Position numbers and translations under genes: made by a program. Under the pieces are notes generated by a model, which was not told the origin of the DNA, made no database searches, and worked only from the letters and a program-made list of their open reading frames with translations. 64,000 nucleotides of DNA. It comes from Spirochaetota bacterium. Its GTDB lineage: Bacteria; Spirochaetota; UBA6919; CBDBPB01. Where the stretch lies: the NCBI GenBank assembly GCA_965208615.1, contig CBDBPB010000004.1, forward strand, positions 541,234 to 605,233, written 5' to 3'. This document shows, one piece after another, positions 1 through 64,000 of this stretch (the first letter of the stretch is position 1; each line of letters starts with the position of its first letter).

Positions 1-485
1 AATGCCTTATCGTATTCTTTTTTTCTTATTTTGGCTATATTTTCCAGTCCTAAAATGGTATAGTATAAGGTGGATATTTCTTTATAAAGGTCATTCAGTC
101 TTTTTTTTATACGGATTCTATTTAGTATTAGCTGACTTTTTGCTTTATAGTTGTTATAGATAATCGCCCTGTCATATATGGGGAGTTCAAGGCTGTTCTG
201 AAAAGTAAATATAGTAGCTCCCCTTTGATTGCTAAAAGAAAAAGAATTACTTTTACTGAACTTAGATGTTATTCTTGGATAAAAATCCTTAACAGCTTCT
301 TTTTTAGTTATGTGAAATACTTTTCTATCAAACTTTAGTTTTTTTAGTTCGAGGTCTTGATTCTGAGCCATTATAAGGCTGTTTCTAAGGCTAAGTGATC
401 GTGCAAAAGAGGGTTTATAGGCATTTAGAACTACAATCAAGATAGAGCAGGCTAAAACAATAAGCTTAACAACTTTATAGTACAT
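1..485 (-). CDS. TolC-family outer membrane efflux protein, N-terminal part (runs off window start)
   Basis: Manual translation from ATG at 485: MYYKVVKLIVLACSILIVVLNAYKPSFARSLSLRNSLIMAQNQDLELKK...DFYPRITSKF...LELPIYD...EISTLYYTIL; signal peptide plus OEP-like pattern; frame open to the window edge; not in the ORF track. Confidence 0.6.
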   Translation of the reverse strand, partial: MYYKVVKLIVLACSILIVVLNAYKPSFARSLSLRNSLIMAQNQDLELKKLKFDRKVFHITKKEAVKDFYPRITSKFSKSNSFSFSNQRGATIFTFQNSLELPIYDRAIIYNNYKAKSQLILNRIRIKKRLNDLYKEISTLYYTILGLENIAKIRKKEYDKA

Positions 486-511
486 AATATAACTGTGTTA
501 TAGTGTTATAA

Positions 512-1318
512 CTATCCAATTTTAAAGGCCATATTATGGTCACGATTTGTCATTCGTAATTTAGTATCCTCTATACGCTTTATATAACTTTTTTTAGTTA
601 ACTTCATTTCCATAAATAGCTTATATAGTTCTATCTCGAATGATAAGGCCTCACAAATGGCAAATGTTAGATTTTTACATTTTGCTAATTCTATAATCAT
701 ATGTCTAGTATTTAGTCTATGGGGATTAGCAAAGCTTCTAATTTTTTGTGCACTAATAGGATCCATCTTACCGCCAACAGAGGTAAGTTTATTTTTATTT
801 TTAACTCGTTCGATAATATCTATAATAACGTCTATTACTTTATTGTGGTTAACGGGGTAGTCCATAGAGCCTGCAAGATCACTTCTACCAACAGTAACCT
901 GATTAACAAGGTCAAACAGAGGATGCATTATTATACTATTTATATTATAGTACCCTGTAATAGTTTCGAGATTTATTAGGATACTAAGTTTTTTTAGTTT
1001 ATCTTTGGCCAGTTCTTTTACCGTAGTGATAAAATTAATGAATCCGTAATCTGATTCAATCATGGGAGCAAGTATACCATCTACTTTTATATTAAGGCAT
1101 TCTCTAATATCGTTTCTGGCTTCTGGGCCTCCGATTTTCACTGTCATAGGGACTATATTCATAGATATATCTCTTAGCAGAAACAATTCTTCAAAAGACA
1201 TATCCTCTACTTCAGTACCACCTTTTACTCCGATTATACCATAGCTTTCTCTTAGGTACCATAGTTTTTTTCTTAGTCGTTCTTTCATAGTTTTGCTATC
1301 CGGAAGTTTATAAAACAT
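512..1318 (-). CDS. HpcH/HpaI aldolase / citrate lyase beta family protein
   Basis: VKIGGPEARND, GILAPMIES, INLET and VTVGRSDL motifs. Confidence 0.75.
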   Translation of the reverse strand: MFYKLPDSKTMKERLRKKLWYLRESYGIIGVKGGTEVEDMSFEELFLLRDISMNIVPMTVKIGGPEARNDIRECLNIKVDGILAPMIESDYGFINFITTVKELAKDKLKKLSILINLETITGYYNINSIIMHPLFDLVNQVTVGRSDLAGSMDYPVNHNKVIDVIIDIIERVKNKNKLTSVGGKMDPISAQKIRSFANPHRLNTRHMIIELAKCKNLTFAICEALSFEIELYKLFMEMKLTKKSYIKRIEDTKLRMTNRDHNMAFKIG

Positions 1319-1477
1319 GATTTGTATCGGCAGTATTAAAATTATGATTAGTTATTTTATAATGTTAATAATCTTTATAATAAATTATAAGATGAATTAG
1401 CTTAATCCTAATGCTAACTACTATCTATTATAGAGAGTTATAACATATTAGACCCTTTAAAAAAAAATATAAATCGC

Positions 1478-1506
1478 TTGACAGTAAAAACTATTTTTTT
1501 TATCTT
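1478..1506 (+). promoter_or_regulatory. sigma70-type promoter of the cysM operon
   Basis: TTGACA-17 nt-TATCTT; implies the ORF-track TTG start at 1478 is not the real start. Confidence 0.55.
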
Positions 1507-1564
1507 AAAAAAAAGCCAATATAGACTATTATACTCTAATAGGTCTATTAATTATATCTTTAGC

Positions 1565-2512
1565 ATGCCACTTAGCTTAATGAATACCATAACGTTATTT
1601 AAAGAAAAGGGTAGTAAAATAGATATTCTAAGTAACATTGGAAATACACCTTTAATAGAAATAAAACGGATTACAAAGGACTTAAATAAAAATATTAGAG
1701 TGCTTGCTAAACTAGAAGCATTTAATCCAGGTGGATCAGTTAAAGATAGACCAGCTCTAAGAATGATAGAAAGAGGTGAAGAAACTGGCTCATTAAATAA
1801 AACTAAAACTATACTAGATTCTACTTCTGGTAATACAGGTATAGCACTCGCTATGATTGGAGCAGTTAAAGGCTATAACGTAGAATTGGTAATGCCAGAA
1901 AACGTTAGCGAAGAACGTAAGATTATGCTAAATGCCTATGGAGCAAAATCAATATACTCCGATCCACTAGACGGATCCGATGGAGCAATACTCTTAGCTA
2001 AAGAAATCTATAAAAAAAATCCAGATAAATACTTTATACCTGATCAATATAATAATCCAGAAAACTGGAAAGCTCACTACTACGGAACAGCTCAGGAAAT
2101 TATAAGAGATACCAATGGACAAATAACTCATTTTTTGGCTTGCATAGGTACAAGCGGTACTCTTGTAGGTACCAGTAAAAAACTTTTGGAATATAATCCT
2201 AATATTATTACTCATGGAATACAGCCTGCTGAGGCTTTTCATGGTCTAGAAGGGCTTAAACACATTGCTAGCTCCATTGTACCAGGAATATATAATTTAG
2301 ACTTTGAGTCGAGGAGTATTTTTGTCGATACTCAAAAATCTTATGATATGGTAAGACGCTTGGCAAAAGAAGAAGGCTTATTCGTTGGCTTATCCTCCGG
2401 TGCCGCTATGCTAGGGGTTATGGAATATGCAAAAAATATTAGCAAAGGTATAATTGTAACTATATTCCCCGATAATGGAGAAAAGTATTTTAGTCATCGC
2501 TTGTTTAGTTAA
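1565..2512 (+). CDS. cysM: PLP-dependent cysteine synthase (CysM-type)
   Basis: IGNTPL, AKLEAFNPGGSVKDR (PLP lysine), STSGNTG, GTSGT; start probably ATG 1565 or 1580. Confidence 0.85.
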   Translation: MPLSLMNTITLFKEKGSKIDILSNIGNTPLIEIKRITKDLNKNIRVLAKLEAFNPGGSVKDRPALRMIERGEETGSLNKTKTILDSTSGNTGIALAMIGAVKGYNVELVMPENVSEERKIMLNAYGAKSIYSDPLDGSDGAILLAKEIYKKNPDKYFIPDQYNNPENWKAHYYGTAQEIIRDTNGQITHFLACIGTSGTLVGTSKKLLEYNPNIITHGIQPAEAFHGLEGLKHIASSIVPGIYNLDFESRSIFVDTQKSYDMVRRLAKEEGLFVGLSSGAAMLGVMEYAKNISKGIIVTIFPDNGEKYFSHRLFS

Positions 2513-2521
2513 AGGTAAATT

Positions 2522-2953
2522 ATGAACCTATCAATAACTATAAAAAAAACTATGATGGATAATATATATAATCACTGTAAAAATGAATATCCTTATGAAT
2601 GCTGTGGAATCCTAATTGGTGATTATGACTCCATGAGTGTTAAAAAAGTTATTATGACTAAAAATGCTAATAAAAAACCTGACTGGTTTGAGATTCATCC
2701 CGATGACTATCAAAAAGCCTATGACATCGCTGATAAAGAATCTATGGATATTATTGGCTTTTATCATTCTCATCCCGATCATGTTGCTGAACCTTCTAAA
2801 AGAGATAAACAAAGAATTATAGAAATCGGTATTATTTATGGAATGATATTTATGATAATAAGCGTAAATAAAAATGGTAATGTTAATCCCAAATCATGGG
2901 TGCTATATGATAGCCATGAACCTTTCCATGAGCAAAAGATAAAATATATATAA
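2522..2953 (+). CDS. JAMM/MPN+ (M67) metallopeptidase, Mec-like
   Basis: YPYECCG and GFYHSHPDHVAEPSKRD (HxH-x7-S-x2-D JAMM motif). Confidence 0.85.
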   Translation: MNLSITIKKTMMDNIYNHCKNEYPYECCGILIGDYDSMSVKKVIMTKNANKKPDWFEIHPDDYQKAYDIADKESMDIIGFYHSHPDHVAEPSKRDKQRIIEIGIIYGMIFMIISVNKNGNVNPKSWVLYDSHEPFHEQKIKYI

Positions 2954-2972
2954 CTTTGGAGGAACTTGTTTT

Positions 2973-3251
2973 ATGAGTAAAAAAGTTGGTGTACCTGCAC
3001 CTCTAAGACAGTACTGCGGTAGTAAAAAAGAAATTGAGCTTGAAGGAAGTAAAGTAAAAGATATTTTAAGCTCTATGAGTGAACGTTATTCAACTTTACA
3101 TAGCAAAGTCTGTGAGGATAATGGTAGTGTTCGAAAGTTCGTTAATCTTTATGTAAACGGTGTGGATATTAAAAAATTAAATAACCTTGATACTGAGTTA
3201 AAAGAATCTGATAAATTAACTATAATACCTGCCGTTGCTGGAGGACTTTAG
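2973..3251 (+). CDS. MoaD/ThiS-family ubiquitin-like sulfur carrier (CysO-like)
   Basis: 92 aa, FVNLYVNG, C-terminus IPAVAGGL. Confidence 0.85.
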   Translation: MSKKVGVPAPLRQYCGSKKEIELEGSKVKDILSSMSERYSTLHSKVCEDNGSVRKFVNLYVNGVDIKKLNNLDTELKESDKLTIIPAVAGGL

Positions 3252-3354
3252 AAAGTTTAATCATAAGAGGATATTTTAAAACAAAAATTGACTGCTTATG
3301 ATATCCCTATTAGTCATTAGGGTTTTGAGAATATTAAAAGTAGGAGATGAGTGT

Positions 3355-4527
3355 ATGAGTAATGTTAGCGTAGAATTAGCTGGTTTATCCCAGGATCAAC
3401 TTAAACGATATAGTCGTCATATTGTGCTTCCTGAGATTGGATTAGAAGGTCAAGAGGGTTTATTAGATTCAAAGGTATTAATTATAGGTGCAGGCGGACT
3501 TGGTTCACCATTAGCTTTTTATCTTACGGCGGCTGGTATTGGCACTATTGGTCTTGTGGACTTTGATAAAGTTGAATTTAGCAACTTACAAAGACAAATA
3601 ATACACTTTACAAAAGATGTAGGCCGTCCTAAGTTAGATTCCGCCGCTGATAAAATTAAGGCTCTTAATCCTGATGTAGATGTTATAAAACATCCCGTTT
3701 ATATATCGTCAGACAACGCTCTAGACATCATAAAAAATTATGACTATGTTATAGATGGTACTGATAACTTTCCAACAAGATATTTGGTTAATGATGCATG
3801 TGTTATGCTTGGTAAAACCAATATTTACGGCTCTATATACCGCTTTGACGGTCAGGCAACCGTTTTTAAGCCTAAAGACGGACCTTGTTATCGCTGTCTT
3901 TATCCCGAACCCCCTGATCCAGGCCTTATACCCAGCTGTCAGGAAGGAGGTGTTGTTGGGGTATTACCAGGTATTATAGCCACCATTCAGGCTACTGAAG
4001 TGGTTAAGCTAATAACTGGTAGTGGTACATCATTAGTTGGCAGGCTTTTGCTGTACGATGCAATGGATATGAGCTTTAATGAGGTACAAATTGAAAGAGA
4101 TCATAATTGCCCTGTATGCGGGGATAAGCCCACTATTACAAAGCTAATTGATTATAACGAGTTCTGTGGTATCCGTAGTGATGCCGAACAAGAGGCTTTT
4201 AACAAAAAGTATGAAGTATCCGTTGAAGAAGCTAATAAAATACTATCTGGTGATAGAACAAATATAACTCTCCTCGATATACGTGAACCAGAGGAGTTTA
4301 AAATTGTATCCTTAGAAAATAGCTTGCAAATACCAATGGCTATGCTACCTGATAGAGTTAACGAACTTGATATGTCTAAAGAGATTCTTATTATTTGTAG
4401 AATCGGTGAGAGAAGTGCTAGAGCTGTTGAATTTCTTACATCTTTAGGGTTTGAAAAAGTAAAGAATATTTCAGGGGGTATAATAAAATGGGCAGAGAAG
4501 ATTGATACATCCTTACCCATATACTAA
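3355..4527 (+). CDS. moeB: MoeB/MoeZ adenylyltransferase-sulfurtransferase (ThiF + rhodanese domains)
   Basis: RYSRH, GAGGLGS, SNLQRQ, CYRC, CPVC, C-terminal rhodanese CRIGERS; GGAG RBS before ATG 3355. Confidence 0.9.
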   Translation: MSNVSVELAGLSQDQLKRYSRHIVLPEIGLEGQEGLLDSKVLIIGAGGLGSPLAFYLTAAGIGTIGLVDFDKVEFSNLQRQIIHFTKDVGRPKLDSAADKIKALNPDVDVIKHPVYISSDNALDIIKNYDYVIDGTDNFPTRYLVNDACVMLGKTNIYGSIYRFDGQATVFKPKDGPCYRCLYPEPPDPGLIPSCQEGGVVGVLPGIIATIQATEVVKLITGSGTSLVGRLLLYDAMDMSFNEVQIERDHNCPVCGDKPTITKLIDYNEFCGIRSDAEQEAFNKKYEVSVEEANKILSGDRTNITLLDIREPEEFKIVSLENSLQIPMAMLPDRVNELDMSKEILIICRIGERSARAVEFLTSLGFEKVKNISGGIIKWAEKIDTSLPIY

Positions 4528-4553
4528 TTTATTTTGCTTTTTTAATTCCTCAA

Positions 4554-4572
4554 AAGGGGCAATATACCCCTT
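4554..4572. terminator. hairpin between convergent moeB and lon
   Basis: AAGGGG-CAATATA-CCCCTT. Confidence 0.45.
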
Positions 4573-4575
4573 ATT

Positions 4576-6981
4576 TTAGTATATACTCTTATCAAAGGAA
4601 ATTTGTATAACCTCATCCATTGTCTCAACAGGATGAAGGGTTATGCCTTTTTGTATATGGTCTGGTATTTCGTCTAGGTCTTTGGTATTCTCTTTTGGAA
4701 ATATAATAGTTTTTAGTTTACTTCTTTTAGCGGCTATCATTTTTTCTTTTAGACCGCCTATGGGTAACACGTTACCAGTCAATGTTAGCTCACCTGTCAT
4801 GCCCAAATGCTTTTTGACAGGTCTATTGGTAACCAAAGATAGTATACTAGTTGCCATGGTAATACCAGCAGAGGGTCCATCTTTTGGTGTTGCACCGGCA
4901 GGAACATGCAAATGGACAAAGTGATTCATAAAGTAGCCCTCTTCTAAGGATAGCTGTTGTGCTATCTTTTTAACGTAGCTATAGGCAATATTAGCACTTT
5001 CGGTCATAACATCGCCAAGCTGTCCGGTTAATTTAAAGCCAGGCTTCTCTTTTACCGAAATAGACTCTATATATAAAGTACTCCCTCCTAAGGCTGTCCA
5101 GGCTAAGCCTATAACTACACCAGGCTTTTTTCTTTTTTCTAAAAAGTCATCGGTAAAGACCTCAGGGCCAAGAAACTCTCTGGCCTTTTCATTGGTTATA
5201 TTGGGGTCATGCTCTTTCTCTTTTGCTATTAAGTATGCTGTCTTACGGCATATCTTCTCTATCATACGTTCAAGGCCCCTAACCCCTGCCTCTCTGGCAT
5301 AATTATTTATTATATAGCTAAATGACCTCTTGTTAATCTTAATCTGACTCTTAGTTAGACCATGTTTTATTAACTGCTTTGGTAATAAAAATCGTTTACC
5401 AATCTCATATTTCTCTTCCTCAATATAACCAGAAAGCCTTATAACCTCCATCCTGTCTAATAGCGGTCTTGGGATAGTATCCAGCGTATTAGCCGTAGTC
5501 ACAAATAGTATTTTAGATAAATCAAATGGCAAGTCTAAATAATGATCCACAAACCTATTATTTTGCTCAGGATCAAGTACCTCCAATAAAGCACTGGCTG
5601 GATCACCTTGAAAACTAATCCCTATTTTATCAACCTCATCGAGCATAAAAACAGGATTAGCCGTCTTCACCAGCTTTAAACCTAATAATATCTTACCAGG
5701 CATTGCACCAACATAAGTTCTACGATGACCCTTTATCTCAGCCTCATCCCTCATACCACCAAGAGAAAAACGATAAAACTTACGGTTTAACGATTTGGCA
5801 ATAGACTTACCAAGAGACGTTTTTCCAGTACCAGGTGGACCAATTAAACAAATAATAGAGCCACCAGTCGACTCAGGCTTTAACTTCTTCACCGCTAAAA
5901 ACTCCAAAATACGTTCTTTAACATCCATAAGAGCATGGTGATCATTATTTAATATCTTTTCAGCCTCTGTCAGATCATGGGAATCCTTTGAGAATACACC
6001 CCATGGCAAAGAACATATAACATCTATATAATTTCTGGTTACCACATATTCCGACGAATGAGACTCCATACTCTCAAACTTATCCAGTTCTTTATCAACC
6101 TGCTCCTTTACGTCATCTGGGAATGTTAATTTATCAATCTTTTCTTTAAATTCTCTATAAGTCTTGCTATGGGAATCTTCATCTATACCAAGTTCTTTTT
6201 TTATGGCTTTTAACTGCTCCCTTAAAAAAAACTCTCTTTGTTTTTCATCTATGGTCTCGTCAATCTTCTTCTGTATATTTTTCTGGAGCTCTATAAGCTT
6301 TACTTCTTTATCCAAATAACGTAGTACACGTCCCAAACGCTTTTCTACGTCAAACAGCTCAAGAACCTCTTGATATTCCTCAGGCTTAAGCTTTAATATG
6401 GATACAGCAAAATCCCCTATCTTAGAAGGCTCATCAATATTAGCCAAAGTAAGCTTTACCTGTTCCATCAAAAATGGGTTAGTCTCAGCCAATGTTCTTA
6501 ACTGACTCAAAATAGCCCTTGTTAAAGCCTTAACCTCCATATTGTCTTCATTCTTTTTAGGCGGTTCGTTATACCTAACTTTAGCAATAACCCTACTGGC
6601 CTCATCGCTTACAACATCCTTTATCCTAAAACGCCTTAAACTATTAACCAAAAGATTTATTCCACCATTGGGCAAGTTGATCTTCTTTATCACCTTTGCC
6701 ACAGTACCTACCTTATAAAGGTTTTTAGTTGTTGTATCCTCAATTGACTCGTCTATAATAAGAGATAGACCAACAAAATCTAAAGCTCCACCAATACTAT
6801 TAATAGTCTCAACAAGCTTTGGAGATGAAATAATAATGGGAGTTATTATACCAGGGAATACTGGTCCGCCAAATATAGGTAAAATAAATATTTGTTCGGG
6901 AATCATCTGATCAATAGAAACTATAGTATTATAATCAAAACTCACTTGAGGTTCATCAATATTAGAATCATCAAAATTCAT
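4576..6981 (-). CDS. lon: ATP-dependent Lon protease
   Basis: Walker A GPPGTGKTS, HRRTYVGAMPG, catalytic PKDGPSAG. Confidence 0.95.
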   Translation of the reverse strand: MNFDDSNIDEPQVSFDYNTIVSIDQMIPEQIFILPIFGGPVFPGIITPIIISSPKLVETINSIGGALDFVGLSLIIDESIEDTTTKNLYKVGTVAKVIKKINLPNGGINLLVNSLRRFRIKDVVSDEASRVIAKVRYNEPPKKNEDNMEVKALTRAILSQLRTLAETNPFLMEQVKLTLANIDEPSKIGDFAVSILKLKPEEYQEVLELFDVEKRLGRVLRYLDKEVKLIELQKNIQKKIDETIDEKQREFFLREQLKAIKKELGIDEDSHSKTYREFKEKIDKLTFPDDVKEQVDKELDKFESMESHSSEYVVTRNYIDVICSLPWGVFSKDSHDLTEAEKILNNDHHALMDVKERILEFLAVKKLKPESTGGSIICLIGPPGTGKTSLGKSIAKSLNRKFYRFSLGGMRDEAEIKGHRRTYVGAMPGKILLGLKLVKTANPVFMLDEVDKIGISFQGDPASALLEVLDPEQNNRFVDHYLDLPFDLSKILFVTTANTLDTIPRPLLDRMEVIRLSGYIEEEKYEIGKRFLLPKQLIKHGLTKSQIKINKRSFSYIINNYAREAGVRGLERMIEKICRKTAYLIAKEKEHDPNITNEKAREFLGPEVFTDDFLEKRKKPGVVIGLAWTALGGSTLYIESISVKEKPGFKLTGQLGDVMTESANIAYSYVKKIAQQLSLEEGYFMNHFVHLHVPAGATPKDGPSAGITMATSILSLVTNRPVKKHLGMTGELTLTGNVLPIGGLKEKMIAAKRSKLKTIIFPKENTKDLDEIPDHIQKGITLHPVETMDEVIQISFDKSIY

Positions 6982-7219
6982 AGTATCTCCTTGATTAAAT
7001 AAATTGGAATATTATAAACTAAATTAACATAGTCCTATCTTAAAAAAAACAACAATAATATTTTTCTTATTATTCTCTATATTCATAGTAGTAAGAATAG
7101 TCCATAATATATTAGATTGAAACACTAAGTTAATAAAATTATAAAACAAAAAAACTAAGTCAATAAAATATTTTTATTTTAAGTTTGACTTCTGTTCTTA
7201 GATAATTATTATTTCTTTT

Positions 7220-7477
7220 ATGTTATCAAACAAAAGAAAAGTATTAGCTATAGTATTCGTTATTACTATATCACTGATATTTATACTAAATCAAGTTATA
7301 CTCTACTTTATGCCCCAAAAATATATTGCAAAAGATGGTAGTTATATTGGTGATAGCTTTGTATGGTTTGCCTCATGGAGTGCTCCATTATCCTTTGCTA
7401 TAGCCATAATCGTTTATGGAGGTACCATACGCTATCTGTCATACAAAAATAAAAAGAATAACAAAAAGGATAAATAA
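7220..7477 (+). CDS. small membrane protein, two predicted TM helices
   Basis: Two hydrophobic stretches; 3 nt upstream of the next gene. Confidence 0.55.
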   Translation: MLSNKRKVLAIVFVITISLIFILNQVILYFMPQKYIAKDGSYIGDSFVWFASWSAPLSFAIAIIVYGGTIRYLSYKNKKNNKKDK

Positions 7478-7480
7478 GCT

Positions 7481-8125
7481 ATGGAGCTATCTATTAAAAA
7501 CTCAGAAGATAAAATAAAAATAGAAAACGTTTACTGCATAGGAATGAACTACCATGACCATGCTAAAGAACTGGGTAATAAAAGCCCTGATGAACCTGTT
7601 ATCTTTATGAAAGCTAATAGCTGTCTTACAAAGAATAAAGCTGACTTTATATTAGGCAATGAATTAACCCACTATGAGGGCGAGTTGGTAGTGGTAATAA
7701 AAAACCATTGCGGACGTATACCAAAAGATATTGCTCATAGCGTTATATTAGGATATGCCCTTGGAATAGACTATACCCTTAGAGATATACAGTCTAAGGC
7801 TAAGTCTAAAGGCTATCCATGGACTCTAAGTAAAAGCTTTTATGGTTCTGCTCCCATATCGGATGTAGTATTAAAAGAGGATTGTAATATAAACGATAAA
7901 GATATTTGTCTATCCATAAACGATGATATACGTCAACAGGCTAAAGTCAGTGATATGATATTTAGTATAGCCCACCTAATAAGCTACTTATCCTATAAAG
8001 TACCCCTTAAAAAAGGGGATATTATATATACAGGAACTCCAAAAGGCGTTGGACAAGTACATAAAGGTGATATTGTTAAATGCTTTATGGACGGTATAGG
8101 TGAGCTAATATCCTATGTTAAATAA
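7481..8125 (+). CDS. fumarylacetoacetate hydrolase family protein
   Basis: CIGMNYHDHAKE, HYEGEL, DYTLRDIQ, GDIIYTGTPKGVG. Confidence 0.9.
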   Translation: MELSIKNSEDKIKIENVYCIGMNYHDHAKELGNKSPDEPVIFMKANSCLTKNKADFILGNELTHYEGELVVVIKNHCGRIPKDIAHSVILGYALGIDYTLRDIQSKAKSKGYPWTLSKSFYGSAPISDVVLKEDCNINDKDICLSINDDIRQQAKVSDMIFSIAHLISYLSYKVPLKKGDIIYTGTPKGVGQVHKGDIVKCFMDGIGELISYVK

Positions 8126-8127
8126 AT

Positions 8128-9186
8128 ATGACCATAGATAGGCTAATCCTCAAGAACTTTAGGAATCATGAACACCTTGACATAACATTTAACAAAACTA
8201 ATAATATATTAATGGGTGAGAACGGTAAAGGTAAAACTAATATACTAGAAGCTATATATCTTTTGGGTATGATGAAGTCATTCCGTCCAGCTTTAGATAA
8301 AGACCTTGTTCAGCAGAGTCAAAACTCATACTTTATCAAGGGTATATATGATAAGACGTCCATTAGTATTGGCTTTCATGAGGGTAAGAAGGAAGTCTGT
8401 CATAATGATCAGCCCATTAAACGAATATCAACATTAATAGGCAAGCTTAAAGTTGCTATTCTTAACCAATTAGACATTCACCTTATTATAGGATCACCGT
8501 CCAACAGAAGAAGGTATTTAGATATTGCTCTTTCTTTGTCCTATGAGCATTATCTTGTGCTACTCCAGCGTTATCAAAGGGTGGTTAAGCAAAGGAATAA
8601 ATTATTAAAGTCCGGCGAGCCTAATACTACGCTCATAAAGGTATGGGACGAACAGCTAATTGACTTGGGATCAAATATTATACAAATTAGAAACAACTTT
8701 TTTGAGCATATTAACGAACTTACTAAAAACTTATATAATAGCCTCAGCTTTGATATTAAGGACTTCCACTTATGTTATAGCCCTTCTATAGGCAAGATAA
8801 AGGATAATACCTCTATTAACGCTCAGTTTAGTAAAAAGATAAACGATAATAAAAATAAAGAACTCCACTATAAGCAAACTCTTTATGGACCTCATAAAGA
8901 CGACTTTATAATAAAAAGCGGTGAGTTCTATTTTAAACACTTTGCCTCACAAGGACAAAATAGAGCCGGGGCAATGACATTAAAACTCGCTATGATAGAC
9001 TATATAGAAATGATAACCGACTCTAAGATGATCCTACTGCTGGATGACGTATTACTCGATCTGGATAATCATAAAAAAGAGAAGTTCCTTAGTATAATAC
9101 GTGATAGACAAAATATTTTTACGGCTACCTCTTTATACGGCTTGAACTTAATCAAAGAGGATAGTATGATATATGAGGTTAGTTAA
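8128..9186 (+). CDS. recF: DNA replication and repair protein RecF
   Basis: NFRN, GENGKGKTNILEA, RRRYLD, GPHKDD, ASQGQ, LLLDDV. Confidence 0.92.
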   Translation: MTIDRLILKNFRNHEHLDITFNKTNNILMGENGKGKTNILEAIYLLGMMKSFRPALDKDLVQQSQNSYFIKGIYDKTSISIGFHEGKKEVCHNDQPIKRISTLIGKLKVAILNQLDIHLIIGSPSNRRRYLDIALSLSYEHYLVLLQRYQRVVKQRNKLLKSGEPNTTLIKVWDEQLIDLGSNIIQIRNNFFEHINELTKNLYNSLSFDIKDFHLCYSPSIGKIKDNTSINAQFSKKINDNKNKELHYKQTLYGPHKDDFIIKSGEFYFKHFASQGQNRAGAMTLKLAMIDYIEMITDSKMILLLDDVLLDLDNHKKEKFLSIIRDRQNIFTATSLYGLNLIKEDSMIYEVS

Positions 9187-10360
9187 GTAAATTATAGCTT
9201 TTTAGTGTATCAAACAGGCAATTGACCATTAGGTCTATCTGTTCTTTTGTGTGTACTGCGGATATGACTATCCTAAGTCTTGCAGTCCCCATAGGTACTG
9301 TTGGATAGCGTATAGCCTGTATATATATACCTTTTGATAATAAACTACTGCTTATGTCTAACGCTGTTTTTGAGTCGCCTATGATTATAGGAAAAATAGC
9401 TGTATTAGAGCTGGATTTAACCCCTTTTTGTTTAAGAGCCTTGTCTAAATGGAATATGTTATCCCTTAGGCTTTTATAAATTGATGAGTCCTTTTCTATC
9501 AGTCTTAATGCACTATAAGCCGATATTACACAACTAGAAGGCAGTGCAGTACTAAAAATAAAGCTCCTTGCACGATTTATTAAATAATCGATTAATAGGC
9601 TCCTACCGCAAACAAATGCACCATAACTAGCAAGAGCCTTACTTAAGGTACCCATTATTATTCCATTTGGGTTATCCAAATTATAATGCTCCTCAATACC
9701 CTTAGCATACTTACCCAATACCCCTGTGGAATGTGCCTCGTCAATTATACTAACGGCATCATAATTATTGGCTATATTATACAGCTCTGATAGGTCGACT
9801 ATATCACCATCCATGCTGAATATACTCTCTGATACAATAAATACCCTTTTATAATTATGCCTATTCTCCTTTAGAAAAGCCTTAAGCCAATCCATATCAT
9901 TATGGGGATAGTCAATAACCTTTGCCCTACTCAAACGACAGCCATCTATAATACTTGCGTGATTTAACGAGTCACTCAAAATAAGGTCTTTATCCTCGCT
10001 CAGAGTAGGCAAAAGAGCTATGTTAGCAAGATAGCCTGATCCAAATAATAAAGACCTTTCTTTATTCTTAAGCTGGGATAACTTATCCTCTAAAAGAATG
10101 TGGTACTCCCTATTACCACTTATCAGCCTTGATGCACCAGAGCCTGATCCAAATTGCTTTATGGCATTAGTAGTCTGTAATATTACCTCTGGATGAGCTG
10201 ATAGACCAAGATAATCATTAGACGAAAAACATATTGCCTTATGACCGTTTATTATAATATTTTTTTTATCCTCGACCTTAATAAGCCTCAATTTTCTTTC
10301 TAGATTAGCCTTTTTAAGTGTTAGTATTTTCTTTTGAATATGACTATATAAAGAATTCAT
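9179..10360 (-). CDS. bioF: 8-amino-7-oxononanoate synthase
   Basis: SSNDYLGL, GSGASRL, NHASIIDG, DEAH, GTLSKA. Confidence 0.9.
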   Translation of the reverse strand: MNSLYSHIQKKILTLKKANLERKLRLIKVEDKKNIIINGHKAICFSSNDYLGLSAHPEVILQTTNAIKQFGSGSGASRLISGNREYHILLEDKLSQLKNKERSLLFGSGYLANIALLPTLSEDKDLILSDSLNHASIIDGCRLSRAKVIDYPHNDMDWLKAFLKENRHNYKRVFIVSESIFSMDGDIVDLSELYNIANNYDAVSIIDEAHSTGVLGKYAKGIEEHYNLDNPNGIIMGTLSKALASYGAFVCGRSLLIDYLINRARSFIFSTALPSSCVISAYSALRLIEKDSSIYKSLRDNIFHLDKALKQKGVKSSSNTAIFPIIIGDSKTALDISSSLLSKGIYIQAIRYPTVPMGTARLRIVISAVHTKEQIDLMVNCLFDTLKSYNLLN

Positions 10361-10438
10361 AATATGCTTAAAAAACTTTTTAAGATTATAAGATAGTTTG
10401 ACTTTTCTATAAAAAATATTTAGTATATATAAGGATTA

Positions 10439-10512
10439 GGGCGGTTAGCTCAGCTGGTTAGAGTACCTGCTCGACACGCAGGGGGTCACTAGTTCAAATC
10501 TAGTACCGCCCA
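10439..10512 (+). tRNA. tRNA-Val(GAC), CCA not encoded
   Basis: Acceptor GGGCGGT/ACCGCCC, D arm AGCTCAGCTGGTTAGAG, anticodon stem CCTGC/GCAGG with loop TC-GAC-AC, T loop GTTCAAATC; TTGACT-17-TAGTAT promoter upstream. Confidence 0.92.
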
Positions 10513-10545
10513 ATTTAGGCTTAAGCTAATAATATTAGCAGTAAT

Positions 10546-11796
10546 TTAGTCGACTTTATCATTTACATTGGGTTCTTCTGGACTAATTAACTCTATTCTA
10601 ACCCTTTCAATGGTCTTTGGAGTTAACTCTTCAACTATAAACTTAAGATTGCCTTTTTGTATGACCTCTTTTAGGTTAGGAAAACGGTTTAGCTCATCCA
10701 GTATCATTTTACCAACTGTACGATGATTTTCTATATCGGTGTTGAAGTGTTTGTTTACCTCTTCAACTAAAGTAAAGCCATGAGCAATAGCCTCTTTATC
10801 ATTAATCTCTAAAATATGATATTCACCTGTATCACCCTCATTAACTATATCTCCAACGATCTCTTCTAATATATCCTCTAAGGATACTAATCCAGCTGTC
10901 CCACCGTACTCATCCACCACAACAGCAGTATGAGACTGAGATATTCTTAATTCTTCCATAAGTTTATCTATTGGTTTATTCTCAGGAACAAATAAAATTT
11001 CTCTACTAAGCTCAGATAGTAAAATATCCTCATCGCCCTCACAAAGCCTTATTAGAGCATCAACCTTATACAATAATCCAATAACCTGATCAATATTCTC
11101 TTTATACAAAGGAAAACGTGAAAAAGGACTCTTCAATATATCATTTTTAGCATTTTTAAGTAATAAACTACCATCTAATGACTCCATAATAATCCTAGGG
11201 GTCATTATATCCTTAACTTTTATGTCGTTTAAAATTAATGCATTACTTATAATGGTCTCTTCTTCTTTTTCTAATACTCCTTGTCTGCTTCCTAAGGTTG
11301 CCAATACCTTAATCTCATCCTCAGATACAGACGGATAAACCTTTTTTCCAGTAAAAGGCTTTGTCATAATACCCAATAAAAACAATATAGGATAAAACAT
11401 CTTTGTTAGCCAATAAATAGGCTTAGCACCATATAGTGATATTTTATCAGCATAACGTTCTCCAATAGTTTTGGGTATAATCTCAGAAAATATTATAACC
11501 AAAAACGTAAACACTCCAGATATTAACCCTATCCATGGACTATCCAAGTACTCAGTGGTCAATACCCCCACTATAATAGATCCTACAATATTGGATATGT
11601 TATTAAGTATTACAATACTGGCAATTGGCTTTTGAATGGACTCTTTAATACTAAGAAGAATTGATGCAGAATTAACATCCCTTCTTACCCAGCCTCTAAC
11701 ACGGTTTATGGATACTGTAAATAAAGATGCCTCTACCATAGAACAAATGGCAGATAAAATTAAAACTATTATTATAGTAAGAATTATGTAAATCAT
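10546..11796 (-). CDS. HlyC/CorC (CNNM) family transporter: DUF21 + CBS pair + CorC domain
   Basis: EIIPKT, DIMTPR, FSRFP, VVDEYGGTAGLVSLEDILEEIVG. Confidence 0.9.
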   Translation of the reverse strand: MIYIILTIIIVLILSAICSMVEASLFTVSINRVRGWVRRDVNSASILLSIKESIQKPIASIVILNNISNIVGSIIVGVLTTEYLDSPWIGLISGVFTFLVIIFSEIIPKTIGERYADKISLYGAKPIYWLTKMFYPILFLLGIMTKPFTGKKVYPSVSEDEIKVLATLGSRQGVLEKEEETIISNALILNDIKVKDIMTPRIIMESLDGSLLLKNAKNDILKSPFSRFPLYKENIDQVIGLLYKVDALIRLCEGDEDILLSELSREILFVPENKPIDKLMEELRISQSHTAVVVDEYGGTAGLVSLEDILEEIVGDIVNEGDTGEYHILEINDKEAIAHGFTLVEEVNKHFNTDIENHRTVGKMILDELNRFPNLKEVIQKGNLKFIVEELTPKTIERVRIELISPEEPNVNDKVD

Positions 11797-12950
11797 CGTA
11801 CGGTAAAATGCTCTCTTTTAAGGCCTATAAAATATAACGAAATAAAAAGTGTAAGTAAAGAAAGAAATCCACAATAATAGAATAAAACGCTATATCCGTA
11901 ATACTCAGTTAGTTGACCAGCAACAACTATTCCAAATATACTACCCAAACCAAAAGCAATTATAGAAAATGTGGATATACCACAAGTTCTGAATATAGCT
12001 TTAAATTTATGATCAATATAGCTTATGGACGTTGCTAAAAACAGTCCAAATGATAGTGAGTGAATAAGCTGTGATAACAATATTATCACAGGATTATTAA
12101 AACTCCCTAAAATAAACCATCTTAATGCCGTCATCAAGAAAACTACATTCAATAACATAAACCAATTCACCATAGATAATATGTTTTTGGAGTACTTAAG
12201 TAAAACTACCTCGCTAAGAACTGCTAACATGCTGGCAATACCTACAAAAAGCTTGCTATATCCCAGCTCTATTAAAAATACACCAAAAAATATATGATAA
12301 CCTGCTAAACCTGCAATATGAAAAAAACATAATAATAAAAAGATTATTAACTCTTTATCTTTTAATATAATAATAAATTGGGATACATGAGGCTTACTAT
12401 CCCCACTAACCCTAACCCTAACCTTTAACGTACTCAAAAAACAAAAGAATAAATAAAAACTCATTCCATACAACACAAACCTAATCGATAAATAATCCAA
12501 TACTAAACCCAAAGATAATGCCCCAAAAATAAAACCAATAGAACCCCACATCCGTATAGAACCGTAATCCGTATTGTGATTCGATACATAATCCAGAGTA
12601 GCACTATCTGTTAGTGGTATTATAGGATTACGAAAAGAAAAAAAGATAAAAGTCAAGATGATAAGATATATATATGAGTCTACGACTAAGTAAAACAAAG
12701 ATAGAAAGAAACTTAAAAAAGTTATAATCTTAAGGAACTTCTCCTTAAAACTAAACTTATCAGAAAGATATGCAAAACTAAAACTAACAATTATATGACT
12801 AATAGGTCCAGTCATGGTTATAATGGATATTTGCTGATTATTAAAGCCAGCATTCTTAAGATAGACCGCAAAAAAGTTAAGAAAAATCCCCATAAATGCG
12901 AAGTTATTAAAATTAATAGATTGTAATGCTCTTCTCATATTTAATTGCAA
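11793..12950 (-). CDS. MFS transporter (HcaT / nucleoside:H+ symporter-like)
   Basis: About 12 hydrophobic helices; YGSIRMWGSIGF motif. Confidence 0.8.
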   Translation of the reverse strand: MQLNMRRALQSINFNNFAFMGIFLNFFAVYLKNAGFNNQQISIITMTGPISHIIVSFSFAYLSDKFSFKEKFLKIITFLSFFLSLFYLVVDSYIYLIILTFIFFSFRNPIIPLTDSATLDYVSNHNTDYGSIRMWGSIGFIFGALSLGLVLDYLSIRFVLYGMSFYLFFCFLSTLKVRVRVSGDSKPHVSQFIIILKDKELIIFLLLCFFHIAGLAGYHIFFGVFLIELGYSKLFVGIASMLAVLSEVVLLKYSKNILSMVNWFMLLNVVFLMTALRWFILGSFNNPVIILLSQLIHSLSFGLFLATSISYIDHKFKAIFRTCGISTFSIIAFGLGSIFGIVVAGQLTEYYGYSVLFYYCGFLSLLTLFISLYFIGLKREHFTVR

Positions 12951-12995
12951 CAGAACAAATAGTGCCTTTTTAAAAATGATAAGTAAAATAAGCCT

Positions 12996-13538
12996 CTAAG
13001 ATATAATATCTCTATTTTTACGCCAGATACCCTTTAGATATAGTAAAATCTTTAAACGCCACTCAAATATACTATTCTTTTTTATAAGTCCATGTTGACC
13101 AGCTGTAAAAGACGATAACACTGTTTTTATTACTGGGTTATCAGGATCAATTATAGAGGCCTCTTTAAAAATACGATATGCCCTGTCTATTTGCTTTTCT
13201 TTTAAGGCAAAATAACCGTCAAATATGGCCTCATTAATCTTCTCCTGTTTTTCTCTCTGTTTAGCAGTCATAACATTACGTTTAGAGAATATCCACAAAG
13301 ACAAATACATAAGGAGGTATATAACCAAAAAAAGAGTTATTTTATTTTCGTTAGTATTTAAGTTAAAAAATATCTTTTCAAGCTTAGGGATCAACGCAGC
13401 AATAGGAGTACAAATAGCAACTCCAGCAAGTGTCCACCAAAAATAGGCGTAGCGTTTATATAACGCAAGAATAAAAAATAATATGCCAGATAATATAATA
13501 GCAGCTATAAAAAGCAGAAGAAGACTATTAGCATTCAT
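12996..13538 (-). CDS. hypothetical membrane protein with TPR-like C-terminal helices
   Basis: Three N-terminal TM segments; AYRIFKEASIIDPDN. Confidence 0.6.
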   Translation of the reverse strand: MNANSLLLLFIAAIILSGILFFILALYKRYAYFWWTLAGVAICTPIAALIPKLEKIFFNLNTNENKITLFLVIYLLMYLSLWIFSKRNVMTAKQREKQEKINEAIFDGYFALKEKQIDRAYRIFKEASIIDPDNPVIKTVLSSFTAGQHGLIKKNSIFEWRLKILLYLKGIWRKNRDIIS

Positions 13539-13604
13539 ATACTAATATGTAATCCAACATTTAATGTACCTATAAATTCCATTAAAAATAACTATATTCA
13601 GTTA

Positions 13605-14108
13605 TTAGGTAATACTACTAGCATCACGAATAGACTCAATTTCTTCAAAGGATAATAACTTATTAATATCCAAAATAATTAGTAGATTATCATCGGAATC
13701 TCTACCAACACCAGATATATACTCACGGCCAATTCCAGCAACAACAGGAGGAGGAGGGAGAATCTGAGACATTGGTATACTAATTACTTTGGATATACCA
13801 TCAATTATAACTCCCATAACAAGATCTACCAGCCGTACAACAACTATACCTCTACTAGCCTCTTCACCACCTATAAGATTAAACCTCTTTTTTAAGTCAA
13901 TTATAGGTATGACATTGCCCCTAAGATTAATAACGCCTTCAACAAACTCAAGAGAATTAGGAATAGGAGTAATCCGTTCCATTTTAATAATCTCCTGAGT
14001 TTGCATAATATCAATGCCATACTTCTCACCGGCTAACATAAAGGTTACTAATTGCTTGATCTTATCATCTTTAACTGTTACCTTAGACTCATCCTTATCT
14101 TGACCCAT
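13605..14108 (-). CDS. cheW: chemotaxis coupling protein CheW
   Basis: LVTF, YGIDI, GVINLRGNVIPIIDL. Confidence 0.92.
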   Translation of the reverse strand: MGQDKDESKVTVKDDKIKQLVTFMLAGEKYGIDIMQTQEIIKMERITPIPNSLEFVEGVINLRGNVIPIIDLKKRFNLIGGEEASRGIVVVRLVDLVMGVIIDGISKVISIPMSQILPPPPVVAGIGREYISGVGRDSDDNLLIILDINKLLSFEEIESIRDASSIT

Positions 14109-14181
14109 AAGTTTTTATCCTTAAGTCTTATTATATATTTAAAATATATAAAATTGTCCAGATAAAATCAAACTATTTTTA

Positions 14182-16338
14182 TTAGCCAAAAATATTATAA
14201 TGTATCCACACAACAGCAGAGGCCGAGATAATAGATACCATACCCATAAGCTTTAACAAAATATTAATAGACGGACCAGACGTATCCTTAAAAGGATCAC
14301 CAACAGTATCCCCTACAACAGCGGCTTTATGATTATCAGAACCCTTTCCACCAAGATTACCAGCCTCAATATACTTTTTGGCATTATCCCAAGCTCCACC
14401 AGCATTAGCCATCATAATAGCCAGTGCAAAACCAGATACCAAAGAACCTGCTAAAAGAGCTACCACAGACTTAACTCCGAATAATATACCCACAAGCAAA
14501 GGAGCTATAATAGCTAATAACGTAGGTACTATCATCTCTTTTAAGGCACCCTTTGTACTAATATCAACACAAGAGGCATAATCAGGCTTAGTCTTACCTT
14601 CCATAATACCAGGAATCTCTCTAAACTGCCTTCTAACCTCCTCTACCATACTACCAGCAGCCCTACCCACCGCACTCATAGTCATTGCACTAAAGAAAAA
14701 TGGTAACATAGCTCCAATAAATAATCCAATTAGTACAAATGGATCAGTAATGTCATATACAAGCTTTGTTATTCCATAATCCTTAACCAAAGGCAGTATG
14801 CTCTGAGAATATGCCGCCAATAACGTAAGAGCAGTCAATGCCGCAGAACCAATAGCAAAACCTTTACCAGTAGCCGCAGTAGTATTACCAAGGGCATCCA
14901 GTGCATCAGTCTTCTCTCTAACTTCTGGAGGTAGTTCACTCATCTCGGCTACACCGCCAGCATTATCTGCCACAGGGCCATAAGCATCAGTAGCTAAGGT
15001 AATCCCAAGAGTGGATAGCATACCAATAGCCGCCATACCAATTCCATATAATCCATAATTCATATCATCAAAACCACCAGTAGCTGAAAAAGCACCAATA
15101 ATACCAATGACAATAGTTATAACAGGTATAACCGTAGACTGCATTCCAATAGCTAAACCACCAATAATAATAGTAGCAGGACCAGTGTTAGACTGCTCAG
15201 CTAACCTTTGCGTAGGCTTATACTCAAATGAGGTGTAGTATTCAGTAAAATAGCCGATAATATTACCCGCAACTAAACCAAGTATTACTGCCCAAAAAAT
15301 ACCCATTCCGCCCCAGCCTATCTCTATTGACATAGATTTTAAATAATATACAAAAGCAAAAGTACCAGCCACCATTAAAAAGGATGCAAAATATATACCT
15401 CTTCTAAGAGCCCATAAAAGGCTATGCATGGTAGCACCTTCTTTTGTCTTAACCAAAAAAGTGCCTACTATAGACGCTATAACACCAATAGCCGCTAAAA
15501 CTAGTGGAGCTGATACAAGAGATATAAACTGTACTGAATCAGTAAAGCTTATAGAAAATGCAACTGCGGCAATAGCCATAGTTGCCACTATAGAGCCAAT
15601 ATATGACTCATAAAGATCAGCACCCATTCCAGCAACATCACCTACGTTATCCCCAACGTTATCTGCTATAGTAGCTGGATTCCTTGGATCATCCTCTGGT
15701 ATACCAGCCTCAACCTTACCCACAAGATCAGCACCTACATCAGCGGCTTTAGTATATATTCCACCACCAACTCGAGCGAATAGTGCCATAGATGAGGCTC
15801 CAAGGCCAGATGTAATAAGAACTTCGGTAATAATAGTCATTTCTTTTGCAGTGTTATCAGCTATTTGAGTTAAAATCAAATACCAAGCCGATAAATGCAA
15901 TAAACCAAGTCCTACAACCAACATCCCCATAACAGCACCAGAACTAAATGCTACTCTAAGTCCACTATTTAATGACTTTTTTGCTCCCCATGCAGTACGA
16001 CTATTAGCATTTGTTGCCATTTTCATCCCAAAAAAACCAGCAAGCATAGAAAATATACCACCAGATAAAAATGAGAATGGAACAAGATAAGCATAGGATC
16101 CAAGTCTATTAGTATCCAGGCCCCACGCCTTTAAAAAAAGTAAAACAAATACCACAATAAAAAATATCGCTACAATAAAATATTGTCTTTTTAAATAAGC
16201 ACTAGCTCCTTCTCTTATATAACGAGAAATCTCTTTCATTTTATCAGTTCCCTCATCTTTACTCATAACCACTCTAGACGCAACAATGGCAAAGATAATT
16301 CCTCCTATGGCACCCAGCCATGATAACCAAGTCAACAT
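14182..16338 (-). CDS. hppA: membrane-integral K+-dependent, probably Na+-translocating pyrophosphatase
   Basis: GGGIYTKAADVGADLVGKVE, DNVGDNVGD, GNTTAA (Ala marks K+ dependence), GDTVGDPFKD. Confidence 0.93.
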   Translation of the reverse strand: MLTWLSWLGAIGGIIFAIVASRVVMSKDEGTDKMKEISRYIREGASAYLKRQYFIVAIFFIVVFVLLFLKAWGLDTNRLGSYAYLVPFSFLSGGIFSMLAGFFGMKMATNANSRTAWGAKKSLNSGLRVAFSSGAVMGMLVVGLGLLHLSAWYLILTQIADNTAKEMTIITEVLITSGLGASSMALFARVGGGIYTKAADVGADLVGKVEAGIPEDDPRNPATIADNVGDNVGDVAGMGADLYESYIGSIVATMAIAAVAFSISFTDSVQFISLVSAPLVLAAIGVIASIVGTFLVKTKEGATMHSLLWALRRGIYFASFLMVAGTFAFVYYLKSMSIEIGWGGMGIFWAVILGLVAGNIIGYFTEYYTSFEYKPTQRLAEQSNTGPATIIIGGLAIGMQSTVIPVITIVIGIIGAFSATGGFDDMNYGLYGIGMAAIGMLSTLGITLATDAYGPVADNAGGVAEMSELPPEVREKTDALDALGNTTAATGKGFAIGSAALTALTLLAAYSQSILPLVKDYGITKLVYDITDPFVLIGLFIGAMLPFFFSAMTMSAVGRAAGSMVEEVRRQFREIPGIMEGKTKPDYASCVDISTKGALKEMIVPTLLAIIAPLLVGILFGVKSVVALLAGSLVSGFALAIMMANAGGAWDNAKKYIEAGNLGGKGSDNHKAAVVGDTVGDPFKDTSGPSINILLKLMGMVSIISASAVVWIHYNIFG

Positions 16339-16617
16339 AAATCTACTCCTTTTAAGAATTGTAATTTTTAATTATAATTTATTATATATTAGGTTAGCTC
16401 TTAGTAATAAAAGCGTATAACAAAACTTTTTCTAATTTTATTTTTTTATTAAGCTGTACAAACTTTTTCAAATCATGATAAATATAATAAAAAAGTATTA
16501 GTTAGTGTATTAAATATATTAATTAAGAAACTTTATTTTTTTAATAAAGTCATTAAAAAGGATTAAGATATGGCTTGAAGCATAGTTAGTAAATTATAAT
16601 TTTTTAAAAAGCATTAT

Positions 16618-17841
16618 TTACTTATTTTTCAATCTTGCGGATTCACGTTTTTCTATACTTTTGGCTATTTTAGCTTCTTTTTTTAGTTCTCCTAGGTCAG
16701 TGCAGTGAATTTTTTTATTGTTATCTATCAGCTTAAATTTTTTATTTTTTAATAGTTCTGCCATAGCCTTTTTACCATCATTTTGACTAAGTCCAACCAT
16801 GTTAATTAATTCTTTTGCCCCAAATTCGAAGGTATAGGGGGCTTTTTCTATTTTAATTTTTTCTTTTTCGATTTGTAACAGCAAAGTATCAAACAGCTTT
16901 GCAAGCGGATTTTTAAGCAAGTTATTTTCTAGTTGTCGGGAGCCTGCCCACAATCTCTCACTAAGTATGGTAATTAGCCTAGTTGCTAACTGAGGCTGAG
17001 AAACTACCATTTGCTGAAAGTTTTCATTATTAACGGCCATAACAACAACATCGCCATAAGCAATTGCTGTTGCACTACGAGGTTTATTTTCCAAGATAGC
17101 CATTTCACCAAAAATATCTCCTGCTTTAAGTACAGCAATAAGTTTTTCACTATTATCAAGGACTTTAGTAATTTTAACCTGTCCTTGTTGGATAATATAA
17201 AGTTCATTACCTATTTCGTGTTCACAAAAGACAACGGTATTATCTTTAAAGGTTTTAGTAAAGCCTTTTTGATTATCAGGATTCATAGCATCCTTAGCAA
17301 GCGATGAAAGGGTAGATATTTTATTTTTTGCATCATCTATATTAGTATCATCGGGTTTGTACTGAACAAAACGGATATAAGCATAAAGAGCTTGGTTATA
17401 ATGTTTTATAGAGTTATAATAATTACCGATTGCATATAGTTGGCTCGGATCATCTTCAGCATGTTCTTTACCAGTTACCTCAACCATTTTTTTATCTAGT
17501 ATACGGAGTCGTTTACTAAATGACCGTATTATTTTCATTGCGATATTAGTATTATTCTGAATGAGGGCACCAAACTGATCTCTATTTACAGAGACCAAAA
17601 CAACATCAGTTTTTGATTGAGCGCTTTCTTCTCTTGGATGTCCACTCATACAAGAGATCAGCCCAAAGAACTCTCCTGGAGATAAAAGTGTTTCGCTATC
17701 ATCATTAAAAGTGATTTCTCTAGTGAGCAAGATTTTTCCTTCTTGTATAATAAAAAAAGAATCTATATCCTGTTTTCCTTCGATCATAACGAAGGCATTA
17801 GCTTTAAAGCTGATAATAGAGACTTTCAAGGATTCGGGCAT
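16618..17841 (-). CDS. Crp/Fnr-like regulator with two cNMP-binding domains and a central TPR
   Basis: GEFFG...PREESA and GDIFGEMAILENKPRSATA; TPR-like helices between them; C-terminal HTH-like segment. Confidence 0.8.
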   Translation of the reverse strand: MPESLKVSIISFKANAFVMIEGKQDIDSFFIIQEGKILLTREITFNDDSETLLSPGEFFGLISCMSGHPREESAQSKTDVVLVSVNRDQFGALIQNNTNIAMKIIRSFSKRLRILDKKMVEVTGKEHAEDDPSQLYAIGNYYNSIKHYNQALYAYIRFVQYKPDDTNIDDAKNKISTLSSLAKDAMNPDNQKGFTKTFKDNTVVFCEHEIGNELYIIQQGQVKITKVLDNSEKLIAVLKAGDIFGEMAILENKPRSATAIAYGDVVVMAVNNENFQQMVVSQPQLATRLITILSERLWAGSRQLENNLLKNPLAKLFDTLLLQIEKEKIKIEKAPYTFEFGAKELINMVGLSQNDGKKAMAELLKNKKFKLIDNNKKIHCTDLGELKKEAKIAKSIEKRESARLKNK

Positions 17842-18280
17842 ATAACATCCTCAACAAATAATGTTTATTTAATATAATTAATATAATATATGAAGTTAGT
17901 TTATTTTCAATTTCGTAAATATATGTTTTTTTTCGGAAAAAAGTTTATATTACTTAATATATAATTATTTAATAAAAATATATAGTAATTATATCAGAGA
18001 GGCATCCGAATTATAAAATAGTTCCAACAGTTATCCTATATATTTATTAAGATAGAGGATAGTTATTCTTTAGTAGTACTATTTTATAGTGGTACTATTT
18101 TATAGTGGTAAAATTCTACTAATGCACTTTTTGAATTTTGTTTCCAAAACTTTATCGTATAGATCATATAAGATGTATAGTTGTTACTAGTTGTTCTAGT
18201 AGTGTAGCTGAAAAGTATTCTAACTAATTTATCTATCTAAAGCTAAAAAATACAGATTATCAAGTTATAGAAAGAGTTTT

Positions 18281-18400
18281 GATGAAAGTAAAAAGGTTGT
18301 AAAAGAGGTTATTGACAATGGGGATAGATATAAACATGTAGGTTTAGACTTTGAGTTAGGGTTTATAAGCATATTTATTTTTTTTGTTAATGTTAAGGGG
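18281..18400 (+). pseudogene. decayed 3' remnant of a Pmp-like repeat gene
   Basis: Translates as DESKKVVKEVIDNGDRYKHVGLDFELG versus intact DENKKVVKDGDTYKLVKSELESGQ, followed by a copy of the conserved post-stop spacer ending TTAAGGGG. Confidence 0.6.
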
Positions 18401-18409
18401 ATATTATTT

Positions 18410-18843
18410 AATAATTCAGTTATCATTTTATGATAGAGTTATGACAAAGTCTACAAGGTAAAAAGCAATACATATAACGTAAAGGTAGACAGATTTTAGA
18501 TTTCTTTATGGAACAGGAAAGTTAAAATATTCATGGAAAAGTTATTTTCTTGTATCAAGCAGGTTATCCCACTATGCTCTTTAAGTGCTGTTTAAATGCT
18601 TCAGCAATGAGCACAAAATATCACTTTTTATGCAAGTAGTCATCACTACGAGAGCTATTAAGAATCCCTTACTGAGACTAAGAATTATAGACCTTTATTA
18701 AGTAATAACGGATTTGCCCTTCCATAAAGACGTAGAGCGAATTATTCAAATATCGCATATTGACTTTATATGTAAAGCTTCAAAAAGTATAGCTAATCCT
18801 CTGTGAGTAAATAACAAATAAAAAAATAATCTGCTAAAACCTT
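18410..18843 (+). ncRNA. dispersed structured non-coding element, copy A (candidate ncRNA or non-autonomous mobile element)
   Basis: Aligns over its length with copies B, C and D; no ORF; helices AAGC 18463-18466/GCTT 18777-18780 and TCTTTATGGAA 18503-18513/TTCCATAAAGA 18720-18730. Confidence 0.65.
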
Positions 18844-18912
18844 AACTAACAAAATGCCTGATAGAATGTTTTTTGTTATATTTTCTAAAACGTTTGTTAA
18901 CGCCTAGTACTA

Positions 18913-18941
18913 AAACAGTTAGGCTGTAAGTTAGTCCATAA
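18913..18941 (+). repeat. 29-bp direct repeat, left copy
   Basis: AAACAGTTAGGCTGTAAGTTAGTCCATAA, 27/29 identical to 20708-20736. Confidence 0.8.
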
Positions 18942-19038
18942 AGGGATAACAACATTCACCCACAATAAAAGTTAATATATAAAAATCTCAAGGCAAGGCG
19001 GGTTATCCTACTTTTCTAAAAAAGTAAAAAGTTTTTTT

Positions 19039-20695
19039 TTACGCTGTATAAGTTAGGTTTTTACTAGTACTATTATTAGATACATGATGGTTATTGTTCT
19101 GGCTCAGCAGTTGAAAAACCTTATCAAATTGAGATCCATAATCCGGATAATTATCTTTTAGCTTCTGAAGCTCTTTTGAGTCCAGCTTGTAGTCATTATA
19201 ATAATATTTAGCTGTACGGTTTTTAACATGATCAGGTAGACTGTCAGGTAAAATCTTGGCTATATTAACTTTATTACTAGCCTTACTAAAAACAGCATTC
19301 ATAATTCGGCCTTTGTTGTTAAAAGTATTTATATACTTTTGACTATCAGCACTGGATAAGCTTTTAGCATCTACGTTGTTAGTGAAGCCTGCATTAAGAA
19401 CTTTACCATTCCTATTAGTCATGAATACAATGTTTCCTGATTAATCGTCGGATGGATAAAAAAGATCTTTTCCTACTGCATATTTTCTATACAAAAATTG
19501 ATCAACCACCTAACAAAAGTGGAATAAATGAAGCCATGCCTGCAGAATAATAAATATCAGACCTGGAAACTCCTCTTTTACCTATAATTCCCTTTACATT
19601 TTCAAAATACTCGTAAGCTTTATTAGATTTATTTTCACCTTTAAATGAATGAAAGTTTCTATCTATACTTGCGATTGAAAGTAACTTGTTTCTGAAGTCC
19701 TTTACTAAGCAATAGCTTATATTATGAAAGAGTTTATCATGCTTTTCTTTAAATGTACTAAAAAGTGTAGGATAAACAATAGACCACTTTTTCACAATAG
19801 ACTTTCTATGCCCCATCTAAATTCATAATCTATTTTATCCTATTCATTCACTAGTTTATCACCATAACTATTCCCTTCAGCACCATAAATTGGAAAATAG
19901 CTCTTTAATAGCTTGATACCTAAAAACCTTACCTAAAGGACTATCATTATATTTATTTATACCCATTAGAATATTATAAGTCTTATAGGTATCTCTAAAT
20001 TGATTTAATAAATTATTGTCAGCACTAATCAAGTCCTCAAGATAACCAATAAGTTTTTTATGATCATCATCACTAAGTTTAATATTTCTATCTTTAATAA
20101 TCAGGCTATTAAAACTAACGTTATAACGTTCTCCTATCTCTTGAAGATATCCTGTCAACTCTGCATAGTTATAAGCTGAATTTCCATTGTCCTTACTTAT
20201 AATATCAAAAGCTTCTCCTTTGCCTATTTGTCTTAAAAGCGCACTAGTATTGTAGTAATAGCTTCTATTGACTCCTATAGCTTGATAAAACGAACCAAGC
20301 ATTTTTAGACTTTGATTATCTGTATTCTTTTTAAGATAAGTAAGAAGATCATCAGCCAACCACTTTTCATACATAAATCTAGTGAAAACACTTTTCTTTA
20401 ACATAGACTGTTCTAACTTTTTATCCCCTAATACGCCTCTAAGAAGTTTGTAATACCTAGTAATTTTAGTTGCTATGTCCATATGTAGAGTAAAGCCGTA
20501 AATATATTTATTCACGACGAGCTTAATCAATTTGTCTGCTGGAGAGGCTACTTTAAGGGGTTGAAAAGGCATATAATCCTTATGGGAACCGTAAGCCCTA
20601 CTAACATCGAAACTTTTGTAAATTAAGTTGTATAAACTATATATAATGACTATTGCTACAGTAATTACGAAGATAAAAGTTCGTTTTTTTCCCAT
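19039..20695 (-). pseudogene. fragmented gene for an N-terminally anchored hypothetical protein (ORF pieces 19877-20695, 19502-19816, 19039-19422)
   Basis: Three co-oriented ORFs separated by short gaps; the gap after the first reads as protein in a shifted frame (PIYGAEGNSYGDKLVNE*DKIDYEFRW); GGAGG RBS seen before the first piece. Confidence 0.5.
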
Positions 20696-20707
20696 TATAA
20701 ACCCTCC

Positions 20708-20736
20708 AAACAGTTAGGCTATAGGTTAGTCCATAA
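20708..20736 (+). repeat. 29-bp direct repeat, right copy
   Basis: AAACAGTTAGGCTATAGGTTAGTCCATAA, immediately upstream of the RBS of the 20695 ORF. Confidence 0.8.
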
Positions 20737-21066
20737 GGAGTAAATATTACTAATAACTCAAATGCTTAAATCTAAAATCTTTTATTATATTTATTATAAC
20801 TTTCGATAATACAACTAAAGTAAATCTGAAATAGCTATGTTAGTAAACATCCCAATATTAGTTTTTTTTTCTTGACATCCAAAAGAATTAGGGTTATACT
20901 TTAATATATAAAAAAAAGATTAAATCTGGCTACTTCTACTTAAGAATCGCAAATCAATCGAATACTACTAACTTCAAAATATAAGTAAATGTCTTTTATA
21001 AAACTTATAAATATTATAAAGTATTATAGCAATTAGGTTTAATTCATTAAGCTAAGAGGTACTAAA

Positions 21067-23814
21067 ATGACAACAACAACTTCAGAAGATCATAGTATTA
21101 GTGATAATCCATTATTACAAACTATCTTCACTCAACTAACCGAAGAACAATGGACAAGAACTACTATAGATAATTATTCAAAACGTAACTTCGTTTTACT
21201 AGATAATACTATCGATCTCGCTGAAAAAGAAAATATTTTAGAAGAATTAAGAAAACTATGTGTAGATCACCTTAGCCGTTCTTCAAAAAGTATTATTGCA
21301 CTATATCTCGCAGGTATATTAACATATAAACAAGAGATTATTGATGATAGCTATATTTTACAAATTATAAATCTATTCAAAGAAAATAAAAAATGGCAAG
21401 TCGTAGAATATTTAGCAGATAAAATATTAAGCTATGGAGAAAGTAAGTTTGCCTTAACCACTCTAGAAGAATGCTATGTAAAAACTGCTAACGATGAAGA
21501 ACTTATAAAAGTTTGGGAAAGACTCTCTAAGGTAGATTACGAAAACGGAGATATACCTAAAAAATTAGCCGTATATCACGAAAAAGAAGGTGATATAGAT
21601 GAATCAGTTTTCTATTATAAAATGGCCTTAAAACGCTTTTCTAAAACCCAAACTATAAAAATGATAGAAGACTTGTGGAGAAAACTAGCAGAACTTATCC
21701 CGCACGATATAGAGTTTTTCTCTCAAATACATGATGAGGTAGCCCGCTATAATCAAGAAAAATCTGCCTTATTACTGTCCACTTTGCTATCATACTTCCA
21801 GGAAAATAAAAACTACCAGGTTTGTATTGATATATTAAAACGAATGCTATCCTTTAATCCAAAAGATAAAGATGCTAGAACTCACCTTGTTAGTAGCTTA
21901 AAGTGCAATTATAAGGGGCATAGCCTATTAGAACAGTATATAACTAAGTCCGATATAAATGATTTATCAAAAAACTTTAAGGCTTCATTAGAAAAATTCG
22001 AAAAGTATATTGTCTTTGACAAAGGTAATTACGTTTATCATAGAAGCTGGGGAATAGGTATTATTATAGAGTGTAAGGAGGATTCCTTAATCATAGACTT
22101 CGAAAATAAAAAAAATCATAATATGTCTATGAAAATAGCATTAACCTCATTAAAAACTTTATCTGAAAACCATGTATGGATACAGAAAAAAAGAAATTCC
22201 ACTTTATTAAAAGATGATAGTCCTGATGGAATAAAAAATAGTCTTATTTTAATTTTCAAAAGCTATAATAGTCAGGCCACTATGAAAGAAATAAAAAAAG
22301 AAATGACCGAAGTAATAGCAATATCTGCTTGGACTAAATGGTGGAATAAAGCTAAACAGGTAATGAAAACTAGCTCTATATTTGGTAACTCGCCAAATAA
22401 AAGAGACTTATACTTCTTAAGAGATAAACCCTTAACCTTTGAAGAAGAATCTCACTCAAACTTTATGGCAAATACTCAATTTGGTAATAAATTGGCTATA
22501 ATAACCGACTATCTAAAACATAGTGATGATATAGATTCTGAAGGCTTTCAACAAATGCTTAACTTCTTCGTGGATATAGCAAATAATAAGTCTATAATAG
22601 ATGAAAGAAGTATAAAGAGCTTTCTCTTTCTACGAAAGATAAAACGAGAAAATACTAATATAATATTTGAGCTAAAATTAAATCCCTATGAACTTTTGCC
22701 TAGTAAAGGTGATATTGTAGATATCTACGGAACACTTACAGAAAATGACTATAGAAAAGATATTCTTGATATAATAAAAAGAAACGATGCTGATTGGACT
22801 AATACATTTTTGTCAATAATGAAAGAGGCTAAAGCTAGCAAATCGCATAACCTCATTGTAGATGAATTAATAGCACATGACAAAAATGATGAGCTTTTAG
22901 ACGGCTTTCAATATCTTGTAAATAGATATAGAAATAACCCTGAAAACTACTTCTGGGCGGCTAAAACCTTATTTAGTAATCCAGAGCTCTTGGACTTACT
23001 TAAATTTGAACGTAAAAAACTAATCTTTAACCTATTTCACTGCTTAGATATTATTAGCAAGGAACTAACAAATAAAAAAGTAGCTTCTCAAAAAGTTAAT
23101 AGAAAACTTTTTCCTCAGATTATTTATTTCCTACTTAAAACTGAAGTTGCCTTTTCATCTGCTATAAAAGAAATGAAAGAGTTGGATGCTAAAATTATTT
23201 TGGCACTTATTAATGGAAATATCGCTATGGATGAGAAAAGTAAAGCTATGCTCATAGAGAAGTTAATGGAGAAGTTTCCAGAGCTTGAAAAAGAAGTCCT
23301 TGAAGCACCAACTACTAAAGAAATACACGATTTTCTTGTTACTAAAGAAAGTTATGAGCGTAAACAAAAAGAACTACAACATATAGTAAATGTAGAAATT
23401 CCCCAAAATAGTAAGGCTATCGGAATTGCACAAGAAAAAGGAGATTTAAGAGAAAATGCTGACTATATTGCGGCTTTGGAGCATCAGAGACATTTACAAG
23501 AAGCATCCCGAAAGCTTATGGAGGAACTTAGTCGAATTAAGATTATCTCTTTTGATGACGTTGATGAAAGCAATATATCTGTTGGTACCCATGTCCATCT
23601 ACTAAATATGGATAATAACGAAATAGAAAACTATACCATACTTGGAGAGTGGGAGTCAAACATGGATAAGGGAATTATATCATATAAATCCCCCTTTGGA
23701 AAAAGCCTATTAGGCTCCAAACCAAATGATACTGTTGTATTTGACCATGGGGGAATTAGTAAAAAGTATAAAGTTGAAAAAATTGAAAAGGCTAAAGAAT
23801 TGGTATCCGCATAG
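21067..23814 (+). CDS. greA: transcription elongation factor GreA, long form with N-terminal extension
   Basis: C-terminal AQEKGDLRENADY and ISYKSPFGKSLLG; ~750-aa N-terminal extension typical of spirochaetes and chlamydiae. Confidence 0.9.
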   Translation: MTTTTSEDHSISDNPLLQTIFTQLTEEQWTRTTIDNYSKRNFVLLDNTIDLAEKENILEELRKLCVDHLSRSSKSIIALYLAGILTYKQEIIDDSYILQIINLFKENKKWQVVEYLADKILSYGESKFALTTLEECYVKTANDEELIKVWERLSKVDYENGDIPKKLAVYHEKEGDIDESVFYYKMALKRFSKTQTIKMIEDLWRKLAELIPHDIEFFSQIHDEVARYNQEKSALLLSTLLSYFQENKNYQVCIDILKRMLSFNPKDKDARTHLVSSLKCNYKGHSLLEQYITKSDINDLSKNFKASLEKFEKYIVFDKGNYVYHRSWGIGIIIECKEDSLIIDFENKKNHNMSMKIALTSLKTLSENHVWIQKKRNSTLLKDDSPDGIKNSLILIFKSYNSQATMKEIKKEMTEVIAISAWTKWWNKAKQVMKTSSIFGNSPNKRDLYFLRDKPLTFEEESHSNFMANTQFGNKLAIITDYLKHSDDIDSEGFQQMLNFFVDIANNKSIIDERSIKSFLFLRKIKRENTNIIFELKLNPYELLPSKGDIVDIYGTLTENDYRKDILDIIKRNDADWTNTFLSIMKEAKASKSHNLIVDELIAHDKNDELLDGFQYLVNRYRNNPENYFWAAKTLFSNPELLDLLKFERKKLIFNLFHCLDIISKELTNKKVASQKVNRKLFPQIIYFLLKTEVAFSSAIKEMKELDAKIILALINGNIAMDEKSKAMLIEKLMEKFPELEKEVLEAPTTKEIHDFLVTKESYERKQKELQHIVNVEIPQNSKAIGIAQEKGDLRENADYIAALEHQRHLQEASRKLMEELSRIKIISFDDVDESNISVGTHVHLLNMDNNEIENYTILGEWESNMDKGIISYKSPFGKSLLGSKPNDTVVFDHGGISKKYKVEKIEKAKELVSA

Positions 23815-23817
23815 TAA

Positions 23818-24555
23818 TTACTGATTAGTAGCTTTTTTATCAAGATCAGTACACAATAAAGCTCCAGCAATAGTATTTGTTGATAAAAAGTATGCCTGGA
23901 TTAGAGGGACTAAAAGTAATATATAAGCTGATATACCAAAGCCTAATATCATTCTTTTGTTTTTTTTAACAAACTTAATTTGGTCGGAAAAGTTAAGTTT
24001 GTTTTCCTCCAAATAGGGGGATATGAACTCTAGTCCAACGAATAATGCTGTTAACAAGCACTGAAATATAATATAACAAATAGTACCTATAAACGGAATA
24101 AAATTAAAAAATAATACTAAAATAGAAAGTATAACGTAAAGTATTAACTTTTTTAATTCGTTAACTATACTTTGTATAATTATAGTCAAGCTGTTATTTT
24201 CCGTTTTATTATTTATATTTTCAATTAGTCTTGTTTTAGAATATAGTAATCCTCTAAAAAAGGGGTTTATTAATGCTGAGATAAGGCTAAACATAAAAGG
24301 AAATATTATTAATATTATAGCTATCCCTAAAAACCTTAATATTCCTTTTAATATACTCCAAAAGAATCCGTTAAAATCTGGGGTTAAAAAAATAATTAAG
24401 TTATCTAACTCATTATATAGTGTTAGCAACAAGATTATGGATATAATAAGATTAACGGCTAGAGGTATTATTAAATAGTTAAATAATTTTTTGTTATTCC
24501 ATAAATACTTTATAGCCATAAATGGATATTTACTGCTTTTAATAAACGAAATCAT
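23818..24555 (-). CDS. EI24/CysZ-like membrane protein
   Basis: Multiple TM helices; LIIPL, NPF, FIPFIG, LGFG motifs. Confidence 0.7.
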   Translation of the reverse strand: MISFIKSSKYPFMAIKYLWNNKKLFNYLIIPLAVNLIISIILLLTLYNELDNLIIFLTPDFNGFFWSILKGILRFLGIAIILIIFPFMFSLISALINPFFRGLLYSKTRLIENINNKTENNSLTIIIQSIVNELKKLILYVILSILVLFFNFIPFIGTICYIIFQCLLTALFVGLEFISPYLEENKLNFSDQIKFVKKNKRMILGFGISAYILLLVPLIQAYFLSTNTIAGALLCTDLDKKATNQ

Positions 24556-24569
24556 ATAGAATACCTATT

Positions 24570-25544
24570 TTAGTGAGAAGCTTTTCTAATAAGAGCCTTA
24601 TACCCTTTTTGACTTAAAAACTTAGTTAGCTCTAAAGCCGTCTTAAAAGAATGTTTATTTTTGCTTACAACGTAGTATAGTATTTTATCATACAACGGTC
24701 TATTGTTTGGACTAACCTCTATATAGTCTATACTATTTTTTTTAGCCGCTTTTGGACTCCATAGATTAGCTTGCTTCCAGTTATCTATTTCATTGGAGCT
24801 TATGGAGTAGTTATTTTTATTATTTTTCTTAGAACGATCTTCATAATATATTCCACTGTAATACTTTTTTTTAATAATAGTAGTTTTTATATTTAATTTA
24901 TCAATAACTTCCTTCTGTTTTTGCGAGTTATTATAATGTTTAAAAACTCCTAATTGAAGATAGTAATCCCCACTCTCATATTTAACGTCTTTAATGTCTT
25001 TAACGTCTTTAACGTCTTTAAGACATTCATCATTTTTAACCTTTTTATTAGATATAGGGTCTATTTTGCCTTCCTTAGAACACTTATTATCTTTAGCTTT
25101 ATTAGTAGGCTCTTCTTTCGTTTTTTTTGCTATCCAGTTTGTTGAAAGCTTTTTAAGTAGTTCATTATATTTAATCTTTTTTATATAAAGCTCTTTTTTC
25201 AACTGATGAATTTTATATTTGAGTTTTCTTATTTGACTTTTTTTATCTACTTTTTTTATATATATATAAGTTTTACTATTCTTAAGTTTGCCTATTTTCT
25301 TTTCTAAAGAGCTAACACTATTTTCTATTTGACTCATCAGATTAATAAGGTCTTCAAATTGTTTTCTTAGCTTTTCTTCTCTTTCATTACTTTTATATTG
25401 ACTGCCTTCTTTAGACGGGATTTTATTTATTTTATTATCAGTACACTGACTAAAATATAATATAGCACTTAGTAATAAAATAATGGGTAAGTTAATCACT
25501 TTGCTATCCTTTAGTAATATGTATAACCCTATATAATATATCAT
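24570..25544 (-). CDS. exported coiled-coil protein with SPOR-like C-terminal domain
   Basis: Hydrophobic leader ending FSQC, coiled coil, YYLQLGVFK ... KFLSQKGYKALI. Confidence 0.55.
   Translation of the reverse strand: MIYYIGLYILLKDSKVINLPIILLLSAILYFSQCTDNKINKIPSKEGSQYKSNEREEKLRKQFEDLINLMSQIENSVSSLEKKIGKLKNSKTYIYIKKVDKKSQIRKLKYKIHQLKKELYIKKIKYNELLKKLSTNWIAKKTKEEPTNKAKDNKCSKEGKIDPISNKKVKNDECLKDVKDVKDIKDVKYESGDYYLQLGVFKHYNNSQKQKEVIDKLNIKTTIIKKKYYSGIYYEDRSKKNNKNNYSISSNEIDNWKQANLWSPKAAKKNSIDYIEVSPNNRPLYDKILYYVVSKNKHSFKTALELTKFLSQKGYKALIRKASH
24981..25020. repeat. 9-bp coding tandem repeat (KDV/KDI x4)
   Basis: (TTTAACGTC)n with one variant unit. Confidence 0.7.
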
Positions 25545-25855
25545 CTATAAATGATAAATTATACAATCAAACAAGTTATATATACTATCTTATGGTTATT
25601 TTAAAAAATAAAGTAAAAATTAATTATTTTTATAAATCCTAGGCTACTTTATAAACACTGACAATACTTAAAACATACACTAGCATATTGCTATCAGGTA
25701 TTTATTGATTATATACACCCTTATTTTTGTATTATACTAACAAATTTTATTTTTTTAAGGTTTTTGGTAATTTTTTATTTAGCCAATATTCATAATTTAA
25801 TTATACTTGTATCATACAATGAAAGTAAGTACTTTTATCCTAAAAGGAGATATTT

Positions 25856-28800
25856 ATGGGTTTTGTTAAAAAGTTTTATCTAGTTACTATATTAGGACTA
25901 ACCTTAGTTGGACTACTAAAATGCTACGAAGATAATAAAACACCCTCCCAAAGCGGGTTATGGGCTAAGTATATAAAAGGACATACCTCTGGACTTATAT
26001 CCAAAAAGTCTAGCATTTATATACAGTTTTTAAACGACGTAATAGATGAAAAATCTACCGGAACTAATGCAGAATCTTATATTGAGATAACTCCTCAAAT
26101 AAATGGGATAAAGAAGTTTATCAACACCAAAGAAATTATAATTATCCCAAAAAACTCTCTTGTCCAGGGTAAAAAGTATACTGTTGAGCTAAAGGCTAAT
26201 AAACTTATAAAAATCCCAGAAGAACTGGGTAATTATAAATTTACCTTTAATGTTATAAAACAGCAGTATGAGGTTAATATTTTAAACTTGGAAACCAATG
26301 AAAATAACAATAAGATCATGAATTTAAAGGGTGACATTATTACTGCTGATATAGAGGACTATAAAAAAGTTGAAAAGATGCTCTCTTGTAGCTATCTGAA
26401 TGATAAAATAAATATTAACTGGATCCACAAAGATAAAAAACATGAATTTATTATAAAAAATATAAAAAAACAAACCAAAATTAAACCAATAACCTTATCG
26501 TGGATAGGCTCCCCTATTAATGTACACAAAAGCGGACTAAAAAAAATTAGTATTCCTGCAATAAATACCTTTGATATAATAAATACTAAGACTGTTACTC
26601 AGGGTAATCAACGGTATATTGCTGTTTATTTCTCAGATAACATAGATAAAAAACAAAATCTAAAAGGCCTTATAAGAGTTAAGGATAAAAAGTTTACTAC
26701 GGCTGTAGTAAAGAATGCTGTTAGGGTTTATCTGGACAAAAAACCAACCGGTCCTTTATATCTAATCTCTGAACCTGGTATAAAAAATACAGATGGAGTA
26801 TCCATAAAAAAACGTTATAAAAAAACCCTGTTTTTTAGTAGTAAAAAACCTGAGGTCAAGTTTGTTGGGAAGGGAGTTATTCTGCCTAAAAACAAAGTTC
26901 TTAGCATCCCATTTGAGGCTATTAATGTTAAATCAGTTCAGGTAACAGCTTTTTTGGTTTATGAAAATAATATGGGATATTTCCTACAAACTAATAAGTT
27001 ATACAGTAGTAATAACATAAGCCGTGTGGGACGTTATTTATGGAGAAAAACTATTTATTTACCTTTTGTAAAGGGTGATACTTGGAGTCGTTATTATTTG
27101 GATGCCACTAAGCTATTTAAAAACTATCCCAATGGACTATTCAGACTTAGCTTATCTATCAATAGGGCTAACTCTATATATACTTGTTCTAAAGAGGATA
27201 ATGATATACCTATACTTAAAGAACCACCTATTAAGAATGCTGAAGACTTATATCTGACTGAACCAAGTAGCTGGGATTATGCAGAAAACTATTATAACCA
27301 ACAAAATACTGTACTATGGGTAGACAGAAATAATCCATGTAAGGATGCTTATTTTAAGCATAAGAAAGAAGCTAAGAATTCTAAGAACTTTTTAGCTTCT
27401 AATATTGGTATAATAGCTAAAATGGGTACTAATAAAAAGGTACATGTCGTTACTACTGCAATAGATAGTGTTAAACCATTAAATAAGGTTAAACTATCCA
27501 TTATGAACTTCCAAAACCAACTTATGGCAAAATCAGCTACTGATAATATGGGTTTTGCAGAAATAAGCCTTTCTAATAGACCTTTTTATATTGTGGCAGA
27601 AAAAGACGGTCAAAAGGGATATTTAAAAATGACTAAGGGGACTGCTCTACCTACAAGTCATTTTGAAGTTGGCGGAGAGGCTATTAAGGCCGGTATAAAG
27701 GGATTTATTTACGGAGAAAGAGGTGTATGGAGGCCTGGAGACAATATCTACTTAACCTTTGTACTACAGGATAATAAAAACTCTTTGCCTATAGGATATC
27801 CTGTTACTATGAGATTTTTCAATCCCAGAGGACAACTAATACATACAATTAAAAACACTAATCCTGTTGATAGGTTTTATTCCTTTAAGCTAAAAACTGA
27901 TAACAATGCTCCAACTGGCAACTGGACAGCAAAAGCAAATATCGGTATTAATACTTTTACTAAAAAGATTAAAGTAGAGACTATAGTTCCTAATCGTCTT
28001 AAGGTTTTATTGGACTTTGGTAAAAAAGCTATTTATACCTCTGATATGCCTATAAAAGGAAAGATATTTGGTCAATGGCTACACGGGGCAACTGCATCTG
28101 GATTAAAAACAGATGTATCCCTTAGATTTAGTCCAGTACCCACTAAATTCAACATTTTTACGGATTATAACTTTGATGATTCAGCGAGAGAGTTTAGAGG
28201 AGAAAGCAGTAATATTTTTGAAGGTAAACTTGATAATAAGGGTAACGCATGGTTTACAAAGAATATTACACCAGAAACTAAGCCTCCTGGTAACTTAACC
28301 GCATACTTTAAAACACGTATCTTTGAAAGTGGTGGAGCGTTTAGCTCTAACAATCAGAGTTTTACTTATTATCCGTATAAAAATTACGTTGGGATTAAAC
28401 TGCCAAAGGGTGATCAAAAACGTAATATGTTGTTGACTAATAAAGTACATACTGTTTCTATTGCAAGTATTAGTGATAAGGGACGGCCTGTATCACTAAG
28501 GAAAGTTAAGGTTAGCCTTTATAAGATAAGCTGGAAATGGTGGTGGAATAAGTCTAAGGAGTCTCTTGCAAAGTTTATTAGCAGTACTAGTACAAATCTT
28601 ATAAAAGAAAATACTATATCAACCAGAAAGGGACTAGGAAAATGGAAGTTTAAAATAAAGTATCCTAGTTGGGGTAGATATCTTATTCGTACATGCAGTT
28701 CTGGTGGACACTGTTCTAGTAAGGTTTTTTATATTGACTGGCCTGGGTGGGCAGGACGTGCTAAAGAACAAAAAGGAGCTGGTGCAAATGTATTAAATTT

Positions 28801-31393
28801 TAGTTCTAATAAACGTAAGTATAGGGTTGGGGATACGGCTGTTATAAAGTTACCAAAGGTATCTCAAGGACAAGCTCTTATGACTATTGAAAACGGTAGT
28901 AAGGTAATATCTAAAAAGTGGATAAGAATTAAAAAAGCTAATAACAAGTTTAGTATTAGGATTACTAAAAATATGCTGCCAAATGTTTATATTAGCCTCT
29001 TTTTAATACAACCACATAAAAATAAGAGAAATGACCGTCCTATTCGTCTTTACGGCGTTATACCCATTAAGGTATACGACCCAAACACTGAGCTGAAACC
29101 TATTATTAGTACCTCTGACAAATGGAAGGCTGAATCTAAGGTATCCATAAGGGTATCAGAAGCGAAAAATAGAGAGATGATATACACCTTAGCCATAGTG
29201 GATGAGGGACTCTTAGGACTAACTAATTTTAAGACTCCTAAACTCCATAAGGCTTTTTATAAAAAAGAGGCTCTAGGAGTTAATTATTGGGATATCTATG
29301 ACTCTGTAGTAGGCGCCTATGGTAGAGCGTTAGAAAGACTTTTGTCTATTGGAGGGGATGATTTTAGTAAAAAAGAAGAGTCCAAGTCATCAAAGAGGAG
29401 ATTTCCACCTGTGGTAAAATATATAGGACCTTTTAAGCTTAATAAGGGTGAGAAAAAAAGGCATAAAATTGTCCTTCCCCAATATATTGGTGCTCTACGG
29501 ATCATGGTTGTAGCCGGAAGACATAAGGCTTATGGCTCGGCTGAGAAATCAGTAATTGTAAAAAAACCTCTTGCTATTTTATCCACTCTCCCGAGGGTTA
29601 TAGGTCCGTCTGAAAACTTAACTATACCTGTTAATGTGTTTGTCAGTGAGGATAATATTAAGAATGTTACCTTAGGGATTAGGGTTAACAAACATTTTGA
29701 GATTATTGAAAGTTCATCATTTAAGCTTAGGTTTAATAGACCTGGTGAGAAAATGGCATTTATTAATTTAAAGGTTAAAGATAAGATAGGAAAGGGAAAG
29801 GTGGTTTTAACTGCAAAGTCAAATGGACATACTACTAGCTCCACAACCTTTATTGACGTTCGTAGTCCTAACCCCAAAACCATTAGACAGTTTAAGATGT
29901 CAATTCCTCCTAATGAGGCTTGGGAACAAAATATTAATCCCCATGGTATAGCTGGTACTAACGAGGTATTTCTTGAGACCTCTATTATACCCCCTTTGAA
30001 TCTTGAATATAGAGTAGACTTTTTAGTTAAATACCCCCATGGATGTGTAGAACAGATTACTTCGGCATTATTCCCTCAGATTTTCTTACCATCTCTTGTT
30101 AACATGGATAAAAAAAAGAAAAAAGAGATTGAGGGTAATATTGGAATAGGTATTGAGCGATTACAACAGTTTCAAAATGTAAGAGGTGGTTTTTTTTACT
30201 GGCCTGGTGAATATTGGGGAAGAAGAGTTAATGATTGGATAACCAGTTATGTGGGACATTTCTTATTAGAGGCTGATAAACTGGGATATTATGTACCTAA
30301 AAACATGATTACAAAATGGATAAGCTATCAGAAAACTACTGCTAAAAGATGGTATAAAAGAAATAAATATTCTGTTTTGGTTCAAAGTTATAGGCTTTAT
30401 ACCTTAGCTTTGGCTTCTAAAGCGGATATAGGTGCTATGAATCGTCTTAAAGCTCTTGTAATGGATAACTCTGCTGAGAGATATTTATTAGCGTCAGCTT
30501 ATAATCTTGCAGGCTTACCCAGTATTGCAAGAAACTTGACTAAAAACGTTTCACAATATATGATTGCTGATTATAAGCTACCAGGAAATACTTTTGGATC
30601 CACAATCAGGGATAAGGCTATTATACTAAGTGCTTTGGTTATTATGAAGGATAATAATAGGGCTAGAGCGTTAGTTGAGGAAATATCTAAAAACCTTGCA
30701 TCTGATAAATGGTATAGTACCCATAGCATATCCTATGCTTTATTGGCTGTGAGTAAGTTTATTGGTATAGGTAAGTCTAAGACTAGCCTATCTTTCGAAA
30801 AGACTATTGGAAGTACATCCCCAAATAAAGTTAGCACTGATAAGCCTATCCACTCTATAAAGTTGCTTAGCTTTTCTGATAAGGGCGAAGTCGTTAAAGT
30901 AAAAAATACCTCATCCAAGACCATATACGCAAATATAGTAGTAAAAGGAATACCAAAGGCCGGAGAAGAAAATTATACTTCATCCGGATTAAGGATAAAT
31001 GTTGATTATAAAGATAATAATGGTAACTCTATCGATGTTGATAACCTTAAACAAGGAACTGATTTTACTGCTAATGTTATTATCACTAATACTTCTGATA
31101 ACCCCTTACAGAATATTGCATTAAGCCATATCATTCCCTCAGGATGGCAGATAAGTAATACAAGGCTTTCTTCTAATGAGGGTATTAGATCAAAGATTGA
31201 TTATCAAGATATAAGAGATGATCGTGTATACAGTTATTTTAGTTTAAAGAAAAATGAAAGTAAAACTATACCCATAAAATTAAATGCATCTTTTTTAGGT
31301 AGATATTATTTACCTGGTATCTCTGTTGAGCCTATGTATAATGCTTTTATAAATGCTCGCATTATAGGAAAGTGGGTTAAAGTTGTTAAATAG
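25856..31393 (+). CDS. bacterial alpha-2-macroglobulin
   Basis: 1845 aa; ERGVWRPGD, LAIVDEG, thioester motif YPHGCVEQ, DIRDDRV. Confidence 0.93.
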   Translation: MGFVKKFYLVTILGLTLVGLLKCYEDNKTPSQSGLWAKYIKGHTSGLISKKSSIYIQFLNDVIDEKSTGTNAESYIEITPQINGIKKFINTKEIIIIPKNSLVQGKKYTVELKANKLIKIPEELGNYKFTFNVIKQQYEVNILNLETNENNNKIMNLKGDIITADIEDYKKVEKMLSCSYLNDKININWIHKDKKHEFIIKNIKKQTKIKPITLSWIGSPINVHKSGLKKISIPAINTFDIINTKTVTQGNQRYIAVYFSDNIDKKQNLKGLIRVKDKKFTTAVVKNAVRVYLDKKPTGPLYLISEPGIKNTDGVSIKKRYKKTLFFSSKKPEVKFVGKGVILPKNKVLSIPFEAINVKSVQVTAFLVYENNMGYFLQTNKLYSSNNISRVGRYLWRKTIYLPFVKGDTWSRYYLDATKLFKNYPNGLFRLSLSINRANSIYTCSKEDNDIPILKEPPIKNAEDLYLTEPSSWDYAENYYNQQNTVLWVDRNNPCKDAYFKHKKEAKNSKNFLASNIGIIAKMGTNKKVHVVTTAIDSVKPLNKVKLSIMNFQNQLMAKSATDNMGFAEISLSNRPFYIVAEKDGQKGYLKMTKGTALPTSHFEVGGEAIKAGIKGFIYGERGVWRPGDNIYLTFVLQDNKNSLPIGYPVTMRFFNPRGQLIHTIKNTNPVDRFYSFKLKTDNNAPTGNWTAKANIGINTFTKKIKVETIVPNRLKVLLDFGKKAIYTSDMPIKGKIFGQWLHGATASGLKTDVSLRFSPVPTKFNIFTDYNFDDSAREFRGESSNIFEGKLDNKGNAWFTKNITPETKPPGNLTAYFKTRIFESGGAFSSNNQSFTYYPYKNYVGIKLPKGDQKRNMLLTNKVHTVSIASISDKGRPVSLRKVKVSLYKISWKWWWNKSKESLAKFISSTSTNLIKENTISTRKGLGKWKFKIKYPSWGRYLIRTCSSGGHCSSKVFYIDWPGWAGRAKEQKGAGANVLNFSSNKRKYRVGDTAVIKLPKVSQGQALMTIENGSKVISKKWIRIKKANNKFSIRITKNMLPNVYISLFLIQPHKNKRNDRPIRLYGVIPIKVYDPNTELKPIISTSDKWKAESKVSIRVSEAKNREMIYTLAIVDEGLLGLTNFKTPKLHKAFYKKEALGVNYWDIYDSVVGAYGRALERLLSIGGDDFSKKEESKSSKRRFPPVVKYIGPFKLNKGEKKRHKIVLPQYIGALRIMVVAGRHKAYGSAEKSVIVKKPLAILSTLPRVIGPSENLTIPVNVFVSEDNIKNVTLGIRVNKHFEIIESSSFKLRFNRPGEKMAFINLKVKDKIGKGKVVLTAKSNGHTTSSTTFIDVRSPNPKTIRQFKMSIPPNEAWEQNINPHGIAGTNEVFLETSIIPPLNLEYRVDFLVKYPHGCVEQITSALFPQIFLPSLVNMDKKKKKEIEGNIGIGIERLQQFQNVRGGFFYWPGEYWGRRVNDWITSYVGHFLLEADKLGYYVPKNMITKWISYQKTTAKRWYKRNKYSVLVQSYRLYTLALASKADIGAMNRLKALVMDNSAERYLLASAYNLAGLPSIARNLTKNVSQYMIADYKLPGNTFGSTIRDKAIILSALVIMKDNNRARALVEEISKNLASDKWYSTHSISYALLAVSKFIGIGKSKTSLSFEKTIGSTSPNKVSTDKPIHSIKLLSFSDKGEVVKVKNTSSKTIYANIVVKGIPKAGEENYTSSGLRINVDYKDNNGNSIDVDNLKQGTDFTANVIITNTSDNPLQNIALSHIIPSGWQISNTRLSSNEGIRSKIDYQDIRDDRVYSYFSLKKNESKTIPIKLNASFLGRYYLPGISVEPMYNAFINARIIGKWVKVVK

Positions 31394-31441
31394 GTTAATT
31401 TTTATTACAGGGAATAGTTTTATAGTTTATATTCAGTTTAG

Positions 31442-33787
31442 ATGAAATATAAAAGTTGGATTTTAAAGAATTATAAAAAGCTTATTACTGCTTTTCTTGG
31501 TTTAGCCTTAGTTATAGTATACTGGTTAGCTCTTCCACGGCCTCTTTTTAGGGATGGCTATTCAACAATTTTAGTTGACAGCGATGGAGAGCTCTTAGGA
31601 GCTAAGATATCCAACGATGAACAATGGAGATTCCCTCCTATTAAAGGCCTCCCTGATAAATACAAGAAAGCATTAATCTTATTTGAGGATAAAAGATTTT
31701 ATTATCACTTAGGAGTTGATCCTTTTGCTGTTGTCAGAGCCGCTTATATAAACCTGTCTAACTGGCGAATAGTTAGTGGAGCAAGTACTATTAGTATGCA
31801 GGTTATTCGTCTCTATAGAAAAAATAAGAATAGAACTTTCTTTGAAAAGTTTATAGAAATGCTGTTAGCCATCCGTTTAGAGCTGAGTTATAGCAAAGAG
31901 GATATATTATCTTTATATGCTAGTCATGCTCCCTTTGGAGGTAATGTAGTTGGCCTTGAAGCCGCCTCTTGGAGGTATTTTGGAAGAAAACCTAATAGAC
32001 TATCGTGGGCAGAAAGCTCTACTTTAGTTGTACTGCCTAATAGTCCAGCTCTTATACACCTAGGTAGAAACAGAAATAAGCTTAAAAAGAAGCGTAATAC
32101 ATTGCTTAAAAGGCTAAATGAAGAAAATATAATCAGCAAAGACGAGCTAAACGCATCCTTAGCCGAACCTTTACCTGATAAGCCTATTCCACTACCTAGA
32201 ATTACTCCACACCTTTTGGACACTATTATTAAGAAGAATAAAGAAGAACATCGTTTTGAGGTAAGTATTAAAAAAGACTTGCAATTATTGGCGGCAACCA
32301 TTGTAACAAAGCATTCAAGGAATTTAAAGATCAAAGGAATTAATAATATAGCCTTACTTATAGTAAACAACCAGAGTTTTAAAATAGTGGCATATATCGG
32401 CAATAGTGCTATAACTGGAGATTTAGGTTATGCTATTGACCTTATTCAACGGCCAAGAAGTACGGGTAGTATTTTAAAACCTTTTTTATTTGCGGCTATG
32501 ATTAAGGCTGGAGACATACTTCCAAAAACTTTGGTACCTGATGTACCCACTCAATATTCGGGTTATATTCCAAAAAATATGGATCGTAAGTATAGGGGAG
32601 CTGTAGAGGCTAGAATTGCCCTTATTAAATCGTTGAACGTACCTGCTGTTAGGATGTTACAAAAATATGGTATAGTTCGTTTTTATAATTTCTTAAAACA
32701 AATGGGAATGACTACTCTCCACAGGAGTCCTTATGAATATGGACTAACTCTAATATTGGGTGGTGCAGAGGCTACTTTATACGATTTAACTGCTATGTAT
32801 GCTAATCTTGCATATATTGCAAGACAAAGATCAATAAATCAGATTTATAAGTACAAAAAGTTGAGCATAATAAAAAGGGATAATACAGACTCACAATGGC
32901 TGTCACAGCTGGATAACGCTAGTGCATGGTTAACTTTAGATGCTCTTTCAGCGGTAAATCGCCCTGACGAAGAGGCATATTGGTATAACTTTAATAGTAG
33001 TCAGAAAATAGCTTGGAAAACTGGTACCAGTTATGGTCTAAGGGATGCATGGGCAATAGGTACTACTAATAAATATACCGTTGGAGTATGGGTAGGTAAT
33101 GCTAGTGGAGAGGGTAAGGCTGATATAAAGGGTATTAGTTCTGCGGCTCCTATATTATTTGACGTATTCAATATTCTTGACACGTCAAAATGGTTTAATC
33201 CACCATACAACTTTATGAAAAAAGTTGAGTTATGCAAAAATGACGGCTACATAAAAAATGGTGGGTGTAAAAAGGATAATTACTGGATGCCTCAGGATAG
33301 TCATTTTTCTAAGCTTAGTCCTTATAATAGAATTATCCACATTGATAAAAATGGATGGCAGGTGCATAGTGGATGTGAGTCTCCTTCTAATATGATTCAC
33401 AAGTCCTGGTTTATTTTACCACCTGCACAGGAGTTTTATTATAAAAAAAGACATCCAAATTATATTAATCTACCCTCTTTTCGTAAAGACTGTATATATA
33501 ATACTAATGATAGTCCCGTTGATATTTTATACCCCCCTTATAACTCTATAATATATATACCCGTTGATCTTGGTGAAAGAAATAGTAAAATGGTATTTAA
33601 GGCAGTACATAGGAATAAGGATGAAACTCTATACTGGCATTTAAACAATAATTATATTGGTTCTACAAAGATATTCCACGAAAAGGCATTATATATTAAT
33701 CCAGGCATCCATAATATAGTGGTTGTGGATGAGTCTGGTAATCAACTAACCCGCCAATTTGAAGTCTTGGCTAAAGAAAACCCTTAA
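31442..33787 (+). CDS. pbpC: penicillin-binding protein 1C
   Basis: FEDKRF, GASTISMQ, STGSILKPF, SLN, KTGTS; directly follows the A2M gene. Confidence 0.93.
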   Translation: MKYKSWILKNYKKLITAFLGLALVIVYWLALPRPLFRDGYSTILVDSDGELLGAKISNDEQWRFPPIKGLPDKYKKALILFEDKRFYYHLGVDPFAVVRAAYINLSNWRIVSGASTISMQVIRLYRKNKNRTFFEKFIEMLLAIRLELSYSKEDILSLYASHAPFGGNVVGLEAASWRYFGRKPNRLSWAESSTLVVLPNSPALIHLGRNRNKLKKKRNTLLKRLNEENIISKDELNASLAEPLPDKPIPLPRITPHLLDTIIKKNKEEHRFEVSIKKDLQLLAATIVTKHSRNLKIKGINNIALLIVNNQSFKIVAYIGNSAITGDLGYAIDLIQRPRSTGSILKPFLFAAMIKAGDILPKTLVPDVPTQYSGYIPKNMDRKYRGAVEARIALIKSLNVPAVRMLQKYGIVRFYNFLKQMGMTTLHRSPYEYGLTLILGGAEATLYDLTAMYANLAYIARQRSINQIYKYKKLSIIKRDNTDSQWLSQLDNASAWLTLDALSAVNRPDEEAYWYNFNSSQKIAWKTGTSYGLRDAWAIGTTNKYTVGVWVGNASGEGKADIKGISSAAPILFDVFNILDTSKWFNPPYNFMKKVELCKNDGYIKNGGCKKDNYWMPQDSHFSKLSPYNRIIHIDKNGWQVHSGCESPSNMIHKSWFILPPAQEFYYKKRHPNYINLPSFRKDCIYNTNDSPVDILYPPYNSIIYIPVDLGERNSKMVFKAVHRNKDETLYWHLNNNYIGSTKIFHEKALYINPGIHNIVVVDESGNQLTRQFEVLAKENP

Positions 33788-33851
33788 CTATACCATAATT
33801 TTTATTTCTTGACTAGCTATTAAGTTTATAATATATTTAATAGCTATTACT

Positions 33852-34337
33852 ATGGAGTATAAAATGAAAAAAATATATATATCTTTAGGATCCAATATAG
33901 GAAATAGAAATAAGTATTTAGGCTGGGCAAAAGATATCCTAGCCAAAAGCTTAAACATTACAAATACGTCCTCGATTTATGAGAGTGAGTTTATAGGTAA
34001 TACTAAACAAAATGACTATTTAAATCAGGTTATAGAGTTTGAATCTGACATATCCATAGACGATCTTTTTTCTATTACCAGACAGGCTGAAAACGCCATT
34101 GGTAGAAAAAGATATACAAAATGGGAGCCTCGAATTATTGATATAGATATTTTACTTTATGGCAATGAAATTATAGATCAAGATGATCTTAACATTCCCC
34201 ATCCAGAACTAATTAGTCGACGATTCGTACTCGAACCTCTTTGTGAGATAAATAATGATATTATTATCCCTCCTGACAATAACCCTGCAAAATATTATAT
34301 GGAAAATGTTATGAGTCAAACAGTTAATATTTTATAG
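33852..34337 (+). CDS. folK: 2-amino-4-hydroxy-6-hydroxymethyldihydropteridine diphosphokinase
   Basis: SLGSNIG, WEPRIIDIDIL, IPHP, RRFVLEPL. Confidence 0.92.
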   Translation: MEYKMKKIYISLGSNIGNRNKYLGWAKDILAKSLNITNTSSIYESEFIGNTKQNDYLNQVIEFESDISIDDLFSITRQAENAIGRKRYTKWEPRIIDIDILLYGNEIIDQDDLNIPHPELISRRFVLEPLCEINNDIIIPPDNNPAKYYMENVMSQTVNIL

Positions 34338-34346
34338 GAGTAATAT

Positions 34347-35783
34347 ATGACATTTTCCTCTGTTATTGGTTTAGAGGTTCATGTTCAGCTTAACACAAAG
34401 ACTAAGCTTTTTTGTAGCTGTACTACTAAGTTTGGTGCAAAGGCTAACACTCAAACTTGTCCTATTTGTCAGGGTCACCCTGGCGTACTCCCTGTATTGA
34501 ACAAGGATGTATTAATTAAGGCTATTCAGGCTGGTTTGGCATTAAATTGTTCTGTTAATTATTTTTCTAAGTTTGACAGAAAAAACTTTTTTTATCCTGA
34601 TATGCCAAAGGCATATCAAATATCACAATTCGACCTTCCTATCGTTAAAGGAGGTTATTTAGATATCACATTGGATAGCGGCTATAGTAAAACCATTAGA
34701 ATTAACAGAATACACATTGAAGAAGATGCTGGTAAGCTTATCCATTCTAATATCCCGTCGATTAACGAAAGCTATGTTGACTTAAACCGTAGTGGTGTAC
34801 CTCTTTTAGAAATCGTTTCCGAAGCAGATATTAGAACTAGTAATGAGGCATATTTATACTTACAATCCATAAAGTCTACTTTGGAGTATATTGGTGTATC
34901 AGATTGCAATATGGAAGAGGGTTCATTAAGGTGTGATGCTAATATATCCCTTAGGCCTGTTGGACAAAAGAAGTTTGGTACTAAAGCAGAGATTAAAAAT
35001 CTCAATTCTTTTAAGAACGTACAAAAGGCTATAGAATACGAAATAAAGAGGCAGACAAGGATATTAGAGAATAATGAACTAATTGTACAGGAGACTAGGT
35101 TATATAATGCTGATGAGAATAAGACTTATTCTATGCGTAGCAAAGAAGAAGCCCATGATTATAGATACTTCCCTGATCCAGACCTTGTTCCCATTGTAAT
35201 AGATAAGGCTTTTGTTAGTGAGATTAGGGATAGCTTACCCGAATTACCCAATATTAAGTTGAAACGGTTTATTAATGATTATGGTTTATCCGAGAGGGAT
35301 TCAAAGATATTAATTAGTTCTATGGCTATTGCTGACTATTATGAGTCGGTTCTTAAGTTTTATGATAACCCTAAAAAGATTGCTAATTGGATTATGGGTG
35401 AATTTATACGTGCGTTGAATGACTGCAATGGTGATTGGTCCTGTATTAAAATAAAGGCTAAGGAGCTTGCTAATTTAGTAAGACATATAGATGAGGGTAA
35501 GATTACGTCTAAGATGGCTAAGGACATATTTTATGCTATGGTTAAATCTGGGGATACTGTAGAAAATACTATTGACAAATTAGGTTTAAGGCAGCTAGAT
35601 GAGAGTGAGCTTAATATTATTATTGATAAAGTCATAAATGATAATCCTAAAATAGTTAGTTCTTATAGGGCTGGTAAGGATAAGGCTATTGGTGCATTGG
35701 TAGGTCAGGTTATGAAGGCAACAAAGGGTCAGGCTAATCCTAAAGCAGTTAATGACTTGCTAAAGGATAAGTTAATTAATTAA
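34347..35783 (+). CDS. gatB: Asp/Glu-tRNA amidotransferase subunit B
   Basis: IGLEVHVQL, FDRKNFFYPD, RCDANIS, YRYFPDPDL. Confidence 0.95.
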   Translation: MTFSSVIGLEVHVQLNTKTKLFCSCTTKFGAKANTQTCPICQGHPGVLPVLNKDVLIKAIQAGLALNCSVNYFSKFDRKNFFYPDMPKAYQISQFDLPIVKGGYLDITLDSGYSKTIRINRIHIEEDAGKLIHSNIPSINESYVDLNRSGVPLLEIVSEADIRTSNEAYLYLQSIKSTLEYIGVSDCNMEEGSLRCDANISLRPVGQKKFGTKAEIKNLNSFKNVQKAIEYEIKRQTRILENNELIVQETRLYNADENKTYSMRSKEEAHDYRYFPDPDLVPIVIDKAFVSEIRDSLPELPNIKLKRFINDYGLSERDSKILISSMAIADYYESVLKFYDNPKKIANWIMGEFIRALNDCNGDWSCIKIKAKELANLVRHIDEGKITSKMAKDIFYAMVKSGDTVENTIDKLGLRQLDESELNIIIDKVINDNPKIVSSYRAGKDKAIGALVGQVMKATKGQANPKAVNDLLKDKLIN

Positions 35784-36308
35784 TTTTACTATAATGCTTA
35801 GGTGTATGTAATTATTTTTATATTAATATCATATTTTATAGGGATAATATGATCTAATATTAAATTTATGTCTAAAAGATAAGCATTTCTAACTTCTTCT
35901 TTTGTATCATCCATCAACAAAAGAAATATTCTATCTTGAAACTGTTTTTTCATTTTGGATGAACCTTTAAGTAAGGTTGAATATAAATATTGTTTCGTCA
36001 ATAAATAAAATAAAAATACCTATTTTTATAAAGCTATTAAAGAACTTACTTTATAGATTTTAAGGTTTTTTTAGTACCTCACCTAATTATAAAAATGTCT
36101 TATTACTGCTTGATTAAGAAGATAGTATTGTTTTATAGACTATAATATTTTATCAGATAGGTTATATTAGGTATTTTTTGTTTTTGTTATTAATTTAAGT
36201 TTAGTATATAATTTTTTATATACTTATGGTTTTTTTCTTTTCTAAAAAGGATTAATTGTTTATGTTTGTTGTGATATAAAAAAATAGCTTAATTTGGATG
36301 GTGATAAA

Positions 36309-36718
36309 ATGAAAAAATATCTTTATTCTAATTCAAACTATAATCTTGGATTACTTTTATTGAGAATTGGTATTGGAATTGCATTTGTAGTTCATGGTTA
36401 TCCAAAAGTATTCGAAGGTGGAGCTTATGGTTTAGCTAAAGGTTTAACTGCTGCTGGTATTCCTGGTGGTATTTATGGTGCATATCTCGCTGGAATTGCA
36501 GAGGTATTTGGGGGTATAGCTTTAGTTATTGGTTTATTTACTCGTCCTGCGGCATTGCTATGGCTTTTAGTATGTTTGTAGCAGTTATTTTTCATTTAAA
36601 CCTTGGTCACGGATTTATGAAGTACTCCCATGCTTTAGAGAGTGTTATTATATTTATTACTATTATGATTACTGGTGCTGGACGGTTTTCTGTAGATAGG
36701 TTGTTTTTTGGTAAATAG
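36309..36718 (+). pseudogene. DoxX-family membrane protein with a single-base frameshift near 36560
   Basis: LLLRIGIG..HG..K, then continues in another frame as MAFSMFVAVIFH...GAGRFSVD to TAG 36718; real pseudogene or assembly indel. Confidence 0.75.
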
Positions 36719-36764
36719 ATAACAGTTAGGCTAAACATATTGATAGGCTGTTTTAAGGGAGCTT

Positions 36765-38396
36765 ATGAAAAGATTGATATTATTATTTATTTTTTTATTT
36801 ATTATTCAGGCTAATGTATTTAGTTTAGCTCGTTTTGCTGTTAAAGAGCCTGTATTGTATGTTGATTTTAATATAAAGAACATTCATGATGTTTCAGTTG
36901 ACGTGTGGAAGAAGTTAGTTGGTAAAGAGCGATTTGAAATTCAGTATATTCTTTTAAAGAATTTTCTTATTAGTTCTTTTGATGGTATTGATATAACAGA
37001 TGAAAGTTTTTTAAGATCTGTTGGTATTGCCAATAAGTCTGCTGGTTTTATAATCAATTCGGTTAGTGATAAAAGTACTCTCAATAAAGATATTAGCTTT
37101 ATAATTGCTATACCTATTAATGATCCCAAGCTTGCTCGCCAGTTTTTTATAAAGTTATTGACAAGGGACGTAGAAGATGAAAGGATTATAGTAAATAAGC
37201 TTTATAAAGGTAATATGATTAATATTATAAAGTCTACTGGTGAATATGGTGTTAGTTCTGGGGAATATTCTATATCTGTTGTTGGGGGATATTTATTAAT
37301 AAGTAGATTATCTAATTCTATAGAGACTGCCGTAGATAGTTTTAACTCTATGGATAACTTTACCAGCAGTAATGCCTATAAGGAGTCTTTAAACTACATC
37401 AAGGAGAAGGATAGACTAGGGTTAATAATTATAACAAAGAAGACTTTTGAGTTTTTTAAGCACTTTTTACCAAATAATAATGAATTTTTAAGGTTTTCCG
37501 CTTTATATAAAGGCTTATACAACTTTACAGGTATTTGGTTTGTGGTAGATGGCAGTGAGATTGCAATAGAGAGTATTACTAAACTTGATAGTAATAGCTC
37601 TGTTTATCCAAGCATGATTAAGACGTATAAGCCTAATATACAAGGTAATAGTCTTTTTAATTATTTACCTGATAATCCATATTTAATTACAAACCTGTTT
37701 TTTGATTTTCAAGAGTATTTTAACAAGGTGATGCCTAAAATACCATATATCAAAAACAAATTTGAAAAAGACTGGAAAAGTATATTGGATAACCTAACTA
37801 AAGAGTTAGGTTTTGATGTTAGGACAAATATTATTAATAATTTTGATAATCAATATAGTTTTTTAATTTATGATTATAGTGTTAATAATGGCGAGTTAGA
37901 TTTTTTAAATGGGCTTGATTTTTTAGCTTATGCAAAGGTTAAGGATGAGGTCATATTGGAAGGTGTTATACACTCTTTGGTTAATAAGCTAAGAGAGCTA
38001 AAAAAGAGGAATAACACAGATATGATAATAGCTATTAATATTATAAATGGTATAGAATTTTATAATATTAATAGTGATGAGTTTAACGTATATTTTGGGA
38101 TATTTGAAAAACATTTTATTTTAGCAACCAAAAAAAAGCGTATAAAAAGTCTAATTAATAATTTTAACATGAAAAAAACTCCCCTTAAAGATAGCCTTAG
38201 GTCTAATAGGCTTTTAAACGAGATAAATAAGAACTCTAGTTATTCATTTGTAGACCTAAAAAGGATTTATAATGATAGAAAGTTTCCTTTAGAGTGGATG
38301 GAGAATATTAAGTTAGACAGGCTTAAATCTTTTAGGGTATATAATAAACTTGATAATGATATAATATTTTATAGTCTTAAGGTTTCTTTTAATTAG
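36765..38396 (+). CDS. secreted hypothetical protein (DUF3352-like)
   Basis: 543-aa ORF with signal peptide and RBS; family assignment tentative. Confidence 0.55.
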   Translation: MKRLILLFIFLFIIQANVFSLARFAVKEPVLYVDFNIKNIHDVSVDVWKKLVGKERFEIQYILLKNFLISSFDGIDITDESFLRSVGIANKSAGFIINSVSDKSTLNKDISFIIAIPINDPKLARQFFIKLLTRDVEDERIIVNKLYKGNMINIIKSTGEYGVSSGEYSISVVGGYLLISRLSNSIETAVDSFNSMDNFTSSNAYKESLNYIKEKDRLGLIIITKKTFEFFKHFLPNNNEFLRFSALYKGLYNFTGIWFVVDGSEIAIESITKLDSNSSVYPSMIKTYKPNIQGNSLFNYLPDNPYLITNLFFDFQEYFNKVMPKIPYIKNKFEKDWKSILDNLTKELGFDVRTNIINNFDNQYSFLIYDYSVNNGELDFLNGLDFLAYAKVKDEVILEGVIHSLVNKLRELKKRNNTDMIIAINIINGIEFYNINSDEFNVYFGIFEKHFILATKKKRIKSLINNFNMKKTPLKDSLRSNRLLNEINKNSSYSFVDLKRIYNDRKFPLEWMENIKLDRLKSFRVYNKLDNDIIFYSLKVSFN

Positions 38397-38449
38397 CTAT
38401 TTTTACCAACAATAAGTTAAGCAGATAGATATAGGATTATGGAGGTCTA

Positions 38450-38716
38450 ATGGGGTTATTTTCGTTTTTAAAAGGTGAAGATGATAAGTTTAAGAAAGAC
38501 CTTGCTAAAGCCTCAGAGATGATGTATTACATTGGAGAAAAGCTTGATTCATATCCTCAATACGATGATAGGTTTTTATATATACAAAGTACTATTGATA
38601 AAATTAAGAGTGGTAAAGTCAAAAACAAATTTGATAGTCTAACATTTGTGATGGAGAGTATAAAGCATTTAAAGTTGGACATAGAGTCAAGGGAAAGATT
38701 ACAATTACTTGAATAG
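38450..38716 (+). CDS. hypothetical protein
   Basis: GGAGG RBS; 88 aa starting MGLFSFLK. Confidence 0.6.
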   Translation: MGLFSFLKGEDDKFKKDLAKASEMMYYIGEKLDSYPQYDDRFLYIQSTIDKIKSGKVKNKFDSLTFVMESIKHLKLDIESRERLQLLE

Positions 38717-38736
38717 GCCACCTATTATAAGGTGGC
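38717..38736. terminator. hairpin between convergent genes
   Basis: GCCACCT-ATTATA-AGGTGGC. Confidence 0.6.
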
Positions 38737-38744
38737 TCTATAAG

Positions 38745-39563
38745 TTATTTTTTATAATGTAAACTTCTTTCGTTCACAGCTTGAACAGGGCGATTGTTTT
38801 TACCTTCCATCACTTGAACAAACTCTTCTACTTGATCCTTAGAAACTTCTATATGATCGCTATATACGAACCATGATACACCTTCTGAGCATGGAGGTGT
38901 AGTAAGTGAACCTGTATAGTGAAAGTAAGAACGTTTTTTAGGGAATAAGTTATTTATGTCTATTTTGCTAGACGATTGATTATTTTTACCAGCTTCTACC
39001 GGCATATTATCCCAAATCTTTTGTATTATAGGATTTTCTTTACCTTCTTTTATAAACACTCCTATAACTGCAAGACTCCCGTCATCAGCTTTATGTACAA
39101 AGTGAATTTCCATTGGAAAATATTCTCCATTTAAAGTATGCTCACTTAGACTATGAAAGTGGAATTGTAATAACTTAAACTCTTTACCATTAAAGTTAAC
39201 CTTATTATCTTTTTTATAGTTAACCACTATTGAATGTCCGTTATTAACAACATCCAGTGTTATCTTGGGATATTTACTTTCAATAGGCATTAAATCTCCA
39301 GCTTCTTTAGCGTTTTTCAAGTCTATAGGGGATTGTTCCATACCCGCTTTACACTCTATATAGTCAGGAGATAAGCTACCCCAATACTCTGGACCCTCTT
39401 GACCTTTATATCCCCAATGTATTTTGGAGTGTTTTTCGTCTTTATGAGAAGTTTCTTTTTTATGCTCTGTTTTGCTACTATCTTTTTCCATTTTTGCCTT
39501 CTTAGAACAAGAAGCAAAAACAAATATTGATATTACTAAAATTAAAAGTAGTTTTTTCATCAT
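38745..39563 (-). CDS. alpha-class carbonic anhydrase, lipoprotein
   Basis: Lipobox FASC, QSPID, QFHFH..SEH, EIHFVH, GSLTTPPCSEGV. Confidence 0.92.
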   Translation of the reverse strand: MMKKLLLILVISIFVFASCSKKAKMEKDSSKTEHKKETSHKDEKHSKIHWGYKGQEGPEYWGSLSPDYIECKAGMEQSPIDLKNAKEAGDLMPIESKYPKITLDVVNNGHSIVVNYKKDNKVNFNGKEFKLLQFHFHSLSEHTLNGEYFPMEIHFVHKADDGSLAVIGVFIKEGKENPIIQKIWDNMPVEAGKNNQSSSKIDINNLFPKKRSYFHYTGSLTTPPCSEGVSWFVYSDHIEVSKDQVEEFVQVMEGKNNRPVQAVNERSLHYKK

Positions 39564-39731
39564 ATAACCCTCAATATTATTTATAATATGTTGTTTTAAG
39601 GGTTAAACACCTAAATGTATAAAAGGGAGAATTTTTGTTAATTTATTGAAAAAACACTTAACACATAAGAGTACTTAATATTATGTTTTTGCTATTCTTT
39701 TATTAATAGTCATCTTAAATTTTATAGAGTT

Positions 39732-40424
39732 TTAATCGCCTGATCGTAATCCGATTATAAAATATAACAAGGTTAATACTGCACTCATAGCAGAGGCAAC
39801 ATAAGTCATGGCAGCGGCATCCAACACTTTTTTTACACCAAGGTCTTCTTGTTTTGTAATAATACCGTAGTCCACAAGGAGCCTCCTTGCACGGGATGAG
39901 GCATCAAACTCAACAGGCAGAGTTACCAATGAGAATAATACTGCGGCAGAAAATAAAATAATGCCTACTTTGGTTAAGGCGGATATACTAATAATAATCC
40001 CTATAAAGATCAGGATATAGCTAAGGTAGGAGGAAAATTGTGTTATAGGAGCTAATATCTGTCTTATAATTAGAGGTGAATATGCTTTAGAGTCTTGTAT
40101 GGCGTGTCCTGCTTCGTGTGCCGCCACGCCCAGTGACGCCAAAGATGATATATTAGCGACATTTTGTGATAGTCTTAATACCCGTTTAGTTGGATCATAG
40201 TGATCAGACATTATACCACTGGTTAATTCTATTTTAACATTAGTAAGTCCATTTTTATCTAATATTTCTCTAGCGGCGTTATAGCCGTTATAACCTTTTT
40301 TAGAAGGCACTTTAGAATATTTATTAAAACTACTTTTAACTTTATAGCTTGCCCAAAAGCTTAGGATAATAGCAGGACCCACAAATATAAAGTACATAGG
40401 ATCTAAAATCATTTTACCTCCCAA
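39732..40424 (-). CDS. membrane zinc metallopeptidase (YugP-like)
   Basis: DHYDP, AAHEAGHAIQ, LPVEFDAS. Confidence 0.88.
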   Translation of the reverse strand: MGGKMILDPMYFIFVGPAIILSFWASYKVKSSFNKYSKVPSKKGYNGYNAAREILDKNGLTNVKIELTSGIMSDHYDPTKRVLRLSQNVANISSLASLGVAAHEAGHAIQDSKAYSPLIIRQILAPITQFSSYLSYILIFIGIIISISALTKVGIILFSAAVLFSLVTLPVEFDASSRARRLLVDYGIITKQEDLGVKKVLDAAAMTYVASAMSAVLTLLYFIIGLRSGD

Positions 40425-40562
40425 ATGAATAATTTTATTTAGTTAAAAGATGACTTCTCATTGAAAAGATGTAAAAATAAAAATAAAAATCAAGTTTTTT
40501 CGATTTATTATTGCTAATAAAGGTTTTATCAGATAGAATAAAAAGTGATTTTATAATAATTG

Positions 40563-41411
40563 TTAGTAATATGGGATTAAATGATGATAGGATCTCGGTT
40601 TACGATTAATAAAACCAAAACGCTTACCCTTTATCATTTTCCACAAAAAGTTTGTATAAGCCCAATGACCATTCCACTCTAAAGCATTACCATGACTACT
40701 AAGATCGATTTGGTGGGACATTACCCCATCATTATTTAACCAAAGATATAACGCTTTATAGGTATCTCTTAGATTATCAACGTGTTCTAAAACGGCTTGG
40801 GATAAGATCATATCCATGGAGTTTTGTTTAATAAGATTTATATCATCCCATGGGGCAACGTATTTTATAAAAGATTGTTTATTATCCCCTTTATATATAG
40901 CATCATAAATCTTTTTAAGCCTATCCTCAGACAGTGAGATAGTTAGCACTTCTTCCGTTAATATGTGATTAGGAAACTTATAAGAACTAATATATGGCTT
41001 TACCCTAGGAAACTCTTTTTCATCAGGTATATCCTCTCTATTTTTGAACATGGTAAGAAGTTCGTTAAACACGTCAATATTATGTTGAGTGTGAGCATAT
41101 TTAACAACATCCAATGCAATATACTGTTCAGCTCCACTAAATAATGCAGCAAGTCCTATCCCTATAGAGTTGCCAGGACCTAATTCAGCTATTTTCTTAG
41201 GTATACCATGCTTAAACTGGTTAATGTATACTAGATGACGCATCCACACAGAATAACAATAGCGAACAGAAATAGTGCCAGGAAATAAATATTTATATAG
41301 TCTATTGTATAACCAAATAAAACCGGGTATGTATGTTGATAGGCCAAATACTATTCTAAAATATTTTTTAGGTAAAAAGCTAATCTTATTTTTTAGTTTA
41401 TCTAATCCCAT
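40563..41411 (-). CDS. class I SAM-dependent methyltransferase, possibly C-terminally truncated
   Basis: ELGPG motif I, SQAVLEHV; sequence ends abruptly. Confidence 0.7.
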   Translation of the reverse strand: MGLDKLKNKISFLPKKYFRIVFGLSTYIPGFIWLYNRLYKYLFPGTISVRYCYSVWMRHLVYINQFKHGIPKKIAELGPGNSIGIGLAALFSGAEQYIALDVVKYAHTQHNIDVFNELLTMFKNREDIPDEKEFPRVKPYISSYKFPNHILTEEVLTISLSEDRLKKIYDAIYKGDNKQSFIKYVAPWDDINLIKQNSMDMILSQAVLEHVDNLRDTYKALYLWLNNDGVMSHQIDLSSHGNALEWNGHWAYTNFLWKMIKGKRFGFINRKPRSYHHLIPYY

Positions 41412-41437
41412 TATTTTCTATTTCTGTGTTAGTGATC

Positions 41438-42139
41438 TCATTTCATAACACATTGTTTTTGACATTTTTGTTTATGGTGGTTTTCTGTCTGACCGTCTTG
41501 ATAGTAGTCTAACTCATAGTCTAGGCAACACATTAATCGTCCGCATACGCCTGATATCTTAACAGAATTTAGAGTTAAGTTTTGTTCCTTAGCCATTTTA
41601 ATAGAAATAGGCTCATGATCACAATGTCTTTTTGTACAGCAAAACTCCAGTCCACAAACTCCATATCCTTTTAGTAGAGTAGCCTCATCCCTAACACCAA
41701 TCTGACGTAATTCGATTCTAGTTCTAAAAGTACTTGCAAGGTCTTTTACAAGTTTTCTAAAATCCACTCTTCCATCTGCAGTAAAGTTGAATAATATTTT
41801 ATTCCTATCTAAAAAAAAGTATACATTAATCAACTTCATAGGAAGATTATATTGCCTAATTTTTTCCTTAGTTAGTTCAAATGCACTGCCAGCTTGTTTT
41901 TTATACTCTTTTTTGAGGTCCAAGTCTTTTTGCTCAGCTATGCGGACAATTTTATATTCAGGCTCAAGATTTTCTTTGCAGTCAATAGGAATTGAGTTTG
42001 GTATTACTTTCCCCAAATCTAAGCCATATTTTGTTTCTATTACATAATAGTCATACATTTTAAAATTAAAGCTTTTGTCGTATTTATACAAGTCAATCTG
42101 ACTATTATAGTCAACTTTGACTTTAGTAAAACCAAACAT
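41438..42139 (-). CDS. PSP1-domain / RicT (YaaT) family protein
   Basis: FTADGRVDFRKLVKDLA, RIELRQIGVRDE, CGRLMCCL. Confidence 0.88.
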   Translation of the reverse strand: MFGFTKVKVDYNSQIDLYKYDKSFNFKMYDYYVIETKYGLDLGKVIPNSIPIDCKENLEPEYKIVRIAEQKDLDLKKEYKKQAGSAFELTKEKIRQYNLPMKLINVYFFLDRNKILFNFTADGRVDFRKLVKDLASTFRTRIELRQIGVRDEATLLKGYGVCGLEFCCTKRHCDHEPISIKMAKEQNLTLNSVKISGVCGRLMCCLDYELDYYQDGQTENHHKQKCQKQCVMK

Positions 42140-42162
42140 GTAATATCCTTAGATTCTAATCA

Positions 42163-42600
42163 CTATAAAATAAGATCGATGATCAGCCCTCTAATTTCTT
42201 CCATCTTTGAAAGTAGAACCATCCTGGGGAGTTCTTGACTTATAACGGCATTATAAAGCTCTTCCAGCTTTTTATTAATCGTATTAACTATTTTATAGTC
42301 AATACGTCTACCATATAATTCTTTTATGGCAAAAGAGTTTTTATTGACAAACCTTAAAAATAATTGCATATCCCGTTTATAGACTAATAGGTTACTCATT
42401 ATAGGAGAAAGAGAAAAGTCTTTAGCACTTATTTCTATTTGTTTGACCAAGTTAGCTATTTCACTTTGAAAGCTAGATTTAATATTAGAGCTTATATGTT
42501 GTTTAAATAAGCTTTTCTTAGAGGTATTTTGTGATATGGGCAGGCTAGGGGGTAATATTGATCCCAGGTTTTTTTTTGTATTTCTATCTATTTTAAGCAT
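42163..42600 (-). CDS. YaaR (DUF327) family protein
   Basis: C-terminal EEIRGLIIDL; next to the PSP1 gene. Confidence 0.75.
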   Translation of the reverse strand: MLKIDRNTKKNLGSILPPSLPISQNTSKKSLFKQHISSNIKSSFQSEIANLVKQIEISAKDFSLSPIMSNLLVYKRDMQLFLRFVNKNSFAIKELYGRRIDYKIVNTINKKLEELYNAVISQELPRMVLLSKMEEIRGLIIDLIL

Positions 42601-42602
42601 AA

Positions 42603-43073
42603 TTAGCTAATTAAATAACTATTAGATTTATTCCTCTCGCTATAAAAAGTTTGATTTTCTTTATTACTATCTTCCTTTTCAAGATCTTGACTATTACAGT
42701 CAAGTCCGTTATTCGCTTCTATAGCTTTTCTATTAGCCATACACTTGCCAGAGAAATGCGCTCCATCTTCAATAACCAAAAATGCACAATTAATATCACC
42801 TTCAATGTATGCATTAGAAAGGAGTATTACATGTTCTTTGGCATAAAGTTCTCCCTCAAACTCGCCACCTATGATTATAGCTTTTGCTTTTATTATGCCT
42901 TTTCCTTTACCAGAAGAGCCAATACGCAATATATTATTAGTTTCTATATTACCAATAAAAGTTCCATCTATTCGGATTGCGCCAACAAGATTTAGCTCTC
43001 CTCTAAAGGTATCCCCAAAGCCAATTATACTCTTTATAGGAGTTTTATTATCTTTTTTTTTATATTTATTCAT
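42603..43073 (-). CDS. bactofilin (polymer-forming cytoskeletal protein)
   Basis: SIIG..FRGEL, IRIDG, IEDGAHFSGKC. Confidence 0.88.
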   Translation of the reverse strand: MNKYKKKDNKTPIKSIIGFGDTFRGELNLVGAIRIDGTFIGNIETNNILRIGSSGKGKGIIKAKAIIIGGEFEGELYAKEHVILLSNAYIEGDINCAFLVIEDGAHFSGKCMANRKAIEANNGLDCNSQDLEKEDSNKENQTFYSERNKSNSYLIS

Positions 43074-43102
43074 ATTGATAAGCTTTTGTTAAAATTTAAT
43101 TA

Positions 43103-44107
43103 TTATTTATCACTGTTTATAAAATTACTAAAACTACTTAAACTCATAAAAGGCGAAGGATTAATAGCTCTACTATTTATCCTAACTTCATAATGGAGAT
43201 GAGGACCTGTTGATCTACCGGTATTTCCTAGTCTTCCTATAATCTGACCTTTTCTAATTTGTTGTCTAGCCTTTACTTTTATAGACGAAAGATGCATATA
43301 TAGAGTACTAAAACCATATTTATGTTTAAGCTCTACATACAAGCCATTACCTTTAGTATACTTAGCATTAATAACTGTTCCACCTGCGGCGGCTACTATA
43401 GGAGTACCTGGCACATTTATTATATCAACGCCTTTATGGAAAGCCATTTTATAGGTAAAGGGATCCCTTCTATTACCAAAGCCTGAAACTCTAGAGCCTC
43501 CTCCCCAAACAGGATAGGCTGAAGGCATATAATCTAGTATTTGTTTATGTTTTTCTAAGTTAGTGCTAAGAAATTGAAGGTCTTTCTTAACCACAGATAG
43601 TTTTTTTCGTAGGTTTGACAGTTCGGATATTTCTTTAGTAGCTTCCTCTATATTGCCGTATGGATTAATGTTGTAATCATATTTAGATATTGGACCGCCT
43701 TTACCGCCTTTAGTATTATTACCTCTGGTTATTTTTTGCAATGTAGTAAGTTCTTTAGTTAAGCCTGATACTATTTCTGTAACTTCTGTGGTATACTTAA
43801 TAAATTTTCTTTTTTCAGAGATCAATCTCAAGTTATCTATATTAGATTTATCTATTTTTTTGGATAACTTATTACTTGTATAATAAGACGCAGAACCTAT
43901 AATTGAAGTAGAGATTATTATTAATATGATAATAGTTAGAGCAAAGTTAGATATTTGAAAGTTATGGATCTTTTTTTCTGAATGAGGCACAAATATTATA
44001 GTAAGATTTTGCTGTCCTTTTTCTACAATTTTTCTTACTAAAGCAATAATTTTCTTTTTCACTGTTGTTATTATTGTTTTATGCCTACTTTTTAGTTGTT
44101 CGTTCAT
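43103..44107 (-). CDS. M23 family metallo-endopeptidase
   Basis: TM + coiled coil, HKGVD, YMHL, GRSTGPHLHYEV. Confidence 0.9.
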   Translation of the reverse strand: MNEQLKSRHKTIITTVKKKIIALVRKIVEKGQQNLTIIFVPHSEKKIHNFQISNFALTIIILIIISTSIIGSASYYTSNKLSKKIDKSNIDNLRLISEKRKFIKYTTEVTEIVSGLTKELTTLQKITRGNNTKGGKGGPISKYDYNINPYGNIEEATKEISELSNLRKKLSVVKKDLQFLSTNLEKHKQILDYMPSAYPVWGGGSRVSGFGNRRDPFTYKMAFHKGVDIINVPGTPIVAAAGGTVINAKYTKGNGLYVELKHKYGFSTLYMHLSSIKVKARQQIRKGQIIGRLGNTGRSTGPHLHYEVRINSRAINPSPFMSLSSFSNFINSDK

Positions 44108-44330
44108 ATATCTTCCTTAAAAAAACATGATGAATAATATAACATACAATATCTTTTCAGTCAAGTAAATGTTTATTTGTATAAAAAAAGGATTTTAATA
44201 AAAAAATTATAATACTTACAATTAACAAAAAAACGTTTTAAAACAAAGTATTTTTAATTTTTTGATTAGTCTAAAACTTAATTTATTAATCCATTGACTA
44301 AGACTGATATTTTATCCATCTTATTCTTCT

Positions 44331-45095
44331 ATGAAGTGGATAGACTCCCATGCACACATAGACCTTATGAATAAGAATGATAAACAAATTATAAATGATG
44401 CTATAAAAAGCGATATTGTTAAAATCATTAATATTTCGACAGAAATTAATTCTTACTTTAACGGTAAAAAGTTATCTCTTGAAAATAAAAATATTGTTTT
44501 TACTACTTGTGGACTTTATCCTTCTAACGCCGAATATTATAATAAAGAATTAAGGATTAGTCTTATTAGCCAGCTTAAAGAGCGTATAGCTGTAGGAATA
44601 GGAGAGATAGGCCTTGATTATTATTGGAATTATAGTTCTAGGGATAAGCAGGTTAAACTTTTTAATGATCAGTTATGTTTGGCGAAAGATTTCAATCTTC
44701 CTGTTGTTATCCATGCCAGGGAGTCTTATGAGGATGTTTATAAAGTTTTAAAAAAGGAATCTCCTTTACCTGGCGGGGTAATGCATTGTTATTGCGGAAA
44801 TGAGAGCTTTGTTAATAAGTTTATGGAACTTGGTTTTTATATTTCTTTTGCTGGTAATATTACTTATAAAAAGGCTTATACTATACAAAGGAGTTGCAAG
44901 GCTGTACCCTTAGAAAGGATAGTTTTAGAGACTGACTCACCCTATCTTAGTCCTATTCCTTTTAGGGGCAAGAAGAATGAGCCTAAACTTCTTATTCACA
45001 CTGCAAAGTTTATATCAAACCTAAAGAATGAGTCACTAAATAGCTTGAGTATGGCTAGTTATGATAATACTAATAAGCTATTCAACCTGTTATAA
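44331..45095 (+). CDS. tatD: TatD family nuclease
   Basis: DSHAH, GEIGLDY, IHAR, HCY, LETDSPYL. Confidence 0.9.
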   Translation: MKWIDSHAHIDLMNKNDKQIINDAIKSDIVKIINISTEINSYFNGKKLSLENKNIVFTTCGLYPSNAEYYNKELRISLISQLKERIAVGIGEIGLDYYWNYSSRDKQVKLFNDQLCLAKDFNLPVVIHARESYEDVYKVLKKESPLPGGVMHCYCGNESFVNKFMELGFYISFAGNITYKKAYTIQRSCKAVPLERIVLETDSPYLSPIPFRGKKNEPKLLIHTAKFISNLKNESLNSLSMASYDNTNKLFNLL

Positions 45096-45277
45096 TATAG
45101 AGTTTATTATTAAAAAGCACTATTTCTATCTTTTTAGGTTATGTTACTAATTATTTTAGCTTTTAGATAAGTTATTCTAAGACAATTGCTAAATAGATTT
45201 TATCTATATTTTTTAAGTTTTAGAAATATAAGTTAGCTTAGTTTAATCTACACTATTAGAACAATTACTAATCTAAT

Positions 45278-45303
45278 AAAAAAAGAGGAGCTATACTCCC
45301 CTT
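45278..45303 (-). terminator. Rho-independent terminator of Pmp-like gene 1
   Basis: Minus strand AAGGGGAGTATAGCTCCTCTTTTTTT. Confidence 0.75.
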
Positions 45304-45328
45304 AATTTTAACTGACTAAATAATATAC

Positions 45329-47125
45329 TTACTGGCCTGACTCAAGCTCTGACTTTACAAGTTTATAAGTATCACCATCCTTGACAACCTTTTTATTTTC
45401 ATCATCACCTTTTCCATACTCTGGCTCGCCTGTTATGCTTGAATTATTATTATAAATAGCCCCGCCTTTGCCTACTTTGTTTTTAGTAGGATCATTAGGC
45501 GAATTAGGATCATAAACACCAGCAATGTTTTTATTAAAAGTTACTTTACCTGTGAAGTTTGGAGAGCTATTATTATAATTAGCCATGCCCCCTCCGTTAT
45601 TATTAGCCTTATTATTAGTAAAAGTCACATTTGTTAACTCTGGAGAGCTATTATTATTATTAAGCATGCCCCCTCCTTCCTTACTAGCCTTATTATTAGT
45701 AAAAGTCACAGTTGTTAACTCTGGGGTGCTATTATTATTATACATGCCTCCTCCGTCATCTTTAGCCGCATTACTATTAAACTTCACATTTGTTAAAGTG
45801 GGCGAGCTATTACTATTAGCCATGCCCCCTCCGTTATTATTAGCCGTATTACTATTAAAAGTCACACCTGTTAACTTTGGAGAAGAGCTTTTCCAATTAA
45901 ACATGCCCCCTCCTTCCTTACTAGCCGCATTACTATTAAAAGTCACACCTGTTAACTCTGGAGAGCTTTTATCATTAAGCATGCCCCCTCCCCATGAGGC
46001 CGTATTACTATTAAAAGTCACAGTTGTTAACTCTGGGGTGCTATTATAATTATACATGCCTCCTCCTCTATTAGCCGTATTTTTAGTAAAAGTCACATTT
46101 GTTAACTTTGGAGGCGTTGGAGAGCTATCATAATTAGCCATGCCCCCTCCGTATTCAGTAGCCGCATTACTAGTAAACTCCACATCTTTTAGCGTTGGAG
46201 AGCTTTTATCATTAAGCATGCCCCCTCCGTATTTAGCCGTATTACTATTAAAAGTCACAGTTGTTAACTCTGGGGTGCTATTATTATTATACATGCCTCC
46301 TCCTCTATTAGCCGTATTTTTAGTAAAAGTCACATTTGTTAACTTTGGAGGCGTTGGAGAGCTATTATTATAATTATACATGCCTCCTCCTCTATTAGCC
46401 GTATTTTTAGTAAAAGTCACAGTTGTTAACTCTGGAGAGCTATTATTATTAGCCATGCCCCCTCCGTATTCCTTAGCCGCATTACTATTAAAAGTCACAT
46501 CTGTTAACTCTGGAGAGCTATTATCATTAAACATGCCCCCTCCGTATTTATGAGCAAGATTACCATTAGCATTGCCTTTAGTAATTGTAACCCCTGCTAA
46601 CTTTGCAGTCTTATCTAGGTCTGCAGTAGCTGGATGATAAAAAACATGATAGACCTTATCACTATCATTGTCCTTTGTTCCAATATCACCGCTTAGAGTA
46701 GTCTTATATTGCTCAGGCTTATTAGTCTCACCAACCTTTTCACCTTTATAACCCCCAATAACCTCTACACCATTCCTTAACGAAAAATGCTTTTCACGAT
46801 CATTATTTTTATCTTCATCAGCACTATTTGGCCTACTAGCAGGCGTATAAGTCCCTTGGGCTACATATACCTTCTTTTTATTATTCTTAAAAGCATCCTC
46901 AATACCCTCTTGAAGATCACTATAAGCTTTTTGCCAGGTTTTACCGTCTCCACCAGTAACACCTACTTTTACAAAAACCCCACCTTGTTCAGCTTTTTGA
47001 ATAGGGTTATAAGGAGGAGTAGGACTTATTATCTTACTAGCACCTTCCTCACAACCACCAGCTCTAAGCATGGAAATACTAATTAATAGTATTATTACTA
47101 TATTTAAATAACTTTTTTTTGTCAT
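45329..47125 (-). CDS. Pmp-like right-handed beta-helix repeat surface lipoprotein, paralog 1
   Basis: Leader ending LRAGG-C; W..AY.DLQ and VYVAQGTY cap; about 13 repeats of GGGMxNxxSSPxLTxVTFxxNxA (FxxN and GG[G/A] motifs). Confidence 0.8.
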   Translation of the reverse strand: MTKKSYLNIVIILLISISMLRAGGCEEGASKIISPTPPYNPIQKAEQGGVFVKVGVTGGDGKTWQKAYSDLQEGIEDAFKNNKKKVYVAQGTYTPASRPNSADEDKNNDREKHFSLRNGVEVIGGYKGEKVGETNKPEQYKTTLSGDIGTKDNDSDKVYHVFYHPATADLDKTAKLAGVTITKGNANGNLAHKYGGGMFNDNSSPELTDVTFNSNAAKEYGGGMANNNSSPELTTVTFTKNTANRGGGMYNYNNSSPTPPKLTNVTFTKNTANRGGGMYNNNSTPELTTVTFNSNTAKYGGGMLNDKSSPTLKDVEFTSNAATEYGGGMANYDSSPTPPKLTNVTFTKNTANRGGGMYNYNSTPELTTVTFNSNTASWGGGMLNDKSSPELTGVTFNSNAASKEGGGMFNWKSSSPKLTGVTFNSNTANNNGGGMANSNSSPTLTNVKFNSNAAKDDGGGMYNNNSTPELTTVTFTNNKASKEGGGMLNNNNSSPELTNVTFTNNKANNNGGGMANYNNSSPNFTGKVTFNKNIAGVYDPNSPNDPTKNKVGKGGAIYNNNSSITGEPEYGKGDDENKKVVKDGDTYKLVKSELESGQ

Positions 47126-47308
47126 AACTTATTTCCTTGTTTTTTTTATAAAGTAACTCAAACTAAACAAAAAACGACTTTTTGTTAAAAGCTATAGAAT
47201 TAAAAGTAAATTAACTTGTTCTATCACATAGGATAATATTTATAGAAGGATAAGTCAAGTCTATTTATGCTATAACTGCTAGTTATGCTATTTTGTTATA
47301 AAACCCAT

Positions 47309-47334
47309 AAAAAAAGAGGAGCTATGCTCCCCTT
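47309..47334 (-). terminator. Rho-independent terminator of Pmp-like gene 2
   Basis: Minus strand AAGGGGAGCATAGCTCCTCTTTTTTT. Confidence 0.75.
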
Positions 47335-47359
47335 AATTTTAACTGACTAAATAATATAC

Positions 47360-48415
47360 TTACTGGCCTGACTCAAGCTCTGACTTTACATATTTATATA
47401 TATCACCAACCTTGACAACCTTTTTATTTTCATCATCACCTTTTCCATACTCTGGCTCGCCTGTTATGCTTGAATTATTATTATAAATAGCCCCGCCTTT
47501 GCCTACTTTGTTTTTAGTAGGATCATTAGGCGAATTAGGATCATAAACACCAGCAATGTTTTTATTAAAAGTTACTTTACCTGTGAAGTTTGGAGAGCTA
47601 TTATTATAATTAAACATACCCCCTCCGTTATTAGTAGCCTCATTACTAGTAAACTCCACATCTTTTAGCGTTGGAGAGCTATTATTACTATTATACATGC
47701 CCCCTCCGTCATAAGTAGCCTTATTATTAGTAAAAGTCACAGTTGTTAACTCTGGGGTGCTATTATTATTATACATGCCTCCTCCGTCATCTTTAGCCGT
47801 ATTACTATTAAACTTCACATTTGTTAAAGTGGGTGAGCTATTACTATTAGCCATGCCCCCTCCGTTATTATGGGGGAAAAAACTATTAGCATTGCCTTTG
47901 GCAATTATAACCCTTACTAACTTTGCAGTCTTATCTAGCTTTGCAGTAGCTGGATGATAAAAAACATGATAGACGTTATCACTATCATTGTCCTTTGTTC
48001 CAATATTACCGCTTAGGATAGTCTTATATTGTTCAGGATTATTAGACTCATCAACCTTTTCACCAGGAAAACCCCCAATAACCTCTACACCATTCCTTAA
48101 TGAAAAATGGTTATTACGACCATTATTTTTATCTTCATCAGCACTATTTGGCCAACTAGTAGGCGTATAAGTCCCTTGGGCTACATATACCTTCTTTTTA
48201 TTATTCTTAAAAGCATCCTCAATACCTTTTTGAAGATCGCTATAAGCAGTTTTCCAGGTTTTACCGTTTTTAGTAGTACGAGTTCCAGCTTTTACAAAAA
48301 CTCCTCCTGCTTCAGCTTGAGGATTTATTACCTCATCGGCATCGCACTTACCTCTAGCTAGCGAAAAACTAACTAATAGTATTATTACTATATTTAAACA
48401 ACATTTTTTAGTCAT
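47360..48415 (-). CDS. Pmp-like beta-helix repeat surface lipoprotein, paralog 2
   Basis: Same N-cap and near-identical C-terminus as paralog 1, only 4 GGGM repeats; leader ending LARGK-C. Confidence 0.8.
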   Translation of the reverse strand: MTKKCCLNIVIILLVSFSLARGKCDADEVINPQAEAGGVFVKAGTRTTKNGKTWKTAYSDLQKGIEDAFKNNKKKVYVAQGTYTPTSWPNSADEDKNNGRNNHFSLRNGVEVIGGFPGEKVDESNNPEQYKTILSGNIGTKDNDSDNVYHVFYHPATAKLDKTAKLVRVIIAKGNANSFFPHNNGGGMANSNSSPTLTNVKFNSNTAKDDGGGMYNNNSTPELTTVTFTNNKATYDGGGMYNSNNSSPTLKDVEFTSNEATNNGGGMFNYNNSSPNFTGKVTFNKNIAGVYDPNSPNDPTKNKVGKGGAIYNNNSSITGEPEYGKGDDENKKVVKVGDIYKYVKSELESGQ

Positions 48416-48593
48416 AACAGATTTCCTTTATTTTTATAAGACTACTTTAAATATAGTTCAAATCATACAAAAAAGCTAATTTTCATTGGATATTTATTAG
48501 CTATAGCTAGTAAAGTTTTAGTATTTTAGTTAGGTAGTTATAAGGGGGATAGATATATCCTCAAGGTGAACATTCATAAATAGAATAAGAATG

Positions 48594-49040
48594 ACATTTT
48601 ATGATAAAGTTATGACGGAGCATATAAGGTAAAAAGTAAGACATATAACGTAAAGGCAGATGTGTTTTAGATTCCTTTGTGGAACAGGAAAGTTAAAATA
48701 TTTATGTAAAAGTTATTTTCCTGTGTCAAGCAGGTTATCCCTATATGCTCTTTAAGTGCTGCTTAAATGCCTTAGTAATTAACACAAAATATCACTTCTT
48801 ATGCAAGTAGTCATCATTACGGGAGCTATTAAGAATCCCTTACTGAGACTAAGGATTATACACCCTTATTAAGTGTTAACGGATTTGCAGTTCCATAAAG
48901 GCGTAGAGCGGATTATTTAAATATTACATGTTGACTTTATATGTAAAACTTCAAAAAAGTATACCTAATCCTCTATGATAAATAACAATCATAAAAAGTA
49001 AACTACTACATCCTCTTTACAATAACATACTAAAACCTCT
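48594..49040 (+). ncRNA. dispersed structured non-coding element, copy B
   Basis: Helices AAGT 48634-48637/ACTT 48948-48951, ACATATAA 48641-48648/TTATATGT 48937-48944, CCTTTGTGGAAC 48674-48685/GTTCCATAAAGG 48890-48901, AGGAAAGT/ATTTTCCT. Confidence 0.65.
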
Positions 49041-49241
49041 TATAACTTTTATAAAAAGTATTTCTTGTCGTTTTTTTTTATGCTTACTCCTACTTTTAGA
49101 CCTGCTCACTCTTTTTGTGCATAATAAAACCTTAATAATAAAAATAAAAGTTTTTATTGACATTTCTCGTTTTTTTATATAAATTTGTATACCTCTTTTT
49201 TGCTTTTGAGGTTGTTTATGGCAATATAATCTTTACAAGGA

Positions 49242-50342
49242 GTGAGTATGGAAATAGAAAATCCTACTATTTGGGAAAAGATGAAGAGTAAGGGCTACTC
49301 AAGACGAGACTTTCTACAATTATGCAGTTATATGGCCGCTATAACTGGTGTTGGTATAGGAGGTTTGCCTAAGGTAGTCAGTGCTGCCGAACAAAAAGTA
49401 AGACCTCCTGTTGTGTGGTTCCATTTTCAAGAGTGTACTTGCTGTAGTGAGTCGTTTATTAGAACATCACACCCTGTTGTGGCCGATATACTTTTAGATA
49501 TTATATCACTAAACTACTCAGAAACTTTACAAGCCGCTGCTGGTCATCAGGCTGAGAAGTCTCTTCATGATACAATGAAAAATAATAAAGGCAAATATAT
49601 TGTTCTTGTTGAGGGTTCTATTCCTACTGGAAATAATGGTTATTATTGTACTATTGCTGGTAAGCCAGCAAAAGACATTATTACCGAAGCGGCTGATGGT
49701 GCTGCTGCTATGATTGCATGGGGTAATTGTGCTTCTTATGGGTGTATACAGGCTGCTAAGCCTAATCCTACTGGAGCAAAGCCTCTTCAAAAGATAGTTA
49801 GCAACCCTGTAATTAATGTGCCTGGATGCCCTCCTATAGGGGATGTAATGGCCGCTGTTGTTGCACATATTGTTGTTTTGGGCAAGATGCCACAGTTAGA
49901 TAGTCAAGGTAGGCCAAAAGAGTTTTATTCACGTCGTATTCATGATACTTGTTACAGAAGGCCATACTATGATGCTGGTATGTTTGTTGAAAACTGGGAT
50001 GATGAAAATGCTAAAAAAGGTTACTGCCTTTATAAAATGGGTTGCCGTGGACCTGTTACCTACAATGCTTGTGCGGTTACAAAATGGAATGAAGGTACAA
50101 GTTATCCAATTCAGTCTGGTCATGGGTGTATTGGTTGTTCAGAGGCTGACTTCTGGGATAATGGGCCATTCTATCAGCATTTACCTGCCTTCCCCGGCTT
50201 TGGTATTGAGTCAACAGCAAATACTGTAGGTGCTACAGCCGCTGTGGTTACTACAGCGGCAATAGCTGGACATGCAGTCGCTACTAATATTAGAAAACGT
50301 GGTTCTATTAAAGAAAATCTTGAAGAAGGGGGTAATGAATAA
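49242..50342 (+). CDS. hyaA: membrane-bound [NiFe]-hydrogenase small subunit (group 1d-like)
   Basis: Tat motif SRRDFL, ECTCCSES, WGNCASYGC, PGCPP, C-terminal TM anchor. Confidence 0.92.
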   Translation: MSMEIENPTIWEKMKSKGYSRRDFLQLCSYMAAITGVGIGGLPKVVSAAEQKVRPPVVWFHFQECTCCSESFIRTSHPVVADILLDIISLNYSETLQAAAGHQAEKSLHDTMKNNKGKYIVLVEGSIPTGNNGYYCTIAGKPAKDIITEAADGAAAMIAWGNCASYGCIQAAKPNPTGAKPLQKIVSNPVINVPGCPPIGDVMAAVVAHIVVLGKMPQLDSQGRPKEFYSRRIHDTCYRRPYYDAGMFVENWDDENAKKGYCLYKMGCRGPVTYNACAVTKWNEGTSYPIQSGHGCIGCSEADFWDNGPFYQHLPAFPGFGIESTANTVGATAAVVTTAAIAGHAVATNIRKRGSIKENLEEGGNE

Positions 50343-52102
50343 TGGCTAATCGTATAGTTGTTGATCCTGTTACACGAATAGAAGGCCATCTTAGAATAGA
50401 GGTCGAACTTGATGATAATAATGTTATAAAAGAGGCTTATAGTTCAGGTACTATGGTCAGAGGTTTTGAGATTATTCTTAAAGACAGAGACCCAAGGGAT
50501 GCATGGGCATTAACAGAGAGGGTTTGTGGTGTATGTACCACGTCTCATGCCTTAACTAGTGTTAGAGCGGTTGAATCTGCTCTTAATATAAAAGTCCCGC
50601 CTAGTGCAGAGCTTATAAGAAATATTATGTGTGCTACTCAGAATGTTCAAGATCACGTTATTCATTTTTATCATTTGCACGCACTAGACTGGGTTGATAT
50701 TGTTAGCTCCCTTAGTGCTGATCCAAAAGAAACAGCTAAAATTGCCTCTAGTATATCTAATTGGCCAAAGAGTTCACCTGGTTATTTTTCTGATATACAA
50801 AAACGTATTGCTGGCTTTGCTAAGAGTAAAGAGGGACTTGGTATTTTTGCTAATGCTTATTGGGGACATAAAGCTTATAAACTACCGCCTGAGGTTAATT
50901 TAATAGGAGTTGCTCATTATTTAGAGGCATTAGAATTTCAAAGAGAAATGGCAAAAATACATGCTATTTTTGGTGGTAAGAACCCACATCCTAATTATCT
51001 TGTTGGTGGTATGCCCTGTTCTTTAAACATTGAAGAGGTTAACGCTATTAATACCGATAGGTTAAATCGTGTTGGAAAGATAATTAAAGAATCTATGGCT
51101 TTTGTAGAACAGGTATACATCCCTGATATTATGGCTGTTGCTGCAATATATAAAAAAGAAGCTCCTGAGTGGTATTCATTTGGTGGTGGTGTTAAAAACT
51201 ATTTAGCTTATGGAGAGCTACCAACTAAAAGCTATTGGGATGATGCACATAAGACTTTTAAACTACCAAGAGGGGTTATCCTAAACCGTAATTTAGATGA
51301 GGTACATGAAGTTAAGCAGAATGAAGATAAGGAGATAAGAGAACATATTAATAATTCTTGGTATAAATATGCTGGTGGGGATAAAGTAGGTTTACATCCT
51401 TTTAAGGGTGAGACTGAGTTTAATTATACTGGTCCAAAAGAGCATTATGAGCATCTTGATGTTAGTCAGAAGTACTCATGGTTAAAAACTCCAAGATGGA
51501 AAGGCCATCCTATGGAAGTAGGACCTTTATCCCGTATGCTTGTTGGCTATGCAAGGGGTAAGGCTGGTGATAAAAATGCAACTGAGATTTATGAAGCTGT
51601 TACTAATACATTAAAGGCATTAGATGCTCCTGCGGCTGCGTTATTCTCTACTTTGGGTCGTACAGCTGCTAGGGCTATTGAAACAAAGCTGTCAGCTCAT
51701 TGGCTTAAAGGGTTTTATGATGAGCTTATTGCTAATGTTAAAAGTGGTAATACTAGTACTTTTAACGGTGAAAAGTGGGATCCTGACTCTTGGCCTAAAG
51801 AAGCTCAAGGTGCTGGCTTAACTGAGGCACCTAGAGGAGCTTTAGGGCATTGGATTAAAATAAAAGACAAAAAGATTGATAGCTATCAACTTGTTGTACC
51901 CACTACGTGGAATGGTTCACCTAAAGACCCAAAAGGACAAATGTCTGCTTTTGAAGCATCTCTTGTTGGCACAAAAATGGAAAACAGAGAACAGCCTTTA
52001 GAAATACTAAGGACTATTCACTCCTTTGATCCTTGTCTTGCATGTTCGGTTCATGTGTATGATTCAAAGGGTCGTCATGTGCATCAATTTAGTTTTGAGT
52101 AA
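50342..52102 (+). CDS. hyaB: [NiFe]-hydrogenase large subunit
   Basis: DPVTRIEGH, L1 ERVCGVCTTSH, L2 SFDPCLACSVH plus C-terminal extension. Confidence 0.95.
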   Translation: MANRIVVDPVTRIEGHLRIEVELDDNNVIKEAYSSGTMVRGFEIILKDRDPRDAWALTERVCGVCTTSHALTSVRAVESALNIKVPPSAELIRNIMCATQNVQDHVIHFYHLHALDWVDIVSSLSADPKETAKIASSISNWPKSSPGYFSDIQKRIAGFAKSKEGLGIFANAYWGHKAYKLPPEVNLIGVAHYLEALEFQREMAKIHAIFGGKNPHPNYLVGGMPCSLNIEEVNAINTDRLNRVGKIIKESMAFVEQVYIPDIMAVAAIYKKEAPEWYSFGGGVKNYLAYGELPTKSYWDDAHKTFKLPRGVILNRNLDEVHEVKQNEDKEIREHINNSWYKYAGGDKVGLHPFKGETEFNYTGPKEHYEHLDVSQKYSWLKTPRWKGHPMEVGPLSRMLVGYARGKAGDKNATEIYEAVTNTLKALDAPAAALFSTLGRTAARAIETKLSAHWLKGFYDELIANVKSGNTSTFNGEKWDPDSWPKEAQGAGLTEAPRGALGHWIKIKDKKIDSYQLVVPTTWNGSPKDPKGQMSAFEASLVGTKMENREQPLEILRTIHSFDPCLACSVHVYDSKGRHVHQFSFE

Positions 52103-52122
52103 AATGTATTTAGGAGTTTTGT

Positions 52123-52956
52123 ATGTCGAGTATTTATAGTCGTATTTACGTTTGGGAATGGCCTGTTAGGTTCTTTCATTGGCTTAACGTAGCCTGTATT
52201 ATTTTGTTGGCTGGTACTGGTTATCTTATTAGTGAGCCTATTAAACTATCCGTTGCTAATGAGGCATATAATCAGTACTGGTTTGGGACAATAAGGTTTA
52301 TCCATTTTAGTACAGCCTATGTTTTTACATTTAACTTAATATTCCGTTTATATTGGGGGTTTGTGGGTAACAAGTATTCCAAGTGGACTAATTTTGTTCC
52401 TCATAATGTCAATCAGTTTAAGGAGTCTGGTCAGATTTTAAAGATGGATATATTTTTAGCTGATCCTAAGACCAAGCTTACTATTGGACACAATAGTTTA
52501 GCGTCTCTTATTTATTTTATTATTTTTATTGCATCGATATTTCAGGTACTTACAGGCTTTACACTTTATAGTGATAATAGTCCCTTGATATTCCAAAGGG
52601 TATTTATTGGAGTTATTGCTCTTGGAATAGCTGGAGTATTGTGGCGATATTTTAATGATAAAACGAATCTTCAAAACTTTTTAGCTTTATTTATTGCTAT
52701 TCTAATAGCTATAGCCTTATATTTTGTTATGTATTTTATCTTTGGATGGCTTGTTGCAGACGGAGGTGCAAAGGTTATTTTTGGTGCTGACTCTATGCTT
52801 AAGAGACTACATAATTATACAATGTGGGTATTTTTGTTATTTTTCATTTCCCATGTTTATCTTGTTTTCTATCACGATTATGTAGAAGGACGTGGTGTTG
52901 CCTCATCTATGATTGGTGGATGGAAGTTTATAAAAAAAGGTGAAGAAGATAAATAG
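52123..52956 (+). CDS. hyaC: Ni/Fe-hydrogenase b-type cytochrome subunit
   Basis: YVWEWPVRFFHW, RFIHF, GHNSLA, SHVY, SSMIGGWK. Confidence 0.9.
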   Translation: MSSIYSRIYVWEWPVRFFHWLNVACIILLAGTGYLISEPIKLSVANEAYNQYWFGTIRFIHFSTAYVFTFNLIFRLYWGFVGNKYSKWTNFVPHNVNQFKESGQILKMDIFLADPKTKLTIGHNSLASLIYFIIFIASIFQVLTGFTLYSDNSPLIFQRVFIGVIALGIAGVLWRYFNDKTNLQNFLALFIAILIAIALYFVMYFIFGWLVADGGAKVIFGADSMLKRLHNYTMWVFLLFFISHVYLVFYHDYVEGRGVASSMIGGWKFIKKGEEDK

Positions 52957-53460
52957 TTGGATTATAAGGAGATAAGCTTGATAGATGAGTTAGACGAGTT
53001 ATATGAGGTGCTTGTTTTAGGTTTAGGTAATATGTTGATGGGTGATGAAGCCGCTGGTATTGAGGTTATAAAGTTTTTAGAGAATAGTGGAAATCCGTCT
53101 GGAGTTTATTATCTTGATGGTGGTACTGGTACATTTGATCTTCTTGATCCTATGGAGAGGGCAAAGAATATTATTTTAGTTGATGCTTCTATTGATAATG
53201 ATCTTAGTCCTGGAACGATTACCAGGCTTAAGCCGAAGTTTTCTTCTGACTATCCTATAAGTTTATCTGGGCATGAGCTTGGTCTTAAGGATCTTTTAAA
53301 TGCTTTTTATCTTTGCGGAGGAGCAAGGGAAAGAGTTATATTATATACCATTAGTATCAACTTACCCAGTGGGCTTAAGATTGGTTTATCTTCTAAGGTT
53401 GAGGAGGCTATACCAAAAGTTGCTAAAAAGGTTCGCGATGAAGTTAATAGTTATTTATAG
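52957..53460 (+). CDS. hyaD: hydrogenase maturation protease
   Basis: GLGNMLMGDEAAG, DGGT, VDA, SGHE. Confidence 0.88.
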   Translation: MDYKEISLIDELDELYEVLVLGLGNMLMGDEAAGIEVIKFLENSGNPSGVYYLDGGTGTFDLLDPMERAKNIILVDASIDNDLSPGTITRLKPKFSSDYPISLSGHELGLKDLLNAFYLCGGARERVILYTISINLPSGLKIGLSSKVEEAIPKVAKKVRDEVNSYL

Positions 53461-53550
53461 ATATAGGTTTTTATTTTATTATAGGCAGTGCTTTTTTAAG
53501 CACTGTTTTTTTTTGTTATTATTATTTTCTTAATAGCTAACCAGCATAAT

Positions 53551-54009
53551 AGTATGTTATTGTAAAGAGGTTTTAGTAGTTTAGTTTTTATGATTGTTAT
53601 TTATTCATAGAGGATTAGGTATATTTTTTTGAAGTTTTACATATAAAGTAAATATGTAATATTTAAATAATCCGCTCTACACCTTTATAGAACTGCAAAC
53701 TCTTTAACACTTAATAAAGGTATATAATTCTTAGTCTCAGTAAGGGATTCTTAATAGCTCTCGTAGTGATGATAACTTGCATAAAAAGCATTTTTTGTGT
53801 TAATTACTGAATCATTTAAGCAGCATTTCAAGAGCATATAAGGATAAAGCTTATGACACAAGAAAATAACTTTTACATAAATATTTTAACTTTCCTGTTC
53901 CATAAAGAGATCTAAAATCCATTTAGCTTTACGTTATATGTCTTACTTTTTACGTTGTATGTCCAGTCATAACTCTGTCATAAAATGATAACCTAAATTA
54001 TCAAAAAAA
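53551..54009 (-). ncRNA. dispersed structured non-coding element, copy C
   Basis: Reverse complement aligns with copies A and B; same helices kept with G.U pairs. Confidence 0.65.
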
Positions 54010-54035
54010 TACCTTGTTAGAACATCTTTTGACAA

Positions 54036-54767
54036 CTATAACTTTAAACGCTTGAAAATAAACTCCGGAATATGAATGATAATGAGCATAATCCATCTCC
54101 AGAAAAATGGTAAGTAAACTACACTTTTATTTTTATCAATTGCCCTATGTATACCCTTTGCAACAGCTTCTGGACTCGCAAATAAAAAACCTTTCTTCAT
54201 CTTAGCTGTCATGGGAGTGTCTACAAAACCAGGCTTAACAGTAATTACATTTATACCAAATGGATATAATCGATTTCTTAACCCTTGCAGTAAAGTAGTA
54301 GTCGCTGACTTCGCTGTTCCATATATGTAATTACTCTGTCGTCCACGATCTCCTGCTACAGAAGAAATTACTGCAATACATCCTCTTTTCTTTTTCTCTA
54401 ATTCATTGGCAATAATAGTAAGGAGAGATAGAATACTTAAAAAATTAGTTTTTATTTCTTGTTCTGCAAGGTTAAAATCTTGTTCACATACTTTTTGATC
54501 ACCCAGTGTCCCATGGGCTATTAATACAACATCAATATCCGACATATTGGCTTTTTCAATGAGATCATTATGTTTTTCTATGTTATTTAAATCAGCAACT
54601 TCATAATCCACCTTAGAAGCCCCTCTTACAAGCAAATCATCCTTAAGGGTAATTAGCTTGTCTTTATTCCTGGCTATTAAAAATAACTCCTTATTTTTTA
54701 AAGCAAATAACCTAGCTGCCTCAGTCGCAATGGCTGAATTAGCACCAATAATTAAAATCTTTTTCAT
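54036..54767 (-). CDS. SDR oxidoreductase, DprE2-like
   Basis: IIGANSAIA, SSVAGDRGRQSNYIYGTAK, KPGFVDTPMT. Confidence 0.85.
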   Translation of the reverse strand: MKKILIIGANSAIATEAARLFALKNKELFLIARNKDKLITLKDDLLVRGASKVDYEVADLNNIEKHNDLIEKANMSDIDVVLIAHGTLGDQKVCEQDFNLAEQEIKTNFLSILSLLTIIANELEKKKRGCIAVISSVAGDRGRQSNYIYGTAKSATTTLLQGLRNRLYPFGINVITVKPGFVDTPMTAKMKKGFLFASPEAVAKGIHRAIDKNKSVVYLPFFWRWIMLIIIHIPEFIFKRLKL

Positions 54768-54784
54768 AATATACCCCTCTGTTT

Positions 54785-56083
54785 TTATGATGTAACTCTT
54801 CTCCAAAAACTTGATGAAAACTGTGGATCAATATATTTAGCAAACTCATTCCATTTAGGATAAAATGATTGAAAATGCCTAGAACTCATTATCGCATCCT
54901 TAGCCGGATAAATAGAACCTTCATGCTCTGTTACCATATCAGAAAGCCTTTTAAGAAGCTTTAAGGTTTGACTTTCCTTATTAGGAAAATCTAAGGCTAT
55001 AGTAATACCTTCTTTTGGAAAAGAGAGCATTCCAGGCGACACAATATTACCAAACTGCTTTAGTACAACAAGAAAAGAACCTTTGCCAGACTTGGATATA
55101 GCCTGCAAAATAGGTTTAATGGCTTTGTTAGGAACAACACATTGAAATTGAAAAAAACCTTGTTTTCCATACATTCTATTCCAATTATCTATGTTATCCA
55201 AAGGATAAAAAAAAGAAGAATAATAGACTAAAGCTTTTGACTTTTTTTTGAGCTGTTTATTATAATAAAAAAAATTGAATAACTTAATATTCCATTTACT
55301 CAATAAAAAACTAGGAGCTGTTATTGGAAAATTAATAGGGCTTAGCTTAGGCTCTTTAGGAAGTTCATCAGGAGCCTTTTGTGAATGATTTCCCCTCATA
55401 AAAATCCCTTTCCCTAAAGAACTGCCTTTTGATAAACAATCTATCCACGAAACAGTATATTCATAACTTTTATCTGATTGACTCGATAAATCAAAGAATT
55501 CATCAATGTTCTTAAACTTGATTGATTCCATATCAATAAAAGGATTTTCTATCTTTCGTAATTGTATTTCTGCCCATAAGATAAGCCCAGTAAGGCCTAA
55601 GCCACCTATAGTCGCTTTAAACAAGTCAGAATTACTATTTTCAGAACAAACTAAATGAGTTCCATCAGATCTAACTAATTCAAATTGCTTAACAAAATTA
55701 CCAAAGGTACCAACTCGATGATGGTTTTTACCATGAACATCATTTGCAATAGCTCCTCCAACAGATACATGCTGAGTTCCTGGAGTAACAGCTAAAAACC
55801 AACCTTTATTAATCCCAATAGCTAAAATCTCTTTTAGAGTTACACCGCTCTCACACCTTAATATACCATTTTTAGAATCAAAAGAAATAAAATTATCTAA
55901 CCTTTTATTAGATAAAAGTACTCCGTTTTCGTTTAAACAACTGTCTCCATAACTCCTTCCCTGTCCATAGGGCAACATCTTAAAAGATGTTATAGGAAGA
56001 ATATCATCTGATAAACAGTCTATCTCATGGATAAGCTTATGTTTTACCTTTGGGTAACGTCCCCATGAAAGCAAGTCGGACAT
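54785..56083 (-). CDS. FAD-linked oxidase, DprE1-like (polyprenylphosphoryl-ribose 2'-oxidase)
   Basis: GRSYGD, VTPGT, GGAIANDVHGKNHH, YPAKD. Confidence 0.85.
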   Translation of the reverse strand: MSDLLSWGRYPKVKHKLIHEIDCLSDDILPITSFKMLPYGQGRSYGDSCLNENGVLLSNKRLDNFISFDSKNGILRCESGVTLKEILAIGINKGWFLAVTPGTQHVSVGGAIANDVHGKNHHRVGTFGNFVKQFELVRSDGTHLVCSENSNSDLFKATIGGLGLTGLILWAEIQLRKIENPFIDMESIKFKNIDEFFDLSSQSDKSYEYTVSWIDCLSKGSSLGKGIFMRGNHSQKAPDELPKEPKLSPINFPITAPSFLLSKWNIKLFNFFYYNKQLKKKSKALVYYSSFFYPLDNIDNWNRMYGKQGFFQFQCVVPNKAIKPILQAISKSGKGSFLVVLKQFGNIVSPGMLSFPKEGITIALDFPNKESQTLKLLKRLSDMVTEHEGSIYPAKDAIMSSRHFQSFYPKWNEFAKYIDPQFSSSFWRRVTS

Positions 56084-56095
56084 ATAAATTCCTCT

Positions 56096-57523
56096 TTAAA
56101 TAGAAAAGATTATGATTATTACTGTTAAAAGTCCAATAAAATAGCTTGTCTTATCTTCTAAGGCATAAACAACAGGATCAATACGTATTCTATTTCTTCT
56201 AGCTAAAAGCCATAATCGACTAATCCAAAATAAAAGAAGTGGACAAATAGCCCATAAAATAGCACTATTAGAATAAAGAGCTTTTACATCTACGCTATTT
56301 AAATATAACGCCATTACTAATACAGAGATATAGCCACTAGATGTTCCAAAAATAGCTATTTGTTCTATATCTTTATTATAATAGCCTCGTCCTATTAACC
56401 TCTTTCTATAACCCTTTTTTATGTTTAATTGAAGCTCTGAAAACCTCTTTACACAAGCTAAACTTAAAAAAAAGAACATAGAAAACACTAAAAGCCATTC
56501 TGTAAGATTTACATCTATAGCTACAGCACCAGCAAAGATACGAATAGTATATAAAGTAGCTAATAAAATAATATCTAGTACGACTAATTTTTTAATATGA
56601 AGAGAATAAACAATAGTACATATTAAATAAGTTATAATTATTAATTGAAAGTTAAGATTTAAATAAAATAAGCTTAAAAAAATCCCAATAGCAATTAACA
56701 ATGGAGCTAAAACTATCCCCCATATTATGGATAGGTCACCTGAGGCAAAAGGACGCTCTTTTTTAGTGGGATGCTGTCTATCGGATTCAATATCCATTAA
56801 ATCATTGATAATATAAGTCCCAGAAGCTATAAAGCTAAAAGCTAAAAATCCTAATATAGCTTTCTCTAATCTATCCCATTGGAAGATAGTATGACTTAAT
56901 ATGAGAGGTACAAAAATTAGTACGTTTTTTAACCATTGATGAATTCTAATAGTCTTTAGTAAAACTTTAATAAGATTTCTTTCTTTTAAAAATACCTTTG
57001 AGAAATTAATACTTTTTGAACACTTTTCAATAAACTTTTTACTATGAGAAACAATAAGAGCATTACGAGAGTTTAGCCAAATTTTAAAGTCTATCTTTTC
57101 GTTACCTATATAATCAAAAAGTTTTTTTCCAAAGTTTTCTTCCAAGGTCCTCAGCTTAAACTCTCCAGAAAGATTTACTCTACCATTACTGGCCAATATA
57201 TTATCAAATAGTCCAACCTTATTGGCAATCTTTTCAGCAATATTAATGTCTGAGGCAGTGGCTAAAACAATCTTTCTACCTTTTTTATGTTCATCTTCTA
57301 AAAAAGCTAATAACTCCTCGTTAAAAGGTAAAATAGAAGGATTAATAGATACCCTTTTAATAATCTGTTCTTTTAGAAATGCCTTACCTTTTAACAACCA
57401 AATAGGTAAAATAAAAAAATAAAGTAAGTTTTTTTTTAATAAAAGCAATGCACTTTCTATAAGTATATCAGTTTTTATTAGAGTGCCATCCAGATCGACA
57501 CATAAAGGTATTTCTTTGCTCAT
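56096..57523 (-). CDS. HAD-fused UbiA-family polyprenyl-phosphate phosphoribosyltransferase
   Basis: VDLDGTL HAD motif; RIHQWLKN, YIINDLMDIESDRQHPTKKERPFASG. Confidence 0.88.
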   Translation of the reverse strand: MSKEIPLCVDLDGTLIKTDILIESALLLLKKNLLYFFILPIWLLKGKAFLKEQIIKRVSINPSILPFNEELLAFLEDEHKKGRKIVLATASDINIAEKIANKVGLFDNILASNGRVNLSGEFKLRTLEENFGKKLFDYIGNEKIDFKIWLNSRNALIVSHSKKFIEKCSKSINFSKVFLKERNLIKVLLKTIRIHQWLKNVLIFVPLILSHTIFQWDRLEKAILGFLAFSFIASGTYIINDLMDIESDRQHPTKKERPFASGDLSIIWGIVLAPLLIAIGIFLSLFYLNLNFQLIIITYLICTIVYSLHIKKLVVLDIILLATLYTIRIFAGAVAIDVNLTEWLLVFSMFFFLSLACVKRFSELQLNIKKGYRKRLIGRGYYNKDIEQIAIFGTSSGYISVLVMALYLNSVDVKALYSNSAILWAICPLLLFWISRLWLLARRNRIRIDPVVYALEDKTSYFIGLLTVIIIIFSI

Positions 57524-57573
57524 AGTAGACCTTATTTTTGTATATAAATTAGTTTAACTTAGTTGTGCTAATA

Positions 57574-58257
57574 TTAACTATGTAGAAAAAGTACAATTAA
57601 CTCCTTTGGGCCATGGACACCATGAGTTAATTCAAATTCTATATCAGCGGTTTTTGAAGGACCTGATACTAAAACAATATTAGTAGGCATATTATTTGTC
57701 CAGCTCTCTTTTTCTATGACTTCCAAAAAGGTATTATAAAGTTTAGCAGTGTCTAGAATAGCTATGTGTATTGGAGGTACTAATGACATAAGTCTTGGCT
57801 CCTCTTTTGTAGGCCAAATAATAATAGAACCCGTATCTGCTATTCCACCCTTTGTAGTAGTTATAGAGGCATCTAAACTAAATAGTCTCTTTTTAAAGCT
57901 GTCAATACTATCAGGATATGGAACAAGTTCAATATTACTTTCACCCATGCTATCAGATAGTATTTTACCAATATTTGTTTCAAGAGAATATAATAAAGTT
58001 TTGACTTCTTTTTTATGTAAAATACCTAAAACATCTTTAGCAATATCTTTATTATTTGTGTCATAAACCTCTGCATGGTGTACGTTAGTTAATAAGTCTT
58101 TCATTCGATCGATCTTATTAGTGGTAAAAAACCTATTACTATTATATAAGGCGTTACAATATAATGTATTATAATCATTATCCATTAAAATACTTTTATT
58201 AAACTTACTTTTTTTAAGACGGGATAAAATGTTAACTTTAGCACTAGCCATAATCAA
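57574..58257 (-). CDS. lutC: lactate utilization protein C (LUD domain)
   Basis: IADTGS, SLVPPIHIA, SGPSKTADIE..L.HGVHGP. Confidence 0.85.
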   Translation of the reverse strand: MIMASAKVNILSRLKKSKFNKSILMDNDYNTLYCNALYNSNRFFTTNKIDRMKDLLTNVHHAEVYDTNNKDIAKDVLGILHKKEVKTLLYSLETNIGKILSDSMGESNIELVPYPDSIDSFKKRLFSLDASITTTKGGIADTGSIIIWPTKEEPRLMSLVPPIHIAILDTAKLYNTFLEVIEKESWTNNMPTNIVLVSGPSKTADIEFELTHGVHGPKELIVLFLHS

Positions 58258-59656
58258 TATCCTCTTTTTTAAGCATTTTAGTAAGTGATTCCTTAGCCAG
58301 CTTAGGTGTTTTTCTAAATCTATTCCAATCTTTTAAAGGACCAAAATTAAGAGGTATTTTATGAGCCAATGGTCCAGCTAAACTAACGAAAATCCTATAT
58401 AGCTTTGGGGATGAGTATAGCCATTTCCATGCCTTCCATACAATACCCTCAATGAACTTTTTATTAGAATCCTTAATAGCCCCTTTTTTTAGTACCTGAT
58501 GTCTTAGTTTAATAAGTATTTCGGATAAGGGGATTTTAACGGGACAAACCTCTGAGCAGGCACCACACAAGGTTGAGGCAGTTGGTAATTCATCAGCTTT
58601 TTTAGCACCCTCCATCATGGTAGTAAGGATTTTACCAATAGGACCAGAATAAACGTATCCATAACCGTGTCCCCCTATAGCTAAGTATATTGGACAGTGA
58701 TTTAAACATGCACCACAGCGTATACACAATAACACTTTTTGGATTTCTGGATTAGCGTATATCTCAGAACGCCCATTATCCAGTATGACTAAGTGGACTT
58801 CATTAGGGCCATCTTTTTCTTCATCCTTTTTAGGAGAGGTAATCATATTAAAATAAGTGGTAATAGATTGTCCAGTAGCTGATCTAGTCAATAGACTAAG
58901 GAGTATGGGGACGTCTTCTAGTTTTTCAACTACTTTTTCGATACCCATAACGGCTATATGCACTGGAGGAAGGCTGGTACACATACGTCCATTGCCTTCA
59001 TTTTCCACCAAACAAAGGGTACCAGTATTGGCAACGGCAAAGTTAACGCCGCTGAGGCCAATTTGTGCATCAATAAACTTTTTTCTAAGTTTATCTCTAG
59101 CTATTGCAACAATATCTTTTATATTTTCGTTATATTTAACCCCTAGTTTATCCTCGAATATTTTAGCTACCTGAGATCTATTTTTATGAATAGCGGGTAC
59201 TATAATGTGATAGGGGCTTTCACCTGCTAGTTGAATTATATATTCGCCAAGATCTGACTCTATAGACTCAATTTCATTGTTATTCAAGAAGTCGTTTATG
59301 TGTATCTCTTCGGATACCATAGATTTTCCTTTAACAAGCTTATTGGCATTATGTTTTTTAACAATATTTAATATAATATTATTAGCCTCATCAGGGGTTT
59401 CTGCCCAGTGTACTTTTATACCGTTTTTTTTACAATTTTTTTCAAGTTTTTCGAGTAGTTCGGGGAGATTACTAATAGCTCTTATTTTTATGTAGTTAGC
59501 CAAGTTACGAAGGGCTTCTAGTTCTTTTTTATTTGTGAATGCTTCTTTTCGATGTTTAACGAGATCATCCATAACCCATCTAAAGTTGGCTCGTAAATAT
59601 CTATTTTTAAGTTCTTTTTTAACTCTGGCCTTAAATTCGCTAATCTTTTTTGGCAT
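58244..59656 (-). CDS. lutB: lactate utilization iron-sulfur protein B
   Basis: KSMVSEE, DLGEYI, ENEGNGR, CIRCGACLNHCP, CGACSEVCPVKI. Confidence 0.9.
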   Translation of the reverse strand: MPKKISEFKARVKKELKNRYLRANFRWVMDDLVKHRKEAFTNKKELEALRNLANYIKIRAISNLPELLEKLEKNCKKNGIKVHWAETPDEANNIILNIVKKHNANKLVKGKSMVSEEIHINDFLNNNEIESIESDLGEYIIQLAGESPYHIIVPAIHKNRSQVAKIFEDKLGVKYNENIKDIVAIARDKLRKKFIDAQIGLSGVNFAVANTGTLCLVENEGNGRMCTSLPPVHIAVMGIEKVVEKLEDVPILLSLLTRSATGQSITTYFNMITSPKKDEEKDGPNEVHLVILDNGRSEIYANPEIQKVLLCIRCGACLNHCPIYLAIGGHGYGYVYSGPIGKILTTMMEGAKKADELPTASTLCGACSEVCPVKIPLSEILIKLRHQVLKKGAIKDSNKKFIEGIVWKAWKWLYSSPKLYRIFVSLAGPLAHKIPLNFGPLKDWNRFRKTPKLAKESLTKMLKKEDIDYG

Positions 59657-60404
59657 TAGTACGCTCCCACAAGAAATTTGCTATATGTTCAGTAGGTAAT
59701 ATAATCTCCATTTTTTTTATAGAGCCGTCAATGTTCAATAAGCACCCGCATTCACTAGCCAGCAGTATATCAGCAGATGATTTAACAGCGTCAATGACTT
59801 TATCATGAACGATAACAGCAGATATTTCTGGATGTTTTATAGAAAAGGTTCCCCCAAATCCACAGCATTCTTTTTCTCTTTCTATTTCTATTAGTTCTAC
59901 ATTTTTTAGTTGTCTTAATAGAGCTTTAGGTTCATCAACTATATTCATTGCCCTAGAGGCTTGACAGGATGTATGCCATACGGCTTTTATTGGAGGGCCT
60001 AGATCTTCTAGGTTGATTTTTAGTGAGTGTACTAAAAACTCAGTAAACTCATAAACTCTTGAAGCAACGTTTTCAACTATTGGCAAGAAGGGGTCATTTT
60101 CGAATAGTTTTATGGCATGATTTTTTAACATGGATGCGCATGATGATGAGGGTACAATAATAGGGTAGTCTTTATAGAACAATTTTATTTGTTTTTTTAT
60201 AACGGATTTAGCTTCTTTCCAGTATCCCGAGTTAAAGGCTGGTTGACTACAGCAAGTCTGATTTTTGGGATAGATAACTTTTATAGATTCTCTTTTTAGT
60301 AATTTAACTGCAGATAGTCCGATTTTCGGTGATAATAAGTTAACAAGACAGGTGCTATAGAAGTATACAGCATCTGGTTTTTTAGGATAATTTTTTATTT
60401 TCAT
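59640..60404 (-). CDS. lutA: lactate utilization protein A (CCG domains)
   Basis: QTCCSQPAFNSG, SCA, ECCGFGGTFS. Confidence 0.9.
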   Translation of the reverse strand: MKIKNYPKKPDAVYFYSTCLVNLLSPKIGLSAVKLLKRESIKVIYPKNQTCCSQPAFNSGYWKEAKSVIKKQIKLFYKDYPIIVPSSSCASMLKNHAIKLFENDPFLPIVENVASRVYEFTEFLVHSLKINLEDLGPPIKAVWHTSCQASRAMNIVDEPKALLRQLKNVELIEIEREKECCGFGGTFSIKHPEISAVIVHDKVIDAVKSSADILLASECGCLLNIDGSIKKMEIILPTEHIANFLWERTNAKKD

Positions 60405-60813
60405 ATATTTAGAGCCATCATAGGGATTATATAGATATTTTAGCTTTAATAATTCGTTATAACACTTATTTAAAGTAGCTATTTAAGAGTTAAAATAAAT
60501 TATTAAATTTGAGTTTTTATTTAAAGGTAATACAAAAAACTTTTATAAGGATAATTTTTTTTTGCTATGCAATGAAAGTGAGCATAATTATTTTCTTAAT
60601 ATATTGTTAGGAAGGCTATAGTAGATATTGTTATGGGATTTTTCATTAAATTAAGTTTTTAATACGGAGGTAGAGGGTCTATTTTAATGTTGTTATTAAT
60701 CATCCTATTTATTGTAAAAGGGTTTTAAGGGTCATATTATTTTTATATTTGTTTAGGAGTATATATTGTTATTAAGCTTTTTGATATTGGTTAGGGTATA
60801 TGTATTCCAATGT

Positions 60814-60875
60814 ATACTTTTTTGAAGTTTTACACATGAGGTTTTAGGTGTATTATTGTAAAGAGGATCTGGCAG
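60814..60875 (-). repeat. rearranged exact duplications of the 3' tail of element copy D
   Basis: 60842-60875 = 60938-60971 (34 bp) and 60814-60837 = 61013-61036 (24 bp). Confidence 0.8.
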
Positions 60876-60937
60876 GTTGGTAGTTAATTTTGCTATATAC
60901 TGGTGTAATGTGATTAAGATTTAGGTATTACTATTTA

Positions 60938-61407
60938 TTTTAGGTGTATTATTGTAAAGAGGATCTGGCAGTTTACTTTTTATAGTTGTTATTTATTTAT
61001 AGAGGGTTAAGCATACTTTTTTGAAGTTTTACACATAACGTCAACATATAATATTTAAACAATCCGCTCTACGCCTTTATGGAACTGCAAATCCGTTAAC
61101 ACTTAATAAAGGTCTATAATTCTTAGTTCCAGTGAGGGATTCTTAATAGCTCTCGTAATGATGACTACTTGCATAAAAAGTGATATTTTGTGTTAATTAC
61201 TAAAGTATTTAAACAGCACTTAAAGAGCATATAGGGATAACCTGCTTGACACAGGAAAATAACTTTTCCATGAATATCTAATTCTAACTTACTTTCCTGT
61301 TCCACAAAGAGATATAAAATACATCCGCCTTTACGTTATATGTCTTACCTTTTACCTTATACGCTTTGCCGTAACTTTGTCATAAGATGATAACTAAATT
61401 ATCATAA
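60938..61407 (-). ncRNA. dispersed structured non-coding element, copy D
   Basis: Reverse complement aligns with copies A and B; ACATATAACGT/ACGTTATGTGT helix; short insertion confined to a hairpin loop. Confidence 0.65.
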
Positions 61408-61517
61408 AAAAGAAGAGCCGTCCTCCCCTTAATTTTAACAAAAAAATAAATATACTTGCTCGTCCGACTTAAAGTCTAAGCGTACAAGTTTATATGCATG
61501 TCTATTTTCAACAACCT
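61403..61517 (-). pseudogene. decayed 3' remnant and terminator of a Pmp-like repeat gene
   Basis: Minus strand reads VVENRHAYKLVRLDFKSDEQ versus intact VVKVDNTYKLVKSNLESG, then TTAAGGGGAGGACGGCTCTTCTTTTTT. Confidence 0.65.
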
Positions 61518-61740
61518 AAACTTGATGAAGTATCCGTTATACTAAACTATTACATATTATGTATAGGTATGCCAATTGGGAATATTAAAACCTCTTATTA
61601 AAATATAGCTATCCCCTTTGAAATAGGTTTAAGTACTTTTTTTAGTTGTACTTTTCCCTGAGATTGATTGCCTTATAGTAGATTTATTTTTAAATGATAT
61701 AGCTTTATATGCGTTGGCCTATTAGAGCTTAACGTTTTAA

Positions 61741-62310
61741 GCTAAAAAAAACAATATTTTAGTAACTTTAGCTTTATTAACAGGATGCGGAGAGGATGAT
61801 ATATCCTGTGAGGCTCTGGGTAATTGTGATGAAACTGGTACAGCAATAAGTAAAACCTGTAAGATAACAAAAGATACGGATACTCATACAGGCGTTGTTA
61901 CTTGTGAGAAAACTACTAAAACTGAATGTGATACTGATAAAGGTGAGTGGGGCGTACAATGTACTAAATCTGATGGTACAAAAATGCCAACACCACTAGA
62001 ACTCGAAGCAGTTAAATGGCTTGATAGTAAAAGTATTTATACATCTTATGAAAAGATTCCCACCTTATTGTACCTTAATCTTTCTGGTAGAGTAAAAACT
62101 CAAGATGACCGTATTAAACTTACTAAGTATATTGGTCTTTTTACAGGGTTGCATCTACTTTATTTAAATAAAAATCAGCTAAGGTCATTACCAAAAGAGA
62201 TTGGCAACTTAACAAACTTGGAGTGGCTTGATTTAGATAATAATCCTATTTCTGAAAATGAGAAAAATAGGATAAAAACCCTTTTACCTAATACTAATAT
62301 TAGCTTTTAA
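61741..62310 (+). CDS. Cys-rich leucine-rich-repeat lipoprotein lacking an ATG for its leader (possible pseudogene)
   Basis: Frame open from 61741: AKKNNILVTLALLTG-C GEDDISC...; C-terminal LYLNKNQLRSLPKEIGNLTNLEWLDLDNNPI. Confidence 0.65.
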   Translation, partial: AKKNNILVTLALLTGCGEDDISCEALGNCDETGTAISKTCKITKDTDTHTGVVTCEKTTKTECDTDKGEWGVQCTKSDGTKMPTPLELEAVKWLDSKSIYTSYEKIPTLLYLNLSGRVKTQDDRIKLTKYIGLFTGLHLLYLNKNQLRSLPKEIGNLTNLEWLDLDNNPISENEKNRIKTLLPNTNISF

Positions 62311-62324
62311 TTAATAATGTTTAG

Positions 62325-62342
62325 TCCCCCTTATTAGGGGGA
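62325..62342. terminator. hairpin downstream of the LRR gene
   Basis: TCCCCCT-TATT-AGGGGGA. Confidence 0.6.
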
Positions 62343-62543
62343 TTATCCTTTTGGAGGCTTAATGCTATATATATAGGTATTATTTAGCTTGATGTATAAT
62401 AATATTAATTTACGCTATTTTAAGAATCCAACCATCCCTTTATCCTTACTCTATATAACGGCTTTCTAACCTAAGTAAACCTATACCAAAATACCTTCTT
62501 ATTATCTTTATTAGAACCTTTCTAACTTATACCACTTTATCAT

Positions 62544-62569
62544 AAAAAAAGAGGAGCTATGCTCCCCTT
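62544..62569 (-). terminator. Rho-independent terminator of Pmp-like gene 3
   Basis: Identical to 47309-47334. Confidence 0.75.
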
Positions 62570-62595
62570 AATTTTAACTGACTAAATAAATATAC

Positions 62596-64000
62596 TTATT
62601 GGACTGGGCCTGACTCAAGGTTTGACTTTACAAGTTTATATGTATTATCCACTTTGACGACCTTTTTATTTTCATCATTACCTATTCCATAGGTTGGTGT
62701 GCCTATTATTCTTGAGTCAGGACCATATCTAGAACCAACAACATTATAAATAGCCCCGCCTTCGCCTATTTGGCTATTAGCAACACTACCAGCAATGTTT
62801 TTATTAAAAATCACCGTATTATCTAAAATGGGAGAGCTATTATCCCAATTAAAACATGCCCCCTCCATTCCTTGTAGCCGTATTATTAGTAAACTTCACA
62901 TTTGTTAAAGTGGGAGAGCTATTATTATCATTAACCATGCCCCCTCCGTAATATGTAGCCGTATTACTCTCAAAAGTCACATTTTCTAAAGTAGGAGAGC
63001 TATTATAAAAATTAGACATGCCCCCCTCCGCCCCTAGTAGCCGTATTACTCTCAAAAGTCACATTTGTTAAAGTGGGAGAGCTATTATCATTAAACATGC
63101 CCCCTCCCTCTTTGGCCGTATTATTAGTAAACTTCACATTTGTTAAAGTGGGAGAGCTATTATTATCATTAACCATGCCCCCTCCGTAATATGTAGCCGT
63201 ATTATTAGTAAACTTCACATTTGTTAAAGTGGGAGAGCTATTATTATTATGCATGCCCCCTCCGTATGCAGCCGTATTATTAGTAAACTCCACATCTTTT
63301 AAAGTAGGAGAGCTATTATTATTATACATGCCCCCCCCCTCCGCTCCAATTAGCCGTATTACTAGTAAACTTCACATTTGTTAAAGTGGGAGAGCTATTA
63401 TTATCATTAGACATGCCCCCTCCGTAATATGTAGCCGTGTTACTATTAAACTCCACATTTGTTAAAATGGGAGAGCTATTATTATTATTAAACATGCCCC
63501 CCCCCTCCTCCTCCGGCCGTGTTATTACTGATAGATTTATTACCAGTAAAATAACTATCCATTAACTTTGGAGAACTATTATCATTATACATAGCCCCTC
63601 CATTCTTTGTAGCCGTATTATTATTAAATCTAGAATTGACTATCTTTGGAGAGCTTTTATTAGCATTATACATTCCCCCACCGTTTTTAGCATTATTATC
63701 CTTAAAATTAACGCTTATTAAATTTGAAGTGCTATTACTGTTATAAATAGCTCCACCACTATTTTTAGCCTCATTACCCTCAAAGTTAATGCTTATCAAA
63801 CTTGGAGAGCTATTATCATTATACATACCCCCTCCACTGCCCTTATTAGCACCATCAGCCTTGCCCTTAGTAATAGTAAAGTACTTCAACTTTGAAGTTT
63901 TATTTAAACCCTTATTATAAAAAACATTAAGTACCCTTGTATTACCAAGATCACCAGTTAAAATAGTCTTAGTAGGATCCTTATCCCGTTTATCGCTGTT
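62596..64000 (-). pseudogene. Pmp-like beta-helix repeat gene, paralog 3, split by four +1 frameshifts (5' end outside the window)
   Basis: Continuous repeat array; frame breaks at G9 (63497-63505), G9 (63331-63339), G6 (63021-63026) and T4 (62851-62854). Confidence 0.8.

Follow-up and report, generated by a model that had tools for sequence, protein, structure and literature searches.

The sequence at 48591..49047 (plus strand, copy B below) of the window, the whole 64,000-nucleotide stretch of DNA that was analysed, is one of many copies of a non-coding repeat, and our confidence is evenly poised on its being a member of a lineage-specific interspersed mosaic family with the behaviour of a non-autonomous DNA transposon that is now a relic. 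The original prediction had presented it as one of four copies of an undescribed structured RNA with covarying long-range helices. The four positions hold up (pairwise identity 80-93%), the forecast of many more copies genome-wide is borne out by 40 BLASTN copies of at least 290 nt, plus fragments, in its own genome and by 48 profile matches (41 full and 7 partial cores in 2.46 Mb), and the claim that no ORF is conserved agrees with the finding that no ORF of at least 80 aa overlaps the four window copies. As an RNA discovery the finding does not stand, and this spares follow-up on a false covariation signal. Among the options entertained at the outset it is the third, a non-autonomous mobile element, that best fits the anatomy, with its terminal inverted repeats (TIRs), sharp boundaries, intergenic copies in both orientations and subfamilies.

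The piece of 430-470 nt first described makes up only the core and 3′ arm of something larger, a modular unit with the order (M1-PT-TT)n, core, Xa or Xb, and an optional P3. Copy A had been placed correctly but drawn too short, at 18410-18843; it runs from 18182 to ~18901 on the plus strand, its full unit of ~700 nt consisting of M1, PT, TT, a core of ~310-340 nt and a 3′ arm with an inverted TIR. On the module map its M1 occupies 18176-18250 and has among its first bases the 5′ terminal inverted repeat, 18182..18202, of the type TGTTA-N6-GTTyTAGTrG, at which homology between aligned M1 copies has a sharp boundary. PT (18251-18365) and TT (18366-18432), together 18251..18432 on the plus strand, are respectively a 3′ tail captured from a PMP-like lipoprotein gene and a degenerate terminator with leader. 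Alignment and module map place the conserved core, modules C1-C3, at 18433..18776 (plus strand), and near its bounds lies an invariant 8-bp inverted repeat, ACATATAA at 18470-18477 and TTATATGT at 18766-18773, which is the second of the helices first proposed. The 3′ arm, Xa, which has the 3′ terminal inverted repeat at 18831-18851, and the small repeat P3 after it (18856-18905) together take up 18777..18905 on the plus strand, and P3 closes with a further TIR-like motif (18882-18901); the reverse complement of the 3′ arm matches M1 positions.

Copy B is a short form that lacks M1, PT and TT. Its core C1-C3 (48604-48947) holds the two halves of the 8-bp inverted repeat, at 48641-48648 and at 48937-48944, and the 3′ end of its 3′ arm (48954-49046) is TIR-like, at 49027-49047. 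In copy C (53550..54008), on the minus strand, a partial TT (54008-53979) is followed by the core (53976-53636), and the 3′ arm, 53629-53550, stops inside the 3′ TIR-like motif. Copy D (60938..61517, also minus) comprises PT (61517-61467), TT (61457-61381) carrying an intact-looking terminator hairpin, a core (61376-61028) and a 3′ arm from 61021 to ~60938; self-comparison reveals a duplicated 58-nt 3′-terminal segment beside it at 60842..60899 (minus strand). Units across the family span about 350-700 nt, arrays extra, and so fall within the about 50-1000 bp of small non-coding MITEs.

The long form is bounded by a TIR of ~21 bp with tips TGT...ACA. Its 5′ boundary lies sharply at the TIR, with unrelated sequence on the far side, and its 3′ end is the inverted complement of its 5′ end. 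A strict TIR motif has 100 matches in the genome, 88 of them within 2.6 kb of a core, versus 2 in a shuffled genome; for a lax expression allowing three substitutions the figures are 1206 and 483. When one mismatch is allowed, the genome itself has 60 matches and a set of 400 others from its phylum has 0, the reversed-motif control giving 0 and 1 respectively. Both ends are recognized at 22 of the 40 loci, and the 5′ TIR module is missing from copy B and five other short forms. The TIR-bearing 5′ modules are often amplified in tandem, the arrays reaching 15 x 74 nt with the motif in each unit; the periods vary (~74-318 nt), the junctions are at short shared motifs, and the PT units inside one array are near-identical with no library of alternatives. 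A CRISPR- or tracrRNA-like reading of the complementary GTTTTAGTAG and CTACTAAAAC was rejected, as these motifs are the two TIRs and the 74-nt array units are contiguous, near-identical and devoid of unique spacers.

All 40 copies are intergenic, none being overlapped by an ORF of at least 110 aa, and the repeat modules sum to 38,990 bp, or 1.59% of the genome. Core identity ranges from 81% to 100% (median 88.6%), with subfamilies present. Conservation peaks in the centre (97-99%) and is lowest at both ends, and columns 243-362 hold ~20 private substitutions versus the ~32 expected were these uniform. One pair of copies has identical cores and differing flanks, and identical cores could stem from gene conversion instead of fresh insertion. 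Open frames in the core reach at most about 30-56 aa in the six of 40 copies listed, and a decayed protein gene or small ORF was rejected, an invariant ATG-led frame of 23 codons varying at all codon positions and no frame being conserved. Among 40 relatives no family member was found by BLASTN, and a profile search of the same 40 gave one marginal match (G034, E 0.0025, 19.5 bits). Plasmid and phage collections gave no family match, nor did viral contigs searched with a core 19-mer and with the TIR, and in the contigs of other genomes (two matches) and of metagenomes (four) similarity is confined to the 19-21 nt with which they were seeded. Within all genomes and collections searched the family is lineage-specific.

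We put at about an even chance the reading that the repeat is a relic non-autonomous MITE-like mosaic element, now reshaped by recombination. An ancestral element would have acquired, or arisen from, the sequence flanking a PMP-like lipoprotein gene on its 3′ side and would have spread to ~40 intergenic sites by means of a transposase supplied in trans and since lost from the genome. Later recombination between the copies' own short internal repeats, presumably the present driver, would have yielded the tandem arrays of TIR-bearing 5′ modules, the alternative 3′ arms, short forms such as copy B, and homogenized cores. The long-range ‘helices’ would then be inverted-repeat architecture derived from the ancestral sequence rather than pairs kept by selection on RNA. 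This reading is preferred because of the copy number and dispersal, the modular layout, the TIRs, the subfamilies, the non-coding character, the lack of support for an RNA, and published analogues. Counting against it are a conservation that is high in the centre and low at the ends, the reverse of what is typical of a transposase-driven MITE, the lack of target-site duplications, autonomous partner and empty site, and copy B being without the 5′ TIR module.

A flank duplication of at least 4 nt is present at three of the 22 loci, with a permuted mean of 1.42 (as many or more in a fraction 0.157 of the permutations), and so target-site duplications are not demonstrated; there is one clean 5-bp duplication, at C7:2811, and erosion in old copies could mask others. 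The genome, which is 99.4% complete, gave no match to any of nine Pfam families of transposases, reverse transcriptase and recombinases (PF07282, PF01797, PF00665, PF01548, PF01609, PF00078, PF00239, PF13358 and PF00872). It has no multicopy IS-like ORF, its contig ends have no IS-like repeat, and the sole tyrosine recombinases seen are an XerD and an XerC-like protein. Longer copies carrying an ORF had been suggested as worth seeking; no TIR pair encloses one. Read run X1 matches the window flanks exactly, and no contig joins across the copy B element. Among contigs of runs X1-X3 over 48300-50400 (none came from X3), the flanks of copy B have ~5.6-8.3x coverage and the element, summed, ~100-620x.

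At 45221..45418 on the minus strand is the 3′ end of a bona fide PMP-like gene, with a PT-homologous coding tail (45336-45418), a terminator (45275-45323) and, after that terminator, a solo M1-like motif (45221-45271, minus strand, from the module map); the 5′ modules of the element probably derive from this gene end. Matches to PT lie at the 3′ ends of intact PMP-like genes, and the tail of the frame at 18224-18433 resembles the C-terminus of a 598-aa PMP-like protein. By sequence comparison and module map a second PMP-like gene (47360-48415) has its PT-homologous coding tail at 47367..47449 (minus strand), and this gene, which runs divergently from copy B, starts 179 nt away from it. An element complex lies no more than 600 bp upstream of the start of 6 of 15 PMP-like ORFs versus 49 of 1818 ORFs of at least 150 aa, though some of the PMP-like ORFs are tandem paralogues and not fully independent observations. 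That the element is just a conserved region downstream of PMP-like genes was rejected, as tblastn found a core within 600 nt after none of 13 intact C-termini. Independently of this, the stop codon of one gene falls inside an element TIR.

Such an association also invites the explanation, unlikely though deserving of serious consideration, that the family never transposed and is a recombination mosaic of the type of the neisserial NIMEs, spread by homologous or illegitimate recombination or by gene conversion from the 3′ flanks of PMP-like genes, with units that may foster rearrangement of the neighbouring PMP-like genes, or variation in them. The homology of PT and TT to a gene tail and terminator, the solo M1-like motif after a real terminator, the excess of complexes upstream of PMP-like ORFs, the many array periods with junctions at short shared motifs, and the failure to find either transposase or target-site duplication are all consistent with it. 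So are the breaks of contigs at an element complex and within a PMP-like gene, and the published association of dynamic NIME arrays with surface-protein genes and silent C-terminal cassettes (PMC1797815). However, ~34 of the 40 copies are away from PMP-like genes and lie between unrelated genes with sharp TIR ends, which is hard to explain by recombination alone, no core follows any of the 13 intact C-termini, the PT units in an array are near-identical, and the paralogues behind the enrichment are non-independent.

The conserved centre points to a further explanation, quite unlikely in our estimate, in which the element is a domesticated module acting as DNA, its centre being a putative binding site for some nucleoid-associated, regulatory or recombination-related protein of the host, or a promoter acting on neighbours. 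The weighting of conservation to the centre and the intergenic location of every copy agree with this, as does the position of copies B and D directly upstream of operons in sense orientation; bidirectional promoter elements are described for BrickBuilt segments (PMC4596501). Yet promoter matches, scanned for the sigma-70 type only, are not enriched (7 vs 4.9 +/- 2.4 and 4 vs 5.3 +/- 2.5 in shuffles), orientation relative to downstream genes is unbiased (22 the same, 17 opposite, and one copy with no such gene), and no protein partner was identified.

For the ~310 nt core to be a functional non-coding RNA gene, multicopy and whether large structured RNA, ribozyme or guide-like, as first proposed, seems very unlikely from the comparisons that follow. 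The helices are real as sequence complementarity: across 40 copies the 52 proposed pairs are paired in 89.1% of cells, a figure that drops to 34.4-50.2% once the partners are shifted by 1-3 columns. It is their covariation that fails, as 89.0% of cells are paired after shuffling (154 of 500 shuffles as high), there are 3 double-change pairs versus 4.3 (468 of 500 as high), and the covariation score is 0.076 versus 0.077 (326 of 500 as high). All five measures are reported as at or below the shuffle means and none exceeds chance, with the proviso that power is limited by all copies being from one genome and ~88% identical. The RNAalifold consensus for 429 columns has an energy of -20.03 kcal/mol, and double changes occur in 3 of its 65 pairs. 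An uncalibrated structure-agnostic screen found 328 canonical pairs, where two fake pairing rules gave 725 and 17, with no stacked Watson-Crick covarying helix seen. Among the outcomes that would tell against it, the original prediction had itself listed that more copies would show neither significant covariation nor a transcript, and as regards covariation that is what the 40 copies gave.

Individual helices fare unevenly. Helix 1, the strongest of the compensatory examples put forward, has just 63.8% of its cells paired. With 99.4% of cells paired, helix 2 is essentially invariant and therefore carries no covariation information. Of the seven pairs in the suggested pseudoknot, one is missing from 30 of the 40 copies and another from 23. 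The excess of G.U noted earlier is there when cells are counted (221 vs 78 A.C) and gone when independent pairs are (17 G.U vs 21 A.C); the helices were, moreover, picked on the plus strand with G.U allowed. The insertion in copy D is, as described, in the loop of hairpin 4, and is of 9 nt.

Selection of the fold as a single strand had been proposed on the strength of these helices, and finds no backing in covariation, strand asymmetry or any strong thermodynamic excess: for 20 of the 40 copies the mean fold z is -1.33 on the plus and -1.60 on the minus strand, the plus strand being better in 7 of 20. Copy B taken singly does fold somewhat better than its shuffles (z = -2.44 and -2.90), and this, with the long-range complementarity, the non-coding core and the 97-99% conserved centre with its fewer private substitutions than a uniform expectation, is what an RNA gene has in its favour. 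Set against these are the covariation results and the weak mean z on both strands, promoter-like sites at shuffle level, zero terminator-like sites (the promoter and terminator scans cover sigma-70-type signals only) and the mixed orientation relative to adjoining genes. Among sequencing runs recorded as RNA, none was found to contain the sequence. The statement that the element belongs to no recognized RNA family was upheld: a Rfam 15 scan of the window at gathering threshold gave only a tRNA, and a permissive scan of 48400-49250 (E up to 10) gave three matches, all with E of at least 1.6, and no family. An RNA role for the unusually conserved centre is possible but unsupported.

HEARO/IscB omega-RNA, TnpB reRNA, IS110 bridge RNA, OLE, GOLLD and ROOL are large multicopy structured or transposon-associated guide RNAs. 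Like them the family is several hundred nt long and non-coding, and such RNAs are sometimes multicopy and tied to mobile DNA; unlike them it has no Rfam match and no covariation, and its genome is without TnpB, IS110 or Y1 proteins. Group II intron, IStron, omega-RNA and bridge-RNA were rejected as candidates, with no Rfam match and no reverse transcriptase, TnpB, Y1 or IS110 proteins. There is also a slim prospect that the ~310 nt core, with the 8-bp inverted repeat at its bounds, could be a selected RNA or a host-recognized DNA scaffold that directs its own copying, or the amplification of TIR ends, via host recombination, a proposal made because all tested transposase families are absent and only XerC/XerD-type recombinases are present; if true, this would be a transposase-independent route for the spread of a repeat family.

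For the preferred MITE-like reading the closest analogues are the BrickBuilt repeats of Porphyromonas gingivalis and the neisserial NIMEs. BrickBuilt has 19 copies, all intergenic and with limited host range, in which leader and tail parts with TIRs surround a tandem array, and some copies are reported to affect neighbouring genes through promoter activity (Klein et al. 2015, PMC4596501). Both families are non-coding, species-limited and intergenic, have TIR-bearing parts joined without spacers to a tandem array, occur as full, partial or one-ended copies whose length is set by array size, number in the tens (19 vs ~41 cores) and hold no internal transposase remnant. They differ in that the BrickBuilt array is an internal 23-nt minisatellite, whereas the units amplified here are the TIR-bearing 5′ modules of 74-318 nt, and in that BrickBuilt TIRs resemble those of resident elements of the IS5 family, whereas this genome lacks all nine IS/transposase families tested. 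The present family also has, unlike BrickBuilt as there described, a captured gene tail and terminator and a highly conserved core of ~310 nt. The TIRs in Table 2 of PMC4596501 are unrelated to those found here, the sequence comparison being limited to TIRs.

NIMEs consist of dRS3 repeats and RS units (Bentley et al. 2007, PMC1797815). They and the present family are alike in being dynamic intergenic arrays of units marked by an inverted-repeat motif of ~20 bp, enriched beside surface-protein genes (here the PMP-like genes), built by recombination according to proposal and in no need of a classical transposase. NIME units, however, are of 19-214 bp, belong to more than 100 sequence families and are flanked by dRS3, whereas the present repeat is a single family in which a large core stays constant and the outer TIRs form a defined pair; dRS3 is a phage integration target, whereas no phage link was found for this family in the viral contigs and phages searched. 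Classical MITEs such as Correia/CREE are likewise small, non-coding, AT-rich, TIR-bounded, multicopy, intergenic and foldable, but the present family has no detectable target-site duplications, no cognate IS and ends less conserved than its centre, and at 450-700 nt plus arrays it lies at the large end of the MITE size range.

That the small genome of a deep and poorly sampled lineage gives 1.6% of its DNA to one orphan element is of interest in itself. The family unites traits that are usually separate, namely TIRs of the MITE kind, the capture of a gene's tail and terminator, TIR-bearing ends amplified in tandem and a link to surface-lipoprotein genes, and does so in a genome without a recognizable transposase. 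With further strains or metagenomes it would be a useful marker of genome rearrangement and a test case for transposase-independent spread. It has relevance for assembly and annotation too, as contigs break off at element complexes, one breaks part-way through a PMP-like gene, and a gene ends within a TIR. As to the neighbourhood, the nearest homologue of a hydrogenase encoded close by is only 70% identical.

Four diverged copies of one repeat are present in the window as originally predicted, copy A at 18410-18843 (+), B at 48594-49040 (+), C at 53551-54009 (-) and D at 60938-61407 (-). A repeat search pairs 18424-18723 with 48595-48894 (88%) and 53552-53788 with 60944-61180 (86%), and the plus-strand copies are inverted repeats of the minus-strand ones at 80-95% identity. 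That they are non-coding is borne out: no ORF of at least 80 aa overlaps any of the four, none of at least 110 aa overlaps any of 40 copies genome-wide, and the longest open frames in the 6 of these 40 examined frame by frame are ~30-56 aa. The expectation of many copies was also correct, as the genome assembly to which the window belongs (2,456,614 bases, 9 contigs, 99.4% complete) has 40 copies of at least 290 nt plus fragments (56 BLASTN segments), and a sequence profile built on the repeat's central 115 nt is matched 48 times there, in 41 cases along its full length. Contigs from the probable source run give the element a summed depth of ~100-620x versus ~5.6-8.3x for the flanks of copy B, an excess that fits high copy number. 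The component modules total 38,990 bp, or 1.59% of the genome, with 46 clusters of modules (complexes) of at least 250 bp, the largest being 2,148 bp. Core identities run without a gap from 81% to 100% (median 88.6%) with subfamilies present, and one pair of copies 42 kb apart has identical cores and different flanks.

The repeat unit is larger and more modular than was described, with repetition around copy A spanning ~18174 to ~18874. When modules cut from copy A are mapped genome-wide, a shared order emerges, (M1-PT-TT)n followed by the core C1-C2-C3, either of two alternative 3′ arms (Xa or Xb) and optionally P3, a repeat of ~50 nt. M1, the 5′ module, starts sharply at TGTTAsTAATTGTTyTAGTrG, and the flanks before this boundary are unrelated in all aligned M1 copies. 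PT is a piece of the coding tail (3′ end) of a PMP-like (Chlam_PMP, GGGM-repeat) lipoprotein family, and TT (terminator plus leader) is the terminator region of that family, which looks intact in copy D and is degenerate in other copies. A solo M1-like motif is at 45221-45271, after the terminator of a real PMP-like gene. Short forms, copy B and 5 others among the 40, begin at the core and lack M1, PT and TT. The two sequence classes of 3′ arm both terminate ...CTACTAAAAC-nTTnnn-TAACA, the inverted complement of the M1 start, and the reverse-complemented arm matches M1 positions in the maps. The resulting terminal inverted repeat (TIR) of ~21 bp is highly specific: the strict motif has 100 matches versus 2 in a shuffled genome, 88 of them within 2.6 kb of a core, and with 1 mismatch it has 60 matches here and none in 400 further genomes from the phylum. 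P3 (18856-18905 at copy A, and after many other copies; 29 loose BLASTN matches genome-wide) trails many 3′ ends and itself terminates in a second TIR-like motif.

The universal core lies between the arms of an invariant 8-bp inverted repeat, ACATATAA...TTATATGT, that the original prediction had as its helix 2. Conservation peaks at the centre (columns 240-340, ~97-99%), private substitutions in columns 243-362 number ~20 versus ~32 expected if uniform, and the most variable part of the unit is its ends. Such variable ends are unusual among elements that depend on a transposase.

Many cores are directly preceded, on their 5′ side, by end modules amplified head to tail, with array periods of ~74, 110, 145, 158, 165, 169, 201, 222, 263 and 318 nt. 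The clearest array, outside the window at C4:91051-92160 (C4 being a contig of the assembly), has 15 contiguous 74-nt units; a CRISPR was ruled out for it, there being no spacers between units. The last Cys codon and TAG stop of a Fur-like ORF are inside its first TIR, so that the gene's end comes from the repeat. Array junctions, read by eye, are at short motifs common to the modules, such as ACATATA and ACATGTA, which points to unequal or illegitimate recombination as their likely origin. There are also small 3′ duplications, namely P3 and the one adjoining copy D, whose 58-nt 3′-terminal segment is tandemly duplicated (60842-60899 and 60938-60995, 83%).

The reading we prefer, though with confidence evenly divided, is that the family is a relic, non-autonomous, TIR-bounded mosaic repeat of MITE-like character. 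An ancestral repeat would have taken in sequence flanking a PMP-like gene on its 3′ side and been dispersed by a transposase since lost from the genome, with recombination now reshaping it to give arrays, chimeric arms, truncations and homogenisation. The TIRs, sharp boundaries, dispersal between unrelated genes, subfamilies and the pair with identical cores count for mobility. Several groups of DDE transposon typically have TGT...ACA tips like those of this unit. Flank duplications of at least 4 nt, as a target-site duplication would leave, occur at 3 of 22 loci versus a permuted mean of 1.42 (fraction 0.157; not significant), and no empty site was found among the contigs compared at copy B. 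Searches of the genome for TnpB Zn-ribbon, Y1, rve, IS110, DDE_Tnp_1, RVT_1, Resolvase, DDE_3 and Transposase_mut gave no match, all nine being positive in control genomes; no TIR pair surrounds an ORF, and apart from PMP-like genes and tandem paralogues no ORF is multicopy. Tyrosine recombinases are limited to one XerD, above its NCBIfam cut-off (C4:85583-86485), and one XerC-like protein (C8:117124-118041, on a further contig). Enzymes of classical mobile elements appear to be unusually scarce in this genome despite its repeat load.

A mosaic built by recombination in the manner of the neisserial NIME arrays is less probable. Among published systems BrickBuilt of P. gingivalis is closest, with NIME arrays second. 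In BrickBuilt, leader and tail parts with small TIRs flank a spacer-less tandem array; there are 19 copies, 84-991 nt long and each intergenic, with a limited host range, bidirectional promoter activity and no transposase remnant (PMC4596501). For NIME arrays, assembly by recombination is proposed, and they are concentrated close to genes for surface proteins and to silent C-terminal cassettes (PMC1797815). The present family is a sequence relative of neither. Two tested hallmarks of MITEs, a target-site duplication and a cognate IS, are missing from it, and so it is likened to BrickBuilt and NIME in its working and assigned to neither.

A functional RNA likewise has lower probability than the relic repeat. 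The original prediction was of a candidate structured RNA with six covarying helices and a possible pseudoknot, and these were encoded as a structure and their pairs counted over all 40 copies (429 alignment columns) against 500 shuffles. Paired cells amount to 89.1% versus 34.4-50.2% with the 3′ partners slid by 1-3 columns, so the complementarity is real. The shuffles average 89.0% paired cells, with 154/500 as high as the observed value, and all covariation measures are at or below the shuffle mean: pairs with a double change, 3 versus 4.3 (468/500 equally high); further pair types, 23 versus 25.9 (494/500); covariation score, 0.076 versus 0.077 (326/500). Helix 1, offered as the prime compensatory case, has only 63.8% of its cells paired, helix 2 is near-invariant and so uninformative on covariation, and two pairs of the pseudoknot are unpaired in 30/40 and 23/40 copies. 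The G.U excess holds by cells (221 G.U versus 78 A.C) and fails by pairs (17 with G.U, 21 with A.C), in a count biased by the way the helices were picked. The RNAalifold consensus is weak (-20.03 kcal/mol; double change in 3/65 predicted pairs). An uncalibrated structure-agnostic screen gave no stacked Watson-Crick covarying helix, and in it a fake pairing rule scored 725 pairs versus 328 for the real one, so that the co-variation reflects subfamilies. For 20 of the 40 cores the mean folding z is -1.33 (+) and -1.60 (-), the plus strand being better in only 7/20 (copy B: -2.44 and -2.90). Rfam 15 gave no match at gathering threshold and only three junk matches at E up to 10; matches to sigma-70-type promoters do not exceed those in shuffles, and copies A and B have no terminator-like sites. 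Nothing supports a selected RNA fold, and the covariation claim is refuted, within a power limited by all copies being from one genome at the median core identity noted. What survives of the earlier interpretation is its fallback option, a mobile element. A domesticated DNA module, for which the conserved centre might be cited, is also rated below the relic repeat.

The copies have no uniform orientation towards the gene downstream (same for 22, opposite for 17, and no such gene for 1). There is an excess of divergently oriented complexes close upstream of PMP-like genes: one is at most 600 bp from the start in 6/15 PMP-like ORFs versus 49/1818 of all ORFs of at least 150 aa, copy B being among them at 179 nt from the start of 47360-48415 (-). 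No core is within 600 nt after any of 13 intact PMP-like C-termini. The right end of contig C3 is at an element complex and that of C4 is inside a PMP-like gene. Besides 47360-48415, the window has PMP-like lipoprotein genes at 45329-47125 (-) and 62596-64000 (-). This family has a lipobox N-terminus and GGGM repeats of 26-27 aa (tandem repeats of 78-81 nt); the 598-aa protein matches Pfam Chlam_PMP, and there are 15 such ORFs of at least 150 aa genome-wide. The gene at 62596-64000 is divided among at least 3 ORFs and runs off the window, and so may be broken. Between it and copy D is a 108-aa ORF (61984-62310, +), perhaps a gene fragment, with weak leucine-rich-repeat matches all under Pfam cut-offs. 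The minus-strand operon at 54036-60404 is flanked by copies C and D; the genes at its two ends are for a protein with a CCG cysteine-rich domain (59640-60404) and for a short-chain dehydrogenase (54036-54806). Copy B is upstream of a NiFe hydrogenase operon (49242-53460, +) whose small subunit has a twin-arginine signal.

The family was not found by BLASTN in 40 relatives, nor in the viral contigs, phages and plasmids searched; exact 19-mer scans of genome and metagenome contig collections gave 6 matches, all confined to 19-21 nt. A profile search of the 40 relatives gave one marginal match, in another genome of the phylum (G034:C62:5843-5916; E 0.0025, 19.5 bits, model positions 16-87), probably by chance. 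What the analysis yields is a new orphan repeat family of odd construction, from a lineage that is under-sampled, and not a new RNA class. The host is a deep lineage, the sole member of its family among the genomes compared. The large subunit of the neighbouring NiFe hydrogenase reaches only 70% identity with its best outside homologue, and its top matches include source names from KSB1, Caldithrix, Bacteroidetes and Chlorobi bins.
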